From Vicinamibacterales bacterium (GTDB taxonomy: Bacteria; Acidobacteriota; Vicinamibacteria; Vicinamibacterales; JAMQPK01), in the NCBI GenBank assembly GCA_963825295.1, contig CAWGSZ010000001.1:293298-357297 (forward strand): a stretch of 64,000 nt of DNA. The letters run 5' to 3'. The position numbers were made by a program, and so were the translations under genes. The notes beneath the pieces are model-generated. The model searched no databases and was not told where the DNA came from. It was given only the letters and a program-made list of their open reading frames with translations. Below, piece after piece: positions 1-64,000 of the stretch. Numbering within the stretch: the first letter of the stretch is position 1; each line of letters opens with the position of its first letter.

Positions 1-373
1 CCTCCGTCGCGGGCACCATGACGAACGCCGAGAAATCGGCGATAGTGGCTCCCGACGGATTTTTCACCTTCATCTCGTACAGGCCCGACCTCACCGGCGC
101 CTCCCACGTCCATTTGTTGGGGCCGATGGCCGTCAGCCCTCCCTGCGGCGCGACGACGCTGTGCAGGCGTGTGCGCGGTGCGCTGACGGCGAGGGCAATC
201 TTCTCGCCCGGCAGCGCGAAAATCGCGCCTTCGTCGTACTGATAGGTGAGGGATCGCACGGTGAGGCGCTCGCTCGGCGACGGTTCGTCAGCGTCGACCG
301 CTGTCGAGCGCATGATCGCGCCAGCCGCGAGGCACAGCAAAAGTGTAATGATCCGGGTACCTGCGCGATTCAT
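1..373 (-). CDS. hypothetical secreted protein (N-terminal part; gene runs off the window start)
   Basis: ATG at 373-371 opens a stop-free frame down to position 2. It is absent from the ORF track because it is open-ended. The N-terminus MNRAGTRIITLLLCLAAGAIM is signal-peptide-like and third positions are G/C-rich. Confidence 0.45.
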   Translation of the reverse strand, partial: MNRAGTRIITLLLCLAAGAIMRSTAVDADEPSPSERLTVRSLTYQYDEGAIFALPGEKIALAVSAPRTRLHSVVAPQGGLTAIGPNKWTWEAPVRSGLYEMKVKNPSGATIADFSAFVMVPATE

Positions 374-447
374 CACACCGATCGTGTGCAATTTCCGTAC
401 GAGCCTTTTGCGCACTTGGGCCTCCAAATGTTACAGTAGTCGCCTCG

Positions 448-1515
448 GTGCCACCTCTCGAACTTAGTCTCGACATTACGCCACGAGGCCGACTCGACGT
501 CATCGATGTTCGGGCACAAGCCGCAGCCACCTACGGTGATGTCTTCGAGCAATACAACCGCTGTCTGTATTGCTCGCTCCACACGACCGCCGGGTACCTC
601 CCGCAGAGCTTCGCGGCGCGTCTCGGCTCTGGCCCGCACGCCGTCCGGCCGTACATCGATCTTTTCACCACGGTCTTTCCGGCAGGCGCGGGCTATCAGC
701 ACGACGATCTCGATCGTCGCACGGAGCTGACGGCAGAGCAACGCCCGATCGAGCCGACCAATGCCGACTCGCACCTCGCGTTCATCGGCAGCGGATTGCG
801 CGCGTGCGTGTCGTACGTCACGCGGCGTCCCGGCCCTGTGTCGTTCATCGATCTCGACGGCGTGAACGCCGGAAGGCCACGCCGGCGCATGACCACGCTT
901 GTCGGCTACAACAGCGAAATCGAAATCGCCAAGACGACGCTGCACGTGCCGGTGTCGAAGACGCACCCGGTCGATGCCGTGAACCTGAAAGATTCGCGCC
1001 TCGGCCTGTACGATCAGATCGACGAGCTCCTCAGGAAGCACGGTGTCGAAAAGGGCCGCGTTCGCCTCAGCCTCGGCCCGGGCGAGCAGTTCGCCAGCCT
1101 CACCGTGAACGAGTACGAAACGCTGTTGATGCGGTACGACCTCGCGGAAGTCCTGAAGAACCCGATGCGGTTCGCGGCGCAGAAGGCCAAGCATGCGTGG
1201 GACGACCCGCGCGCCGTTCCGTCGAAGGCGTTCGACTACGCCAAGTACGATCTGGTGAGGGCGGTGAACCGTCTCGTCGACACGCTGGGCCTCGCCGAGT
1301 CGGCCATCGAGCGTGTGCTGTCGAAAGCGCTGGCTGTTCCCGCTTCGCGCTTTCTCCGCATGAAGCGCTCCGTCGATCTGCTCGTCTCCGATACGAAAGC
1401 CCAGGGCCGCGGCGCGGTCGTCGAGGGTACCTACCAGACGCCCATCATGGTCCAGTGGCGGCGCGCCCATCGCGGCGAGCGCCAGGTGACCGCGACGCTC
1501 TCGCGATTCGTTTGA
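448..1515 (+). CDS. YjbQ/UPF0047-like domain protein with an unassigned ~200-aa C-terminal extension
   Basis: The first ~150 aa carry YjbQ-like motifs (SLHTTAGY, YQHDD, NADSHLAF, FIDLDG). The long antisense ORF 373..1470 looks like a shadow ORF. Confidence 0.5.
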   Translation: MPPLELSLDITPRGRLDVIDVRAQAAATYGDVFEQYNRCLYCSLHTTAGYLPQSFAARLGSGPHAVRPYIDLFTTVFPAGAGYQHDDLDRRTELTAEQRPIEPTNADSHLAFIGSGLRACVSYVTRRPGPVSFIDLDGVNAGRPRRRMTTLVGYNSEIEIAKTTLHVPVSKTHPVDAVNLKDSRLGLYDQIDELLRKHGVEKGRVRLSLGPGEQFASLTVNEYETLLMRYDLAEVLKNPMRFAAQKAKHAWDDPRAVPSKAFDYAKYDLVRAVNRLVDTLGLAESAIERVLSKALAVPASRFLRMKRSVDLLVSDTKAQGRGAVVEGTYQTPIMVQWRRAHRGERQVTATLSRFV

Positions 1516-1612
1516 ACTCCAAAGTTAAAACATTGTAGTGTCGGCCTTTAGGCCGATCGTGTTATCGTCTGCCGCAAATCCCTGTTGTGTAAGCCTGCTG
1601 GAGGAAGAGACC

Positions 1613-2704
1613 ATGAAGAAGCTCGTACTCGTCATCTGCCTTGCCGCGTCGGTGGCCGTCGTGGCACAGCAACAACGACGTGGCGGCGGTGGCGGATCGC
1701 GCGGATCCGGGGCAGAGCCCCCGCATCCGTCCGGACTGGCCTCGAAGGCCCCCGACCAGGGATGGGTCGGCGAAGCGTGGAACGCTCACGAGGGCGGACT
1801 GCTGCGCGTGAAGGTCCACCTGCGATTCGGGGTAGAGGCGCCCGTCGGGGTGCGAGGCAAGGAAGGCGCGTGGAAGCCGATGCCCAAGGGGTGGTACTTC
1901 GGCCGGGTCTCGATGGTGGCCAACGACCTCCAGAGTAACGTCTACGTGCTCCACCGCAACGACGACATCGACCCGCTCGTCGTGTTCGATGCCGAAGGCA
2001 ACTACCTGCGCTCGTGGGGCAAGGACGTCATCGACGATCCGCACGGCGTGCGCGTCGACGCCGGGAACTTCGTCTGGGTGGTCGATCGCGCCGGCGCGAT
2101 TCTGAAGTACACGACGGACGGCAAGCTCCTGATGACGATCGGGACCAAGGGCGTGCGCGGCAACGACGACAAGTCGTTCGGCAGCCCGACGGACCTCGAC
2201 TGGGATTCGCAGGGCAACATCTACATCGCCGACGGGTACGGCAACAGCCGCGTGGCGAAGTTCGACAAGACGGGCAAGTACGTCACGTCGTGGGGCACGC
2301 CCGGCAGCGGGCCGAGCCAGTTCCGCACGGTGCACTCGATTCAGTTCGACTCGAAGGATCGCGCGTATGTGAGCGACCGCGAGAACAACCGGATCCAGAT
2401 TTTCGACACCAACGGGACGCTGCTGAAGACCTGGAACCATCTCGGCTCGACGCAGGGCATCTGGATCTCGCCGAAAGACGAGATGTACGTGCTGACGCAC
2501 CGCAACAACGTGGAGAACATCACCGCGGATACGCTGGCGGGCCGGCTGATGAAGCTCGATCTCGAAAGCGGCAAGGTGCTCGGCTCGATGGAATCACCGG
2601 GGCACTCGGTGAACGGCTCGCCCAACGGCGACATCTTCGTGGCAAGCCTGACCGGCAACGTGTTGCGGTGGATGCCTCATCCGGAGTTTACGCGCTCACA
2701 CTAG
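1613..2704 (+). CDS. NHL-repeat beta-propeller protein (peptidyl-alpha-hydroxyglycine lyase-like), secreted
   Basis: ATG at 1613 is preceded by GGAGGA. Signal peptide MKKLVLVICLAASVAVVAQQ. NHL-type blades are present (YGNSRVAKFDKTGKYV, ENNRIQIFDTNGTLL). Confidence 0.7.
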   Translation: MKKLVLVICLAASVAVVAQQQRRGGGGGSRGSGAEPPHPSGLASKAPDQGWVGEAWNAHEGGLLRVKVHLRFGVEAPVGVRGKEGAWKPMPKGWYFGRVSMVANDLQSNVYVLHRNDDIDPLVVFDAEGNYLRSWGKDVIDDPHGVRVDAGNFVWVVDRAGAILKYTTDGKLLMTIGTKGVRGNDDKSFGSPTDLDWDSQGNIYIADGYGNSRVAKFDKTGKYVTSWGTPGSGPSQFRTVHSIQFDSKDRAYVSDRENNRIQIFDTNGTLLKTWNHLGSTQGIWISPKDEMYVLTHRNNVENITADTLAGRLMKLDLESGKVLGSMESPGHSVNGSPNGDIFVASLTGNVLRWMPHPEFTRSH

Positions 2705-2721
2705 CGCAAGAGCGCGCCGGT

Positions 2722-2783
2722 CATGGCAGATGGCAAAGGGCCGATGGCAGAACATGCCATTTGCGATCTGCCACTTGCCATGA
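2722..2783. repeat. inverted heptamer array (GGCANNT x4 / GCCANNT x4) between convergent genes
   Basis: GGCAGAT GGCAAAG GGCCGAT GGCAGAA CAT GCCATTT GCGATCT GCCACTT GCCATGA. The arms are mutually complementary. It lies between the stop at 2704 (+) and the stop at 2794 (-). Confidence 0.85.
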
Positions 2784-2793
2784 CGGCGAACCC

Positions 2794-5700
2794 TCAGAAT
2801 CCAGGGGTCAGAGAGAAGCCCCAAATCCAACCCCTTCCAGGTCTGTCGAACGGCCGCGCGAAGTCGATCTGCGCGACCGCGAAGCCCAGCAGGTTCGTGC
2901 GCAGCGTGATGCCGCCGCTCGTGACCGGCTCGCGCGATCCGTTGAAGAACGACGGCTTCTGACCCTTGTTCCAGGTGACGCCGCCATCCAGGAAGAACGC
3001 CACTTCGACGGGCACTGGCCCGTAGACGTTGCTGTCGACACCGCGGAACGGACGGAGCAGCGGGAAACGGAACTCGACGTTGCCGACGAGCATCCGGCTG
3101 CCGACGAGACGATTGTAGGTGCTGCACACCGTGGCCGATTCGCATTCGCCCGCCTCAAACGTGTTGACGTTGTACCCGCGCACGAACTCCGGATACCCCA
3201 TATAGAGCGGGATGAGACGCGAGTCCTCTGCACCCGCGCCGTACCGGCCGTAGTGGAGGCCCCGGACGGCGATGGTGTAGAAGCGGGCCGGCATGAAGTA
3301 GCGACGGTAATCGACGAGCGCCGACGTCATGTTCAAGTCGCCGAATGTCGGCGAGACCTCCAGACGCGAGCGGGCGCCGGCCACAGGGCTCGTGGCGCCG
3401 AAAATCGAGCGGTCGGTGACCAGTGCCGTGCTCACCGACGGCATGTTCAACGGATCGATGAGATCCGTGGACACTTTGTCATCGGAAATCACGCTGCCGG
3501 TGCGGAGTGAATATGCCGTGGTCTGGACACTTTGTTCGTACGACGTCCGCATGTAGCTGCCACCCAGCTCGAGTCGCGTGTTCTGACTGAACGGATACGA
3601 CACGACCCCGGTGACACCCTGGTTGATCTGCCGCTGAATGATGGTCTGCTCGACGATCGCAGACTGGCCGTTCACCACGCCCTGCGCGGTTGAGTACCCC
3701 CCGGCGAGGTACGGCGACTGCTCGACGCCGACGCCCCAGTTCCAGCGCTTCGACGTGTTCGTGTAGAACAAGGCGGCGCCGGTGTTCTTGAGCAGTTCCG
3801 AGGCGCCGGCGCCGTAGGTGTCGGCGTTCACCTGCGCGTAGAGGTTGTGATTGCCGAGCATGTCGCTGAACTGGAACGCGATGCCCCCGCCGATCGAGCC
3901 GCCGAAGCGATCGATGCCGGCCGAGATGTAGGGCTGGCTGACGGTGTCGAGCTTCAGTGTCGACTTGTAAGGCTGGACTTCGGCCGGAGTGGTGGAGAGG
4001 CCGGTCGTGGCATCGCTCAACAGCGTCGCGACCATCGACTCGCGCGGCGTTGGCGGCAGCGTCGCCGCCTGCTCGCGCGCGACGGTCGAGCTCACCGGAG
4101 TGCCGGTAAGCCCGTCGGCCTCGATCAAGTAGATGTGGTGGCTGCCTTCCTCGTAGGCGCTCAACGCCAGCGTCTTCGCGTCCATCGCCGACGAAATCGC
4201 CGGGCTCAGCGCCGTGATGCCGCTGACGCCGCTGTCGAGATTGGTGATCTGCGCGATGGCACCCGAGGACGTGTTGACCGTATACACGTTGCTGATGCCG
4301 TTCCGATCGGACACGAAGAACACGCGCCGGGTGTCGGAGCTCCATTGCGGGTTGATGCTCTTGCCCTGCTCGAAGGTCGACAGCGCTGTGATGGCGCCGG
4401 TCGCCACGTCGTAGAGCGCGAGCCGGTAGTCGCCCGCCTTCAGCAGCTTTGCGTCCGTGGTGAACCGGTCCGTGACGAACACGATGCGATCGCCGTCGGG
4501 CGACCACGAGGGCTGCAGATCGGCATACAGATCGCTGGTGACGCGCGTGGTCGTTCCCGAAGCCAGGTCGAGGATGAAGAGATCCGAGTCGCCGCCGACG
4601 GTCGCCGAGAACGCAATCGACTTGTGGTCGGGCGACCAGGTCGGGTTGAGGATTTCACCGACCTGCGGGACTTCGATTTCACGCACGACGTCGCCGTCCG
4701 AGATGTCGAGGATGGCCAGCACGGCCTTACCGGCATGCACGCCGCCAGCCACGAATTGCTTGCCGTTGGGGCTCCACGAACCGGCGGAGCCGATGAACTG
4801 CAGGCTCGTGAAGTGGGAGTCGAGCGCAGTGTCGACGAGCTTCCGCACGATGCGCCCGGTCTCGACATCTCCGAGATACAGATCGATCGAAAACAGATCG
4901 CGGGACGAGAAGAACACGATATGGCGGCCATCGGGGCTGATCGACGGCGACACGTTCGTGGCCATGCGCGCCTTGTCGGTATTGGTGAGCCAGCGCCCGA
5001 ACGTATGCGCGCGCGCCGTCGCCTGCATCACCGGCGAGTACCTGCTCGCGAATTGCCGCCTGCCAGTCGGCCGACAGCACCTTTTCGTCGACGAGCGTCG
5101 AATCCTGGATCGCCAGAATGGCGTCGCCGCTCCGCACCGCTGCCCGGAAGATCTGGCCGATGAGGTCATCGCCGTACTTGCCCCCGATGTAGGCCCAGAC
5201 CGCCTGTCCCCACCGGTAGGGGAAAAATTCTCCATTGTCCAGGCTTCGTATCTGCGGCAGCGTCTCCTTGCGCGTCGCATCGCGCAGCCACATGGCCGTG
5301 TGCGGATCGACCGGGCCGATCGACAGATACTCGGCCAGCCCTTCGACAAACCACAGCGGGAGACGCTCGATGCCCGCGCCCATGCCGCCACCAGCGGGCC
5401 GCTGGGCCGAGATGTCGTACTGGAAGGCGTGGACAAGCTCGTGGCCGAGCACGTGGTCCGTTTCCGCGAGCGTGCCGCCGAGCGGCAGCACGACGCGCCG
5501 CTTGAGGCCTTCGGTGACACCTCCCGTACCTTCGCCGAGCATGCCGCCGATCGTGTTGGTCTGTTCGAAATCAGGATGTGACGCATACAGCACGAGCGGT
5601 TGACGCGACCGAATCTCGTGCTCGAAGACTCTGGACAGGCGCGCGTACCACCGCTCGGCCATCTGACCGACGCGAGCCGCGTTCTCGCGCTCCTGGTCGT

Positions 5701-5866
5701 AGAAGTACACGTCGAAGTGCTCGGTCTTGAGCACTTCAAACTTGAAGTCCTTGTCCTGCACTTTGTTGCGACCGAAATACTGCGCCTCGGCGGGCGCGGC
5801 CGCACACACGAGAAGCAGAAGCACTGACACGACACTGAGGGAGAGTCGGCGGGATATCTGCCGCAT
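2794..5866 (-). pseudogene. zinc-peptidase-like / TolB(PD40)-like / Omp85-barrel fusion outer-membrane protein, frame broken near 5041
   Basis: ORF pieces 4727..5977 and 2794..5940 join as ..ADWQAAIREQ|YSPVMQATAR.. if one base is removed at about 5041. Signal peptide MRQISRRLSLSVVSVLLLLVCAAAPAEAQ, HELVH motif, PD40-like repeats (SWSPNG, SWSPDG), and a C-terminal surface-antigen barrel ending GFSLTPGF. Confidence 0.75.
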
Positions 5867-6051
5867 GGCGAGCTCCTGAGAGAAGGTGGCTGGACACATC
5901 CGATCGGAGTTCTGCCAAAGTCGCGCCAACCGGGCTGCATGCAAATCTTCGAGGAAATACGGCAGATGGCCGTGCAAATTGTGGAGAAACTATGGCGGGC
6001 TGTCCTCTGGTCCGGTCAATACCTAAGGGAAAAACCGGAAGCCGTGACGCC

Positions 6052-6963
6052 TCAGAGGATCCTCATACCCAGCGCGGAGAGCGCGAGCTCGGTGCCGAGC
6101 TCGGCGGTTGTATTGCGGATGTCCAGTGTCGGATTCACCTCCACCAGATCGAGCGCGAGCAGCAGGCCGGACTCGGCGAACAGTTCCATCAGCAGGTGTG
6201 CCTCGCGGTAGTTCAACCCGCCTTTCACGGGCGTACCGACGCCGGGCGCGATCGACGGATCGCACACGTCCAGATCGAACGAGACGTGAATGCCGGCCAC
6301 GCCGTCGCTCACGGCCTTCAAGGCCTGCGAGGCGACCGTGGCGACGCCGAGCCGATCGATGTCTTTCATCGTGTAGACGTGCACGCCCGAGTTGCGGACG
6401 AGATCTTTTTCGCGATCGTCCAGGTTGCGCACGCCGATGAGCGCGGTGTGCTGCGGCAGGACGGTTGGCGAGAAGCCGCCGATGGAGGACAGCTCTGACG
6501 GCTCCGGACCGAGCAGCGCGGCGAGCGGCATGCCGTGTACGTTTCCGCTCGGTGTGCTCGCCGGCGTGTTCATGTCGCCGTGCGCATCAACCCACAGAAG
6601 CCCCAGCGGTTTCTCGGCGGCCCGGGCGTGCGCGGCCGATGCGGCGACGGAGCCAGCGCCAAGACTGTGATCGCCGCCGAGGACCAGCGGCAGCGCGCCT
6701 TCTTCGAGCGACGCGCGCGCGGTCTGATACACGCGATCACACACTTTTGCAATGTCCCTGATGTACTTCTTTCGCGGATCGCCGTGTTTCTTCGTCTCGG
6801 GAATGGGAGACAGCAGATCGCCGCGATCGGCGACCACGCGGCCAAGGGCCGCAATCTTCTCGCTGAGCCCGGCGATGCGAAACGCCGACGGTCCCATGTC
6901 GACGCCGCGGCGGCTGCCGCCCATGTCCAGAGGGACGCCGATGAGATGGACCGCCGAAGGCAC
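6052..6963 (-). CDS. rocF: arginase
   Basis: Arginase/ureohydrolase motifs GGDHS, DAHGDMNTP and SFDLDVCDP. GTG start at 6963. Confidence 0.85.
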   Translation of the reverse strand: MPSAVHLIGVPLDMGGSRRGVDMGPSAFRIAGLSEKIAALGRVVADRGDLLSPIPETKKHGDPRKKYIRDIAKVCDRVYQTARASLEEGALPLVLGGDHSLGAGSVAASAAHARAAEKPLGLLWVDAHGDMNTPASTPSGNVHGMPLAALLGPEPSELSSIGGFSPTVLPQHTALIGVRNLDDREKDLVRNSGVHVYTMKDIDRLGVATVASQALKAVSDGVAGIHVSFDLDVCDPSIAPGVGTPVKGGLNYREAHLLMELFAESGLLLALDLVEVNPTLDIRNTTAELGTELALSALGMRIL

Positions 6964-6983
6964 GGGCCTACAATAGCAGGAAG

Positions 6984-7055
6984 GAACAGAAGATCAGAAG
7001 ATCAGAAGGTCATTGGCCGAAAAGAGATCTGATCTCCTGAACTTCTGATCTTCTG
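6984..7055. repeat. inverted octamer-type array (GATCAGAA / TTCTGATC) in a divergent promoter region
   Basis: CAGAAGATCAGAAG (6987-7000) is the perfect reverse complement of CTTCTGATCTTCTG (7042-7055). The same 14-mer recurs at 51051-51064, with related copies at 60124-60160. Confidence 0.85.
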
Positions 7056-7066
7056 TGAGTGACTGA

Positions 7067-8404
7067 ATGACGATGCGCGTTCCCGACATCAAAGTGCCGC
7101 CACCCGGACCCCGCGCTAAAGCGCTGCTCGAGCGCGATCGCGCGGTGGTGTCGCCATCCTACCCCCGCAGCGCGCCGTTCGTGATGGCGCGAGGCGAGGG
7201 CTGCGTCGTCGAAGACGTGGATGGCAACGTCTATCTCGACTGCTGTGCGGGAATCGCTGTCGCGTCGACCGGCCATTCGCATCCCGACGTCGTGCGCGCC
7301 GTCACCGAGCAGGCCGCGCGGTTTCTTCACATCTCGACCGACTACTACCACGAGTCGCAGATCGTGCTGGGCGAGGAGCTCTCGCGGATCGCGCCCGTGA
7401 AGGGTCCTGCCAGGACATTTTTCTCGAATTCCGGAACCGAAGCGGTCGAGGCGGCCATCAAGCTCGCGCGGCATCACACGGGACGCTTCAACCTCATCGC
7501 GTTTCTCGGGTCGTTTCACGGCCGCACGCTCGGGTCGCTTTCGCTCACGTCGAGCCGCACCGTGCAGCGGCACGGGTTCGGTCCCATGTCGCCCGGTGTG
7601 TTTCACGCGCCGTACGCCAATCCGTATCGGCCCGTGATTGGAAGCGGGCGCGATCGGTCGAACGTGGCGTGCGACGCGCTCGCGTACATCGAGCACCAGA
7701 TCCTCGCGCATCTGGTGGCCCCCGACGAGGTCGCCGCCATCATCGTCGAGCCGATTCAGGGCGAAGGCGGATACGTCGTGCCGCCGGAGGAGTTCATCCA
7801 GGGGCTGGCGAAGATTGCGGCGAAACACGGCATGCTGCTCATTGCCGACGAAGTGCAGTCGGGCTTCGGGCGTACGGGAAAGATGTTCGGCATCGAGCAC
7901 TTCGGCGTACAGCCCGACATCATCGTTGCCGCGAAGGGCATCGCATCCGGCCTTCCGATGGGCGTCACCATTGCCGGGCAGGACGTGATGGACTGGCCGA
8001 CAGGCGCGCACTCGAACACGTTCGGCGGCAACCCCGTCGCCTCGGCGGCGGCGCTGGCGACGATCAAGCTCGTCGAAGGCGGGCTGATGCAGAACGCGGT
8101 CGAGATCGGCGGCTACCTGCAGGACCGGCTGCGGGAGCTGGCAAAGCGGCATTCCCTTATCGGAGATGTGCGCGGGCACGGCTTGATGATCGGTGTCGAG
8201 CTCGTCCGCAATCGCCAGACGAAAGAAAGGGCTACGACCGAGCGCGACGAGGTCGTGATGGCCGCCTTCCGCCGGGGGCTGCTGGTCCTCGCCGCCGGGG
8301 CGAACACCATTCGTTTCTCTCCGCCACTCGTGCTGACAAGGGATGAAGCCGACATCGCGGTTCGCATCCTGAGCGAGGCACTTTCCGAAGTCTCCAATTC
8401 TTAA
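7067..8404 (+). CDS. class-III PLP aminotransferase (4-aminobutyrate/ornithine aminotransferase-like)
   Basis: Motifs AGIAVASTGHSHP, SNSGTEAVEAAIKLAR, ADEVQSGFGRTGKMF and AKGIASGLP. Divergent from arginase. Confidence 0.85.
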   Translation: MTMRVPDIKVPPPGPRAKALLERDRAVVSPSYPRSAPFVMARGEGCVVEDVDGNVYLDCCAGIAVASTGHSHPDVVRAVTEQAARFLHISTDYYHESQIVLGEELSRIAPVKGPARTFFSNSGTEAVEAAIKLARHHTGRFNLIAFLGSFHGRTLGSLSLTSSRTVQRHGFGPMSPGVFHAPYANPYRPVIGSGRDRSNVACDALAYIEHQILAHLVAPDEVAAIIVEPIQGEGGYVVPPEEFIQGLAKIAAKHGMLLIADEVQSGFGRTGKMFGIEHFGVQPDIIVAAKGIASGLPMGVTIAGQDVMDWPTGAHSNTFGGNPVASAAALATIKLVEGGLMQNAVEIGGYLQDRLRELAKRHSLIGDVRGHGLMIGVELVRNRQTKERATTERDEVVMAAFRRGLLVLAAGANTIRFSPPLVLTRDEADIAVRILSEALSEVSNS

Positions 8405-8412
8405 TTTCATAG

Positions 8413-8442
8413 TTGACACAGGCCTCCACGGGAGCGTAGTGT
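8413..8442 (+). promoter_or_regulatory. possible sigma-70-type promoter of the blaI operon
   Basis: TTGACA (8413-8418), an 18-nt spacer, then TAGTGT (8437-8442), about 25 nt upstream of the blaI start. Confidence 0.3.
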
Positions 8443-8469
8443 GGGCAAGTCTTAATTTATTAGGTGAAC

Positions 8470-8847
8470 ATGCCTCGTCCTACGTCCCCAACGATGACCG
8501 ACGGCGAACTGCGTCTGATGCGCGTGCTTTGGGAAAGAGGTCAGGCGACGGTCGGGGAGGTGGTGGAGGCCCTCACCACAGGACCGAAGCCTGCCTACAA
8601 CACGGTGCTCACGCTGCTGCGCATCATGGAGAAGAAGGGGTATGTCTCGCACCGGAAGGACGGGCGCGCCTTCATTTTCCTGCCCGAAGTCGGCCGCGCC
8701 GCCGCGAGCCGCAGCGCGCTGCAGACGCTGGTCAATCGTTTCTTCGAAGGGTCGACGCGCCTGCTGATGCTGAATCTGCTCGAAGACGAGCAGCTCGCTC
8801 CCGATGTCGTGAAGCGGTTGAAGGAGCGGATCGAGGAGGCCTCATGA
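8470..8847 (+). CDS. blaI: BlaI/MecI/CopY family transcriptional repressor
   Basis: Winged-helix pattern LRLMRVLWERGQATVGEVVEAL..YNTVLTLLRIMEKKGYV. ATG at 8470 follows AGGTG (the ORF track opens at GTG 8464). The stop overlaps the next ATG (ATGA). Confidence 0.85.
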   Translation: MPRPTSPTMTDGELRLMRVLWERGQATVGEVVEALTTGPKPAYNTVLTLLRIMEKKGYVSHRKDGRAFIFLPEVGRAAASRSALQTLVNRFFEGSTRLLMLNLLEDEQLAPDVVKRLKERIEEAS

Positions 8848-10247
8848 CGGGGTGGCTGCTCACGTGGCTCTGGCAGGGGGTCGTCCTGACGCTGAGCGTC
8901 GCCATCCTCTTGAAGTCGAGGCGCTTCAATGCCGCGACGCGCCACCTGGTGTGGTGGGCGGCCCTCGTCGCCCTCGCCTGGCTGGGCTACCAATCATCCC
9001 CGTACGGGGGTCAGACCCCCGTACCTGTACGGGGGTCTGACCCCAATGGCATGAGTTTCGCGCCGGAGCCGCTGCTCCAGGTTCACCAAATCTCCCCGTT
9101 CGTTGTTTCGATCCTTCTTGGCGTCTGGGCCGCGGTTGCCCTCGTAAAACTGGTTCGTCTCGTGCCGAGCCTGCACGCGGTGTATGCGTTACGCGATCTG
9201 TGCCGGCCGTTTCCCGCTGCCATCGAATCGCGGCTTCCGCTCTGGCTCGACGCGAACGGGCGCGGGCGACGCCGGGCAGAGTTGATGCTCTGCGACGAGC
9301 TCGCGGGCGCGACGGTGCTCGGCTTCCAGCGTCCGTGCATCGCCCTTCCAACCTCCCTCGTCCAGGCGTTGAGAGTCGAGGACCTGGATCAGATCCTTCT
9401 GCACGAGCAGGCACACGTCGAGCGGCGTGACGATTGGGCGCGATTGGCGCAGGCGCTGTTGCAGGCGGTGCTGTGGATTCACCCGGTGGTCCCGTTCATC
9501 GGCCGCGCCTTGAACCGCGAAAGCGAGATGGCGTGCGACGAATCGGTCATCGCGCGAACCGGCCTTCCAAAGGCATACGCCCGGTGCCTCCTGATCGCCG
9601 CCGAAGTGCGCGGGCGCATCAGGCTCGCGCCGGCTGTCGTGCCGGCATTGTTCGGAAGCCAGCACGATCTCGTGCGCCGCGTCGATCGTTTGCTCCATAC
9701 GAAGGAGAGCACACGGCGCGGCGTCTCGTGGCTCGTGGTCGTTGGTGCCGCGTGCGCGATTAGCGCGATCTCGGTACGGCTGAACACCCTGCCGCTGGTT
9801 GGCGAGTACGTGGACATGGTCCTGCCGCTGGTCGCCTCGCCAGCCGCGCGCCTCGTTGCCGGATTGAAACCCGTCGCACCGGCATCATCAGTCGCGATTC
9901 GGTCCGTCGAATCAATTCACGCGAGCGCCGCGCCGCCGCGTCTCGCCTCGGTGAGCCCAAACGAACCTCACGAACTCCACGAACCTAACGAACCTAACGA
10001 ACCCAACAAACCTTACGAACCCAACGAACCCGGCGGACCTTCAGAACTTCGAGGGGTCATGTCCTCCCGCGCCTTCGAAGGTGCGTACCATCAGAATCCG
10101 ACAGCCGTCGAGTCCGATGGATCGAGCGGCTGGCGGGCGGCGGCCACTCCCGGCGTGGAGATCGCCAGCGCGGCGCGCAAGACCAGCGTGGGCATTGCCG
10201 GCGCGGTCACCCGCGCGAGTGTGTCGCTGGCGAAGAGCTTCAGATGA
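8844..10247 (+). CDS. blaR1: BlaR1-like M56 family membrane metalloprotease / signal transducer
   Basis: ATG 8844 overlaps the blaI stop. N-terminal TM helices and the M56 motif HEQAHVERRD are present. No penicillin-binding sensor domain is recognisable. The C-terminal half is low-complexity and carries repeat insertions. Confidence 0.75.
   Translation: MTGWLLTWLWQGVVLTLSVAILLKSRRFNAATRHLVWWAALVALAWLGYQSSPYGGQTPVPVRGSDPNGMSFAPEPLLQVHQISPFVVSILLGVWAAVALVKLVRLVPSLHAVYALRDLCRPFPAAIESRLPLWLDANGRGRRRAELMLCDELAGATVLGFQRPCIALPTSLVQALRVEDLDQILLHEQAHVERRDDWARLAQALLQAVLWIHPVVPFIGRALNRESEMACDESVIARTGLPKAYARCLLIAAEVRGRIRLAPAVVPALFGSQHDLVRRVDRLLHTKESTRRGVSWLVVVGAACAISAISVRLNTLPLVGEYVDMVLPLVASPAARLVAGLKPVAPASSVAIRSVESIHASAAPPRLASVSPNEPHELHEPNEPNEPNKPYEPNEPGGPSELRGVMSSRAFEGAYHQNPTAVESDGSSGWRAAATPGVEIASAARKTSVGIAGAVTRASVSLAKSFR
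8998..9044. repeat. double palindromic element inside the blaR1 coding sequence
   Basis: GGGGTCAGACCCCCGTAC (9007-9024) and GTACGGGGGTCTGACCCC (9027-9044) form a perfect 18-bp inverted repeat with a 2-nt spacer. It encodes ..PYGGQTPVPVRGSDP.. Confidence 0.8.
9961..10032. repeat. 8 x 9-nt tandem array (ACGAACCNN) in frame in the blaR1 3' region
   Basis: ACGAACCTC ACGAACTCC ACGAACCTA ACGAACCTA ACGAACCCA ACAAACCTT ACGAACCCA ACGAACCCG. It encodes NEPHELHEPNEPNEPNKPYEPNEP. Confidence 0.85.
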
Positions 10248-11191
10248 ACCGCACCCGGGCGTCCGCCGCTGGTTTCCTGATCCTTGCCGTTGTCGCGCTT
10301 GGCGCCCGGACGCCGGCTGCCGAAGGTGGGGCGCGCGGGGGCGCTCGACCCCCATTCGCGGCGTCGCCGGTTCCGCTCAACCTGCCAGGGCAGCAACTGC
10401 CTGTTTCGCGTGAATACACCTATCGGATGGCCGGCAAGATTCGCGCCCTTGTGCTCTGGGTCGGCCGCGACGACGTCGGATCGGCCGTCATCAAATGGCG
10501 CGGGGCTGGCGAGCGCAAGGCGTTCGAACTACTGATCGGGACCGATCCCCAGAAAGCGCCGAGCCAGATGAACAAGTGGGGATATCTGGTCGAGGAGATT
10601 CATCGCGGCGAGTCCGCGGTCGTCGGACTCATCTCACAGGAGAACGACGACAGGCTGAGCGACGTCAAAGCCGACCTGAAAAAGCGTAAAGATCTGCGCG
10701 CATTTGATACGATTCGCGGACACGTGACCGCGGACGAAGCGATGGCCCGCGTCGGAACCCTCCACGCGCCGAGCGAGCTGACCTACCGGTCCGCCGGCAC
10801 GGTGCTCGATCACGTGCTGGCCGATACGTCGCTGCCGGTGAAACAACTCCCGCGTGCCGGTGGCGTGCGAGCCGGGTTCCTGAGCGCGCTGTCCGAGCTG
10901 ATGGCGGCCAGCATTGAGAAAAAGCCGGCTCAGAAGGTTCCGTATATCCACGGCGATCGCCTCTACGAGCTTCGCCAGCTGGAAATTACCCCTCTTTCCC
11001 GATACGAGCGAGACGGACGTGCGTTCGATAAGGTCATTCGAGGGCGCTTCGAGACCGGCCAGGCCGGCGCGCGGTCGGGAACGCGCTTCGAGCTCGTATA
11101 TGGAGTGTCGGGTCCGCTTGCAGGCATACCCATCCTGATCTCCTATCAGCCGAAATGGTGGCTTCAAGTAGACTTGGTGCTCCAAACATGA
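10244..11191 (+). CDS. hypothetical secreted protein
   Basis: The ATG overlaps the blaR1 stop (ATGA) and its stop overlaps the next ATG. Signal-like N-terminus MNRTRASAAGFLILAVVALGA. No motif recognised. Confidence 0.6.
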   Translation: MNRTRASAAGFLILAVVALGARTPAAEGGARGGARPPFAASPVPLNLPGQQLPVSREYTYRMAGKIRALVLWVGRDDVGSAVIKWRGAGERKAFELLIGTDPQKAPSQMNKWGYLVEEIHRGESAVVGLISQENDDRLSDVKADLKKRKDLRAFDTIRGHVTADEAMARVGTLHAPSELTYRSAGTVLDHVLADTSLPVKQLPRAGGVRAGFLSALSELMAASIEKKPAQKVPYIHGDRLYELRQLEITPLSRYERDGRAFDKVIRGRFETGQAGARSGTRFELVYGVSGPLAGIPILISYQPKWWLQVDLVLQT

Positions 11192-12693
11192 CAATTCACC
11201 TGGTCAACCCGAGCGATATTTCGTTCGGGACAGCTGTCATCACCCCCCGTTGGCTCTACGTTCTCGCCGCCGCGACGCCACCTACATATGGCGATCCGCG
11301 CATTATCGATGAGACGCTGGAACCCATGGACTACGACACCATCGCTGCTGGCGACGTCGTCGGGATTGGCATTCACACGTTCAACGCGCTGCGGGGATAC
11401 GAAATCGGTCGAGAGGCTCGCAAGCGCGGCGCCTACGTCGTGTTTGGAGGTATTCACCCCACGCTCTATCCGAACGAAGCGCACGAGCTGGGCAGCGCGC
11501 ACGTTGCGGTGAAGGGTGATGGCGATGTCGTGTGGGCCACGGTCATCGCCGATTGTCTCAGCGGAAATCCCGCGAAGATTTACGACGGCGGACGCGTCAA
11601 CGGCGTCACCTTTTCGCCCGCGCGGTGGGACCTGCTGCCGGCCGACAAGTACATGTGGGGCTCGGTTCAGACGCTTCGCGGCTGTCCGAAGCACTGTTCG
11701 TTCTGCTCGGTGTGGAAAACGGATGGGCAGCAACCGCGGCAGCGCACGGCGGATGCCGTCGTTCGCGAGATTGTCGAGCTGCGCCGCATGGGCTTCCGGT
11801 TCATCCTGCTGTCGGACGACAACTTCTATCCTGTGACGGTGGAAGACCTGAGGCTCGCCGAGCGTCAGGGCAATATCGCGCGGCTCGAGTCGCTGCGCGA
11901 GATTCGCCGCGAGCGGTTCGAGCTGATGGACAAGCTCGCGAAGCTGCCCAACGACCTCGTGTTCTATACGCAGATCACCATGGAGGCGGCGGAGGACCCC
12001 GATTTCCTGGAAGCCATGAACAAGGCGAAAATCCGGGGAGCGCTCGTGGGCGTCGAGTCGGTGACGCCCGAAGGCCTGAAAGCCATCTTCAAGGACTTCA
12101 ACTACGCCGGCGATCGGCTGGTCGAGCGCCTCAAGGAATTCCGCAAGCACGGCGTGCACATCCTCGGATCGTTCATTTTCGGATTGCCCACCGACAAAGA
12201 GGAGACGTTTCAGGCGACGGCGGAGCTCGCGCAGCGCGCCGACATCGCGTTCGCGCAGTTCATCATGCTGACGCCGTTTCCGGGCACCGTCGACTTTGCC
12301 AGGTGGGAAGAGAAGATGGCGGCCGACCCGACACGGATTGCCGGCCAACCGCTGACGCGTTTCTGGCTCATCCCCCGCGAGCAGCGGCCCAAGGTGTACA
12401 CGCCGCATCCCATACTGTCGCCCGAGCAGATTCGAGCGGGCACCCAGACGACCTGGGACACGTTCTACAGCATCCCTGCCATCTGGGAGCGCGCGGGCAT
12501 CATCAAGTCGCTACGCGGTCGCCTGGTCTTCGTGATGATTTCCAAGCTGTACCGTCAGATGTACGCAAACACCGGTATTGCCACCGACAGCGCCCGCTCG
12601 AACCGCTCGGCACAATGGGCGCGGTGGCTCGCCAAGCCCTGCCGGCGCTTCTTCGTGACCACACCGATGCCGGACTTGCAGGTTCCGAACTAG
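11188..12693 (+). CDS. B12-binding-domain radical SAM protein
   Basis: The N-terminal Rossmann-like B12-binding region (DVVGIGIHT..VVFGGIHPT) is followed by the CPKHCSFC (CxxxCxxC) cluster. Start ATG 11188 overlaps the upstream stop. Confidence 0.8.
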   Translation: MTIHLVNPSDISFGTAVITPRWLYVLAAATPPTYGDPRIIDETLEPMDYDTIAAGDVVGIGIHTFNALRGYEIGREARKRGAYVVFGGIHPTLYPNEAHELGSAHVAVKGDGDVVWATVIADCLSGNPAKIYDGGRVNGVTFSPARWDLLPADKYMWGSVQTLRGCPKHCSFCSVWKTDGQQPRQRTADAVVREIVELRRMGFRFILLSDDNFYPVTVEDLRLAERQGNIARLESLREIRRERFELMDKLAKLPNDLVFYTQITMEAAEDPDFLEAMNKAKIRGALVGVESVTPEGLKAIFKDFNYAGDRLVERLKEFRKHGVHILGSFIFGLPTDKEETFQATAELAQRADIAFAQFIMLTPFPGTVDFARWEEKMAADPTRIAGQPLTRFWLIPREQRPKVYTPHPILSPEQIRAGTQTTWDTFYSIPAIWERAGIIKSLRGRLVFVMISKLYRQMYANTGIATDSARSNRSAQWARWLAKPCRRFFVTTPMPDLQVPN

Positions 12694-12702
12694 ACCAGAA
12701 CT

Positions 12703-12807
12703 GGGGAGTAGGGACTAGGGATTGGGGATTAGGAATTGGGGATTGGATCAGGGTCGCAGGGACGCCTGATCCTAATCCCTAGTCCCCAATCCCTAATCCC
12801 TGATTCG
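12703..12807. repeat. inverted heptamer array, 7 units per arm (GGGATTN / NAATCCC)
   Basis: Left arm GGGGAGT AGGGACT AGGGATT GGGGATT AGGAATT GGGGATT GGATCAG. A 14-nt loop. Right arm CTGATCC TAATCCC TAGTCCC CAATCCC TAATCCC TGATTCG. It starts 10 nt after the stop at 12693. Confidence 0.9.
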
Positions 12808-12883
12808 GGTTCATTGTTAGGGTTGACACGTCCCGCGTAAATCGTAAGAGTACCCGCTTACCATCTCGCCATTCGGAGGAAAG

Positions 12884-14173
12884 ATGACGCGCAAGGCTCT
12901 TACTCTGTTCACGGCCCTCCTGCTCGCGTGCGCGGCTGTCCCCCAGGCGCAGCAGGGCTCTGCCGTGGTGGCCATTACCGGCGCCCGCCTGGTCGACGGC
13001 ACGGGCGCGGCCCCCCTGAACGATTCGGTGATTCTCGTCAGCGGCGATCGGATCACCGCCGCCGGCCCGCGCGGCAAGGTGCAGGTGCCGCAGGGCGCGA
13101 CCGTCGTGAATGCGACCGGCAAGACCGCCATCCCGGGCCTTGTGGACGCGCATTGCCATCTCAATCAGCCGGAAGACGTCATGCGGAAGCTGCTTCCGGT
13201 GGCGCTCAACTGGGGCATCACGACCATCCGCATGACCGGCAACGACAAGCCGGAAATCATGCAGGTGTACTACGACGCGAAGGCGGGCAAATTCCCGTCG
13301 CCGCGCGTGTATACGGCCGGACAAGGGTTCAACCTGACGGGACCGTATCCCGGCGCCCCGACGATGAAGCCGACGACGCCCGAGGAGGCGCGCAAGGGCG
13401 TTCAGACGCACAAGGCGCTGAAGGTCGATTTCATCAAGGTCTGGATGGGCGACAAGGGATTTTCCCCCGAGATCATCGCGGCGATCGTGGACGAGGCGAA
13501 GAAGCAGAACATTCCGATTACGGCGCACATCGGCAACGTCGCCCAGGTGAAGCAGCTTGCCGACCTCGGTGTGACCGACTTCATGCACGAAGCCCGCGAC
13601 GGCATGAACCCGGAGTTCATCGCGTATGCGAAGGCGAAGGGGCTGTCGTTTGTGCCGACCATGGGGCAGGGACAGTCGCGCTGGTACTACTACGAGCACC
13701 CGGAGTTCCTGACCATGGATCCGAAGCTCGACGGGTTCTACGCCCGCGGCCGCGCGATGCTGAACGACGCCGCGCGCAAGCAGGAGATTATCGGTGCCGC
13801 CGACTTCGAAACAACGAAGCAGCGCTTCAAGGACAACAACTATCCGTTCATCAAGATGATGTCCGATGCCGGCATTCGCGTGATTACCGGCACGGACTGC
13901 GGAGCGGAGGCCTCGCAGACGACCCCGGTCGGGCACACGACGCACAGGGAAGTGCAGATGTTCGTCGAGGCCGGCCTGACACCCGTCAACGCGATTCGTG
14001 CGGCGACGCTTGACGCCGCGCGTGTGCTCGAGCGCACCGAGAATCCGACCTACGGATCCATTCAGGCCGGCAAGATCGCCGATCTCGTCCTGCTGAACGC
14101 CGATCCGACCGCCGACATCATGAACACGATCAAGATCGATCGGGTCATGCGCGCGGGAAAATGGGTGCCGTAG
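12884..14173 (+). CDS. amidohydrolase family protein, secreted
   Basis: Signal peptide, then ..GKTAIPGLVDAHCHL.. (metal-binding HxH) and later ..ITGTDCG... RBS GGAGGA lies upstream. Confidence 0.8.
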   Translation: MTRKALTLFTALLLACAAVPQAQQGSAVVAITGARLVDGTGAAPLNDSVILVSGDRITAAGPRGKVQVPQGATVVNATGKTAIPGLVDAHCHLNQPEDVMRKLLPVALNWGITTIRMTGNDKPEIMQVYYDAKAGKFPSPRVYTAGQGFNLTGPYPGAPTMKPTTPEEARKGVQTHKALKVDFIKVWMGDKGFSPEIIAAIVDEAKKQNIPITAHIGNVAQVKQLADLGVTDFMHEARDGMNPEFIAYAKAKGLSFVPTMGQGQSRWYYYEHPEFLTMDPKLDGFYARGRAMLNDAARKQEIIGAADFETTKQRFKDNNYPFIKMMSDAGIRVITGTDCGAEASQTTPVGHTTHREVQMFVEAGLTPVNAIRAATLDAARVLERTENPTYGSIQAGKIADLVLLNADPTADIMNTIKIDRVMRAGKWVP

Positions 14174-14178
14174 GAAGA

Positions 14179-14224
14179 GTCGCAAGGCGCAAGTCGGGAG
14201 TCGCAGAGGCGCAAGGCAAGGCAC
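14179..14224. repeat. one-armed short-unit array (GTCGCAAG/GCGCAAG)
   Basis: GTCGCAAGGCGCAAGTCGGGAGTCGCAGAGGCGCAAGGCAAGGCAC fills the gap between the stop at 14173 and the start at 14226. Confidence 0.6.
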
Positions 14225-14225
14225 A

Positions 14226-16325
14226 GTGCCGAGCGTTGCAATAGAGTCGGAGGAAGCCGTGGCCCTTGAAATCAGACGAGACATCTACGAGAAGCACGCG
14301 TCACTGTTTGGCGAGAAGACCGTCAGCGGGAAGAAGGTCAACGTCGAGGAACTCATCACGAAGCTGACGCGCGAGACCAGCGGCGAATTCCGATCGCTGC
14401 TCGGCGTGCGCCATGCGTTCCAGGACCAGGTCGGGCGCCACGAGCGCACCTACACCTTCCTGCCGCCCGACTCGAAGATCAGCGACGCCGACGGCCATAC
14501 CATGACTGTGCGCGACATCCGTCAAGGCATGCTCGACGCATTCTTCGGGCGCAAGACGCCTCAGGCCTGGCGGCTGAATCCGTCCGTGCCCATCCCGACA
14601 GACACGATGCGCCCGGGTCTCGAGGGCACCGGGCCGGCGATCGATCTCGGCATGGCGATGGGAGCGCTCAACACGGGCGCGGCGTCATGGATGTGGGATT
14701 GGGAAGATGCCGGCGGCGACTACAAAGACCAGTTGTATCAGGCGTGGGAGAACCTGCGCGATCTGCTCGCGCATAAGTGGGTGGGGAAGCCGTTCGTCCA
14801 TCCTTCCAAGAAGCAGGGCGGCAAGCCGCGCGAGTACACGATCGATCTTCCCCCCGACAAGTGGCCCACGATCTTCCACCGCGTGCCCGGGCTGCACCTG
14901 CAGAACCGTCAGATCGCGCTCGACGGCGAGCAGGTGCCGGCCATGATTCCGGCGCTCGTGATGCACGCGGTGAGCAACTACGACACGCAGAAGAAAAACG
15001 GATCCGGGATCTATTACTACGTTCCCAAGGTCGAAACGTGGCAGGAAGCCCGCCTGGTCGCGAAGCTGCTGAAAGGCGTCGAGGAAGGCCTGGGACTGGC
15101 GCGCGGCACGCTCAAGATCAAGATGCTGAACGAGCGCGCCGAATACGCGCTCCAGCAGGAAGCGATCATGTGGGTGCTGCGCGAGAACCTCATCGGACCG
15201 AACGTCGGCCGGTGGGACTATCTGAACAGCCGCGAGGAGATGTTCCGTCACGACCCGTCGATGGTGATTCCGGATCCCAACACCGTCACGATGACCGACC
15301 CCACGCTGAGCTATTACACGATGCGCAACGCGCTCCTCGCGTTGCTCGCCGGCGGCATGCCGATCGGCGGCATGGCGGCGCAGATGCAGAACCCGCAGGC
15401 GCCCGAGAACGATCCCAAGGCGCTTCGCGACATCTGGTTCGACAAGCTGCGGGAACGGCTGACCGGGCTGTTCAAGATCAACGGGCAGGTGCACGACACC
15501 TATCGCCAGTCCTGGGTGGCGACCATCACGCCGTCGTATGTCGAAGCCGGCCGCGAGTCGCTCGTGACCGACGTCAACGATCTGCAGGTGGTGGTCGACA
15601 AGCTGACGCCCGACGAGCGGAAGCGGCTCGAAGATCTGAAACTGCTGAAGGACGGCCGCATTTCACCGCTCGAGCTCTCGGAACCGGATCTGGCACCGGA
15701 GAAGCTGTTCTCGGAGGACGCGCGCAAGAAGCTGCTGTCGCGGCCGCAGGGGCCGACGACCGAAGACGGTCTCAGGTATGCGATGTACATGGCCACCGAG
15801 TTCATGTATCAGCAGCTCCTCGGCAACAACGCCGCCGCGATCTACGACCCGCGCACAGGGCTCCGGTTCATGAACGACCTCGCCACGTATGAGATCTTCT
15901 GGCACTTCCTCTATCTGACGGTGTTCCACGGCGCGGAGCTGACCGCCGACGGGAAGTACGCCAAAAAAGGCGACAAGGTGACGCCCGAGCTCTTCATCAA
16001 GCTGCTCGACGAACGGCGCGACACCGTGAAGGAGCTGTTCAAGAAGCTGGGGACCGAGTACGGCAAGACCAACGCGGAGCTCGTGCTGACGGTGTTGAAG
16101 AGACAGGTTGTGGAAACCCGGCCGGATGGGCGGCTCGTGCCTCAACCGCGCTGGATCAAGTACGGCTCGCGCGTGCTGCTGGCGATTATCGAGGAGTCGG
16201 ACGCCGATCGGTCGGCGATCCTCGATGCGATCTTCAGTGGCAGCCGCGGCGACCTCTCGGGCAAGCCGCTGCGCGCCTACGATTTCGTGTACGACGTCCG
16301 CGAGGCGGCCCAGACGGTCGCCTAG
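14226..16325 (+). CDS. malate synthase family protein (atypical 699 aa)
   Basis: GIYYYVPKVETWQEARL..GTLKIKMLNERAEYA..NVGRWDYLNS parallels the malate synthase YFYLPKME / GRWDYIFS motifs. GTG start. Confidence 0.65.
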   Translation: MPSVAIESEEAVALEIRRDIYEKHASLFGEKTVSGKKVNVEELITKLTRETSGEFRSLLGVRHAFQDQVGRHERTYTFLPPDSKISDADGHTMTVRDIRQGMLDAFFGRKTPQAWRLNPSVPIPTDTMRPGLEGTGPAIDLGMAMGALNTGAASWMWDWEDAGGDYKDQLYQAWENLRDLLAHKWVGKPFVHPSKKQGGKPREYTIDLPPDKWPTIFHRVPGLHLQNRQIALDGEQVPAMIPALVMHAVSNYDTQKKNGSGIYYYVPKVETWQEARLVAKLLKGVEEGLGLARGTLKIKMLNERAEYALQQEAIMWVLRENLIGPNVGRWDYLNSREEMFRHDPSMVIPDPNTVTMTDPTLSYYTMRNALLALLAGGMPIGGMAAQMQNPQAPENDPKALRDIWFDKLRERLTGLFKINGQVHDTYRQSWVATITPSYVEAGRESLVTDVNDLQVVVDKLTPDERKRLEDLKLLKDGRISPLELSEPDLAPEKLFSEDARKKLLSRPQGPTTEDGLRYAMYMATEFMYQQLLGNNAAAIYDPRTGLRFMNDLATYEIFWHFLYLTVFHGAELTADGKYAKKGDKVTPELFIKLLDERRDTVKELFKKLGTEYGKTNAELVLTVLKRQVVETRPDGRLVPQPRWIKYGSRVLLAIIEESDADRSAILDAIFSGSRGDLSGKPLRAYDFVYDVREAAQTVA

Positions 16326-16332
16326 AGAAACG

Positions 16333-16413
16333 GTTCCGGGATAAATGGGGTCGGGTGCAATTTTCACTCTGGCCCTGGTCGAAAATTGCACCCGACCCCA
16401 TTTATCCCGGAAC
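16333..16413. repeat. perfect 33-bp inverted repeat with a 15-nt loop
   Basis: GTTCCGGGATAAATGGGGTCGGGTGCAATTTTC (16333-16365) and its exact reverse complement at 16381-16413. It lies between the malate synthase stop and the ECF sigma start. Confidence 0.9.
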
Positions 16414-16429
16414 TGTTTTCACACGCCGA

Positions 16430-16948
16430 ATGTCCAAAGACAGACCGCCCAAGGCGGAAGACGTGGCGCCGATCGTCTACGACGAGTTGCGCCGCGTCGC
16501 CGCCGCCTACATGCGCCGCGAGCGGCCGGGACAAACCATTCAGGCGACGGCGCTCGTCCACGAGGCCTACCTGCGTCTCGCCCAGGCGGGGACGCCCTGG
16601 CACGATCAGAAACACTTCGTCGGCATCGCCGCCCGTTCCATGAGGCAGATCCTCGTGGAGCGGGCACGCGCGCGCGGGGCACAGAAGCGATGGGGCGGGA
16701 TGAATCGCGTGTCGATCACCGATTCGCTCCAACTGGCGTCCGATCCCGAGACGATGCTGCCGGCGCTCGACGAGGCCATCACCCGGCTCGAACAGGTCGA
16801 CGCCGAGCAGGCGAAGATCGTCGAGCTCCGGTACTTCGCGGGTATGAGCGTCGAGGAAGCCGCGGACGTGATGGGTATTTCGCCGGCCACCTTGAAGCGG
16901 CGATGGGCCCTGGCGCGCGCGTGGCTCTTCCGGGAGCTGTCGCAATGA
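16430..16948 (+). CDS. ECF-type RNA polymerase sigma factor (kinase-associated type)
   Basis: VYDELRRVAAAYMRRERPGQTIQATALVHEAYLRL and a C-terminal HTH (AGMSVEEAADVMGISPATLKRRW). The stop overlaps an ATG (ATGA) of the downstream kinase frame. Confidence 0.8.
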   Translation: MSKDRPPKAEDVAPIVYDELRRVAAAYMRRERPGQTIQATALVHEAYLRLAQAGTPWHDQKHFVGIAARSMRQILVERARARGAQKRWGGMNRVSITDSLQLASDPETMLPALDEAITRLEQVDAEQAKIVELRYFAGMSVEEAADVMGISPATLKRRWALARAWLFRELSQ

Positions 16949-17031
16949 TTCGGCGATGCGTGTCCTTCACCACAGAGGAAGGACTTCCGCAGAAGCCTCT
17001 GTGGGAAACCCAACCGGGCTGCGCAAGCACG

Positions 17032-18502
17032 ATGACTCCAGAACAGCGACGACGCGCGCGTGATTTGTTCGAGGCGGCGGTCGAGCAGGAGCCCGCGGAC
17101 CTGTATCGCTGGCTCGACGAGGCGGCCGCCGATGACTCGCTGGTGCGTGCGGAGGTTCGGTCGCTGCTCGACCATCATTCGCGCGCGGGGTCGTTTCTCG
17201 CGCAGCCCGTGGCCGAAGCCGTTCCTCAGCTCCTCGAGGAGGATCGCGCGATCGCGCCGGGTACGGAGCTCGGTCCCTACACGGTCGTCGGCGAAATCGG
17301 GCGGGGCGGCATGGGACGCGTGTATCTGGCGTCGGACGGCCGGCTCGGCCGCACGGATTGCGCTGAAGGCGCTGCCGCCCGAGCTGACGCGCGATGCCTC
17401 GCATCGCGATCGGCTGCGCCGGGAAGCGCGCGCGGCCGCGCTCCTCACCCATCCGGGGATCTGCACGGTGTTTGCGCTCGAGGAGCTCGAGGGCGAGCTG
17501 TACATCGCCACCGAGTTCGTCGAAGGGCACACGATGCGCGAAGAGATCGGCACCACGCGACCGTCGCTCGAGACGATCCTGGCCACGGCGCGCGATCTCG
17601 CCTCGGCACTGGCGGGCGCCCACGGCAAAGGCGTGACGCATCGCGACCTCAAGCCGGAAAACGTGATGCGCACGGCGGACGGCCGCATCAAGATCCTGGA
17701 TTTCGGCCTCGCGCGCGTCGAGACCGTGCCCGGCGGCATTGCGGCGACGCTGACCGCGTCGCTCCCGGGCGCCATCGCCGGCACTCCCGCATACATGTCT
17801 CCCGAACAGATCGAAGGGCGGACGGCCGGCCCCGGCGCCGACGTCTTTGCGTTCGGGGTGCTGATGTACGAGTGGATCTCGGGCCGTCATCCATTCCTGG
17901 CCGGCTCGCCGCTGGCCACGCTGGCACGCGTGCTCGACAGCAACCCGGACCCGCTGACGACGGTGGCAACCGTCCCGGCGTGGCTGTCGAATGTCATCGA
18001 CCGGTGTCTGCGGAAGTCGGTCACCGATCGGTACGCGTCTGCGTCCGAGCTGCTGTACGCGCTGGACCATCCCACGATCGTCGAGCCGCCGACGGTGCGC
18101 AGCAGCACGTGGTGGCGCACGCATCAGGTCGTGGCGATCGGTCTTTACATCGTTGCGATGGCCCACGCATGGCAGATCAAGGAGTGGTTGCGCAACCCGA
18201 CATCGCTCTGGGTGTTCGTCGTGATGGGCATTGCCGCCTCGGTGGGTGGCATCGTTCGCGGCCATCTCGTCTTTACCGACGCGATGAACCGGTCGCACCT
18301 GCCAGGCGAACTTTCCAGGACCAACCGGGTGCGGCTCTTCACCGATGGGCTGCTGGCCACGCTGTTGAGCGTCGATGCGCTGCTGCTGGCATGGCAGTGG
18401 CCGCTGACCGCGGTGCTGACGCTCGCGCTCGCCGCCGGCATCATGCTGGCCGCGGTGCTGATGGAACCGGCCACGACTACTGCGTTACTGGATCCCCAAT
18501 AG
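17032..18502 (+). pseudogene. Ser/Thr protein kinase with a C-terminal multi-TM region, frame broken near 17356
   Basis: The N-terminal part sits in the frame of ORF 16345..18510 (..GEIGRGGMGRVYLASDGRLGRT). The rest sits in ORF 17060..18502 (IALKALP..HRDLKPENV..DFGLAR). One extra G at about 17356 separates them. An alternative start is 16945. Confidence 0.75.
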
Positions 18503-19076
18503 TGCGTTAGGTGCGACGCTTGCGCGCGGGCCCGGGCCAGCGGTTCCACTCGGGATCCGGCCGCTCCTTTACGGAGTTCCGGAAGCGACTCGTCGCGACG
18601 AACGCCCGCTTTTCTAGATTCAGGGCGGAAGCGATCTCTTCGTCCTCACGTAGCCATTGTCGAGCGCCTCGCCCAGTTCGTCCTCAACCTCATTGAGCGA
18701 TGTTAGAGAGGTTGCAAGAAAGTTCGCAATGTCGCGGTGAGTTCTTCGGCCAAATCCCTCCGCAATCATCCTCCGCGCTGACGCCGCTGCATCCCTGAGC
18801 TGGTCGCGCAGGTCCCGGTCTTGACGGAATACGGGCTTTGAGCTGATTCGAAACACCTCCCTTTGAAGTGCACGAGCGAGCTTCCAGCACGTCAATTCCG
18901 AGAAATGTCGCACGCCCATGCGCGACCGAACTGCACGCGCGATGCCGCCCTCCTGTGGGAATTTTCAGGGAAGTCGTGGCCCTTGCGATATGGTGTGGCA
19001 CTTCTTGCTCAACCCGTTGGCATTTTCCACACGATCGCCCGCACCCAACGCACCCGTCGCACCCAACGCACCTATA
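18501..19076. mobile_element. hypothesised IVS-like cassette: inverted GGTGCG nonamer arms enclosing a four-helix-bundle gene
   Basis: Left arm AGTGCGTTAGGTGCGACG (18501-18518) matches the reverse complement of 19055-19072 (GGTGCGTTGGGTGCGACG) at 16 of 18 positions. The right arm has 4 nonamers (19041-19076). The interior gene has lower GC3. Confidence 0.4.
18620..18919 (-). CDS. four-helix-bundle protein (23S rRNA intervening-sequence protein / Avd-like family)
   Basis: Family pattern ..CWKLARAL..LRDQLRDAAASARRMIAEGFGRRTHRDIANFLATSLTSLNEVEDEL.. Confidence 0.75.
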   Translation of the reverse strand: MGVRHFSELTCWKLARALQREVFRISSKPVFRQDRDLRDQLRDAAASARRMIAEGFGRRTHRDIANFLATSLTSLNEVEDELGEALDNGYVRTKRSLPP

Positions 19077-19078
19077 GA

Positions 19079-19843
19079 ATGTGTCGCGTGTCCTTTCCCG
19101 TCATCTTTCTCGCTGCGTTCGTGGCCGGCGCCATCAACTCCGTTGCCGGTGGCGGCACGCTGCTCACGTTTCCCTCGCTCATCTGGGTCGGCTTGCCCTC
19201 GACGATTGCGAACGCGACCAGCACAGTGGCGATCTGGCCCGGCTCGCTGGGCGGGATGTGGGGATACCGCCGCGACCTGGAAGGCGTGCCGAAATCGAGT
19301 TACATGCTGATCGGTCCGAGCCTCGTGGGCGGCATAGTCGGCGCCGTGCTCATGGTGCTGACGCCGACCGACGTCTTCGATCGGCTGATTCCGCTGCTGA
19401 TCGTGTTCGCGACCGTGCTCTTCATGCTGCAGGAGCCCGTGCAGCGGCTCATCAAGACGACGGGGAAGACGCACGCCGGATCGACGAACTGGCTCCTCGG
19501 CGCGCTCGTCTTTCAGTTTTTCGTCTCGGTGTATGGCGGCTACTTCGGCGCGGGGATCGGCATCCTCATGCTCGCCGCGTTCGGCATCATGGGATTCACC
19601 GACATCCATCAGATGAACGGCCTCAAGACATTTCTCGCGCTGTGTATCAACGGCGTCGCCGCCGGGTACTTCATCTGGAACGGGATGGTCTCGTGGCCTC
19701 ATACGCTGGTGATGGCGGTGGGCGCCATTGCCGGTGGAGTGTGGGGAGCGGGCATGGCCCGCCGCATCGGCCCGAAAGGCGTGCGCAGAATTGTCATCGC
19801 CGTCGGGTTCACGATGGCGTTTTCGCTTCTGTTCCGCCTGTAA
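19079..19843 (+). CDS. TauE/SafE (TSUP, DUF81) family anion exporter
   Basis: Multi-TM protein with AGGGTLLTFP and GGYFGAGIGILML motifs. ATG at 19079 lies directly after the nonamer array. Confidence 0.8.
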   Translation: MCRVSFPVIFLAAFVAGAINSVAGGGTLLTFPSLIWVGLPSTIANATSTVAIWPGSLGGMWGYRRDLEGVPKSSYMLIGPSLVGGIVGAVLMVLTPTDVFDRLIPLLIVFATVLFMLQEPVQRLIKTTGKTHAGSTNWLLGALVFQFFVSVYGGYFGAGIGILMLAAFGIMGFTDIHQMNGLKTFLALCINGVAAGYFIWNGMVSWPHTLVMAVGAIAGGVWGAGMARRIGPKGVRRIVIAVGFTMAFSLLFRL

Positions 19844-19972
19844 GTCAGCCGATCGCAGGACTTCTTCCGTCGTGACGCGAGAGCCGCGGCGAGGTTTAAC
19901 CCGATCGTTACAGGTCGGCCACCGCGGCGTTAGGGGCATTGCCCATAGTGGTGGTGGGAGTGAGCCGCCGCC

Positions 19973-20743
19973 GTGACCTTCACCGTCATCGTTTGCGCCT
20001 ACAACGAAGAGCAACTGCTGCCTGGCTGTCTGCAGTCGCTGCTTCAACAGTCGCCCCGGCCGCACGAAATCATCGTCATCAACAATGCCAGCACGGATGG
20101 CACAGCCGCCGCCGCCTCGCATGCCGGGCATCACGGTGGTGGACGAGCCTCGAAAGGGCCTGGTCATCGCCCGCGAGACCGGACGCCGCGTGTCAACAGG
20201 CGACGTGCTCGTCTACGTTGATGCCGACTGCCGCGTGCCGCGCGACTGGCTGCGGTGCGTGGCGCGCGAGTTCGAAGGCCCCAACCCGCCCGTCGCCGTC
20301 ACGGGGCCGTATCGCTTCTACGACTGGGATCTCTTCGGACGCGTGCTGCTCCGGATGTACGACTACAGCCTTGCGCCGGCGACCCACGTGCTCGCGCAAT
20401 ACGTGTTCGGGCTCGGCGCCGTGCTGTACGGCGGGAACTTCGCCGTCACGCGCCAGGCGCTCGACGCCATCGGCGGATTCGACACGACGATCGAGTTCCA
20501 CGGCGAAGACACGAATCTCGCCCGCCGCGTGTCGAAAGCGGGGCGCGTCCGGCTGAAGCCAGGCTTGCTGGGTGTTACACCTCCGCGCGCCGCTACAAGT
20601 CGATGGGGCGCGCCAGGGTGTTCGGTCTCTACGCGAGGAACTTCTGCGCGGAAATCTTCTTTCATCGCCCGTCCGACACGACCCACGAGGACGTGCGCAG
20701 CTTAATCAATTATGCCTGGATACGAACCTTACCTGCTGTGTGA
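19973..20743 (+). pseudogene. family-2 glycosyltransferase, at least 2 frameshifts
   Basis: TFTVIVCAYNEE..IIVINNASTDGT (frame 1), then PGITVVDEPRKG..VYVDADC..GGNFAV.. (frame 2), then YTSARRYKSMGRARVF (frame 3). Shifts lie at about 20110 (GCC run) and about 20570. Confidence 0.7.
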
Positions 20744-21450
20744 CTTTCACGTGCATACCACGTGGAGCGATGGCCGTCTGACGCTGCGCGAAGTGGTCGA
20801 TCTCTACGGCCAGACGGAAAAGTTCGACGTGCTCGCGATTACCGATCACATCCTCTGCAAGAAGGATCTGCTCGGGCGCATCGGCCGCATCGCGACGCTC
20901 GGTAAGCGGCAGTTCTCGATTACACCCGAAAGCTTCGACGACTACATGGCCGACATCGAGAAGGAAGCGCCCGCGCGAAACGGCAGTACGGCATGCTCGT
21001 CGTGCCGGGCGCCGAGGTCACGCAGAACCACTCCGCGCCAAGCACAATTCGCACATCGTGGCGCTCGGCCTGAAGAAATTCATCAGCGCCGACCTGAAGG
21101 CCAAAGAGATTCTCGAGGAGATCCGGCGGCAGGACGCGGTCAGCATCGCGTGCCACCCCATCACCGGACGACGACCAGGATGGAAATCGGCACGTGCCAT
21201 CTGTGGGACCATCGCAAGGAGCTCGCCGCATCTGGTCGACGTGTGGGAGGCCGCCAATCGCGACGATCTGTTTTCCGTGACCAGCCTGAAGCACTATCCG
21301 TATGTCGCGAACAGCGATTTCCACAAGCCGAAGCACCTCTACTCGTGGAAAACGCTGGTGAGGTCCGCGAAAACCTGGCTCGCGGTCAAAGCCGCCCTCA
21401 AGGCAAACGTCGACATCGCCATCACGCTGTTCCGGAAAGAGCCCTGCTAG
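20712..21450 (+). pseudogene. PHP-domain phosphoesterase, multiple frameshifts
   Basis: CDFHVHTTWSDG..LAITDH (frame a), AKRQYGMLVVPGAEVTQNH (frame b), NSHIVALGLKKFISAD..VWEAANRDDLF..VANSDFHKPKHL (frame c). Shifts lie at about 20972 and about 21030, with possibly two more in 21150-21230. Confidence 0.65.
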
Positions 21451-21480
21451 TCGCGCGCCTGTAGACTATCGACAGTCGAC

Positions 21481-22387
21481 GTGCGAATCGCCATCATCAT
21501 CAACCCCATATCCGGGCCCGCCCGCCGCGGCCGTGGCCCCGCGAGCGTGTCGAGATAGCTCGCCGCGCGATCGACCGGCTTGGTCGTGACAGGGGACGTC
21601 CATCTGACCGAACATGCCGGGCATGCCCACGAGCTGGCCAGCGACGGCGGCATGACGGGTGCGGAGCTCGTCGTGGCATGGGGCGGCGACGGCACCATCA
21701 ACGAAGTCGGCCGCGCCCTGGTTCAGCTCGAAGCCGAAGGCGGCGCGACGACGCCGCGGCTCTTGGCATCGTGCCCGGCGGATCCGGCAACGGGCTTGCC
21801 CGCGAGTTGAGGATTCCATTCAATCCAGAGCTCGCGATCGAGCGCGCGATGCGGGCGCACCGCGAGCTGATCGATGTGGGAGAGATGGGCGACCGCCTGT
21901 TTTTCAACGTGGCCGGCGTCGGTCTCGATGCGCACGTCGCGGCGCTCGTCTCGACACGGGTGCATCACCGCGGCCTGGTGCCGTATCTTGCGGCGAGCTT
22001 CGGCGATCTCGTTCAATACACTTGGCAGGCGAATACACAGTCGAGTTCGAGAATCGAACAGAGCAGATGAGAGCGGTGATCATCGCGGTCGCCAACTCGA
22101 AGCAGTACGGCTTCGGTGCGACAATCGCGCCCGCCGCAAGGCTCGACGATGGGCTCCTCGACATGATCGCCATTGAAGATCGTGGGATCGCGGGTAACCT
22201 CGTGAGGGTGCCAGCGTTGTTCACGGGCCGTCTCGATCGCCGGGCGGGTGTCCGGTCGGCCAGAGTCCGTCAGCTCGTCATCCGGTCGAAGAGCCCGATG
22301 CTGTTCCATGTAGATGGAGAAGCCGTTCAGGGCGGCGACGTGCTTTCCGTACACGTTCACCCGGCGGCCCTCCGTCTGCGGGCATAG
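21481..22387 (+). pseudogene. diacylglycerol/lipid kinase (YegS/DagK family), disrupted
   Basis: RIAIIINPISG.., VAWGGDGTINEV, LGIVPGGSGNGLAREL and a C-terminal ..MLFHVDGE.. lie in three frames. There is an in-frame TAG at 21556-21558 (or a compensating shift pair), with shifts at about 21755 and about 22022. Confidence 0.65.
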
Positions 22388-22421
22388 CCGGTCGGGCCCT
22401 GTGTAACAAGTCTGCACATGG

Positions 22422-22814
22422 TTGACAGTGCGAGGGGTGGTCGATAAGCTGGCTCGAATGTTCCACGAGACGTCGTGGATTCGCCGGGCCGGTGTCGTCA
22501 TCGCCCTGCTCGCCAGCTTCGGTGCGGGCATGGTGTCGCTGCCGCATGCCGACGGGGCAAACAATCCTGCGTGCAGCCCGGTTGTGGTTGCGCACGACGC
22601 CCGTGCCCACCACTTCTCAGACAATCCCGCACAGGAACAGCGCCACACCGACCACTGCTTCCTCTGTCACTCGCTGCGCTCGTTCCATCCGGCGTTCGAG
22701 GAATTCGAACTCTACGTTCCAGCGCCCCGCACTCAACAACTCCAGGCCGCATCCATCCATCGTGCGAGCACGGTCGAATGGACGCTCGTCCCGGGGCGCG
22801 CGCCTCCCGTTTAG
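22422..22814 (+). CDS. hypothetical small membrane protein with a His/Cys cluster
   Basis: One N-terminal TM segment (AGVVIALLASFGAGMV) and HTDHCFLCHSLRSFHP. It sits immediately upstream of a TonB-dependent receptor. Confidence 0.45.
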   Translation: MTVRGVVDKLARMFHETSWIRRAGVVIALLASFGAGMVSLPHADGANNPACSPVVVAHDARAHHFSDNPAQEQRHTDHCFLCHSLRSFHPAFEEFELYVPAPRTQQLQAASIHRASTVEWTLVPGRAPPV

Positions 22815-22930
22815 CCCTTCTTCGGTTTCGGAATTGGAGCGTCAGGTGACGTCGCAGCGCGGTTTGCGATCGCTCGCGTCGTCCTGACGGTCCAGTCTCG
22901 TCATTCACATTCCAACTGGGAAGGTGTGCC

Positions 22931-25204
22931 ATGAAACGCTCGTTTTTATCTGCGTTGATGCTTGCGTTCGCCGCGTCTGCGTCGGCTCAGCCTGTTTCCG
23001 CGCTGGAGGGCCGGTTGCTGAACTCGCTGTCCGGCGATCCAATCGCGGGGGCAACGGTGGTGCTCGAGGAGCTCAAGACTGAAACGACGTCCGCCCCCGA
23101 TGGGTCGTTCCGGTTCGACCGGCTGGCGCCTGGCCGCTATCACGTATCGGTCCGCACGCAGGGATATTCGAACCGCCGGACCGAGGTCGTCGTATCGATC
23201 GAACGCGCCCAGGTCGACGTTCGCGTCGATCCCGATCTGCACTTCCAGGAGGTGACGTCGGTCAGCGCCGATACGCGCAGCCAGTTCGACGTCATGCAGC
23301 CGACCTCTGTGCTCGCCGGCCAGGAGCTGAGCAAGCAGCTCGAAAGCTCGCTCGGGGCGACGCTCGAGGCATTGCCCGGCGTTGCGGTCCGCAGCTTCGG
23401 ACCGGCGCCTTCACGGCCAGTCATCCGGGGTCTCGACGGCGACAGGGTGTTGATTCTGCAGGACGGCCAGCGCACCGGCGACCTGTCGAGCCAGTCGGGC
23501 GACCACGGCGTGAGCCTCAATCCGGCCGCCGCGGAGACCATCGAAGTGGTACGCGGCCCCGCGACGTTACTGTATGGCGCGAATGCGATCGGCGGCCTGG
23601 TGAACGTCATCACCAACGACATTCCGACGCGACCCGTTCAGCGCCCGTCGGGCCAGGTGACGTTCGACGCGGGAACCGCGGCCAACGAAGGCGGCGGCGC
23701 CGGACAGGTTCAGCTGGGCAACGGCAGGTTCGCCGTCAATGTGGGCGGCGGAGGCCGCCGGTCGGACGATTTCACGACGCCGGAAGGCGACGTGACGAAT
23801 TCGCAATCGCGAAACGGATTTGCCACGGTCGGCGCTGGATGGACCGGCGAGAAGGCGCAGGTTGGCGGCAGCTACGGATACGAGGACACCAAGTACGGGA
23901 TACCGGTCGTCGAGGGGGGCGTCATTCAACTCACGCCGCGACGGCACGCGCTGACCTTTCGCGCGGGCGCCGAGCGATTGACGGGCGCATTCGAGGCGTT
24001 TCGCGCCACGCTGGCCAATCGCCGCTACAAGCACGAAGAGCTCGAGGGCGAGAACGTCGGCACAGCATTCACGAACAACACGACCGAGTTCCAGACGATG
24101 GGCTCGCATCGCGCGGTCGGCCGCATGAAAGGGAGCATCGGTGCATGGGTGCTCGACCGCGCCTTCACGGCCACAGGCGCCGAGGCTTTGTCGCCGGCCG
24201 TCGATCAAGGCGGATTCGCCGCGTTCGCCTATGAAGAAGTCACCTGGCCGCACGTCACGCTTCAGTTCGCCGGCCGCGCCGATCACACGGGCTACACTCC
24301 TGCAGGAGAAACCAGGCGCGACTTCACCAACGGCTCGGTTTCCGGTGGCGTGGTGTTGCGGCCGGCGGCGGCCGACGATCGGCTGACGATTGCGGCCAGC
24401 TTCGCCTTTGCCGCACGCCCGCCCGCGCTCGAAGAGCTGTTCTTCTTCGGCCTGCATCCCGGCAACTTCGCCGTGGAAGTCGGCAATCCGAACCTGAAAT
24501 CCGAACGCGCATTGGGCGTCGATCTCTCGCTGCGCTGGCGCGCCGCGCGCGCGTCGGGCGAGGTGACCTACTTCCGGAATGACATCAACGACTACATTTT
24601 CCGGCGTCAGATGGACGCTGAGGAGTTCGAGGCGCGCCACGATGAGTTCGTCGAGCGTTTCGAGGGCCGCGAGCCTGCCGGACTGGACGAAGGCGCGGGT
24701 GAAGGTGAAGGCGCGGGTGAAGTTGAAGGCGGTGGAGGACCCGAACCTGAGATCGCTTACATCGAGTACATCGGCGCCGACTCGGTGCTGGACGGCATCG
24801 AGTCGCACGCGGACTTTCAGCTGACCTCCACGCTATCGGCCGAGCTCGGCCTCGATATCGTTCGCGGGTCGTTGAAAGCTGACGATTCGCCGCTGCCGCG
24901 CATCCCGCCGCTCAAGTTCCGAGGCGGACTGCGATATCAGCACAACGCGCTGCAGGTTGGCGGGCAAGTCATTGCCGCGGCCAGCCAGGATCGTCTGTCG
25001 GTGAACGAAACAGCGACCGACGGCTACACGCTGCTGAAGCTCTACGGTTCGTACTCATTCGGCGGCGCCGGCGCCGTGCAGACGATCACGGCCCGCCTGG
25101 ACAATGTCACGAACCAGCTGTATCGGAACCACCTATCCCTGATCAAGGACGTGGTGCCCGAGATGGGGCGCAATTTCAGAGTGGTCTACGCCGTCCGATT
25201 CTGA
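22931..25204 (+). CDS. TonB-dependent receptor with an N-terminal CarboxypepD_reg-like domain
   Basis: Signal peptide, GRLLNSLSGDPIAGATVV..APDGSFRFDRLAPGRYHV, plug region PVIRGLDGDRVLILQDG, and a C-terminus ..RVVYAVRF. Confidence 0.9.
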   Translation: MKRSFLSALMLAFAASASAQPVSALEGRLLNSLSGDPIAGATVVLEELKTETTSAPDGSFRFDRLAPGRYHVSVRTQGYSNRRTEVVVSIERAQVDVRVDPDLHFQEVTSVSADTRSQFDVMQPTSVLAGQELSKQLESSLGATLEALPGVAVRSFGPAPSRPVIRGLDGDRVLILQDGQRTGDLSSQSGDHGVSLNPAAAETIEVVRGPATLLYGANAIGGLVNVITNDIPTRPVQRPSGQVTFDAGTAANEGGGAGQVQLGNGRFAVNVGGGGRRSDDFTTPEGDVTNSQSRNGFATVGAGWTGEKAQVGGSYGYEDTKYGIPVVEGGVIQLTPRRHALTFRAGAERLTGAFEAFRATLANRRYKHEELEGENVGTAFTNNTTEFQTMGSHRAVGRMKGSIGAWVLDRAFTATGAEALSPAVDQGGFAAFAYEEVTWPHVTLQFAGRADHTGYTPAGETRRDFTNGSVSGGVVLRPAAADDRLTIAASFAFAARPPALEELFFFGLHPGNFAVEVGNPNLKSERALGVDLSLRWRAARASGEVTYFRNDINDYIFRRQMDAEEFEARHDEFVERFEGREPAGLDEGAGEGEGAGEVEGGGGPEPEIAYIEYIGADSVLDGIESHADFQLTSTLSAELGLDIVRGSLKADDSPLPRIPPLKFRGGLRYQHNALQVGGQVIAAASQDRLSVNETATDGYTLLKLYGSYSFGGAGAVQTITARLDNVTNQLYRNHLSLIKDVVPEMGRNFRVVYAVRF

Positions 25205-25212
25205 CGCGTCGG

Positions 25213-25296
25213 TTGGTCGATGGGCAAAGGGCGGCGGGCGATGGTCTCTTGTGGATCGACCATGGCCCATCGACCCTTGACCATCGCCCATCGACT
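25213..25296. repeat. inverted heptamer array (GGCGATG / CCATCGC type) between convergent genes
   Basis: GTCGATGGGC (25216-25225) is the reverse complement of GCCCATCGAC (25286-25295). There are internal 7-nt units on both arms. The array overlaps the stop of the minus-strand gene at 25295. Confidence 0.8.
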
Positions 25297-26107
25297 ACGG
25301 CCGTGCCAGCGCCTGGCGTACCTTTTCCAGGGTGAACGTCAGCGACTCCCTCGGCATCTGCGTGACGATGGGACGGATGATCCAGGCAAGGGCGAACGGC
25401 ACGTCGCGAGTAAGCGTGAGCGATTCGCACTGGATATACGTCCCGCCGTCGCGCTCTGCGAATCGCCAGTAGGTGTTGAGATTCCACATGAAGCCGTTCT
25501 CGTCGGCGGGAGCTTTCGGTTTTTCCTGCGGCGTCCCGACATCGGCGATCTCGGTGGTCCTGGTGCTGCGGATGCGGCTGTAGGCGCGATCGTCGGAGGG
25601 GCGGAAGAACTCCGCCTCGTTTTCCGTATCCATCGTGACGGTAATGATCTTCTTGACGTGAAAGCGCAGCGCCACACGGAAGCGGTCGCCGTGATGCTCC
25701 AGGGTCTTCGAGCGTGCGATAGCGGGCGCGAAATACCTGGAGTGGCGATCGTAGTCCTGCATCAGCGCCACGGCGTCTTTCACGGTGATGCGCGGAACGA
25801 AGACCGTACCGACCCAGTGATGGATGAGGCCATCAGAGACCTCGATGTCCTTCGATCCATCGCGTGTCTGCAGCCGTTCGATGGTGACGCCGCCCTGCTG
25901 CAGCCCTTTGACGATTTCGTTTCGCCGGTTCGCGGGCAGCGTGTCTATCCACAGGAACTCCCGCGGACGCGCCACTTCGGCATCGATGCGCTGTTCGGTC
26001 AGCCGCGCGTACCGAGTGAAGGCTGCCGCCGTGGCCGGCGTCAGCTCGGTGGCCGAGACCGCTGTGTACGAAACAAGACAGAGTGTGATCGCCAGTCTTC
26101 TCGCCAT
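25295..26107 (-). CDS. hypothetical secreted protein
   Basis: Signal-like N-terminus and coding-like composition. No motif recognised. It is the last gene of the TolC / VWFA-type string. Confidence 0.55.
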   Translation of the reverse strand: MARRLAITLCLVSYTAVSATELTPATAAAFTRYARLTEQRIDAEVARPREFLWIDTLPANRRNEIVKGLQQGGVTIERLQTRDGSKDIEVSDGLIHHWVGTVFVPRITVKDAVALMQDYDRHSRYFAPAIARSKTLEHHGDRFRVALRFHVKKIITVTMDTENEAEFFRPSDDRAYSRIRSTRTTEIADVGTPQEKPKAPADENGFMWNLNTYWRFAERDGGTYIQCESLTLTRDVPFALAWIIRPIVTQMPRESLTFTLEKVRQALARP

Positions 26108-26141
26108 TACTGATGAATGCGTAATACGAGAATACTCCGGC

Positions 26142-27836
26142 TCAGTCGGTGACGCGGAAGATCAGAATTTCCTTCACTTCGTTCCTGGGGCCCGTGGGGC
26201 TGACCGCACTCAGTTCCAGGCGATATTCGTCGGGGGCCAGCGACGCGAGGGGGAGGTCGAACTGCTCGACCCCGGGCGCCAATGGCTCCGGAACCGACTC
26301 CAGCTCCCGCATGGTGATGCCACGGCGGTTGAGCAGGCGCGCCGAGACCACCGGCTGCGTTCCCGCCGCGCCATATGCCGACACGCGCACGAGCAGGCGC
26401 TCGGAGCGGCTGAACATGCGCGACGAAGTGGGAGCGGCGCTGGTGTCGCGGCTGACCTCCGCGAACTGGCGGGCGGAGCGCGTCCGCAGGATCTGCGGCG
26501 TCGCAAACGTGGGTCTGGACACCTGGAGGTTGGGCACCGAGACGCTGCGATAGTCGGTGTCGAGCAAGGTGCCGCTGCTCGTCTGGATCGCCATCTCGAT
26601 CGCGATGAGACCGGGCGGCGCATCGAACGTGGCGCGGCTCGCGTCCCCAGGCCCCAGCAGCCTTTCGATGAGCACCTGTCCTTCGCCGTTGATGGCCTTC
26701 AAGGTGACCGCGACCACTCGCTGGTTGCGCGGTGGCTCGGCGCCAGTTTCCCAGGTGACCGTGACGCGCGTGAGCCCATGCGCCGGAGCGCGCGACGTGC
26801 CAATCCACGGACGGATGTACGGGCTCGAGCGCGAGGGTCGGAAGGTGACCGTCTTGGGCGCGCTGGCTTTGGCGGTCAACGCAATCGCCGCGGCATCAGA
26901 CGCCCAGTAGCCGGCGCGTGTTCTCGCCACCGCGCCCGTTCGCTTCACCCGCACCTGCACCCGGCGAAACCCCCCGTCTTCGGGCCCCTGCGGTGTGAAT
27001 GTCAGGATGACATGGTGATCGAGGTCGCTCGTCACCTGCGTCAACGCCGGCGCCAGGTCGGCGTTGTTCACGCTCGCGCTCCCGCCGGTCTCGTCGGCCA
27101 TCGTGCGCAGCAGGGCGTCATCGTCGCCCGGAGCCGGAAGGGGATCGACGGCATGAATCGCCACGTGATTGCGATTGGCGGCCGACGTGATGGCGCGCGG
27201 TTGCGCCGGACGAAACCCTTCGCTGACGAAGATGAGCGCTCTGCGGCTGGCCGGCTGATCGCCGAGCCGGCGCGCCAGCGCCTGCAACGCGGCCGAGACG
27301 ACCTGGGCGCGAGCCGGATCGGCGGTGCGTGGATCGCGGCTCATGAAATTCCGCTCGAACTCGCTGCGCGGCGTGTAGTCGCCGGCGTGCCCCTCGAAGG
27401 CCGCGATCACCTGGCGGATAACCGTTCGATCCTGCGTGAAGGTGATGGCGTGGAGCGGATCGAGTGGTTTGACGATGGCGACGAGATCGCCCTGACGAAG
27501 CTGTGCGTCGACGAAACGCAGCAGCGCGTCATGTGCGCGCGCCGTCGCCTCGCCGGCATGCACGTGAAACTCGTCGAGAAGGATGCCGAAGACCCGAGGG
27601 CTGCCAGCCTGCGGCCGGACGGCGTCGACGGCGCGGATCTCGCCCGCATCGGTCAGCTCGAAGTCGCTGGCCTTCAGGTCCTGCAGCGGACGCATCTTCG
27701 CGTCGGTCACGACCACGTCGAGGCTGACGGGCTGGTCGGCGGCAGAGACGGGCACGACGGCTGGCGTCGAGGCCAGCACGACGATGGTGGCGCTACGCAC
27801 GACCATCGTCACGCCGCGTGACGCGATTCGCTTCAT
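26142..27836 (-). CDS. VWFA-related acidobacterial-type domain protein
   Basis: N-terminal pattern LDVVVTDAKMRPLQDLKASDFELTDAG..FGILLDEFH is typical of the VWFA-related Acidobacterial domain family. The ATG overlaps the TolC stop (ATGA). Confidence 0.7.
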   Translation of the reverse strand: MKRIASRGVTMVVRSATIVVLASTPAVVPVSAADQPVSLDVVVTDAKMRPLQDLKASDFELTDAGEIRAVDAVRPQAGSPRVFGILLDEFHVHAGEATARAHDALLRFVDAQLRQGDLVAIVKPLDPLHAITFTQDRTVIRQVIAAFEGHAGDYTPRSEFERNFMSRDPRTADPARAQVVSAALQALARRLGDQPASRRALIFVSEGFRPAQPRAITSAANRNHVAIHAVDPLPAPGDDDALLRTMADETGGSASVNNADLAPALTQVTSDLDHHVILTFTPQGPEDGGFRRVQVRVKRTGAVARTRAGYWASDAAAIALTAKASAPKTVTFRPSRSSPYIRPWIGTSRAPAHGLTRVTVTWETGAEPPRNQRVVAVTLKAINGEGQVLIERLLGPGDASRATFDAPPGLIAIEMAIQTSSGTLLDTDYRSVSVPNLQVSRPTFATPQILRTRSARQFAEVSRDTSAAPTSSRMFSRSERLLVRVSAYGAAGTQPVVSARLLNRRGITMRELESVPEPLAPGVEQFDLPLASLAPDEYRLELSAVSPTGPRNEVKEILIFRVTD

Positions 27837-29485
27837 CTGAACACGGTGATGTTACCAGCGGATCCGGTTTGCTGTACGCGATCGAATTCGACGACCGCCC
27901 GTCTGTATGCGAGCACGGCCCGCAGTTCGTTGTTCTGGGCCGTCGACAGATCGCGCTGGAACTGCACCACCTGGAAGTTGGTCGACATGCCGACGCTGAA
28001 CTTGCTGTTCTCGGCGTCGAGCTGCTGCTGCGCGAGATCGCGCGCCGCCTGCGCGGCCTGCACGCTCTCGGCCGTATTCTGCACCTGGATGGCGGCGTTG
28101 TTGACGTCGCTCGTCACTCCGAGATCGATCTGGCGCATCTGCACCTCGATCTGATTCTGCTGAATCCTGGCCCGTGCCACCGACGCATCGGCCGGGCTCG
28201 TGCCGATGTTGTAGGTCATGTTCAGCGCTACGCTCCATGTCGGCAGCCGGTTGCGGAAGAGCGTGTTCAGCGCGTCGAGGTACCCGCCCGGTTCGACGCC
28301 GATGACCTGGCCGCGATTGACGCCGTTGCCGTCGCTGCCGGCCGTGATCAACCGGTCGCCGCCGATGCCGGTCGATGCGTACCGCGTCTGGAAATCGACC
28401 TGCGGCAGCCGTTGATTCTCGAGGTAGCGGAGGGTCACGTCGTTCGCCTGGAGGTCCTTGCGCGCGCGCAGGATGTCGGTGCGAGCCGACAGCGCGCGCT
28501 GGATGGCGGCCGCGACGTCGATGGGCTCGGGCGCGAAATCGGGACGATCGGTCGGGTCGATGGACATCGTCCACAACGGGTCGTTCGTGCCGCTGACGAT
28601 GAGGCGCTTCAGCGCGATCTCGGCGGTGCGCTGCGAGCCCTCGGCCGTGACGAGCTGCTGCCGCTGCGCGGCAACCTGCGCCTGCGCCTGGACGACGTCG
28701 ATGGGCGCCATCGTGCCGATTTCAACTTTCGCCTGGTTGTTACGGTACAGCTCTTCGGCGAGCGCGAGCACCTGTTTCGACGTTTCGACCGACTGCACCG
28801 CGAACACGAAGTCCCAGTACGCATTGCGAACGTTGGCGATCGTGTTGATCGTGACCTCCCGAAGCTGGATGTCTGAGATGTCCTGACTGATGCGGGTGAC
28901 GAGCAATTGCTGGCGCGTCGTATCGATCTTGAAGTCGCGAAGCAGCGGCTGGTTGTAGGTCGCCGCCCACGTCGGGTTGTACTGCGGGTTGATCGTCGCC
29001 GTCGTGTTCGACGTCTCCGAACGCCGGTTGTCGAGCTGCAGGTTGAGCGCGCCGCCTGCCCACGGCACGTCCTGCGTCAGCCCGCCGTTGAAGAGGAACG
29101 TCGAGTTGTTGATCGTCGCGCCGGTCTGTCCTCCGGAAATCGTGCTCGTCGACGCGTTCTTCGAGTTCGAACTGCTGACGATGGACGACAGCGTCGGGCT
29201 GTAGACCGATCGGATGCTGGCGATGTCGACGTCGTAGGTCTGCTGGCCGATGCGCTGGACGGCGATGTCGAGGTTGTTCTCGAGCGCCCGTTTCACCGCG
29301 TCCTCGAGCGTCAACGTCACGCGCGGTCCTGTCGCGCCCGGTGGCGCCGTCGACGGCCGGGGCGGCGCCGTCTGCCCGAGCGTCACCTGTCCCTGAAACA
29401 GATCCGCGGGCAGTTTCAGGCGTGTTTGAGCCGAAACGGGAAAGGCAATCGAGACGAGGAGGGCGCACGCAAGGATGTATTTCAT
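27833..29485 (-). CDS. TolC-family outer membrane efflux protein
   Basis: Signal peptide MKYILACALLVSIAFPVSAQ, LTLEDAVKRALENNLDIAVQR, and two OEP-type repeats. Confidence 0.85.
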   Translation of the reverse strand: MKYILACALLVSIAFPVSAQTRLKLPADLFQGQVTLGQTAPPRPSTAPPGATGPRVTLTLEDAVKRALENNLDIAVQRIGQQTYDVDIASIRSVYSPTLSSIVSSSNSKNASTSTISGGQTGATINNSTFLFNGGLTQDVPWAGGALNLQLDNRRSETSNTTATINPQYNPTWAATYNQPLLRDFKIDTTRQQLLVTRISQDISDIQLREVTINTIANVRNAYWDFVFAVQSVETSKQVLALAEELYRNNQAKVEIGTMAPIDVVQAQAQVAAQRQQLVTAEGSQRTAEIALKRLIVSGTNDPLWTMSIDPTDRPDFAPEPIDVAAAIQRALSARTDILRARKDLQANDVTLRYLENQRLPQVDFQTRYASTGIGGDRLITAGSDGNGVNRGQVIGVEPGGYLDALNTLFRNRLPTWSVALNMTYNIGTSPADASVARARIQQNQIEVQMRQIDLGVTSDVNNAAIQVQNTAESVQAAQAARDLAQQQLDAENSKFSVGMSTNFQVVQFQRDLSTAQNNELRAVLAYRRAVVEFDRVQQTGSAGNITVFR

Positions 29486-29664
29486 ACAAAAAGATTACGA
29501 CAAATCGGGGCCGAAGGTTTCGTGATCCCGTCGGTGGGATCGACGATCCCGAAACCGAACGTGCGACAGTCACCTACGTAACCACTGGCGCGGGCGATGC
29601 GATTGGCCCCGGATGGTCCGCGCCCTGCATCCCCTGTGTCGACCAGCCGCAAAGACGCCGATCG

Positions 29665-30811
29665 TCAACTGAGCCGGCCGACCCGAAGCACCCTCGCCGC
29701 TGCGAAGGCCATCAGGGCCGCACCGCCGCTCAGCAGCGCCCCGAGCTTGGTTTCATCGAGAAGGCGCCCATAAGGGAACGCCGCGGTCGCGAAGAAGAGC
29801 GCGACCGTGAAGCCGATGGCCGCGATGATCCCGACGACGATCATGTCGCGCCACGTGACGTCGCGCGGCAGGTGCAGGCCGCCCAGCTGCGAGACGAACA
29901 CCGCTGCCGAGATGCCGATCGGCTTGCCTGCGAGAATCGCGACCAGCACCAACCACGTCCCGCGTCCCGGCATTGCCGAAGGTCACGCCGGCATTCGCAA
30001 GGCCGAAGAAGAACAGCATGACGGCGACCGGGCGCTTGAAGGTGTGCTCGAATTCGTTCAGCGTGTCGTGAGCGTCCGGCACGTCGACAAACAGCCCGCG
30101 GTAGCGCGCGGCGTGCGGCATGAACGGCACGATCGGCACGAGCGCCAGCGCCGGGTGCAGCCCGCCACGAAGAAAGCCCATCCACGACAGAACGCCGGCG
30201 GTGACGAGATACGGCCAGAACGACTTCGTGCCGCGTCTCGCCAGCCACCAGGCGATCAGCATGCCGGCCGCCAGAAACACCGAGAAGTCGACCGGCCGGA
30301 AGATCCCCGACGGATAAAAGGCCGCGATGATGAGCAGTCCCAGCGCGTCGTCCGCAATCGCCAGCATCAGCAGAAAAGGAATGGCCGGATGCTTTGCGCC
30401 GAACACGATTCTTGCCACGAGGTAGCTGAACGCGATGTCGGTGGCGCACGGAATCGCCCAGCCCCGCTCGAGATCGGGACGATCCAGCGCCATCGTCATC
30501 CAGACAAAGATCAGGGCCGGGCCGAGCATCCCTCCCACCGCGGCGGCGAGCGGCATCGCGGCGCGCTTGGGTGAATGGAGCGCGCCTCCAGGTGCCGTGG
30601 CCTCGGTCACCTCCTTCGCGGCCAGCGCGAAGAAGAACACCATCCCGATATCGTTGACGAGGAACTGGATCGAACGAGCGAAGCCGTAGTAGCCGTCGCT
30701 GTCGAGATTGCACCAGACGAGCGCGATCGCCGTGCCGACGACGAGCAGGCCGGAGTTGTCGACGAACGTTTTTGTCGCCTGGAGCAATTTTGTCGGGGGC
30801 GAAGTCGTCAT
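29665..30811 (-). pseudogene. nhaA: Na+/H+ antiporter NhaA, disrupted by a 7-bp tandem duplication
   Basis: The NhaA pattern (WAIPCATDIAFSYLV, LAIADDALGLLIIA) continues into ORF 29665..29973 (GTWLVLVAILAGKPIGI) only if one copy of CGTCCCG|CGTCCCG (29956-29969) is removed. Confidence 0.8.
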
Positions 30812-30838
30812 CGCGTGGTGCTCGTATGATTCCCGTAG

Positions 30839-32633
30839 ATGAGCACAGGCGATTCTCCCGTGGTCATGCTCTCCGGTCGCAAGTTTGTCCTGGCTTGCGC
30901 TATTGTCGCATGCGCGCTGGCCGTCATCGGACGGATGAGGCCGCTCCCGGTTTCGCTCGTCGCCGCTGAAGTCTTCATCACCATCCTCTCGCTGTTCGTC
31001 TTCGGGTCGTTCAAGTACCAGATCCACAAGAACGCGCTGACCTACGGGATGGTCCTGGTGATCGTCGCCACGTTCCTGGGGCTGGAATCAACGGCCTGGC
31101 ACCGGCAGGTCGCCGCGGACGGTTTGTGGCCGTGGCTGCGCGAGCACGTGCTGTCGTTTCACGGACTCGACGAGCTGATTCACGCCGATACGATGCTCTT
31201 CATCCTCGGGCTGACCTTCTTCGTGGCGGTCATCGCCCAGACGCGCATTCTCGAGGGTGTCACGTTCTTCCTCCTTCGCCGCAACTCCGGAGAGATTCTG
31301 CCGACGGTGATCGCGGTGACGGCGGTCGTCGCGTTCTCGTCGGGCATTCTCGACGGTGTGTCGATGATCGGCCTCACCATTCGCACTCTGGTGATCATCC
31401 TGATGCTGGCGGCCGCGCCCAAAAGGGCGGTTCTGCGGGCCGTCATGATTTGCACGACCGTGACGACCGTCTGCGGGGTGTGGCTCGCCTACGGAGAGCC
31501 TCCGAACCTGATCATGAAGGCCAATCTCGACCCGAGCCTGGGCGGCACGTTTTTCATCCGCTACTGCGGGCCGATCGCGCTCGTCGCCTATTTCGTCGTG
31601 GCCAGGCACCTTCGCAAAGAGCTCGCAGGACAGCGTATCGACCTCGACAGAATGGACGTCCTCGATGCCAACGCCGAAGACGTCAGGTTTCTCCAGGCAT
31701 CGAGGCATGGCGAAGTCCTGACGCCCGTCGAGCTGGTCGAGGCCCACGCACGGGATCTCGAAGGCAAGGCGCCGCAGATCGTCGAGCGGGTGCAGCAGGG
31801 CACGTCGCTCGGACGCGCGCTCGTCGACGCCGATCTGCCCTGGGAAACGCGCGAGCTGCTGCTCGGTCACTACGTCAGCGAGGAGCTGGCGACGTCGCTC
31901 GATCGCCATTATGTGCTCGACTCGATGGGCGACGACGAAGGCGCCATGAGGGCCGAGCAGTGGGTCGACGACACGCTGGCCGCGTCGGCGCAGGCCCGGC
32001 GCCGGGCCCAGCGCTACGGCGCGCTGGCGCTGATTCCGTTCGTCGGGCTGCTCGTCGTGCACGGGGTCAATCACGAGGTGCCCCTCTTCCTCGCCTCGTT
32101 TGCGGGCTTCGGCGCCGCGATGATCGGGATCGCGAAGATTCCGAAGATGCGCGACCTGGCGCTTAATGAGGGCCGCCACGAGTACGCCGAGTACTACTTC
32201 CTGTTTCCGCTGTTCCTGTCGATCACGCTGCTCACACAGGCCGGGTTCTTCGATGACATGGCGGCGGTCATCCGCCACGGCGTCGACACGTTCGGTCATG
32301 GCGCCGTCGCGTGGGCGCAATTCTCGGGCGCCACCGTTGCTCTCCGCGATACTCGACAACAACATCGTGGCGGACTTCGCGTCGCGCGCGCTCGAGACCT
32401 TCGACCTCCAGGTGCTCCACCTGTTCGCGATGGCGCAGATCGCGGGATACGCGCTCGGCGGCTGCTGGACGCACATCGGATCGGCGCAGTCGGTCGTCGC
32501 GTACTCGTTCATTCAGCGCGACGTGGACGCCGCCTACACGCCGATCCAGTGGATCAGGGAAATGACCCCGGTGATTCTCGAGATGTTCGCGCTCATTACG
32601 ATCGTGATCGCGATCGAGAGCTGGCTTCTCTAG
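30839..32633 (+). pseudogene. ArsB/NhaD-type ion transporter permease, frame broken near 32336
   Basis: A multi-TM protein with a large central soluble loop. ..WAQFSGAT|LLSAILDNNIVADF.. joins ORF 30839.. to ORF 32166..32633 after removal of one base at about 32336. Confidence 0.65.
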
Positions 32634-33049
32634 AGTTTGGCGAGCACCGTCACGTGGACGCCGGGTACGACATTGGTGGTGGCGAGATAGCGGCTGACCA
32701 CCTGCGATCCGTCGCGCCGGCGGAGGGTGACCTCTCCAGCCTGGCGGCCCGTCCGCAGGAACGCCCGCCACAGGATTTCCATCTCGCGCTCGTCGACCGG
32801 CGGGGTGATATCGAAGATCGATGCCCTCAGCAATTCGCGGCGCGAGTAACCGGTGAGCTCGGCCGCCGAGGCATTGGCCCCGACGTAGCGGCCGGTGTTG
32901 TCCGCAAACATCACGGCAAAGGGATGCACGCGTACCGCCTCTTCGAGGCGCTTGACGGCTTCAATCTGCGGCGTGGCGCTCGACAGGCTGGTCCGCGCTT
33001 CCTGCGTGAGGGTGTGCATCACCTGCTCGAGCGCGGTAGTGTGGAGCAT
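32630..33049 (-). CDS. PAS domain protein (single domain, 139 aa)
   Basis: ATG at 33049. PAS-like FAVMFADNTGRYVGANASAAELTGYSRRELL..EVTLRRRDGSQV. The upstream part of ORF 32630..33784 is antisense to ypfJ. Confidence 0.6.
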   Translation of the reverse strand: MLHTTALEQVMHTLTQEARTSLSSATPQIEAVKRLEEAVRVHPFAVMFADNTGRYVGANASAAELTGYSRRELLRASIFDITPPVDEREMEILWRAFLRTGRQAGEVTLRRRDGSQVVSRYLATTNVVPGVHVTVLAKL

Positions 33050-33060
33050 CAGGCCAGGAA

Positions 33061-33900
33061 TTATCGAGCATCGGCGAACGTGTCGCAAGCACGCGGATCG
33101 CCCGTTTGCATTCCGCGTCGAAACCATGACACACGCTGGGCCGACGAACCGTGTGTGAACGATTCGGGCACGACACGCCCGCGTCCCTGCTGCTGAAGCC
33201 GGTCGTCCCCGACGGCCGCTGCCGCACCGAGCCCTTCTTCGACGTCGCCGGGATCCAGTTCGACGCGTCCGGCCGCCGCCCGTCCTGACTGGGCTGCCTC
33301 GTGTCCCCAGACGCCGGCATAACAGTCGGCCTGCAATTCCACGCGCACCGAACGCTCGTTCGCGTTGCCGCCGAAGGGACCGCTGTCGAGCGTGCTCGTC
33401 AGGTTCTGAACGTGATGCCCGACTTCGTGCGCGAGGACGTAGGCCTGAGCGAAATCGCCGGGCGCGCCGAGCTTCGCATGGAGATCGCCGAAAAAGCCGA
33501 GGTCGAGATAGATCTTGCGGTCGGCCGGGCAATAGAACGGGCCGGTCGCCGAGCTCGACAACCCGCACGCCGACTGAATCGAGTCGCGAAAGAGTACGGC
33601 ACGCGTCGGCTGGTAGCTCCCCAGTTTCGCGGACCACGTGTTCTGGATGTCGCCCATGACCGCGTCGACGAAGTCGACCATTTTTTCTTCCTCGGGCGAC
33701 GACACCGCCGGGCGGTCGGCGACCACCTCGGTGGCGGTGCCTCCTCCGCCGACAACGTCGAACAGGTTGACGCCCGTCAGCCACGAGCCGACGAGCAGGA
33801 CGAGCACACCCCCGATGCCCAGCGGCATTCCGAGTCCACCCCCCCCGCCACCTCCACGCACATCCTCGACGTTGCTGCGATCGCCTCGTGTCCAGCGCAT
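33061..33900 (-). CDS. ypfJ: YpfJ-family putative neutral zinc metallopeptidase
   Basis: N-terminus MRWTRGDRSNVEDVRG, a TM segment, GPFYCPAD, and the HEVGHHVQ motif. Confidence 0.8.
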   Translation of the reverse strand: MRWTRGDRSNVEDVRGGGGGGGLGMPLGIGGVLVLLVGSWLTGVNLFDVVGGGGTATEVVADRPAVSSPEEEKMVDFVDAVMGDIQNTWSAKLGSYQPTRAVLFRDSIQSACGLSSSATGPFYCPADRKIYLDLGFFGDLHAKLGAPGDFAQAYVLAHEVGHHVQNLTSTLDSGPFGGNANERSVRVELQADCYAGVWGHEAAQSGRAAAGRVELDPGDVEEGLGAAAAVGDDRLQQQGRGRVVPESFTHGSSAQRVSWFRRGMQTGDPRACDTFADAR

Positions 33901-34269
33901 GGGTGTCTCCTTAGCAACTGCTATGCCGTCCAGCCTTCGCTGGTGTGGCGGAATTTCCACTGAACGATTGCTCAAAGCTCTGGCCATGTGTGGGCCAGCT
34001 GTATCGCTCGATGGTCATGTCGGGCCGGGCCAGGCGCAGCACGTTGAAGCTGTTCAGCTCGCCTCGTCCCCGTGTGGAGAGCGTGCCGGCCTGGACGACG
34101 AGCGCGGATCGTCCGACCACAGTGTAGCGTTCGGCAGTATGCCCTACATTTCGCGGTCGATGTGGGCGGGCTCGAGGTCGGGCCGATATGGCGTCGATAG
34201 CCGCCGGCGCCGCATCTGCCCGCTGGCCGGGTTCAGAACGATCGCGATCGTCTCGACTACTATCGTAAG

Positions 34270-35598
34270 GTGTCGGCCACCCTCCCGCCCGGACCGAGAG
34301 GCAGCGTGCTCTTCGGCAGCCTCGCCGAAGCCCGCCGCGATCCGCTGGCCTTCGTGCTACGGCTCGGCGCCCAATACGGCGACGTCGTGCACGTCAGGCT
34401 CGCCACGATTCGCGTCGTCCTGCTCAATCATCCCGACGACATCGAACAGGTGCTCGTCACCTGTCAGCATCGCTTCGCGAAGGGGAAGTCGCTCGGGCGC
34501 GCGCGGCGACTGTTCGGAAACGGCGTGTTGACGAGCGATGGCGCCCTGCACAGCCGGCAACGACGGTTGATCCAGCCCGCGTTCCAAAAACCCCAATTGT
34601 CCGCCTACGCTGACGTGATGATTACGCTGGCCCTCGACGCTCGCGACCGCCTGAAGCACGGCGACGACCTCGACATCGCCGGAGAGATGAGCCGGTTGAC
34701 CCTGGCGATTGCGGGGAAGACGCTGCTCGGGAGGGACATCAGTGCACTCGCCGGCGAAACGCTGGAGGCCGCCAGCGGCCTGCTCGAAGTGGCGTTGCTG
34801 CCGCTGGCGCCCCTGATGGATCTGCTTCCGCTGCCGCACGTGCGCCGGCTGCGCGCGGCGCGCCAGGCGATCGATCGCATGCTCACCGGCATCATCGAGG
34901 AACGCCGCCGCGATGGGGGTGGAAAGGTCGATCTGCTGTCGATGCTCTTGCGCGCGCAGGCGTCGGCCGGCTCCGACGTGATGTCCGACGAGCAGCTGCG
35001 CGATGAATTGACGACGATGCTGCTGGCGGGCCACGAGACGACCGCGTATGCCCTTGCGTGGACGTGGTACCTGCTGGCGCGCCATCCGGAGGTCGAGGCG
35101 CGCCTGCACGCGGAAATCGACGCGGTCGTCGGCACCCGGCGGCCACAGGCCGATGATGCGCAGGCGCTGCCCTACACGCGCATGGTGTTCGCCGAGTCGA
35201 TGCGCTTGTATCCGCCGGCCTGGCTGCTCGGTCGCGTGGCGATCGAGCGTCACGACGTGCGCGGATACGCGATCCCGCGCGGGTCGGTGGTGGTCGTCAG
35301 CCCGTGGGCTGTTCACCGGAACGACGAGTACTTTCCCGAACCCGAGCGATTCGACCCGGATCGGTGGCGTCCGGAAGCCCAGGACTCCCGCCCGCGGTTC
35401 TCGTACTTTCCGTTCGGCGGCGGCGCGCGAGGATGCATGGGCGAGGTCTTCGCGTGGATGGAGGGCGTGCTGCTGGTCGCCGCGTTCGCGCAGCGATGGC
35501 GGTTCAGGCTGCTCGACGACTCATCGGTTCCCGAGCTGCAGCCCGCCATCACGCTGAAGCCGAAACATGGCATTCGCGTGCGCGTCGAGCGCCGTTAG
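34270..35598 (+). CDS. cytochrome P450
   Basis: AGHETT I-helix, ESMRLYPP, and heme-thiolate loop FPFGGGARGCMG. GTG start. Confidence 0.9.
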   Translation: MSATLPPGPRGSVLFGSLAEARRDPLAFVLRLGAQYGDVVHVRLATIRVVLLNHPDDIEQVLVTCQHRFAKGKSLGRARRLFGNGVLTSDGALHSRQRRLIQPAFQKPQLSAYADVMITLALDARDRLKHGDDLDIAGEMSRLTLAIAGKTLLGRDISALAGETLEAASGLLEVALLPLAPLMDLLPLPHVRRLRAARQAIDRMLTGIIEERRRDGGGKVDLLSMLLRAQASAGSDVMSDEQLRDELTTMLLAGHETTAYALAWTWYLLARHPEVEARLHAEIDAVVGTRRPQADDAQALPYTRMVFAESMRLYPPAWLLGRVAIERHDVRGYAIPRGSVVVVSPWAVHRNDEYFPEPERFDPDRWRPEAQDSRPRFSYFPFGGGARGCMGEVFAWMEGVLLVAAFAQRWRFRLLDDSSVPELQPAITLKPKHGIRVRVERR

Positions 35599-35610
35599 GG
35601 AAGCGTGTGT

Positions 35611-36297
35611 TCACACCTTAGTGGCGGCGAAGAAATGCGAGAACAGCCCCGCGCGAGACTCCTCCGCGCGCCATCCCTGTTCGTTCGGCCAGAGCTGAGA
35701 AAGCTCGGCGTCGCGGAAGCCGGCGCGCACGCTGACGTCCGCGTCGTGTCTCGTCACGTCGTTGCAGCCGAGCAGGAATAGCAATGACGCCCCAGCCAGG
35801 GCCGTCCGCGATCGCCGCGGCTCGCAGGCGATGAAGCGACTGGTCTGCCGGGCGATGGCCGCGAACAACGTCGAGAGCTCGCCCTCGTCAAAGTGATGCA
35901 GGAACAAGTTCGCGAGCATCATGTCGGCCTGTTCGGGTGCGGGGCGCATCAGCCAGTCGAACACATCGGATTCGTCGGTGACGACATCCCAGCCGAGTGC
36001 GCGGAAATCCGCGCGCGTGCGGGCGCTGATCGTGGGCGCGCGATCGACGAGCATGGCACGCACGCCGGCCTGCGCCCGGCCCAGGCGTGTGGCGACCCTC
36101 AGGAGCAGCGAACCGTCGCCGGCGCCGAGCTCGACAATGCGGCGGGGCATCGGCCGCTGGCCGCGCAGGGCGCGGGTGACCAGCCCGGCGTGGCCCATGA
36201 ACGCGTTGACCTTGCGAAGATCGCGCCGCGCCTGGATAGCCCGGGGATCGTCCGGGGCAAGGTGATCGAGAATTTCCGGCTGGAGCTGTCGTCGCAT
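35611..36297 (-). CDS. class I SAM-dependent methyltransferase
   Basis: Motif I VELGAGDGSLL. The start lies 25 nt downstream of the type III PKS stop on the same strand. Confidence 0.7.
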   Translation of the reverse strand: MRRQLQPEILDHLAPDDPRAIQARRDLRKVNAFMGHAGLVTRALRGQRPMPRRIVELGAGDGSLLLRVATRLGRAQAGVRAMLVDRAPTISARTRADFRALGWDVVTDESDVFDWLMRPAPEQADMMLANLFLHHFDEGELSTLFAAIARQTSRFIACEPRRSRTALAGASLLFLLGCNDVTRHDADVSVRAGFRDAELSQLWPNEQGWRAEESRAGLFSHFFAATKV

Positions 36298-36322
36298 TGC
36301 CGCAGCGGTTTACGGCCGGCCG

Positions 36323-37381
36323 TCACTCGACCGCAAGCAGCACTCCGTGACAACTGAAGCCCGCGCCGAACGACGACATCCACCAGTGGCCGCCGGGCGC
36401 CTCCTCGTCGAGCGCGGCTTTGAGCACGAAATACACGCACGGGCTGCTGACGTTGCCGTAATCGCGCAGCACCGAGGCGCTCCATCGCGTCTGTTCCTCG
36501 GTCAGCCCCACGCGCTGCCGGATCGCCGCGAGAATTTCACGCCCGCCGGCATGGAGAATCCACCCGGTAATGTCCTCGCGCGCCATCTGGTCGCGCTCGA
36601 GCCCGTCTGCCAGCACCTCGTCGACATGTCTGGCGGCCAACGCCGGCACGGCGGTTGTGAGGATGTTGCGCAGCATGCCTCGCCGTCGCTCGAATCGCAG
36701 CTCGTCACGATCGACCGCGTTCAGCAGTGTGCCCGCAGACTTCCACTCGATCCGGCGCCCGCCCGTCACCGGCTCGGATGTCAGGACGGCGGCGCCGGCG
36801 CCGTCGCCGAAGAGACACGCGCTGATGAGCACACCCGGATCGTCGTCCAGGTACATGGCGGCGCTGCAGACCTCGACGCAAATCGAGAGCACATGGCGCG
36901 CGCGGCCCGACGCGATGAGCGCCTCGCCCGCGCGCATGTTCGGTATCGCGGCGCCACACCCCTGTCCGACGAGATCGAGCGCCAGAATATTCGTGCGCAG
37001 GCCGAGCCGCTCGCTCACGTAGCTCGTCAGTCCCGGACAGAGATAGCCCGTGCACGTGCTGATGACGACTGCGTCCATCTCGGCCGGCGTCCGGCCGGCG
37101 GCGTCGAGCGCGCGCTCGGCCGCCCGCGCGGCGATGGCAGGCGCGTGAGCCGCGAACCGCGCGTCGAGCACGTCGGGATCGAACGCAAATGCTTCGCTGA
37201 GATGATCGAACGCGAGGTGGCGGCTGCAGATGCCGTTGTTCCCGCGCAGCACCTTCCTGAGAATCGCCTGCGATCGGGGATTCAGTTTCGACAAATACTG
37301 TGACGCGACGAGCGCATCCCAGCACTCGGTCTGCGTCCAGCGTCGGGGTGGCGTCGCGGTGCCAAGGCCGGCGAGGAACAT
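36323..37381 (-). CDS. type III polyketide synthase (chalcone/stilbene synthase family)
   Basis: Active-site context VISTCTGYLCPGL, HAGGREIL, YGNVSSPCV (Cys-His-Asn triad contexts), and C-terminal FGAGFSCHG. Confidence 0.85.
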   Translation of the reverse strand: MFLAGLGTATPPRRWTQTECWDALVASQYLSKLNPRSQAILRKVLRGNNGICSRHLAFDHLSEAFAFDPDVLDARFAAHAPAIAARAAERALDAAGRTPAEMDAVVISTCTGYLCPGLTSYVSERLGLRTNILALDLVGQGCGAAIPNMRAGEALIASGRARHVLSICVEVCSAAMYLDDDPGVLISACLFGDGAGAAVLTSEPVTGGRRIEWKSAGTLLNAVDRDELRFERRRGMLRNILTTAVPALAARHVDEVLADGLERDQMAREDITGWILHAGGREILAAIRQRVGLTEEQTRWSASVLRDYGNVSSPCVYFVLKAALDEEAPGGHWWMSSFGAGFSCHGVLLAVE

Positions 37382-37424
37382 CTCCTAAATCTAGCCGAGA
37401 AAACGGCTTTCAGGTTAAGGTCAA

Positions 37425-38333
37425 ATGATGGCCACCCGTTCGAAATGGCAGCAGCTCCCGACAGAGGCAGTGAACCCGCGCAGCCGCGGCATCGACGCGT
37501 TGTCGTCAGGTGAAATGGTCGACGTGATGGTTGTCGATGGTCGTGCCGTTCTGGCCGCCGTGCGTCACGAGAAGACACGCATCGCCCGGGGCGCCGACAT
37601 CATCGCCGCTGCCATGCGCGATGGAGGCCGATTGATCTTCGTCGGGGCCGGCACCAGCGGCCGTCTCGGCGTGCTCGAAGCGGCGGAGTTGCCGCCCACC
37701 TTCGGCATCGAACCGTCGTCGGCCACGGCGATCATGGCTGGAGGTGCGGCCGCCGTGCACCGCGCGAAAGAAGGCGTGGAAGACGACCACCGCGAAGGCG
37801 CACGCGCGATGCGCGCGCTTCGACCCCGCCGCAAGGACGTGGTGATCGGCATCTCGGCGAGCGGCATCACGCCGTTCGTACACGGCGCTGTCGAGCGTGG
37901 GCGTGCCGCGGGCGCGCACGTCATCGGCATCACGTGCGATCCGCGTTCTGCGCTCAGGAAACTCGCCGAGGTCACCATTGTGCTGAACGTGGGGCCCGAG
38001 GTCATCGCGGGGTCCACGCGGCTGAAGGCCGGGACGGCCACCAAGGTCGTGCTGAACATGCTGACGACGGCGGCTATGGTGCGGGCAGGGAAGACCTATG
38101 GGAATTTGATGGTGGACGTGAAGTCGAATTCGGAAAAGCTGCGCGATCGCGCGCGCCGCATCGTGGCGGGCGTGACCGGCCTGGAGTACGAGGGGGCCGA
38201 TGCATGGCTCCGGCGATCGGGATGGAACGTCAAGGCCGCCATTCTCATGCAGCAGCGGGGCATGACGCGCCGGGCCGCGCTGTTACGTCTGCGTGCCGAG
38301 CCTCGACTTCGAAAGCTTCTCGGCGGACGGTAA
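37425..38333 (+). CDS. murQ: N-acetylmuramic acid 6-phosphate etherase
   Basis: SIS domain with FVGAGTSGRLGVLEAAELPPTFG and ISASGITPFV..GSTRLKAGTATK. Confidence 0.85.
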   Translation: MMATRSKWQQLPTEAVNPRSRGIDALSSGEMVDVMVVDGRAVLAAVRHEKTRIARGADIIAAAMRDGGRLIFVGAGTSGRLGVLEAAELPPTFGIEPSSATAIMAGGAAAVHRAKEGVEDDHREGARAMRALRPRRKDVVIGISASGITPFVHGAVERGRAAGAHVIGITCDPRSALRKLAEVTIVLNVGPEVIAGSTRLKAGTATKVVLNMLTTAAMVRAGKTYGNLMVDVKSNSEKLRDRARRIVAGVTGLEYEGADAWLRRSGWNVKAAILMQQRGMTRRAALLRLRAEPRLRKLLGGR

Positions 38334-39038
38334 ATCCAGAATCACCTCGACGTTCGGATGCAGTTGCAGCAGAGATGCCGGCAGCGCGGTCGAGATCTGT
38401 CCGTTCACCATGGCCGCGACCGCGCGCGCTTTCGGCCGGCCCATGGCGACGAGCACGATCGCGCGAGCGTCCAGCATCGTTCCCACGCCCATCGTCAACG
38501 CCTCGCGTGGCACTCTGTCGAGCCGCCCGCCGAACAGGGCCGCATTCGCACGGCGGGTTTCGATCGCCAGTGCGGTGCGGTGGCTGCGGGCCCGCAGGAC
38601 CCGCGCCGGCTCGTTGAAGCCGATGTGTCCGTTGCGGCCGATGCCGACGAGCAGGAGGTCGATCCCGCCGAGCAACGCGATCTCGCGCTCGAACCGTTCG
38701 CACTCGGCCTGGTGGTCGGTGGCGGTGCCATTGAGAAAATGCACGTGGCGGGCAGGGAGATTGATGCGCGAGAAAAGGTGCTTGTGCATGAACGCGCAGA
38801 AGCTTCGCTTGTCGGTTGCCTGCAGGCCGACGAATTCGTCGATGTTGAAGGTGTGCGCCTGCGAAAAATCGGCGGTGCCGGCGTCGTGCAGCGCGGCCAG
38901 CGCGTCGTAGATGGCGAGCGACGTGCGACCGGTCGGAAGGCCGAACACCGAGGCGTGCTTGCGCGCGAGCTGGGCCGCGACAGCGGTTGCGGCGGCACGG
39001 CCGGCTTCCTCAGCCGATCGAAACACGCGAACGTTCAT
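38283..39038 (-). CDS. nagB: glucosamine-6-phosphate deaminase
   Basis: GLPTGRTSLAIY, FNIDEFVGL, GIGRNGHIGFNEP. Confidence 0.85.
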   Translation of the reverse strand: MNVRVFRSAEEAGRAAATAVAAQLARKHASVFGLPTGRTSLAIYDALAALHDAGTADFSQAHTFNIDEFVGLQATDKRSFCAFMHKHLFSRINLPARHVHFLNGTATDHQAECERFEREIALLGGIDLLLVGIGRNGHIGFNEPARVLRARSHRTALAIETRRANAALFGGRLDRVPREALTMGVGTMLDARAIVLVAMGRPKARAVAAMVNGQISTALPASLLQLHPNVEVILDLPSAEKLSKSRLGTQT

Positions 39039-39982
39039 GTGAGGTTGGGACGATAGACCGGCAGCCGCGCGTCGCCGCGCAACTCGGCGAGCGCGAGGCG
39101 TACCGCGCCGAGCGCCGGCGGAACATCGAGGCGCATCACCGTGCTCCGGCTGGCGAGAGACGGAAGCTGAAGGTGCAGCTGTTCACCGAGCCAGGGCACC
39201 GCCTGGAACATGCCGCCCGACAGCACGAAGGTGAACGACTTGCCGGTCAGTTCGAGGCGCGCCATGACGGCCGACGCCGCCGTGATGAGCTCGTCGGCCG
39301 CACTTTTCAGAATGCCCGTCGCGACCGTGTCGCCTTCGTCGCGCGCCTGCTGCACGTACTTCGCCACGGCCGCAATCGAGCGAGGGCTCAACTCCTCGTG
39401 ATACACCTGATAGATCAGTTCCGAGGCACGCTCGACGCCGAAGTGGTTGAGAAGCCGCGGTGTCAGGCTCGTGATGCGTCCGCGCCCGTCTGCATGACGC
39501 ACGACGGCGCGCAGCGCGAGACGGCCAATCCAGTAGCCGCTGCCTTCGTCACCCAGCACGTACCCCCAGCCGCCCGCGCGCGCCGATTCGCCCCGGTCGT
39601 TCTGCCCGTAGGCAATGGATCCGGTACCCGAGATGATGACGATGCCGGGATTGTCGCCGACGCCGGCCCGCAGCGCGATCAACGCGTCGTTGACGACGAG
39701 AATCCTGGCTTTGTAGCCGATGCGGCTCATGATGCTGCGCACGATGGTCTCGTCCGACGGGCGATCGACGCCCGCGATACCGAGGCAGATGGCCGATGGC
39801 ACGATGCCCGTTCCCTCGAGCGTCTTCTCCATCACCGAGTGCACCACCTTCTCCAGCGCCAGCTCGCCGACGCCCTGCAGATTCGCGCCCTCTTCGCGAC
39901 CTTCCGCGATGACGCGCGCGTCCTGATCTGCCAGCAGGCACGTGGTTTTCGAGCCGCCGACGTCGATGCCAAGAACGTACAT
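39035..39982 (-). CDS. N-acetylglucosamine kinase (BadF/BadG/BcrA/BcrD ATPase family)
   Basis: LGIDVGGSKT, ISGTGSIAYG, GGWGYVLGDEGSGYWIG. The stop overlaps the nagB start. Confidence 0.75.
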   Translation of the reverse strand: MYVLGIDVGGSKTTCLLADQDARVIAEGREEGANLQGVGELALEKVVHSVMEKTLEGTGIVPSAICLGIAGVDRPSDETIVRSIMSRIGYKARILVVNDALIALRAGVGDNPGIVIISGTGSIAYGQNDRGESARAGGWGYVLGDEGSGYWIGRLALRAVVRHADGRGRITSLTPRLLNHFGVERASELIYQVYHEELSPRSIAAVAKYVQQARDEGDTVATGILKSAADELITAASAVMARLELTGKSFTFVLSGGMFQAVPWLGEQLHLQLPSLASRSTVMRLDVPPALGAVRLALAELRGDARLPVYRPNLT

Positions 39983-40000
39983 TCTGGATATATTACGTGG

Positions 40001-41254
40001 ATGATCGTCCTCTCCGGCGCCGATCTCGTTCTACCAGGCGGTGTGCAATCGCGTGCCACGCTGGTCATTGATGGGGAACGGATAGCCGATGTGAGCAGCG
40101 CGACGGCCCCGCCGGCGTCTTCCACGCCGCTCGACGGACACATCATCGTGCCCGGGTTCATCGATGTGCACGTCCATGGCGTCGACGGTATTGACGCGCT
40201 CGATGGGTCCGATGCCACGGCCGCCATTGCCAGCCGGCTGCCGAAGTTTGGCGTCACGGCGTTCTGCCCGACCACGGTCGCATGCGGACCTGCCCGCCTG
40301 CGCGACGTGCTCGAGAGCGTGGCCAGACTGCGTGGCGCAATCGATGGTGCGGCTCGCGTGCTGCCCGCCCATCTGGAAAGCAACTTCATCAATCCCGACT
40401 ACAGAGGCGCGCAGCCGGTTGAGTGTCTGCGCGCACCTCTGGGTGCGTTGGGTGCGAGGGGTGCGTTGGGTGCGAGGGGTGCGTTAGGTGCGTCGGGTGC
40501 GACAGGTGCGATGGAGGATTTCGATGCCGCCGACATTGTTGCCGAGATCGATCGTGCCGGTAGCGCCGTCGGCATTGTAACGCTGGCGCCCGAGCTCGAC
40601 GGCGCGCTCGACCTCATCCGGCATCTCGTGTCGAAGGGACGGCGGGTTTCGCTCGGGCACTCGGGCGCTGACATGGAGCAGGGACGCGCCGCAATCGAGG
40701 CCGGTGCGACTCAGGCGACGCACCTCTTCAACAGGATGCCGCCGTTCGGCCATCGCCAGCCGGGGCTGGTGGGCGCGATCCTGTCGAGCGAACGTGTGGC
40801 CGCCGAAGTGATTTGCGATGGTGTGCACGTGCACCGCGAGGTCGTGCGCATGGCGGTCTCCACCAAGGGAACGGCCAGGATGATGGCGATCACCGACGGG
40901 GTCGCCGTCGCCGGCATGCCGGACGGCTCGACGGCACTGCTTGGTGGACGGCAGATTCGCGTCGACAAGTCCGCCGCGTATCTCGAAGACGGCACGCTCG
41001 CGGGAAGCGTGACCACGATGGACCGCGTATTCAGATTTCTCGTCCGCGACGTCGGGCTTTCACTCGTCGACGCGGCGCATCTGTGCTCCACCACGCCTGC
41101 CGCGGAACTGAACCTCACGGATCTCGGCGCCATCACCAAAGGTGCCATCGCCGATCTCGTCGTCCTCGATCGCAACTTTCATGTCAGGCAGACCTACGTC
41201 GCCGGCCGGCTGGTCTACGACGGCGAAAAAGGCTCCCGGAGCCTTTTTGAGTAA
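40001..41254 (+). CDS. nagA: N-acetylglucosamine-6-phosphate deacetylase with an in-frame repeat insertion
   Basis: ATG at 40001. GFIDVHVHG, HLESNFINP, LGHSGA, THLFNRMP, ITDG. It contains the 72-nt GGTGCG array. Confidence 0.85.
   Translation: MIVLSGADLVLPGGVQSRATLVIDGERIADVSSATAPPASSTPLDGHIIVPGFIDVHVHGVDGIDALDGSDATAAIASRLPKFGVTAFCPTTVACGPARLRDVLESVARLRGAIDGAARVLPAHLESNFINPDYRGAQPVECLRAPLGALGARGALGARGALGASGATGAMEDFDAADIVAEIDRAGSAVGIVTLAPELDGALDLIRHLVSKGRRVSLGHSGADMEQGRAAIEAGATQATHLFNRMPPFGHRQPGLVGAILSSERVAAEVICDGVHVHREVVRMAVSTKGTARMMAITDGVAVAGMPDGSTALLGGRQIRVDKSAAYLEDGTLAGSVTTMDRVFRFLVRDVGLSLVDAAHLCSTTPAAELNLTDLGAITKGAIADLVVLDRNFHVRQTYVAGRLVYDGEKGSRSLFE
40441..40512. repeat. 8 x 9-nt tandem array (GGGTGCGNN) in frame inside nagA
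   Basis: GGGTGCGTT GGGTGCGAG GGGTGCGTT GGGTGCGAG GGGTGCGTT AGGTGCGTC GGGTGCGAC AGGTGCGAT. It encodes GALGARGALGARGALGASGATGAM. Confidence 0.9.
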
Positions 41255-41263
41255 GATCGCCGG

Positions 41264-42514
41264 ATGGATCTCGAGCGAAAACTACAGGTTTATGCGGAGC
41301 TCGCGGTAAGGGTTGCGCTGAACGTGCAGCCCGGGCAGCGGGTGATGATTATCGGACCGCTCGCCAACGGCGGCGCGTCCCTTGAATCAGCTCCACTGGC
41401 CAGGCAGATCGCGGCGGCGGCCTACCGCGCCGGATCGCCGCTGGTCGAGACGATTTACGGCGACGAGGCGCAGCAGTCGCTTCGATTCAAGCACGCGCCG
41501 CGCGAATCGTTCGGCAGCTTTTCGTCGTGGCTGCCCGCCGCGCTCTCCGAGCACGTGCGAGCCGGGCACGCCGTCCTCTCCATCAGCGCGAACGATCCGG
41601 ATCTCCTGCAGGGGGAGTCGCCCGATCTCGTCAGCACGCTGCTTCAGTCGACGGCCCGGGACATGCGGCCGTTTCGCGAGCAGGTCTCGCGCAACGACAC
41701 GAACTGGGCGGTCGTTGCGGCCGCGAGCGCCGGGTGGGCGGCGAAGATCTTTCCCGGAATCCCCACGAGCGCGGCGGTGTCGAAGTTGTGGGACGCCATC
41801 GCCCGCATGTGCCGGCTCGACACGCCGGATCCTCTCGCCGCCTGGGAGGCGCACCTCGGCAACCTGGCAGCGCGCGCCGAGTATCTGAACAACAAGCGCT
41901 ATTCGGCGCTCAAATACACAGGGCCTGGCACCGATCTCACGCTCGGCCTTCCCGAGGGGCATGTCTGGGTCAGCGGGCGAAGCGTGAGCCGCGGCGGCAT
42001 TCCGTTCACGGCGAACCTGCCGACCGAAGAGGTCTTCACGATTGCCCATAAGGATCGCGTCGACGGCACCGTGCGCGCCTCGAAACCGCTCAGCTACGGC
42101 AGCACGCTCATCGACGGCTTCAGCGTGACGTTCGAGCGCGGCCGCATCGTGACGATGACCGCGGAGAAGAACGCCGACACGCTGCAGCGGCTGCTCGATA
42201 CCGACGAAGGGGCACGGCGGCTCGGCGAAGTCGCGCTCGTCCCCAACAGCTCGCCCATCTCGCAGTCGGGCCTGCTCTACTACAACACCCTCTTCGACGA
42301 GAACGCGGCCAGCCACGTCGCGCTCGGCAACGCCTACAAGTTCACGTTGAAGCGTGGCAACGACATGAGCGATGAGGAATTCGAGCAGGCGGGCGGCAAC
42401 CGCAGCGCCGTGCATGTCGACTTCATGATCGGATCGGGCGCGCTCGACGTCGACGGGGTGCTGCCGGGTGGTTCGACCGAGCCATTAATGCGGAACGGGG
42501 AGTGGACGAAGTAG
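41264..42514 (+). CDS. M29 family aminopeptidase (AmpS/PepS-like)
   Basis: LQVYAELAVRVALNVQPGQ.., NLPTEEVFT, VALVPNSSPIS.., VHVDFMIG. Confidence 0.8.
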   Translation: MDLERKLQVYAELAVRVALNVQPGQRVMIIGPLANGGASLESAPLARQIAAAAYRAGSPLVETIYGDEAQQSLRFKHAPRESFGSFSSWLPAALSEHVRAGHAVLSISANDPDLLQGESPDLVSTLLQSTARDMRPFREQVSRNDTNWAVVAAASAGWAAKIFPGIPTSAAVSKLWDAIARMCRLDTPDPLAAWEAHLGNLAARAEYLNNKRYSALKYTGPGTDLTLGLPEGHVWVSGRSVSRGGIPFTANLPTEEVFTIAHKDRVDGTVRASKPLSYGSTLIDGFSVTFERGRIVTMTAEKNADTLQRLLDTDEGARRLGEVALVPNSSPISQSGLLYYNTLFDENAASHVALGNAYKFTLKRGNDMSDEEFEQAGGNRSAVHVDFMIGSGALDVDGVLPGGSTEPLMRNGEWTK

Positions 42515-42576
42515 TAAGATTCCCCATCCAATTCGATGGTGTCAGGAGGGTCGCATTGACAGCGAAACGTCGATAT

Positions 42577-44370
42577 ATGTGCGGGACTGTCGCGGCGTGC
42601 GCGCTCGCCGCCGCGGTCACGATGTCGGTGCGTGCCGAGCAGGCGCCTGCACCCGCGACGCAGAAGCCGGCCCCCGCGCCCGGCCCAGCCGCCCCGGTGC
42701 TCGAGCCGCTCCCGATGCCGGAAATTCTCAAGCAATACCAACCGGTTACCGCCGACAGGCTCAAGGCGCCACCGGACGGCGACTGGCCCATGATCCGGCG
42801 GACGTACGACGGATGGGGGTTCAGCCCGCTCGCGCAGATCAACCCGGGGAACGTCAGGCGCCTGCAGCCGGTATGGGTCTTTTCGACCGGCGCCCAGAAC
42901 GGTCACGAGGCGCCGCCGGTTGTCGTGAACGGTGTCATGTTCGTGTCAACGCCGGGTAACCAAGTCATTGCGATCAACGCGAAGACCGGCACGCTTCTGT
43001 GGCGGTATCGGCGTCCGTTGCCGACTCCGGTGGTGCTCCTGCACCCCACGAGCCGGGGCGTCGCGGTGTACAACGACAAGGTGTACTTCGCCGCCGGCGA
43101 GGCCGTGCTCGTCGCGCTCAACGCGAAGACGGGCGATGAGGTGTGGACGGCACAAGTCGCCGACAACGCCAGCGGCTATTACATGTCGCTGGCGCCGCTC
43201 GTCGCCGACGGCAAGGTGATGATTGGCACCTCGGGCGGAGAGCTCGGCATCCGGGGGTACGTCTCGGCATTTGATGCGGAAACGGGCAAGGAGATCTGGA
43301 GAACCTACACGGTTCCCGAGCCTGGACAGCCCGGCAGCGAGACCTGGCCGAAAGGCGATGAGTGGAAGACCGGTGGCGGATCGGTGTGGGTGACGGCGAA
43401 CTACGATCCGGCGACCAATCTGTCCTTCTGGGGCACGGGTAACGGCGGACCGTGGATGGGCGATCAACGCCCCGGCGACAACCTGTACATCGGTGCGACG
43501 ATTGCCCTCGACGTGGCCACCGGACGCATCAAAGGCCACATGCAGTACAACCCCAACGAGTCGTGGGATTGGGACGAAGTCTCGCCGCCGATCCTGGTTG
43601 ACTTCCAGCGCAACGGGCGTACGGTCAAGGGCTTGATCAACGTGGCGCGAAACGGCTATCTGTACTTCCTCGAGCGCACGGACGGTCCTATCAATTTCGT
43701 TGACGGCACACCGTTCGTCAGGCAGACCGCCTACCGCGGCCTCGACCCCAAGACGGGCCGGCCCGACGTCGATCCCGACAAGAAACCCGGTACCGACAAG
43801 CCGGCCGACTTCTGTCCGTCCTGGTGGGGTGGAAAGAACTGGCCGCCTGTGGCGTTCAATCCGAAGACGCGGCTTCTCTACATTCCAGCCAACGAGAATC
43901 TGTGTTCGACGATCACCGGCCGTCAGGTCCAGTACATCCCGGGGCGTACCTACACGGGCGCACAGACCCGGCTCTATCCCTACCCGGGCGCGAAGCACTT
44001 CGGCGAAGTGCAGGCGTGGAACGTCGATACCGGCAAGCGCGTGTGGACGCACACGTTTGCGAAGTCGGCCAACTGGGGACCGATTCTGACCACGGGCGGA
44101 GGCCTGGTGTTTTCGGGTGGTACGAACGACCGTATGTTCCGGGCGTTCGACGCCAAAGACGGCAAGGTTCTCTGGGAGACGCCGACCAATTCCGGCATCA
44201 TCGGCGTGCCAATGTCGTTTTCGGTCGACGGCCGGCAGTACGTCGCCGTGCAGTCGGGCTTCGGGATCGACTCGCGCGCCATGCAGGCGCTTCTCAACCG
44301 CGCGTTTCCCGGAGAGTTCCCGGAAGTGCCGGAAGGCGGGGCGATCTGGGTGTTCGCGCTGCCGCAGTAA
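42577..44370 (+). CDS. PQQ-dependent dehydrogenase, methanol/ethanol family (D-W-D motif, no vicinal Cys pair)
   Basis: 8-bladed quinoprotein pattern (YDGWGFSPL, NGHEAPPVVVNGVMFV, GGGSVWVTANYDP, WGTGNGGPW). WDWD at 43564-43575. A signal peptide follows ATG 42577. Confidence 0.8.
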   Translation: MCGTVAACALAAAVTMSVRAEQAPAPATQKPAPAPGPAAPVLEPLPMPEILKQYQPVTADRLKAPPDGDWPMIRRTYDGWGFSPLAQINPGNVRRLQPVWVFSTGAQNGHEAPPVVVNGVMFVSTPGNQVIAINAKTGTLLWRYRRPLPTPVVLLHPTSRGVAVYNDKVYFAAGEAVLVALNAKTGDEVWTAQVADNASGYYMSLAPLVADGKVMIGTSGGELGIRGYVSAFDAETGKEIWRTYTVPEPGQPGSETWPKGDEWKTGGGSVWVTANYDPATNLSFWGTGNGGPWMGDQRPGDNLYIGATIALDVATGRIKGHMQYNPNESWDWDEVSPPILVDFQRNGRTVKGLINVARNGYLYFLERTDGPINFVDGTPFVRQTAYRGLDPKTGRPDVDPDKKPGTDKPADFCPSWWGGKNWPPVAFNPKTRLLYIPANENLCSTITGRQVQYIPGRTYTGAQTRLYPYPGAKHFGEVQAWNVDTGKRVWTHTFAKSANWGPILTTGGGLVFSGGTNDRMFRAFDAKDGKVLWETPTNSGIIGVPMSFSVDGRQYVAVQSGFGIDSRAMQALLNRAFPGEFPEVPEGGAIWVFALPQ

Positions 44371-44480
44371 GCGTGCGCCGGCAGTCGCTCGTCGAGCATC
44401 GTCGGTTGACCAGCTCCGGGTGCTATTTCGAAAACTGTTCCAGAACCAATTTTGAAATCTCCCGGAGCGATAAACCCGAG

Positions 44481-46112
44481 GTGAACGCGGTGTCAAAGGT
44501 GAAGCGGAACATGGTGCTGGCAGTTCTCGCGATCTGCATCTTCGCGCCGGTCCGCCCCTTTGCCCAATCACCGGCCTCACCGCCCCTCGCGGATTGGCTG
44601 ACCGACGGCGGCGATCCGCAGCGCACGGCCTGGCAGAAAAACGAGCGCCTCCTCAGCGTTTCGAGCGTCAAGGGGATGCGGCTCTTGTGGAAGTACAAGA
44701 CCGACAACGTGCCTCGTGAGATGCACGCGCTGTTCCCGCCGCTCATCGTCGGGCGCGTCGCCACCGCGGCGGGACCGAAGCAGGTCGCGATCGTCGCCGG
44801 TATCTCGGACAACCTTTATGCGATCGACGTGGCGACCGGCGGGCTGCTTTGGAAACACCATTTCGATACGACGTTTTCGCCGTCGCCCAGCGTGAACTTC
44901 GGCACCCTGTGCCCCGGCGGGCAGCTGGCGACGCCGGTGATCGGGCCGGGAAAGGCTCCCGGCAGCTACATCATCTATGCGGCGGCGTGGGATGGCCGCC
45001 TGCATCAGCTGGACGTGGCGACAGGCAAAGCCGTCGCCCCGTCCGAGCTGTTCATGCCGCCCAACGGCAAACCGTACGGCTTGAACCTGTTCAACAACGT
45101 CGTCTACACGACGAGCGCACAGGGATGCGGCGGCAATCCGAACTACGTGTACGCGTTCGATCTCGCGACGCGCAGAACCGCGACGTTCGATCCGGGCAGC
45201 GGCGGCATGTGGGGCCGCAGCGGTCCTTCGATCGGCAAGGACGGAACGATTTACACGGGCACCGGCGACGGCTCCTACAATCCGGAGCTTCGCTCCTACG
45301 GCACGGCGATTATCGGCGTGAAGATCGACCCGAAGACCGGGGCGCTGAAGCTGAAGGACTACTTCGGTCCGCCCAACGCCGAATATCTCCTGAAGCGCGA
45401 CATCGACCTGCAGGTCACGGGGCCGGTGTTCGATCACGATGGCCGCGAGTGGCTCGTGCAGGGCAGCAAGGAATGCCGCACGTGGCTGCTCGATACGAGC
45501 GCGCTGGGCGGCGAGGATCACTCAACCGCCGAGCATCGGTCCGCGCTCATCTGCAACGAGGATCAGGACTATCAGGCGGCCGGCATCTACGGCGCGATGG
45601 CCAGCTATCTCGACGCACAGGGCACGCGTTGGGTGCTCGTGCCCTTCTGGGGACCGAAACACCCGAAGTTCAAAGCGCCGATCGAGCACGGCGAAGTGTT
45701 CAATGGCGCCGTGGCGGCATTCCGGATGGAAAAGGATCCGGCGACGGCACGCTATCACCTGGCTCCCGCCTGGATCTCGCGCGACATGAAGCACGCCGAC
45801 CCGCCGGTCGTCGCCAACGACCTCGTCTTTGGATTCGCGAGCGGCGAGGATGTGGTCCTGCGGTCCCCCCCGATGCCGTACGGCGGTGAACCGGCTAACG
45901 GAGGGACGCCCGGGCGCATCTCGCGGTCCACCCACGCGGTGCTCTATGCGCTGAACGGACAGACCGGCGACGTGCTCTGGTCGAGCGGCAACGAGATCGC
46001 GTCGTGGAACCATTACAGTGGCATTTCCGTCGCGAACGGGCGCGTGTACATCGGAACCTACGACGGCGTGGTGTACTGTTTCGGGCTGCCGGAGGCGGAG
46101 CATCTGAAATGA
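44481..46112 (+). CDS. PQQ-like (BamB-like) beta-propeller repeat protein, secreted
   Basis: GTG 44481 or ATG 44511, then a signal peptide (KVKRNMVLAVLAICIFAPVRPFAQ). Repeated ..LYAIDVATGGLLW.. type blades. Confidence 0.7.
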   Translation: MNAVSKVKRNMVLAVLAICIFAPVRPFAQSPASPPLADWLTDGGDPQRTAWQKNERLLSVSSVKGMRLLWKYKTDNVPREMHALFPPLIVGRVATAAGPKQVAIVAGISDNLYAIDVATGGLLWKHHFDTTFSPSPSVNFGTLCPGGQLATPVIGPGKAPGSYIIYAAAWDGRLHQLDVATGKAVAPSELFMPPNGKPYGLNLFNNVVYTTSAQGCGGNPNYVYAFDLATRRTATFDPGSGGMWGRSGPSIGKDGTIYTGTGDGSYNPELRSYGTAIIGVKIDPKTGALKLKDYFGPPNAEYLLKRDIDLQVTGPVFDHDGREWLVQGSKECRTWLLDTSALGGEDHSTAEHRSALICNEDQDYQAAGIYGAMASYLDAQGTRWVLVPFWGPKHPKFKAPIEHGEVFNGAVAAFRMEKDPATARYHLAPAWISRDMKHADPPVVANDLVFGFASGEDVVLRSPPMPYGGEPANGGTPGRISRSTHAVLYALNGQTGDVLWSSGNEIASWNHYSGISVANGRVYIGTYDGVVYCFGLPEAEHLK

Positions 46113-47851
46113 TGGTGGGCTTCGTACGTAGGCCGGGTCCTGCAGGACCCGGCGATCGGCGGGTCGACAGTGCAAGATCCGCTGCATGGCGGGTCTACAA
46201 AGCAAGACCCGCCCTACTCGTGGTGGCTCTCGCAGCGGTGGCGTCCGGCATCCTCTACGGCCAGGCGCGCAGCGCACCCGACTGGACGACGAGCGGGTTC
46301 GATGCGCAGCGATCGTCGTGGGTGCGCGCGGACCCGTACATTTCGATTCCGAATCTGACGAAGTTCCAGTTCATCTGGAAACTGAAGGTCGACAACGAGT
46401 CGCGGTTCGGGAACTCGCTGACCGCTCCCGTCGCGCTCGGCAACCTGATGACGTTTCGCGGATTCAAGTCGCTCGTCTTCGTCGGCGGCAGTTCCAACAA
46501 CGTCTACGCCATCGACTACGACTTCGGCACCATTTTCTGGCGGACCCATCACAACTACGCGGCCGGCGCCCGCGAGTTTTCCGGATCGCCCGCGTGTCCG
46601 GGCGGCATGACGATGCCGCTGACGCGCGCGACGCCGCTGGTTCCGACGGCGCAGCTGGCTTTCTTCGGGTTCGCGCGCCCGCCTCGTCCGGCCAAGGGGG
46701 ACATCGGCGAGCCTGGAAAAGGCGCACCTCAACTGGCCGAGATCGCGGCCCGCCTGGCGGCTCGCGGCAACAGCGGACGCGGAGCTGATACGCCGGCGCC
46801 CGCTCCACCGGCGCGCGGCGCCGCGCCTAACGCACCTCTCGCACCCAACGCATCCACCTCCGCGCCTACTTCGCAGACCGCTACGGCGGACAAGCCCGTC
46901 GCACCCAGTTCGCGGGTCGTGCGTGCAACCAACGCCGTTTTCAGCGTGGCCGCCGACGGCTTGTTGCGGGGACTCATTCCCGATACGGGCGATCTCGCGC
47001 TGGCACCGGCACGGTTTCTTCCGGCGAACGCGACAGCGACCGGGCTCATCTGGACCGAGGGCTTTGTTTATGCCGCCACGACAAATACATGCGGCGGCAC
47101 GTCGGAAGCCGTGTGGGCCATGGATGTTGCGTCGGACGCCAGGCCGGTGGTTTCGTGGGATACCGGTGGCGCGCCAGTGGCGGGAATCGCCGTCGGTCCC
47201 GACGGTACTGTGTACGCCGCCACCGGAAGCGGCACGTCTCAATACGCCAGCTCGATCGTGGCATTGGACGGCGCGACGCTGACCGTGCGCGACTGGGTCA
47301 CGCGCGAGTCCGGGTTTACGTCGGCGCCGGTCGTGTTCACCGAAGGGCAGAAGTCGTACGTGACGGCCACGTCGGACGGCCGGCTCCATGTCTTCGATGC
47401 CGCCTCGCTGGGCGGCGCCACTCACCGCGCGCCGCTGGCCATGACGGCCGATGCCGGGCTGCGCTTCGCCCCTGACGGTCTCGCGACGTGGCGCGACGAG
47501 TCGGGCACGCGCTGGATTCTTGCCGCCCTCGGCGATGCGATCGGCGGCTTCAAGGTCGTCGACAAGGGCGGCACACCCTCGATCGAGCGCGCGTGGACAT
47601 CGCGGACGATGGCATCTCCGCGCGCGCCGATCATCGTCAACGGCGTCGTGTTCGCGCTCGCCGGCGGCAACGCGAATGCGAACGCGACGCTCTACGCGCT
47701 CGATCCTTCGACAGGCAAGGATCTCTGGACCAGCGGAAGTACGATTACCGGGGTTGCCAGCGCCGGGCTGTCTGCCGGAACCGGCCAGGTGTACGTCGTG
47801 ACGTCGGACAACACGGTATGGTCGTTCGGCATTCCGCTCGCCATAAATTAG
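46109..47851 (+). CDS. PQQ-like beta-propeller repeat protein with a low-complexity insert
   Basis: ATG 46109 overlaps the upstream stop (ATGA). Blades such as NNVYAIDYDFGTIFW and ATLYALDPSTGKDLW. There is an Ala/Pro-rich insert including a CGCACC nonamer array. Confidence 0.7.
   Translation: MMVGFVRRPGPAGPGDRRVDSARSAAWRVYKARPALLVVALAAVASGILYGQARSAPDWTTSGFDAQRSSWVRADPYISIPNLTKFQFIWKLKVDNESRFGNSLTAPVALGNLMTFRGFKSLVFVGGSSNNVYAIDYDFGTIFWRTHHNYAAGAREFSGSPACPGGMTMPLTRATPLVPTAQLAFFGFARPPRPAKGDIGEPGKGAPQLAEIAARLAARGNSGRGADTPAPAPPARGAAPNAPLAPNASTSAPTSQTATADKPVAPSSRVVRATNAVFSVAADGLLRGLIPDTGDLALAPARFLPANATATGLIWTEGFVYAATTNTCGGTSEAVWAMDVASDARPVVSWDTGGAPVAGIAVGPDGTVYAATGSGTSQYASSIVALDGATLTVRDWVTRESGFTSAPVVFTEGQKSYVTATSDGRLHVFDAASLGGATHRAPLAMTADAGLRFAPDGLATWRDESGTRWILAALGDAIGGFKVVDKGGTPSIERAWTSRTMASPRAPIIVNGVVFALAGGNANANATLYALDPSTGKDLWTSGSTITGVASAGLSAGTGQVYVVTSDNTVWSFGIPLAIN
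46822..46857. repeat. 4 x 9-nt array (CGCACCNNN, complement orientation) in frame in a propeller gene
   Basis: CGCGCCTAA CGCACCTCT CGCACCCAA CGCATCCAC. It encodes APNAPLAPNAST. Confidence 0.75.
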
Positions 47852-47931
47852 GTGCGAGGGGTGCGAGGGGTGCGAGGGGTGCGTCAGGTGCGTCAGGTGC
47901 GAGGGGTGCGATGGGTGCGCTAGGTGCGGCC
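47851..47931. repeat. 9 x 9-nt tandem array (GGTGCGNNN) filling an intergenic gap
   Basis: GGTGCGAGG x3, GGTGCGTCA x2, GGTGCGAGG, GGTGCGATG, GGTGCGCTA, GGTGCGGCC. It starts at the last base of the TAG stop (47849-47851) and ends 3 nt before ATG 47935. Confidence 0.9.
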
Positions 47932-47934
47932 CGG

Positions 47935-48405
47935 ATGGGCATCGTGCTGGTTCTTGCCGCGATAGCGGTGCCGGCCGCGGCTCAGGACACGCTGCCCGAC
48001 GCGCCCGGGAAGAAAGAGACGCTACAGGTCTGCTCGGCCTGTCACGAGGCGGCGAAAGCGACGTCCGTCAAGCTGACCCGCGAGGGCTGGGTCGAGACGC
48101 TCGATCGCATGAAAGCCTTCGGGGCTTCCGGATCGGACGCCGAGTTCGCGGCGGTCCTCGAATATCTGGCCGCGAACTTCAAGGGTGATACGGTGCGGCC
48201 CCTCGACATGAACTCGGCCGAATCGATCGATCTGGAAAGCGTGCTGCAGTTGCTGCGGCGCGAAAGTCGAGCCGTTCTGGAGTACCGAACAAAGCACGGG
48301 CAGTTCACGTCGCTTGACGACCTCAAGGAGCTCGACCCGGTCATCTTCAAGAAGATCGAAGCGAAAAAGGATCGCATCGTCTTCATCACACAGCCGACAA
48401 AATGA
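47935..48405 (+). CDS. mono-heme c-type cytochrome domain fused to a ComEA-like helix-hairpin-helix domain
   Basis: Signal peptide, CSACH at 48031-48045, and C-terminal LDMNSAESIDLES..VLEYRTKHGQFTSLDDLKEL (ComEA-type HhH). An in-frame upstream ATG at 47911 is an alternative start. Confidence 0.65.
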   Translation: MGIVLVLAAIAVPAAAQDTLPDAPGKKETLQVCSACHEAAKATSVKLTREGWVETLDRMKAFGASGSDAEFAAVLEYLAANFKGDTVRPLDMNSAESIDLESVLQLLRRESRAVLEYRTKHGQFTSLDDLKELDPVIFKKIEAKKDRIVFITQPTK

Positions 48406-49415
48406 GACGCACAATCATCGTCCGCGCTCTTCAGCTCTTCTTCCTGGTCGTGTTCGTGCTGCTATCGGTGCTGGCGTTCTATACCTGGCAGACGTGGGAT
48501 CGCTCCTACGACGAAGTGACGATTCCCGAAGTACACGCGTCGAGCGATCCCGCCGTCATTGCCAAGGGCGAGTATCTCGTCTACGGCCCCGCGCACTGTG
48601 TTGAATGCCACGCGAAATCGTTCGAGGAATTTCAGAAGGTCGTCAACAACGAGAAGGTGCCGCTGCAGGGCGGGACGAAGTTTACGGCGCCGCCGCTCGG
48701 GTCGATCTATTCGAGGAACCTGACGCCCGACAGGGAAACGGGCATCGGCCGCTACACCGACGGACAGATCGCGCGCATGATGCGCTACAACGTCCGTCCC
48801 GACGGGCGGGCGTCGATCGGCCCGATGATGCCGTTCCACAACATGAGCGACGAGGACATGGTCGCGATCATCTCGTTCCTGCGGGCGCAGCCGCCGGTGC
48901 GCAACGAGGTGCCCGACAACGAGTGGACGATGGCGGGCAAGGTGATCAAGAGCCTGTCGTCGACGTTCAAACCGCGCGAAGCGGTGAACCCGCCGAAGAC
49001 CGCTCCCGAGGAGAAGCCGACCGTGCAGCGTGGCGAGTACCTCGCGCGATACGTGGCCAACTGCGTGGGCTGCCACACTCCGCTCGACGACACCACGTTC
49101 CAGCCGTCGGGACCGGAATTCTCGGGCGGCGAAGAGTTCGAGCCGATGCCGATGCCGGGCGCCGACATGAAGACATGGTTCCGCACGCCGAACATCACCC
49201 CGATGAAAGGCAGCGCGCTGATGAAGTTCGCGGATCGCGCGACGTTTGTCGCGCGCTTCAAGGTGGGCGGCCGTCAGCATCCGGGCACGCCCATGCCGTG
49301 GGAGGCGTACGCGAAGATGAGCCCGGACGACGTGGGCGCGCTGTACGAGTTCCTCCACGCGCTGCCCGCGCAGCCGGGCTTCACCGGCGAAGTGACGTTC
49401 CACAAGACAGAATAG
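48402..49415 (+). CDS. membrane-anchored di-heme cytochrome c
   Basis: N-terminal TM segment, CVECH and CVGCH motifs. The ATG overlaps the upstream stop. Confidence 0.8.
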   Translation: MRRTIIVRALQLFFLVVFVLLSVLAFYTWQTWDRSYDEVTIPEVHASSDPAVIAKGEYLVYGPAHCVECHAKSFEEFQKVVNNEKVPLQGGTKFTAPPLGSIYSRNLTPDRETGIGRYTDGQIARMMRYNVRPDGRASIGPMMPFHNMSDEDMVAIISFLRAQPPVRNEVPDNEWTMAGKVIKSLSSTFKPREAVNPPKTAPEEKPTVQRGEYLARYVANCVGCHTPLDDTTFQPSGPEFSGGEEFEPMPMPGADMKTWFRTPNITPMKGSALMKFADRATFVARFKVGGRQHPGTPMPWEAYAKMSPDDVGALYEFLHALPAQPGFTGEVTFHKTE

Positions 49416-49504
49416 ATCCATCAGGTAGTCCTCTTTCGTGTGCGCCCGGTTCTTGCATCCGGTACTCCGGGAGCCGGCATGCGTATGGATTTGCTGCACT
49501 CGAA

Positions 49505-50857
49505 ATGGCGGTAGAGGCACACCGGTTGACGCACGGCGTCGGCACGCGCTGGCATGCCATCCGGCGCCGATACAAGTGGTGGCAGCTGACGCTGTTTGCT
49601 GTCGGTGTGATCGCCGCGCTATCGGTCCTGGGCGCCTTGTTTTTTGCGATCGGAAATGAACCCGCACGGGTCTATACCGACGTCACCCCTCCGACGGTGG
49701 AGTCGCCGCACTTCGCCACGGCTCTCGCCGCCATCGTCGGCGCGCCGGTCGAGAATGGCGGCGCGATCGCGATGCTCAACAACGGCGACGAGTTCGTCCC
49801 GTCGTTGCTCGATGCGATCGGCCGGGCGCGGCGCACCATCAACATCGCCGTCTATATCTGGTCGGAGGGCGCGTTCAGCGACCGGTTGATTGCCGCGCTC
49901 GAGAAGAAGCAGCGCGAAGGCGTCAGCGTGCGAATCCTGCTCGACGGGCTCGGCAGCATCAACGTGCCGGACGAAGACTTCGAGGCGCTCGAGGCGGCGG
50001 GCGGGAAAGTCGAGAAGTTCCGGACGCCGAAATTCGGCAAGCTCACGCGATTCCACCGGCGCAACCATCGCCGGTCGATCGTCATCGACGGCGATGTCGG
50101 GTTCACCGGCGGCATGGCTGTTTCGGATGTGTGGCTCGGCCATGCGCAGGACAAAGAGCACTGGCGCGACATGATGTTCCGGGTGACCGGCCCCATGGCC
50201 AGGAGCCTGCAGTCGGCGTTCGTCGATCTGTGGGTGAGCTCTTCGGGCGAGCTGCTTCTCGATCCGACGCACTACCCGATGGTGGCGCCGGCGGTGGCGC
50301 CTGGCATCGACCGGTTCGTGCATCTCGCCAGTTCTCCGGCAGACGACGATCAGTCGATGTCGTATTTCTATCTGCTGCCGGTTCTGGCCGCGCGCAAGAG
50401 CATCTTCCTCGCTGCGCCGTACTACATCCCGGACGTGCACCTCCAGGAAGCATTGGTGGAAAAAGCGCGGGCCGGCGTTGACGTCCGCCTGCTGCTGCCA
50501 GGGGCGCACACGGACAACTGGATTGTCCGGGCAAGCGCCCAGGCGCGGTATCAGGAATTGCTCGAAGCCGGCGTGAAGGTGTACGAGTATCAGCCGACGT
50601 TCATGCACGCGAAGTACGGCGTCATCGACGGCGCGTGGGCCATCATCGGTTCGCCGAACCTCAATTCGCGCTCGCGGCAGCTGGACGAGGAGAATGCGCT
50701 CGGTGTGTACGACCCGGCGTTCGGCGCCAGACTGGCCGCCACGTTCGTCGCGGATCTCGAGTCGTCACAGCCCGTCTCGCTCGACGAGTGGCGGCGGAGA
50801 AACCCGATGCAGAAGCTGTTCGAAACGCTGTCGAGGATCCTCGATCAGCAATCGTGA
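49505..50857 (+). CDS. cls: cardiolipin synthase / phospholipase D family protein
   Basis: N-terminal TM segment and two PLD-type motifs (HRRNHRRSIVIDG and HAKYGVIDG..GSPNLNSRS). Confidence 0.8.
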   Translation: MAVEAHRLTHGVGTRWHAIRRRYKWWQLTLFAVGVIAALSVLGALFFAIGNEPARVYTDVTPPTVESPHFATALAAIVGAPVENGGAIAMLNNGDEFVPSLLDAIGRARRTINIAVYIWSEGAFSDRLIAALEKKQREGVSVRILLDGLGSINVPDEDFEALEAAGGKVEKFRTPKFGKLTRFHRRNHRRSIVIDGDVGFTGGMAVSDVWLGHAQDKEHWRDMMFRVTGPMARSLQSAFVDLWVSSSGELLLDPTHYPMVAPAVAPGIDRFVHLASSPADDDQSMSYFYLLPVLAARKSIFLAAPYYIPDVHLQEALVEKARAGVDVRLLLPGAHTDNWIVRASAQARYQELLEAGVKVYEYQPTFMHAKYGVIDGAWAIIGSPNLNSRSRQLDEENALGVYDPAFGARLAATFVADLESSQPVSLDEWRRRNPMQKLFETLSRILDQQS

Positions 50858-50909
50858 TCACGAAGACCACGAAGGCCAACCACGAAGACACCAAGATCAC
50901 GAAGACACC
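50857..50909. repeat. 9-nt-unit array (NNCACGAAG) directly after the cls stop
   Basis: ATCACGAAG ACCACGAAG GCCAACCACGAAG ACACCAAG ATCACGAAG ACACC. It is followed by a small hairpin, ACAGGGCT/AGCCCTGT (50928-50945). Confidence 0.75.
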
Positions 50910-51075
50910 GGGTTGGGCAGGGGTGGTACAGGGCTTTAGCCCTGTCTCCAGTTATCTAGTGTAGAGAGGGCTTTGCAGAATCGTTGTAGCGGCGCGGCAG
51001 TAACGCCAACCCAACGACGTCCGGTCCGAACCACCTATCACGAGCAAAAACAGAAGATCAGAAGTTTAGACGAAT

Positions 51076-51819
51076 TCACACCGCGATCTCACACACCAAC
51101 GGAAAGTGATCCGAGGCCTGTTTTACGGCAGGATGATCGCGAATCACATCGCAGCGCTGCAGGCGGCCTTTGAACGGCTCTGGGAGAAAGGCGTAGTCGA
51201 GGCGCACGTGAGGGTCCCAGCTGGTGAACGTGAAGCCTTCATCGCCGTGGAATTTCCGGTAGCCGTCCACGTAGCCCGCTTCGAGCATCATGCGAATCGT
51301 GATCCAGCGAATGGACTTGCCCGTCACCCAGGCGAGCGCGCGCAGGCGGGGCGGCAGCCTGTCGAGGTCGAGCCGTTCGCCGGGCGCCAGCGTATTGAAG
51401 TCGCCGGTGACGACGTGCAGTCCCTCCTGATGGCGCTCGACGCTGCGCAGCAGCATGCGCAGCTCGTGCGCGCGGCGCTGTTCGGTCAGATTGCTGTGCA
51501 CCGCGCTCAGATGGACGCCGTAGATGCGTACGCCCGCGGCCGTGACGATCTCCAGATACGCGCGCTTGGCCCAGCGCGTGCGGCGCCACACATGCTCCGC
51601 CATCGCAACGTGGCTCAGGCACGCAACCGAGTGTCCCGGCGACGAGGCGACATGCTCGAAGCCGCAGGTGGCCGCCAGGTGCTTCACCACCTCCGGCCGA
51701 TAGGCTTCCTGAAGAATGACGAGGTCGGCTTCCTGGGCCGCGATGATGGCGGCGAGCAGCGACTCGCGCCCGCTGCCGCCTTTGAGAATGTTGTAGCTGA
51801 GGATCCGAAGCCGCGTCAC
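51076..51819 (-). CDS. endonuclease/exonuclease/phosphatase (EEP) family protein
   Basis: RILSYNILKG..DLVILQE.., GDFN, and C-terminal SDHFPL. Confidence 0.8.
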   Translation of the reverse strand: MTRLRILSYNILKGGSGRESLLAAIIAAQEADLVILQEAYRPEVVKHLAATCGFEHVASSPGHSVACLSHVAMAEHVWRRTRWAKRAYLEIVTAAGVRIYGVHLSAVHSNLTEQRRAHELRMLLRSVERHQEGLHVVTGDFNTLAPGERLDLDRLPPRLRALAWVTGKSIRWITIRMMLEAGYVDGYRKFHGDEGFTFTSWDPHVRLDYAFLPEPFKGRLQRCDVIRDHPAVKQASDHFPLVCEIAV

Positions 51820-52283
51820 AGTTCCTGGATCGTTCCGAAGAGCGTTAAGTACGGCTGGAGCATGATGTCGCCGCGAAAGTGCTGGACCCAGTCGCGCGTC
51901 CCCTGAATGTTCACCGGACGGTGCACCATGTCCATCAGGCGCGACCGCAGCGGCAGGAGCTCGGGCGCGATATCCGGGTGCTCGTCGCTCAGCGGCTTCG
52001 AGTGCATGCCCGGGATCCAGAACGCGGAGTAGTAGCGGAGCACTTCGGCACCGACCAGCGTCAGATCGAGGTCGCTCGTGCCGGGGCCGTCCGCGTCGAA
52101 CGGCGCGCCGTCGACGAAGCGGAGGCCTGTAATGGCGCTGCCGCGAAGCACGGCGGCGTGGGCTTCCGGAACGGCCTGCTGCACGGCCTCGCAGAACTGG
52201 TCGTACATCGAACGTTCGTTGTTGAAGGCGAGCTTCAGGACCGAGGTCAGCTTTTCCGCATCGGTCGGCTGCCGCTCCGTCAT
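51816..52283 (-). CDS. hypothetical protein (possible nucleotidyltransferase-fold)
   Basis: ATG 52283 overlaps the M23 stop, and its own stop overlaps the EEP start. GSAITG..GTSDLDLTLVG is weakly reminiscent of the NTase GS..DxD pattern. Confidence 0.5.
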   Translation of the reverse strand: MTERQPTDAEKLTSVLKLAFNNERSMYDQFCEAVQQAVPEAHAAVLRGSAITGLRFVDGAPFDADGPGTSDLDLTLVGAEVLRYYSAFWIPGMHSKPLSDEHPDIAPELLPLRSRLMDMVHRPVNIQGTRDWVQHFRGDIMLQPYLTLFGTIQEL

Positions 52284-53650
52284 GGCCGCGCCTGGCCGGC
52301 GTCGCGCAGCTTGCGCATCACGCGGTCTTCGATCCAGTGCGGATCCCACCACTCGGTGGCGTTCACGAAGCGTCCGTTCACCAGCATGCTGAAGTGCAGG
52401 TGATCGCCGCCGGCCAGGCCGGTCTGGCCGCTGGCGCCGAGCGTCTGTCCCTTCTGCACCTCGTCGCCTTCCTTGACCGCAAACGAGGAGAGATGCCCGT
52501 ACAACGACTGCACGCCCATGCCGTGATCGACGATGACCGTATTACCGTAAATGCCGAGCTCGGCAGCGAAGAGCACCTTGCCGCGGTTGCCCGACGTCAC
52601 CGGCGAGTTGGTGGTCTTGGCGAGGTCGAAGCCGAGATGCACCTGACGGTCCACCTCTTTGCCGCCGTAGAGATAGGTGCGGAAATCAGCGAAGGACGAT
52701 TCGATTTGCGAACCGCCGAGCGGCTGAAACGCATCCTGCCAGAGGATGGCGGGCGCCGTCTTCTGCGCCAGCGACGCAATCGTCTCGTTGTTCATCCGTC
52801 GAAGGTCGTTGTTGATCTTGAGGAAGGCCGGCAACACGTCGTCGGCCGGCGCCTTCAGTTGCGGCGAGCTCTGCAGGATCGCCGGCACGACGCGGCCGAG
52901 AAACTTGTCATCCAGCGGAATCCGGCTGTTGCGGAACGTCTTCGGAAAGATGCGGTGGTCGAATTGCGCGCGCGCCGTGTTGCCGGCCGTGTCGCGCGCG
53001 AAGAGCTCCAGCGGCGTCCCCGGCTTCTGGTCGTAGAGCAGCGCGAAGAACGCGATCTTGAGCTCGGGATCTTTGAGGCCGGCATTCGATCCGGAGAAGC
53101 CCGGATAGATGACGTCGCCAACGCGTACGCCGGACTCGGCATCCGGCGGCGAGACGCGATAGACGATCACTTCCGATCCGCCGACGTTGATGTAGTGATG
53201 CGTCGACACGACGGCGATGCGCGGCGGCGTGAGCCGGACCTCGACGTCCCGCGACGCTTCGGACGCCACGTGCCTCAATCCGCGCAGCACAGGCCGCGAC
53301 GCACGCACGCGCACCGTCGCCGGGCCGCTTGCGAGATCCGGGACGGTGCTTTTCCCGATCGGATGCTTGACGCGCAGCCGCTCGCCTTCCCTGACGACCG
53401 ACCCTTCCGGCGCCGATGCGAGATCGAGAATCGGAAACGAGCGGCCCTTCTGCGCCAGCTCGACCGTCAGGGCGTCGAGTTCGGCGCCGGGCGCCTCGAT
53501 GGTGACGTCGAGCGTGCCCGCCTGGCCGATGACCGATGGCTGATTGATGGCAATGACGGGCCCGTCGGCACGGCCCGCGGAGAAGTACGCGATACCCGCG
53601 CCGAGTGCGAGGGGCACGACGAGAAGGAAGAACCATCGGACGATACGCAT
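52280..53650 (-). CDS. M23/LytM family metallopeptidase, membrane-anchored
   Basis: ATG at 53650 (MRIVRWFFLLVVPLALG). C-terminal motifs HLGFDLA, GNTVIVDHG and GDHLHFS. Confidence 0.85.
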   Translation of the reverse strand: MRIVRWFFLLVVPLALGAGIAYFSAGRADGPVIAINQPSVIGQAGTLDVTIEAPGAELDALTVELAQKGRSFPILDLASAPEGSVVREGERLRVKHPIGKSTVPDLASGPATVRVRASRPVLRGLRHVASEASRDVEVRLTPPRIAVVSTHHYINVGGSEVIVYRVSPPDAESGVRVGDVIYPGFSGSNAGLKDPELKIAFFALLYDQKPGTPLELFARDTAGNTARAQFDHRIFPKTFRNSRIPLDDKFLGRVVPAILQSSPQLKAPADDVLPAFLKINNDLRRMNNETIASLAQKTAPAILWQDAFQPLGGSQIESSFADFRTYLYGGKEVDRQVHLGFDLAKTTNSPVTSGNRGKVLFAAELGIYGNTVIVDHGMGVQSLYGHLSSFAVKEGDEVQKGQTLGASGQTGLAGGDHLHFSMLVNGRFVNATEWWDPHWIEDRVMRKLRDAGQARP

Positions 53651-53750
53651 GGGCACAATTGTACAAGCTCCCAGCGCTCGCATTCCCCGGATCGCCAGGG
53701 CTGCGCAGATGTTCCGGAGATGTCTCAGTCTGATACGACTGCGGTGCCCG

Positions 53751-55064
53751 TCATCGTGGCGGCGCGAACAGCTTGATGTCGACCGCCGATCCCATCGCCT
53801 GATAACCCGCCCGGTTGGGATGCAGTCGATCGCCCGCACCGCCGATGGTGCTGTTTGGCACGAACTCTTCGCGAAGGGCGCCTGTTTTCGGATCCACGGT
53901 CGCCGCGTCGAAGTCGGCCACGGCGTCGAAGAGGCCGCCGGTGCGGATGAAGCTGTTGACGGCCTGACGCCGCTGGTTGGCGTCAGCGGTGCCCGAGTTG
54001 CCGTTGGCCGTGAGCGACGGGGTGATCGTCGCGCCCACGATCTTGATCCCCTTCGCTTTGACGCGCGAGACGAGCTCGCGCAGGCCGGCGATGATGGCAT
54101 CGGCCGACGCGCCGGCGCTGATGTCGTTGATCCCTTCCAGCAGCACGACCGCCGACAGCCCGGACAAGGCAAGGACGTCGCGATCGAGCCGCTGCAACGC
54201 GGACGGCCCGCCGGGGAACGGCTGCGGGGGAGGATACGTGTCGGGCGTGAGAATGCGATTGCCGCCGATGCCGGCATTCACGACCGACACGCGGTTGCCG
54301 TAGGCGGCATGAAGCCGGCGCGAGAGCACGTCGGGCCAGCGGTCGTCGCCGTTCAGCGTCGACAGCGTGCCGTCTGTAATCGAATCGCCAAGCGCGCAGA
54401 CGACCACGGTGGCTGCGGGAGCCATGACATCCACGGCATCGAGAAAAAACCACGACGTGGTCGTGTAAGGAAACGCCTCGTCGGTTTCGTCGGCGCTGCG
54501 CACGCCGGAACGATGTCCGCTGAGATACGACGTCTGCAGGGCCTTGGCGTGCCAGGTCATCGGGCCAGTAGGTCCGGCGACATGGAACGAGATGGCGAGC
54601 TTGCGTCCTTCGGTCAACGCGCCAGCCGGCAATTTGAGATCGATCGCGTCGCTGTAGGTGGATGCGCCGGGTGCGACATCGACGCGTGGCGAGCTGTTGA
54701 AGTGCACGGGGCGATTGGTGCTCTTGACGATGTTCCCGCCGCTCGACGCGACGCCGACATGAACAGCATCGAAGGCAACGGGCTGCGTGCCAAACGTATT
54801 GGCGAGCCGGATGCGAAAGCGTTCGCCCCACAAATCGGGTTTCACGATGAGCCTGAAGGTCTGATCGACGGCGCCTTCGGCGGGCACAGGGAACGCGAAT
54901 TTCAGGTCGGGCTGTGCCGAAGGATTGCCGGAAGGATACGGCCCATGGACGGAGGCCGCCCACGTGGCCACCCACTTCTGTCCCGCCGGCATTCGCACCG
55001 GGGTTTGCGCGAACAGGACGGACGACAGGGCCACAATCAGCGCTGCCCGCGACAAGACGGTCAT
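53751..55064 (-). CDS. SGNH/GDSL hydrolase family protein, secreted
   Basis: Signal peptide from ATG 55064, an N-terminal beta-rich domain, then ALGDSITDG, GINDI and GDRLHPN blocks. Confidence 0.75.
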   Translation of the reverse strand: MTVLSRAALIVALSSVLFAQTPVRMPAGQKWVATWAASVHGPYPSGNPSAQPDLKFAFPVPAEGAVDQTFRLIVKPDLWGERFRIRLANTFGTQPVAFDAVHVGVASSGGNIVKSTNRPVHFNSSPRVDVAPGASTYSDAIDLKLPAGALTEGRKLAISFHVAGPTGPMTWHAKALQTSYLSGHRSGVRSADETDEAFPYTTTSWFFLDAVDVMAPAATVVVCALGDSITDGTLSTLNGDDRWPDVLSRRLHAAYGNRVSVVNAGIGGNRILTPDTYPPPQPFPGGPSALQRLDRDVLALSGLSAVVLLEGINDISAGASADAIIAGLRELVSRVKAKGIKIVGATITPSLTANGNSGTADANQRRQAVNSFIRTGGLFDAVADFDAATVDPKTGALREEFVPNSTIGGAGDRLHPNRAGYQAMGSAVDIKLFAPPR

Positions 55065-55148
55065 CTCAACGCAAAGACGCCAGGGCGCCAAGGACGTTTT
55101 TCGAAGATTGTCTTTGCGTCTTCGCGCCTTTGCGTTGAGACATGGAAG

Positions 55149-55532
55149 TCACAGCGCCGCCGCGAAGAACGCCAGGCAGGCCCAGCCGATGAGGAACCCC
55201 AGGCCGCCGATGGGCGTAATCGCCCCGAACATGCCGGTGCCCGTCAGCGCGAGCGCGTAGAGGCTTCCCGAGAAAATGAGCGTGCCGGCGATGAACGACC
55301 AGCCGGCGATCATGAGCAGCCGCAGCGGTCCGAAGTGCCCGATGGCCGCTGCGGTGATGAGCAGCGCGAAGACGTGATACATCTGGTACCGCACGCCGAT
55401 TTCGAAGACCGCCAGCATCTCTGGCGACAGCCGGTTACGCAATCCGTGCGCGCCGAACGCTCCGAACGCCACGCCGAGAAATCCAAGAATCGCCCCGATG
55501 AGTAGAAAACCCTTATGCATGTCTTTCGTCAT
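55149..55532 (-). CDS. DUF423 (YgdD/TMEM256-like) membrane protein
   Basis: GAFGAHGL.., VRYQMYHVFALL, SGSLYALALTG. Confidence 0.75.
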   Translation of the reverse strand: MTKDMHKGFLLIGAILGFLGVAFGAFGAHGLRNRLSPEMLAVFEIGVRYQMYHVFALLITAAAIGHFGPLRLLMIAGWSFIAGTLIFSGSLYALALTGTGMFGAITPIGGLGFLIGWACLAFFAAAL

Positions 55533-55620
55533 GGCAAATGGCACATGGCAAATAGCAAAAATTGGCATGGATGATGGCGTGTTCTGCCATGTGCCATTTG
55601 CCATCTGCCATCTGCCATGA
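55531..55620. repeat. inverted heptamer array (ATGGCAN x4 / GCCATNT x5)
   Basis: ATGGCAA ATGGCAC ATGGCAA ATAGCAA, a loop, then GCCATGT GCCATTT GCCATCT GCCATCT GCCATGA. It uses the same unit family as 2722-2783. Confidence 0.9.
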
Positions 55621-55637
55621 CACGTTACTTCAGCACG

Positions 55638-57618
55638 TCACTCGCGCTCCGCCTGCGTCATCATGGCTGCCGCATCCTCTTGCAGAAGATAGCCACTCGC
55701 GCGACGAGCGTGTCGGCCGCGGTTTTCACCGCGCGCACGTAGCCGTCGTGATCGGTGTAGCGCTCCTCGAGCGACAGGCGCGGATCGCCGCTCGCCACGC
55801 GCTCGGCTTTGGTTTTCGCGAACGGGATGAACCCGCCGATGGGCGACCCGCCGATGCACAACTGGCCCTTGTACACGCCCGAGGTCGTCACGTTCCAGCC
55901 GGTGTAGGTGCCGAGCGGGGCCATCAGCAGCGGCGATCGGATGCCCGCGACTTCGTTGCCATCGGCATCGACGCGTACCACGAGCTGCGGCAGCGTGCTC
56001 TTCACGACGGGGAGCTTCGCGACGACGCCCGACTGATCGTTGTAGCGGAAATGCGGCCCGAGATCGTAGTTGATGAGCGCGTGCTGCAGTCCTTCCGGCG
56101 AGGGTTTGCCGGGGATGACCGGAAAGCCCATCGCGGCCGTCGTGTTCGGCACCAGCGTGCCGTCCGCGATGCTCGGGTATTTGCTTGGCCGGCATCGGCG
56201 TGTTCTTCGTGACCCATGCGGCCAGCCCCTTCAGCAGCGCCGTGCGCATCGGGCCGACCGGCGCAGGATTGGACGACAGCGCGCACGATGGCACCGGGTT
56301 CGTGGAGACGGCGAACCCGCCGGGCCCGCCGCCGTGCGACACGCCCGCGAAATAGTAGCGCCGGACGTTGTCTGGAATGGGAATGTCGGCTTTGGCTGTC
56401 GTCCCGACGAGCGTGAACGACTGGCGCAGGCCCCACACTTCGGCGGCCCCGAATGTCTCGGCGATCTTCGGACAGGTATTGGTGGCGCGGCACCGGTCGA
56501 GCAGGCTTGCGGCAGGACGCTGGCGCGCGGTGTCTTCCCACTTCGTCCACCACACAGGTCCTTCGTGTCCGAGCTCGGTACGGCCACACGAGCCCCCCTG
56601 GAAACGCGAAGCGGCGATTCAAGTCGGTGAACCGCGCGGAGATGTGGGGGTTCATGCCATCCCACACGATGCGGCCCCGCTCGTCCTGGTTGAAGCCGAG
56701 CAGCAGGGACAGTTTGAGGAAAGTGCCCGACTGCGAGCTGCCTTCCGCGATCGCGTGGGTGATGCGTCCGGCAACCGGATTCGCGGTGCCCGACGCGTCC
56801 TGCTTTTCATACCGGAAGAACGAACCCAGGTCGCGCGTCGCCGCGAGACCGATCCCGAGCACGAGCGGATCCTTCACCGTGTACTGAAGCTCGTACAGCA
56901 GCGCCGGGTCGAAACCGTTCTTCACGCAAATGCGGGACGGGTCGGGTTTGCCCGGAAACGGCGTCGTCGTGCAATCGGCAAACGCCCAATCGGCGCCGGC
57001 AATGTTCACGACGCCGCTCTTTTCGCCCGTGGCTTCGGATTCCGATGTCGCCGAGACGAGACTCGCCTTGGCAGTGTCGAGCGACGCGGGCGGATACGGA
57101 GACGGCTGACCGCGCGGGATCATCAGCGCCGTCGTATTGCCCTTGAGGTTCGTGAAGCGCAGCAGCAGCGGACCGGTGATGCTCGATCCGTCGCGATTTC
57201 TTGCGACCGGAACGCGGATGGTCTGATTGTCGGCGGTGGGCACGACATCGCCCTGCCAGCCGCTGACGAGCGTGACGTGGCCATCGGGATGCAGCGGGGC
57301 GTTGCCGTTGCCACGGTTCACGACCGTGTACACGAGCACGCCGCTCGCCAGCGCCATGTCCTTCGGCTTCACCAGCGAGAACGTGGCGACGTATTCCACC
57401 TTGCCGCGCTCGTTGCGCGGCGCGAGCGCGATGTCGGTGATGACGGCGTTCTTCGGATCGGCGGGATCGAGCTCGCCGTAGGCCTTCCCCGAGATTTTTT
57501 CGTGAGCGGGGCCGGCAGGCTCGACCTTCGTGATTTCCAGCCGCACGACGCTGGCATGCACGGCCGAACCGGCCCACAGAAGAACGCCGACCGCCGCAAG
57601 GATTCTCAGGCCAGACAT
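55638..57618 (-). pseudogene. secreted alpha/beta-hydrolase-domain family protein, 3 frameshifts
   Basis: Continuous protein sense requires frame changes at about 56593 (a run of six C), about 56190 (CCGGCC) and about 55697. The pieces are ORFs 56002..57618, 55638..56555 and 55661..56152. Confidence 0.6.
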
Positions 57619-57684
57619 AGAACGCCTCCGCGAGGATTATCGCGTAAGATGTGTCGTCCAACCCTCACAAAAAGGGGCAGTCCC

Positions 57685-58438
57685 ATGCTGGCCTTTCTGA
57701 TCGTTACCGCCGCAACGTCGATGGCCCTGGCGCAGGCGCCCGCGCCCGCCGGCGGGCCGCCGCCGCCGAACGGCGAGCAGCTTTACAAACAGAACTGCAT
57801 CGAGTGCCATGGCCCGGAAGGCGACGAGGTCCCCGATGTCGATCTGGGCCGCGGACGTTTCCGGCGCGCCACGACCGACCCGGAGCTCGTCGGAATCGTG
57901 TTGCGCGGCATTCCGAACACCGCGATGCCGCCGAACAACTTTTCCGAAGCGCAGGCTTCGGCCATCGTCCAGTACCCTTCGGGCCAAGGCGAGCCGCGCG
58001 GCGGCCAGCGCGGGCAATGCCGCGAACGGGCGGGCACTGTTTACGGGAAAGGGGACCTGCACGACCTGTCACCGCGTGAACGGCTCGGGTGCGCGCACCG
58101 CCCCCGATTTGAGCGGCATCGGGCGGCTGCGCAACTCGACCGATATCGAGCGCGCGATCCTGGAACCCGATTTCGCGGTGGCTCCGAGCAACCGCTTTGT
58201 CAGGCTCGTGACCCGCGACGGCACCACCATTACCGGACGGATGCTGAATCAGGACATGTTCACGGTGCAGCTCATCGACTCGAAAGAGCAACTCCGGTCG
58301 CTGATGCGAGCCGACCTCAAGGAGTTCACGTTCGTCGACAGGTCGTCCATGCCGTCGTATCGCGGAAAGCTCTCGCCGGGTGAAATCGCCGACCTCGTCA
58401 GTTATCTCGTCTCGCTCCAGGGCGGAGGTGCGCAATGA
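57685..58438 (+). pseudogene. di-heme c-type cytochrome, frame broken near 57976
   Basis: Signal peptide plus CIECH (frame 1), then ..GRALFTGKGTCTTCHRVNGSGARTAPDLSGIG..SSMPSY (frame 2). One extra C in a CCC run separates them. Confidence 0.7.
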
Positions 58439-58444
58439 GAGTAC

Positions 58445-60091
58445 GTGATGCTGGCGTTCGTGTTCGCCGCCGCGGCGGTTGTTTCGCTGCAGGCGCAGGT
58501 GACCTTCGATCGGCTGCTGAACGCGGCAAAGGAGCCGCAGAACTGGTTGACGTATTCCGGCACCTATTTCAGCCAGCGGCACAGCGAGCTCGTGCAGATT
58601 ACGCCCGAGAACGTGAAGAATCTCGAGCCGGCGTGGATCTACCAGCTGAACTCGCGCGAGCCGACGAGCACGCGCTTCGAAGTGACGCCGGTGGTCGTCG
58701 ACGGCATCATGTACATCGTGCAGCCGCCGAACGACATCATCGCGCTCGACGCCGTGACCGGCCGTCCGTTCTGGACCTACACGTACAACCCCTCACAGCA
58801 GGCGCGGCCGTGCTGCGGCCGATTGAATCGTGGCGTGGCGATCCATGGAGACCGGCTCTTCATGGGCACGATCGACGGCCACATGATCGCGATCGACGCG
58901 AAAACCGGCGCGCAACTGTGGGACGTCACCGTCGTGCGGCCGGAAGCCGGCTATGCGTTTGCCTCGGCGCCGCTCGTCATCAAGGACAAGGTCATTATGG
59001 GTCCCGCGGGCGGCGAATACGGCATTCGCGGGTTTCTGGCCGCGTTCGACGTCGCGACGGGAAAAGAAGCCTGGAGGTTCAATCTCGTCCCCGGTCCGGG
59101 AGAGCCCGGCTTCGATACATGGCAGGGCGATTCGTGGAAGACCGGCGGGGCCTCGATCTGGCTGACGGGATCGTATGACCCCGAATCGAATCTCACGTAC
59201 TGGGGCGTGGGGAATCCGGGGCCCGACTGGAACGGCGACAATCGCGAGGGCGACAACCTCTATAGCAACAGCGTGGTCGCGCTCGACGCCGACACTGGAA
59301 AACTGAAGTGGCACTTCCAGTTCTCACCGCACGACGAGTTCGATTACGACGCCGTGCAGATTCCCGTGCTGGCCGATGCCCAATGGCAGGGGAAGCCGCG
59401 CAAGCTGATGTACTTCGCCAACCGCAACGGGTACTTCTACGTGCTCGATCGCGTCACCGGCCAGTTTCTCTCGGGGAAACCGTTCGTCGAGGTGAACTGG
59501 GCCTCGGGCCTCGATCCGAACACCGGCCGTCCGATCCGCATCGCCGGCAAGGCGCCGAGCGCGCCACCCGGCACGTTGATCTTTCCCGGGAATCAGGGCG
59601 GCACCAACTGGTATTCGCCGTCGTACAGCCCGCGCACGGGTCTCTTCTACATTCCCACGTGGGCGAACTACAGCAGCCTCTACGTGAGAGACAAAGTCGA
59701 GTACGTCGAAGGCCGGAGGTTCGCGGGAGGTGGCGGGCGCGCGCCGGTTCCCGGCATTCGGTCGGGACAGGGCGGCTACAGCTGGGCCAAACCTGAAGAG
59801 GGCTACGGTGCGGTGCGCGCCATCGACCCGAACACCGGTGCGCTGCGCTGGGAATACAAGATGAGCGATCTCACCTGGGCCGGCGTGCTGACGACCGCGT
59901 CGAACGTGTTGTTCAGCGGCAGCGGCGAAGGGTACTTCTTCGCGCTCGATGCGCGCACCGGCGCGCTTCTGTGGAAGTCGCAACTGGGTGCGACGATCCG
60001 GTCCGGTCCGATGAGCTATGCCGTGAACGGCAAGCAGCACGTCGCGGTGACGTCGGGCAGCGGGCTGTTCGTGTTCAAGCTGCGCGAGTAG
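58445..60091 (+). CDS. PQQ-dependent dehydrogenase, methanol/ethanol family (Cys-Cys pair and D-Y-D motif)
   Basis: Signal peptide, vicinal CC at 58811-58816, GGASIWLTGSYDP, WGVGNPGPDW, and HDEFDYD with D-Y-D at 59342-59350. Confidence 0.85.
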   Translation: MMLAFVFAAAAVVSLQAQVTFDRLLNAAKEPQNWLTYSGTYFSQRHSELVQITPENVKNLEPAWIYQLNSREPTSTRFEVTPVVVDGIMYIVQPPNDIIALDAVTGRPFWTYTYNPSQQARPCCGRLNRGVAIHGDRLFMGTIDGHMIAIDAKTGAQLWDVTVVRPEAGYAFASAPLVIKDKVIMGPAGGEYGIRGFLAAFDVATGKEAWRFNLVPGPGEPGFDTWQGDSWKTGGASIWLTGSYDPESNLTYWGVGNPGPDWNGDNREGDNLYSNSVVALDADTGKLKWHFQFSPHDEFDYDAVQIPVLADAQWQGKPRKLMYFANRNGYFYVLDRVTGQFLSGKPFVEVNWASGLDPNTGRPIRIAGKAPSAPPGTLIFPGNQGGTNWYSPSYSPRTGLFYIPTWANYSSLYVRDKVEYVEGRRFAGGGGRAPVPGIRSGQGGYSWAKPEEGYGAVRAIDPNTGALRWEYKMSDLTWAGVLTTASNVLFSGSGEGYFFALDARTGALLWKSQLGATIRSGPMSYAVNGKQHVAVTSGSGLFVFKLRE

Positions 60092-60110
60092 AAACCGGAC
60101 ACGCTCAGAG

Positions 60111-60178
60111 GAAAGATAAGAAACAGAAGATCACGAAGATCAGAAGCTTTTGATCTTCTGATCTCTCTGTTGTTTTTC
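60111..60178. terminator. hairpin-forming GATCAGAAG-type array followed by a T-run (possible bidirectional terminator)
   Basis: ..CAGAAGATCACGAAGATCAGAAG|CTTTTGATCTTCTGATCTCT.. then GTTGTTTTTCG. It lies between convergent stops at 60091 (+) and 60199 (-). Confidence 0.5.
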
Positions 60179-60198
60179 GTGGCTGTGTTGTTCGTTGG

Positions 60199-60916
60199 CT
60201 ATTTGTACGTCTGGAGATCTTTCCGATTGCAGCCAGGTGGCAACGCTACGGTGGGCGGCTTGTCGCCGGCGTAGCACTTCGGAATGACGTACATCGGTTT
60301 TGCGGTCGCTCCCAGGGCGGGCACGACGATGAACGCCGGTCTGGTGGAGACGAGCTGCATGTTGCCGCGATAGCGCAGAATTTCGCCCGGGTCGATCACC
60401 ACGCTGAACGTGGACGCTTCATAACCGGTTCCGCGCAGTTCGATGCGGTGCGCCCCTGTCGGGATGATCATGGGCCTGCCTCGCAGGCCGAAATCTTCCG
60501 CGAGGCCCTCGTAAAAGCCGTCGATGAAGACCTCGACGCCATCCGGAATCGTTTCCAGGACGAGACCACCGTGCTGGACGGGCAGCGGCGGGTTCGGGTA
60601 GTAGCTCACGTAGTCGCCCGGACGCCAGTAGGGATAGTACGAGTAGGTACGGCCCGTATGGTCCCGGAATGTAGATCGGCGGCCTGACGATGGGTGGAGA
60701 GGCCGGATACCGGCTGCCGGCCGCATATCGATCAGATCCATCCGGCGATTGATACAGGTCCGGGCCCGCCGGATGCATCCCCGCGAACGGGTCCGGCACG
60801 GTGAGCGATACCGGCGGTGCCGGCGGGGGTGGAACCGGAGGCTGCTGTGCCCGAAGCGGCGCCACGGTGGCGACGAGCAGAATGGGCGCCAGCAGCACGC
60901 GGAAACCAGCGGTCAT
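60199..60916 (-). pseudogene. PEGA-domain protein with a Pro-rich N-terminal region, frame broken near 60646
   Basis: Signal peptide MTAGFRVLLAPILLVATVAPLRAQ..PIYIPGPYGPY|YSYYPYWRPGDY..LVLETIPDGVEVFIDGFYEG. One extra base separates ORFs 60419..60916 and 60199..60741. Confidence 0.6.
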
Positions 60917-60987
60917 GTGGAGCTGATTTCTATACTAGTCCGCGATCGCCCGTTTGTCATGGAGGTTTTCGAAACCTGGATGACCAG

Positions 60988-61884
60988 CTAATGGCGGGCC
61001 CACTCGCGCGCCACGACCGATTCGAGCGTCTGTTTGAGCCGGTCGGCGGTGGGCGACAGGGAGCGTCCGGCGCGCATGATAATGCCGATGCGGCGCGTCA
61101 GTTTTTCGCCGCGGATACGGAGCTGGTGCAGGCGGCTGGGCACCGCCATCGACTCGGGCAGGACGCCGATCCCCAGGCCGGCCTGTGTAAACCCTGCGAC
61201 GGATGTGCCGTAGGTTGTTTCGTACGCCACGTTGCCGACGAGGCCTTCACGGTCGAACGCAAGGTCGACGATTTGCCGGCTGCTGCTGTCCTTGACCATG
61301 AGAATCAACGGATGCTTCGCGAGCTCGTGAAGCGTCATGCTGCGCTTCCGGGCCAGCGGATGATTCGACGCCACTACCGCGCAGAGCCGATCCATCATGA
61401 GCACCTGGCTCGTCAGCTCGCGGTCGCCGTAGGTCTGGCTGCTGATGCCGAAGTCGACCTGGCCGGACTTGACCATTGCCGCCACGGTCGAGGCCACGCC
61501 GTCGTAAATACGTACGGTGATTCCCGGATACTCTTCCGTAAGCTTCTTGATGGCTCGCGGCAGGAGGCCGGCAGCCACTGACGGCAACGCGGCGACCGTG
61601 ACGAGGCCCCGCCGGTGCTCGAGCAGCTCTTCGGTGCTGGTGGCGATCGCCTCGACGTCGATGAGAATACGCTCGAGCGGCACCAGCAGGTCGCGGCCGG
61701 CCTGAGTGAGGGCGACATGGCGCTTGTTCCGGTCGAAGAGCTTGACGCCCAGCCCGGTCTCGAGCTGCTGAATTTGGACCGTCAGCGTGGGCTGCGACAT
61801 ATGAAGCTCGCTGGCCGCGCGGGTAAAGCTGCCGGCCCGCGCCAGTGCGAGGAAGGCGCGGATGAGTCGGAGGTCGTGGATCAC
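60988..61884 (-). CDS. LysR family transcriptional regulator
   Basis: N-terminal HTH LRLIRAFLALARAGSFTRAASELHMSQPTLTVQIQQLE plus a substrate-binding domain. Confidence 0.9.
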   Translation of the reverse strand: MIHDLRLIRAFLALARAGSFTRAASELHMSQPTLTVQIQQLETGLGVKLFDRNKRHVALTQAGRDLLVPLERILIDVEAIATSTEELLEHRRGLVTVAALPSVAAGLLPRAIKKLTEEYPGITVRIYDGVASTVAAMVKSGQVDFGISSQTYGDRELTSQVLMMDRLCAVVASNHPLARKRSMTLHELAKHPLILMVKDSSSRQIVDLAFDREGLVGNVAYETTYGTSVAGFTQAGLGIGVLPESMAVPSRLHQLRIRGEKLTRRIGIIMRAGRSLSPTADRLKQTLESVVAREWARH

Positions 61885-62276
61885 GGTACCGTTATTATTT
61901 TTCGTAATTACTGAAATCAGAACAATTCAATTGTCTAATTCTCAGGTGGTTGATACATTTTGATACGTGCCGACAAGCAACTGCGTCCCGTTCGATCGCA
62001 CGCGCGGTCGCGCGACGCGGGAGAAATGCGTGTCCGTGGAGCAGATGACCGAGATGTTCGACCATCTCAGTCCGGCCCAGTACGCGTTCCTGAGCGGGGT
62101 GCTTGCGATCCTCGCGGAACATGGCGAAGAAGCCCTCACCAAGTCCTGCGAAATGGTGCTCGAACGATTCGGAAGCCGTCACGCGGGTTGAGATCATGGA
62201 GAATCTTTCGGTATCCGCCAGACGTCTGCCCGCATCCCAGGCCACACGCTGGACCTCTGTCAGAATTGTGCCGCCG

Positions 62277-62834
62277 ATGAATCTCGTATTCTTCGGGCCC
62301 CCTGGCGCCGGCAAGGGCACGCAGGCCGACCGGTTTGCCGCCAACCATCGCATCCCGAAGATTTCCACCGGCGACATGCTTCGTCAGGCCGTGGCCGACG
62401 GCTCTCGCATCGGGACACTCGTGCGCGACACGCTGCAGTCCGGCGCGCTGGTGACCGACGAGCTCATCATTTCGCTGGTGGCCGAGCGGCTCGAACAGCC
62501 GGATACGGCCGGCGGGTTCGTGCTCGACGGGTTTCCGCGCACCATTCCCCAGGCGGCGGCGCTCGACGCGATGCTCGCCGAGCGGGGCGGCGTGAACGTC
62601 GTCGCGCTCGTGGTCCATGCCGACGAAGTCGTCCGGCGGCTCGCCGTGCGCGGGCGTGAGGACGACGGCGCGTGGGTGATCAAGGAAAGGCTCCGGGTGT
62701 ACTCCCGCGAAACCGAGCCCGTGCTCGAGTTCTATCGCCGGCGCGGCGCGGTAACGATCCTCGACGGCAACCGTCCGCTCGACGAAGTGACCGCTGCGAT
62801 TGAAGCAGCGGTTACGAGAGGGCTGAAGGCTTAG
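62277..62834 (+). CDS. adk: adenylate kinase (short-lid type)
   Basis: P-loop FFGPPGAGKGTQ, ISTGDMLR, GFVLDGFPRT. ATG at 62277. The stop codon lies inside the heptamer array. Confidence 0.85.
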   Translation: MNLVFFGPPGAGKGTQADRFAANHRIPKISTGDMLRQAVADGSRIGTLVRDTLQSGALVTDELIISLVAERLEQPDTAGGFVLDGFPRTIPQAAALDAMLAERGGVNVVALVVHADEVVRRLAVRGREDDGAWVIKERLRVYSRETEPVLEFYRRRGAVTILDGNRPLDEVTAAIEAAVTRGLKA

Positions 62835-63427
62835 GGCTCAGGGCTTAGGGCTCAGAGCTTAGGGTTTTGCACCTCGAGATGGCGACGCCTGCGCCGTCTT
62901 GATCGCCGCGACGATCATGGCCCGTAGCTCGCCGGCCTCCTTCAGTTCCCAATCGACTTCCTCTGCTTTGACCTTGCCGAGCTTTACCGCGACGCGCAGC
63001 CAGTAGCGGCTCTCGCGCGATTCCTTTCGAGAGATCGCCATCTTTGCGATGAAGTCGGGCTTGGTCTGACCATCCTGCGCTTCCTCTGCGTTGGCCCCGA
63101 CCGAAGCACCGCACCGCATCAACTCCGACGCGATATGACGCGCAGCAGGTCCGCGATCCCACAGTCTTTCTGATAGTTGCATCACTCGACAACCGAACTC
63201 GAACGCCCGCGTGCAGATAGTCGACTCGCTCATAGCGTTCGTGTGTCTTCAAATACGCCGCCATTTCTTGACTGCATAGATTCCGGAGGTTTTTCTTCCG
63301 GTTGGCAGTCTTTGCCACGTCAAGTCGACACCGACGTTGGAGAATGTTTGAAGCTGGATCACGATTAACCCTCAACCCTTAAGCCCTCAGCCCTCAGCCC
63401 TCAGCCCTTAGCCCTTAGCCCTTTCAG
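62821..63427. mobile_element. hypothesised IVS-like cassette: inverted GGCTNAG heptamer arms enclosing a four-helix-bundle gene
   Basis: Left arm 62821-62869 has 7 units of GGCTNAG. Right arm 63365-63427 has 9 units of CTNAGCC (the reverse complement). A single antisense ORF lies between them. The right arm abuts a truncated gene. Confidence 0.4.
62859..63233 (-). CDS. four-helix-bundle protein (23S rRNA intervening-sequence protein / Avd-like family)
   Basis: ..FEFGCRVMQLSERL..ELMRCGASVGANAEEAQDGQTKPDFIAKMAISRKESRESRYWLRV.. The TAA stop lies in the last units of the left array. Confidence 0.75.
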   Translation of the reverse strand: MSESTICTRAFEFGCRVMQLSERLWDRGPAARHIASELMRCGASVGANAEEAQDGQTKPDFIAKMAISRKESRESRYWLRVAVKLGKVKAEEVDWELKEAGELRAMIVAAIKTAQASPSRGAKP

Positions 63428-63428
63428 A

Positions 63429-63677
63429 GGAGAACCGCATACCGGCAGTCAGGTGTGCACGTATGCATCGGCGCAGTGGGCTGCATCGATTCGCGACTAC
63501 ATGGCGCTCGAGACCGTCACCGGTGAAGGCGGGTGGATGGATCAGGTGCTGACGCTCGATGGTCCCTACATCAAGGATGGCTTCATACAAGTGACGAGCA
63601 AGCCCGGACTGGGCATCGTTCTCAATCCGGACGTCGTCCGCGCCCATCTCGTGCAGGGGGAGAGTTGGTGGGGCTGA
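63429..63677 (+). pseudogene. 3' fragment of an enolase-superfamily (mandelate racemase/muconate lactonizing) gene
   Basis: The open frame starts right at the array edge: ..EPHTGSQVCTYASAQWAASIRDYMALETV..GPYIKDGFIQVTSKPGLGIVLNPDVV.. This matches only the C-terminal ~80 aa of such enzymes. No 5' part is present upstream. Confidence 0.55.
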
Positions 63678-63679
63678 AT

Positions 63680-63751
63680 CAATTGCGGATTGTTGATTGA
63701 CGATTGGCGATTGTATTGGCAATTGCCAATCGTCAATCGCCAATCGAAAAT
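63680..63751. repeat. inverted heptamer array (GATTGNC / GNCAATC) around an ATTGGCAATTGCCAAT palindrome
   Basis: CAATTGC GGATTGT TGATTGA CGATTGG CGATTGT, the centre, then TGCCAAT CGTCAAT CGCCAAT CGAAAAT. It lies between convergent stops at 63677 (+) and 63759 (-). Confidence 0.9.
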
Positions 63752-63758
63752 CCGAAAG

Positions 63759-64000
63759 TCAGACAGTTCCGCGCCGCCCGACCGCCATCCTGTAGATAAA
63801 CAAGACGATCACCGCGCCGAGGATCGACATGAAGGTCCCCGCGCCGTCGTTGGGACCGTACATTCCGAGCGCGCGGCCGACGAATCCCCCCAGAAGTGCA
63901 CCGACGATGCCGAGCAGCATGGTCACGATGAAGCCACCGGGATCGCGGCCGGGCATCAAGAGCTTGGCGACGACGCCGACGATGAGACCAAAAACAATCC
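63759..64000 (-). CDS. GlsB/YeaQ/YmgE (transglycosylase-associated) family membrane protein, 5' end beyond the window
   Basis: ..IVFGLIVGVVAKLLMPGRDPGGFIVTMLLGIVGALLGGFVG.. The frame stays open to position 64000. Confidence 0.75.
   Translation of the reverse strand, partial: IVFGLIVGVVAKLLMPGRDPGGFIVTMLLGIVGALLGGFVGRALGMYGPNDGAGTFMSILGAVIVLFIYRMAVGRRGTV

Follow-up and report, generated by a model that had tools for sequence, protein, structure and literature searches.

A hairpin-bounded cassette with a four-helix-bundle gene of the 23S intervening-sequence family, located outside rRNA at an ordinary gene junction

Four-helix-bundle (4HB) proteins of the PF05635 family were first found within the intervening sequences (IVS) of 23S rRNA. 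To our knowledge, rRNA IVS have been called remnants of mobile elements for 30 years, and the element itself has never been found outside rRNA. Outside diversity-generating retroelements (DGRs), whose RNA-binding pentamer is Avd, we know of no function for PF05635 proteins, which are abundant, some genomes encoding many of them. We are likewise aware of no accepted explanation for the over-representation of heptamer repeats in bacteria. The stem of the Coxiella IVS contains 2-3 tandem GACAGAT heptamers, depending on the strain, the first of which is the site of RNase III cleavage (PMC4990558). In Xanthomonas, the heptamer GGGAATC occurs at about 186 sites, 70-75 as inverted pairs (PMC4692102). 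The papers on such simple sequence repeats (SSRs) in Xanthomonas (Rehm 2015, PMC4692102) and Beggiatoaceae (PMC4679880) propose G-quadruplex or regulatory roles and draw no connection between the repeats and 4HB genes or IVS. Here we describe a locus at which a 4HB gene lies between inverted heptamer arrays, and we compare it with its relatives and with these systems.

The cassette between adk and an enolase-family remnant

The stretch of DNA analysed here (hereafter the window) is 64 kb long, with a GC content of 65% and a Vicinamibacterales-like character. The cassette has a LysR gene, the adenylate kinase gene adk (62283..62834, + strand, identified from profile matches and relatives), an enolase-family remnant and a Transgly_assoc gene as neighbours. 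Its left arm (62819..62864) is a purine- and G-rich array of 6.6 GGCTNAG heptamers, reported by Tandem Repeats Finder with period 7 and consensus AGGGCTT, and its right arm (63365..63423) is a pyrimidine-rich array of 8.3 CTNAGCC heptamers (period 7, consensus TTAGCCC), the reverse complement of the left one. A repeat search of the window returned them as 32-nt inverted arms, 88% complementary, with 526 nt between. The left arm begins within the final codons of adk, whose TAG falls inside unit 2, as an earlier note on this DNA had pointed out, and the last of its units reach into the 3' end of the 4HB ORF. The right arm ends at what is left of the Shine-Dalgarno sequence of the enolase-family pseudogene. 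The same note had proposed that the arms pair, and the folds bear this out. In the minimum-energy RNA structure of 62805-63440, the arrays form one long stem on either strand, with one mismatch at every 7th position; the z-score is -4.1 for the gene-sense strand and -5.85 for the + strand, with every one of 20 shuffles folding less well.

The interior carries a minus-strand gene (62859..63233) for a protein of 124 aa, whose proposed membership in the 4HB family is confirmed by profiles: PF05635 matches with an E-value of 2.8e-16 (60.1 bits, curated cut-off 33.8) and TIGR02436 with 1.1e-20 (73.8 bits, curated cut-off 24), PF05635 being the only family matched by the ORF. An exact-sequence lookup of the ORF found no match on record. 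Its AlphaFold model (pLDDT 92.6) consists of four helices, with 2RLD (TM 0.80-0.91) and 2GSC (TM 0.65-0.75) as best structural matches; both of these solved relatives have five chains per entry. Avd (4DWL) and the DGR ribonucleoprotein (8UB7) are more distant, at TM of about 0.62-0.77. The protein is a relative of Avd and most likely binds nucleic acid. It is functional and under purifying selection, with a dN/dS of 0.13-0.14 between the window protein and its homologues (overall range 0.02-0.14). The suggestion that the ORF is richer in A/T-ending codons than its neighbours also proved right: its GC3 of 0.69 is lower than that of adk (0.84) and than the window median (0.81), the latter taken from rough GC3-based gene calls.

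Between the right arm and the ATG lies a leader (63234..63364, minus strand), which we delimited and aligned with those of homologous cassettes. It contains a sigma54-type -24/-12-like motif, TGGCGGCGTATTTGA (TGGC-N7-TTGA; 63249..63263, minus strand), located 15 nt before the ATG in the window and roughly 15-20 nt before it in homologues. The sigma54 consensus is GG-N10-GC at -24/-12 (TGGCAC-N5-TTGC), accompanied by an upstream activator site. In the cassettes the spacing is exact for sigma54 and TGGC and TTG are conserved, with a -12 element that is mostly GA and not GC. By itself the pattern is fairly common, with 7 window matches versus 3.6 expected, so that a single match is not significant; its position is conserved in about 25 of the 30 aligned leaders. 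The leaders of Vicinamibacterales cassettes also share two conserved GCAG-AAW-CTGC palindromes upstream of this motif, the second of which corresponds to TGGCAGTCTTTGCCA (63293..63307) in the window, a possible activator or operator site. Transcription from the promoter-like motif would yield a nearly leaderless 4HB mRNA, which would lack the 5' arm, and hence not contain both arms, because the motif is inside them.

Several kinds of signal were absent from the surroundings. A sigma70 promoter scan gave nothing in the cassette, and a scan of 62200-64000 for intrinsic terminators (GC-rich hairpin with U-tract) gave no sites. Rfam detected no rRNA in 62000-64000, where matches up to an E-value of 1 are limited to spurious miRNA and snoRNA hits on hairpins. 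Neither the cassette nor its immediate surroundings contain a gene for a transposase, recombinase or reverse transcriptase, and the adk junction shows no visible target-site duplication.

As to the right-hand neighbour, the earlier note had seen an arm abutting an enolase-superfamily gene truncated at its 5' end. The adjacency is correct, but the cassette did not cut the gene. What survives of the pseudogene (63427..63677, + strand, from profiles and comparison with locus L054) is its Shine-Dalgarno sequence, the start in mutated form and the C-terminal 74 codons; relative to L054 it has lost about 1 kb. In L054, at 90% identity, the 5' end of the enolase-family gene is intact (start codon and N-terminal MR_MLE_N domain). 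As the start region persists beside the right arm and the L054 5' end is intact, the window copy has suffered an internal deletion.

A second cassette and empty hairpins in the window

The window holds a second cassette (18503..19072, minus strand; profiles, repeats and fold). The earlier note had placed another 4HB copy near 18501-19076, and this copy is real: its ORF (18620-18919, minus strand) matches PF05635 with an E-value of 4.7e-17. The ORF is frameshifted near 18625 and continues in another frame to about 18511. Its arms consist of 9-mers (GTGCGNNGG) and not of heptamers. The left one is short and located at the TAG of a kinase gene (GTGCGTTAGGTGCGACGC), and the right one (19040-19072) comprises 3.7 copies of the 9-mer CGCACCCAA and ends beside the start of the next gene. 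The fold is weakly better than that of shuffles (z -1.9). When the two window 4HB proteins were compared with the window by tblastn, neither detected the other and no further copy appeared. An HMM/jackhmmer scan of all collected loci added only a second gene in L014 and the remnant in L054.

The earlier note had proposed a scan for inverted arrays that enclose no gene, and seven such empty hairpins are indeed present in the window, with fold z-scores from -3.9 to -7.3. Four of them separate convergent gene ends: one of ATGGCAG heptamers (2723..2790, z -6.0), one of GGTCGAT/ATCGACC heptamers (25200..25295, z -4.3), one of AAGATCAG octamers (60113..60169, z -3.9) and one of inverted GATTGNC heptamers (63688..63752, z -7.2), the last between the ends of the enolase remnant and the Transgly_assoc gene. 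A hairpin of TGGGGAT/AGGGATT heptamers (12702..12801, z -7.3) directly follows a stop codon, and one of CAGAAGAT octamers (6987..7055, z -5.2) lies between divergent gene starts. The ATGGCAA heptamers of the remaining hairpin (55531..55618, z -6.9) also flank 4HB genes, in L017 and L022-L025. While the GGCTNAG unit occurs only once in the window, GGTGCGNNG 9-mers are found at five window sites, including the second cassette. In-frame 9-mer arrays were also observed inside three window ORFs.

Turnover among relatives and recurrence across phyla

Comparison of the adk junction among related genomes shows that elements are gained, lost or replaced at one and the same junction, a polymorphism that the earlier note had made a prediction. 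In L054 (90% nucleotide identity), a cassette follows adk as in the window, but its arms have 10.6 and 11.6 copies, where the window has 6.6 and 8.3, and its 4HB ORF has lost 172 nt. In L056 and L060, adk and the same enolase-family gene are separated by empty 8-mer hairpins that are unrelated; L061 has just a single array there, L059 an array of 9-mers, and L058 no element at all. A second site is polymorphic in the same manner, with a 4HB cassette in L014, an empty hairpin in L022 and nothing in L025 and L017. Array copy number changes quickly.

The arrays also let the cassette interior flip. Between L022 and L025, whose flanks and ORF are about 96% identical, the interior is inverted in situ with breakpoints in the arms, and the interior is likewise inverted between L021 and L041. 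In one group of syntenic cassettes, the arms consist of AGGGCAG units in L014 and of ATGGCAG units in L017 and L022-L025; since arms stay complementary despite such drift of the unit, they evolve in concert. Arrays begin exactly at the stop codon of a neighbour, or supply its stop or start codon. Most Vicinamibacterales cassettes are stably inherited at syntenic loci, and no near-identical cassette copies were seen within one genome. It is from their distribution only that we infer mobility of these elements.

The design is not restricted to the Vicinamibacterales. Alignment of the protein recovered 53 genome loci, nearly all of which have 7-nt arrays on both sides of the 4HB gene. Flank complementarity, scored by local alignment, has a median of 42, compared with 20 for 293 shifted controls. 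Of the 54 homologous loci, drawn from about ten phyla, 46 score above the 95th percentile of these controls and have the 4HB gene between complementary 7-nt arrays. The class of hairpin-bounded, IVS-like cassettes outside rRNA that the earlier note had suspected is therefore supported. The purine-rich arm comes first in 44 of these 46 loci, and G exceeds C in 42. An explanation of this polarity by a frame-independent stop signal is borne out by a modest trend only: many arrays carry no stop codon, so that insulation of neighbouring frames explains the polarity in part. A terminal TGTCA...TGACA motif was considered as a general feature and rejected, being confined to the ATGGCWG family.

Unit sequence varies from locus to locus. 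When arms were matched within and between loci, the own arm was the best partner in only 15 of 54 cases, because unit families are shared between loci. One such family, AGGGCTR, accompanies related proteins at four different loci (the window, L008, L140 and L001), and in L140 a cassette and an empty hairpin, both of AGGGCTG, share a 20-kb stretch with a solo array. Protein distance and unit distance are significantly correlated over all phyla (r 0.31), a value confounded by base composition, and show no significant correlation within Acidobacteriota (r 0.06), which makes it less likely that the unit is specified by the protein. Nor do arm mismatches on the gene-sense strand show an excess of G.U over A.C (57 versus 67, p 0.42), so that selection for pairing in the sense RNA finds no support here.

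Among the more distant loci, XCC0516 of Xanthomonas, whose crystal structure is known, lies between accB and accC, is flanked by GGGAATC and CCCATTC units, and has the ATG of accC in the last of these. In other phyla, type I restriction loci carry cassettes within the 5' end of hsdR, with a stub ORF that terminates in the purine array and an in-frame ATG within the pyrimidine array. A full-text literature search, covering sources other than subscription journals, found no link of 4HB genes to inverted heptamer arrays. The hairpin-cassette class is thus apparently both widespread and undescribed.

Nature of the element and comparison with known systems

We consider it rather probable that the cassette is an IVS-type, insertion-prone hairpin element situated outside rRNA, at an ordinary gene junction. 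Such an element consists, in this order, of a purine-rich array, an interior with the 4HB gene, and the reverse-complementary pyrimidine-rich array, usually with units of 7 nt, and its two arms would be the terminal inverted repeats that define it. Gene-less hairpins are several times more numerous than cassettes in the same genomes. Slippage and arm-to-arm recombination could homogenise the arms. In a read-through transcript, the paired arms would form an extended stem of double-stranded RNA, open to cutting by RNase III as in the rRNA version, and such cutting would explain why cassettes are tolerated inside rRNA, the accBC operon and the 5' end of hsdR. The 4HB protein would most likely be a nucleic-acid-binding factor acting on the arrays or on array RNA. 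A broader proposition, which we advance tentatively and hold to be doubtful, is that PF05635 proteins are dedicated trans-acting partners of pan-bacterial, transposase-free inverted-heptamer-array elements, whose arrays the protein (probably a pentamer) would bind or propagate; this would unite 23S IVS, the long-noted excess of heptamers in bacterial genomes, the short tandemly repeated repetitive sequences (STRRs) of cyanobacteria, GGGAATC of Xanthomonas and the large families of 4HB paralogues.

The array hairpins might instead belong to the host, as gene-end features (mRNA stabilisers or terminator-like structures) built by slippage, with a selfish 4HB gene inserting into their loops in the way that IS1397 targets REP loops. 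The ratio of empty hairpins to cassettes in the window (7 to 2) and the proximity of most empty hairpins to stop codons agree with such an origin, but no hairpin is a terminator with a U-tract, one lies between divergent starts and another in a divergent start region of roughly 40 nt, and cassettes occur inside accBC and hsdR, where a terminator would harm. The adk junction can be argued both ways: relatives have an empty hairpin exactly at the window's cassette site, as expected if loops are targets, yet that hairpin is unrelated and its units differ from those of the cassette. The same is true of the units, which do not co-diverge with the protein within Acidobacteriota, whereas the sharing of the AGGGCTR family by related proteins at different loci suggests that arms travel with the gene. 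As 4HB proteins moreover have no known integrase chemistry, we judge a host origin of the hairpins unlikely.

The in-situ inversions between L022 and L025 and between L021 and L041, together with leaders that differ sharply between the two orientations, raise the question of a phase-variable invertible element, in which recombination between the inverted arrays would switch the 4HB gene or its neighbours. However, the promoter-like motif and the ORF are both within the invertible segment and flip together, so that flipping would not switch the 4HB gene itself; no invertase gene is nearby, long variable arrays are recombinable by RecA, and inversion was observed between genomes only. This makes a dedicated switch very unlikely. 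Hardly any more room is left for arrays written by a templated polymerase, that is, by a reverse transcriptase that would work in trans together with the Avd-like 4HB protein, in the way of a telomerase or a DGR. No cassette inspected has a reverse transcriptase or a template/variable repeat pair beside it and slippage explains changes in copy number more simply, so we hold this to be highly improbable in spite of the structural kinship with Avd and the DGR ribonucleoprotein (4DWL, 8UB7) and of the identical unit at scattered sites in one genome (PMC4692102 for Xanthomonas). Finally, chance pairing of low-complexity repeats or an assembly artefact can practically be dismissed: short-read contigs do often end in such arrays (as in L059), but the same design recurs in dozens of independent assemblies, on contigs of hundreds of kb to Mb, as well as in finished Xanthomonas genomes, and the complementarity of control flanks is far below that observed.

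An IVS-type element outside rRNA, as we favour, would matter beyond this locus, which with its relatives ties together PF05635 proteins, heptamer repeats and rRNA IVS. Array hairpins break short-read assemblies, supply stop or start codons to their neighbours, flip, and mark hot spots of turnover at gene junctions. XCC0516 in the Xanthomonas accBC operon and the cassettes at the 5' end of hsdR provide tractable test cases.

The closest described system is the 23S IVS with its S23p/PF05635 ORF (Leptospira, Coxiella), which shares with the cassette the protein family in the loop and a terminal stem of inverted repeats. Unlike it, the window cassette lies between adk and an enolase-family pseudogene and not in rRNA helix 9, 25 or 45, its arms belong to a design with long arrays (6-17 units), and its gene is under purifying selection with a promoter-like motif of its own. 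The Avd protein of DGRs has the four-helix-bundle fold in common, and the five-chain entries 2RLD and 2GSC resemble its pentamer, but no similarity to Avd can be detected at the sequence level (foldseek E about 0.1), and the cassette has no adjacent reverse transcriptase or template/variable repeat pair.

Heptamer SSRs, namely the cyanobacterial STRRs, GGGAATC in Xanthomonas and TAACTGA in Beggiatoaceae, are intergenic, often form convergent inverted pairs and vary in length among relatives. The window arrays share these properties, being intergenic arrays of 7-nt units in inverted pairs whose length varies between relatives, and the Xanthomonas SSR unit GGGAATC is the very unit that flanks XCC0516. 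Small hairpin insertions without a transposase, sometimes within coding regions, are likewise known as MITEs and Rickettsia palindromic elements; array hairpins differ from these in having no fixed consensus and no target-site duplication that we could see, and in that some members carry a conserved gene. REP/REPIN sequences with their RAYT genes (REPtrons) also present a gene between inverted short repeats and gene-less hairpins scattered mostly at gene ends, and REPtron-like dispersal is seen for Xanthomonas GGGAATC, for AGGGCTG in L140 and for the 9-mers of the window. RAYTs, however, are HUH/Y1 transposases, whereas no catalytic motif is known in the 4HB protein, and where a REP is one fixed palindrome, the arms described here are tandem arrays, variable in both unit and copy number, with many unit families in a single genome.

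Anatomy of the cassette

The cassette at 62819-63423 is bounded by two period-7 arrays, which Tandem Repeats Finder delimits as a left arm of 6.6 copies of AGGGCTT (62819-62864) and a right arm of 8.3 copies of its reverse complement (63365-63423). The longest inverted pair covers 32 nt at 88% complementarity, with the arms 526 nt apart. When 62805-63440 was folded as RNA, each strand separately, the arrays joined in one long stem in the minimum-energy and centroid structures of both strands, with a single mismatch at each seventh position (the central N of CTNAG). Fold z-scores were -4.1 for the gene-sense strand and -5.85 for the plus strand, and 0 of 20 shuffles folded as well, which upholds the proposal of the earlier note that inverted GGCTNAG arrays can pair across the loop. 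The left arm overlaps the end of adk (62283-62834), whose TAG is part of the second heptamer, as that note had also described.

The assignment of the minus-strand ORF in the loop (62859..63233, 124 aa) to the four-helix-bundle (4HB) family is likewise confirmed, by matches to PF05635 (E 2.8e-16) and TIGR02436 ('four helix bundle protein', E 1.1e-20). An AlphaFold model of its product, built from 29 homologues, is a predicted four-helix bundle (pLDDT 92.6) that superposes on 2RLD (TM 0.80-0.91) and 2GSC (TM 0.65-0.75) and, more distantly, on the diversity-generating retroelement (DGR) accessory protein Avd (4DWL) and a DGR ribonucleoprotein (8UB7). Its codon usage is set apart from that of its neighbours, as had been claimed: GC3 is 0.69, versus 0.84 in adk and a window median of 0.81 based on rough GC3-based gene calls.

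An alignment of 30 Vicinamibacterales leaders revealed one main conserved element, TGGC-N7-TTG(A/C), located about 15-20 nt upstream of the start codon (15 nt in the window), as well as two upstream GCAG-AAW-CTGC palindromes, and little else. Compared with sigma54 -24/-12 promoters, the spacing is exact but position -12 mostly reads GA, not GC. The pattern occurs 7 times in the window versus 3.6 expected, a single occurrence not being significant alone. Judging from these motifs, the element and its palindromes are probably a sigma54-type promoter with activator sites. If so, the 4HB gene's own nearly leaderless mRNA would hold the 3' arm only, and both arms would occur together in read-through transcripts only. 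In other phyla, the 4HB start codon lies inside the array itself, and these copies must thus be expressed from upstream.

The second copy reported by the earlier note, at 18.5-19.1 kb, is real and likewise carries a PF05635 gene (E 4.7e-17). Its arms are built of 9-mers (GTGCGNNGG), the ORF is frameshifted near 18625, and the fold is barely better than shuffles (z -1.9).

A general architecture, also found inside operons and genes

Soil metagenomes contain hundreds of close homologues of the window ORF. With 29 of these homologues aligned as the query, a search covering one genome per species returned 53 loci from Acidobacteriota (mostly Vicinamibacterales, to which the window itself probably belongs), Verrucomicrobiota, Planctomycetota, Desulfobacterota, Spirochaetes, two candidate-phyla-radiation lineages, Bacteroidota, Chloroflexota, and Gammaproteobacteria. 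In nearly all of them, a period-7 array precedes the gene and the reverse-complement array follows it. Units are diverse (AGGGCTG, AGGGCAG, ATGGCAG, AGGGATT, AGGGGTA, GAATGAT, AATTATG, AGTTGAA, and others) and follow host base composition. When the upstream and downstream flanks of each gene, 350 nt apiece, were scored for local complementarity, the median was 42, versus 20 in 293 shifted control pairs from the same loci, and 46 of 54 loci exceed the control 95th percentile. Polarity does not depend on strand: 44 of 46 cassettes lead with the array that is rich in purines and in G, and G outnumbers C there in 42 of 46. The 4HB protein is under purifying selection (dN/dS 0.02-0.14 in eight pairs). 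A gene between inverted arrays is thus a general architecture, not peculiar to the window locus; the closest cassette at the DNA level (L008, 79% nucleotide identity) lies in an unrelated context.

Some cassettes interrupt functional units. The genes accB and accC normally form one operon. In four Xanthomonas loci (L134, L135, L137, and L138), XCC0516 (PDB 2GSC; 2423-2875) lies between them, with GGGAATC GGGAGTG GAGAATC GGGAATC upstream and CCCATTC CCCATTC TCGACTC CCTATTC, then CC-ATG, downstream, where the final array unit forms the start ATG of accC. The GGGAATC heptamer was reported at about 186 X. campestris sites, 70-75 of which are convergent inverted pairs, by Rehm et al. (PMC4692102), who drew no link to XCC0516. 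In eight loci from Verrucomicrobiota, Planctomycetota, and Desulfobacterota (L027, L030-L032, L034, L035, L038, and L043), a type I restriction hsdR gene, recognized by its HSDR_N, SWI2_SNF2, and T1RH-like_C domains, has the cassette within its 5' end, a place where empty hairpins (inverted tandem arrays with no 4HB gene between them) are found as well. A stub 'MKFTEA...' is terminated by a stop codon of the purine-rich array, an in-frame ATG within the pyrimidine-rich one starts the remaining HsdR, and the KFTEA/KFSEA coding motif is duplicated, one on each side. Further hairpins part RhuM genes from their neighbours; in L035, three hairpins in a row separate the stub, the RhuM gene, the 4HB gene, and hsdR.

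Empty hairpins and turnover at gene junctions

The earlier note had called for a search for empty array hairpins, and seven were found within the 64-kb window (2723-2790, 6987-7055, 12702-12801, 25200-25295, 55531-55618, 60113-60169, and 63688-63752). Each is a pair of inverted tandem arrays, of 7- or 8-mers, around a short loop; all seven have the purine-rich array first and all beat shuffles by far (z -3.9 to -7.3). On a rough GC3-based gene map, most start a few bases from a stop codon and one lies between divergent gene starts. None of the seven has a U-tract, and a terminator scan returned nothing. A 15-nt direct repeat (TGTTGTTCGTTGGCT, 2.6 copies, 60171-60210) directly follows the octamer hairpin at 60113-60169.

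One unit family can be scattered within a genome. ATGGCAR occurs twice in the window and also flanks 4HB genes in L017 and L022-L025, CAGAAGAT occurs at two window sites and in the relative L056, and the 9-mer GGTGCGNNG at five window sites, the second cassette among them. In L140, AGGGCTG recurs in three forms within one 20-kb stretch: around a 4HB gene, as an empty hairpin, and as an array on its own. The window also contains an unpaired 9-mer array (GGTGCGAGG, 8.8 copies, 47851-47928) running from the stop codon of the gene that ends at 47851 to the next gene's start, with a junction (AAT TAG GTGCG) identical to that after adk in L059. Other tandem 9-mer arrays are in frame within coding regions: GGGTGCGNN (40440-40511) gives a NagA-like protein a (GALGAR)n stretch in its Amidohydro_1 domain, AACGCACCC (46829-46856) falls within a PQQ/beta-propeller-like protein, and AACGAACCT (9960-10030) gives a BlaR1/M56 protein an (EPN)n stretch in its C-terminal part. 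Period-9 arrays seem to be tolerated in ORFs, whereas those of period 7 and 8 are intergenic.

A metagenome scan with the adk protein as query yielded eight close relatives, among which the presence/absence polymorphism envisaged for this junction is indeed observed. L054 (90% nucleotide identity over 3.1 kb) has the cassette at the same place, with 10.6 + 11.6 copies versus 6.6 + 8.3 in the window, a rapid change in copy number. Its ORF has decayed through a 172-nt internal deletion (corresponding to window 63025-63196), and the ORF of the window's second copy is decayed too. In L056 and L060, adk precedes the same enolase-family gene, and an empty, unrelated hairpin of 8-mers takes the cassette's place. 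L061 has a lone AGCTTCC array after adk, L059 a GGTGCGNNG array from the adk stop codon, and L058 nothing. In L055 and L057, adk is directly convergent on the Transgly_assoc gene (window 63759-63959), with a small two-unit hairpin and an imperfect hairpin, respectively. At every occupied junction, the adk stop codon is the array start or lies within the array.

The enolase-superfamily gene downstream had been described as 5'-truncated at the cassette, a description that does not hold. In L054, this gene has an intact 5' end that begins right after the right arm (AAGGAGG...ATG), and its product matches the MR_MLE_N domain. The window remnant (63427-63677) keeps the Shine-Dalgarno sequence and a mutated start (ATA) and then jumps to the last 74 codons; from this comparison it is a pseudogene with an internal deletion of about 1 kb, rather than a gene cut by the cassette. 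In cassette-free relatives (L056 1441-1495, L060 1590-1640, and L058 1340-1372), about 50 conserved nt (GTCGGTCCCTGTGTTAGCCTAG...CACAGGAGG) lie ahead of the enolase-family gene. Both the window and L054 lack this stretch, which may serve as a leader or in regulation.

When flanks were compared all-against-all, Vicinamibacterales loci fell into syntenic groups of two to six genomes each, implying that most cassettes are long-term residents at their sites. In one group, the arms are built of AGGGCAG in L014 and of ATGGCAG in all other members; the change runs through both arms, so that the arms evolve in concert. A second polymorphic junction, a divergent start region of about 40 nt, holds a 4HB cassette in L014, an empty hairpin in L022, and nothing in L025 and L017. 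The L022 hairpin (4528-4611), between the two divergent start codons, is the sole empty hairpin seen with reversed polarity (T-rich CAGTCTT first, A-rich AAACTGA second). Inversion also occurs: gene orientation relative to flanks varies between genomes in three syntenic groups, most clearly between L022 and L025, where the interior is flipped with breakpoints within the arrays. Their flanks and ORF are about 96% identical, and the 130-nt leader and first ~10 codons (~2870-3030 in each) are almost unalignable, the L025 leader being similar to that of the more distant L017. This could reflect segment replacement or hypervariability.

Relation to rRNA intervening sequences and possible mechanism

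The ingredients were already known separately: rRNA intervening sequences (IVSs) with a 4HB ORF, heptamer repeats, and, in Xanthomonas, inverted pairs of GGGAATC. The Coxiella 23S IVS has a 28-bp terminal stem. On its 5' side, just ahead of the S23p ORF, the stem contains GACAGAT heptamers in tandem, two or three depending on the strain, and RNase III cuts at the first repeat (PMC4990558). In candidate-phyla-radiation bacteria, PF05635 ORFs are also present in insertions of the 16S and 23S rRNA. A protein family and a heptamer-built stem are thus common to the rRNA element and the cassettes, and the cassette is best read as an IVS-type element at ordinary gene junctions. In the mainly open-access full-text literature, searches found no link between 4HB genes and inverted short-period arrays and no description of the cassette outside rRNA.

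Under this IVS-type reading, the arrays would be terminal inverted repeats of an insertion-prone element, kept matched by slippage and arm-to-arm recombination. In read-through transcripts, the arms would form a double-stranded stem removed by RNase III, which would explain tolerance in rRNA, accBC, and hsdR. Arm mismatches on the sense strand show no excess of G.U over A.C (57 versus 67), so that the data are as compatible with DNA-level homogenisation as with RNA-level selection. Reading frames closed by stops number 1.57 in the 5' arm versus 1.00 in the 3' arm (p 0.003), and many units contain no stop codon at all. Kinship with the Avd pentamer, together with the fact that 2RLD and 2GSC each contain five chains, suggests by analogy that the 4HB protein may bind the arrays or array RNA; in Acidobacteriota, protein and unit do not co-diverge. 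The population of empty hairpins alongside cassettes is reminiscent of REP/RAYT systems, from which the cassettes differ in being without a transposase.
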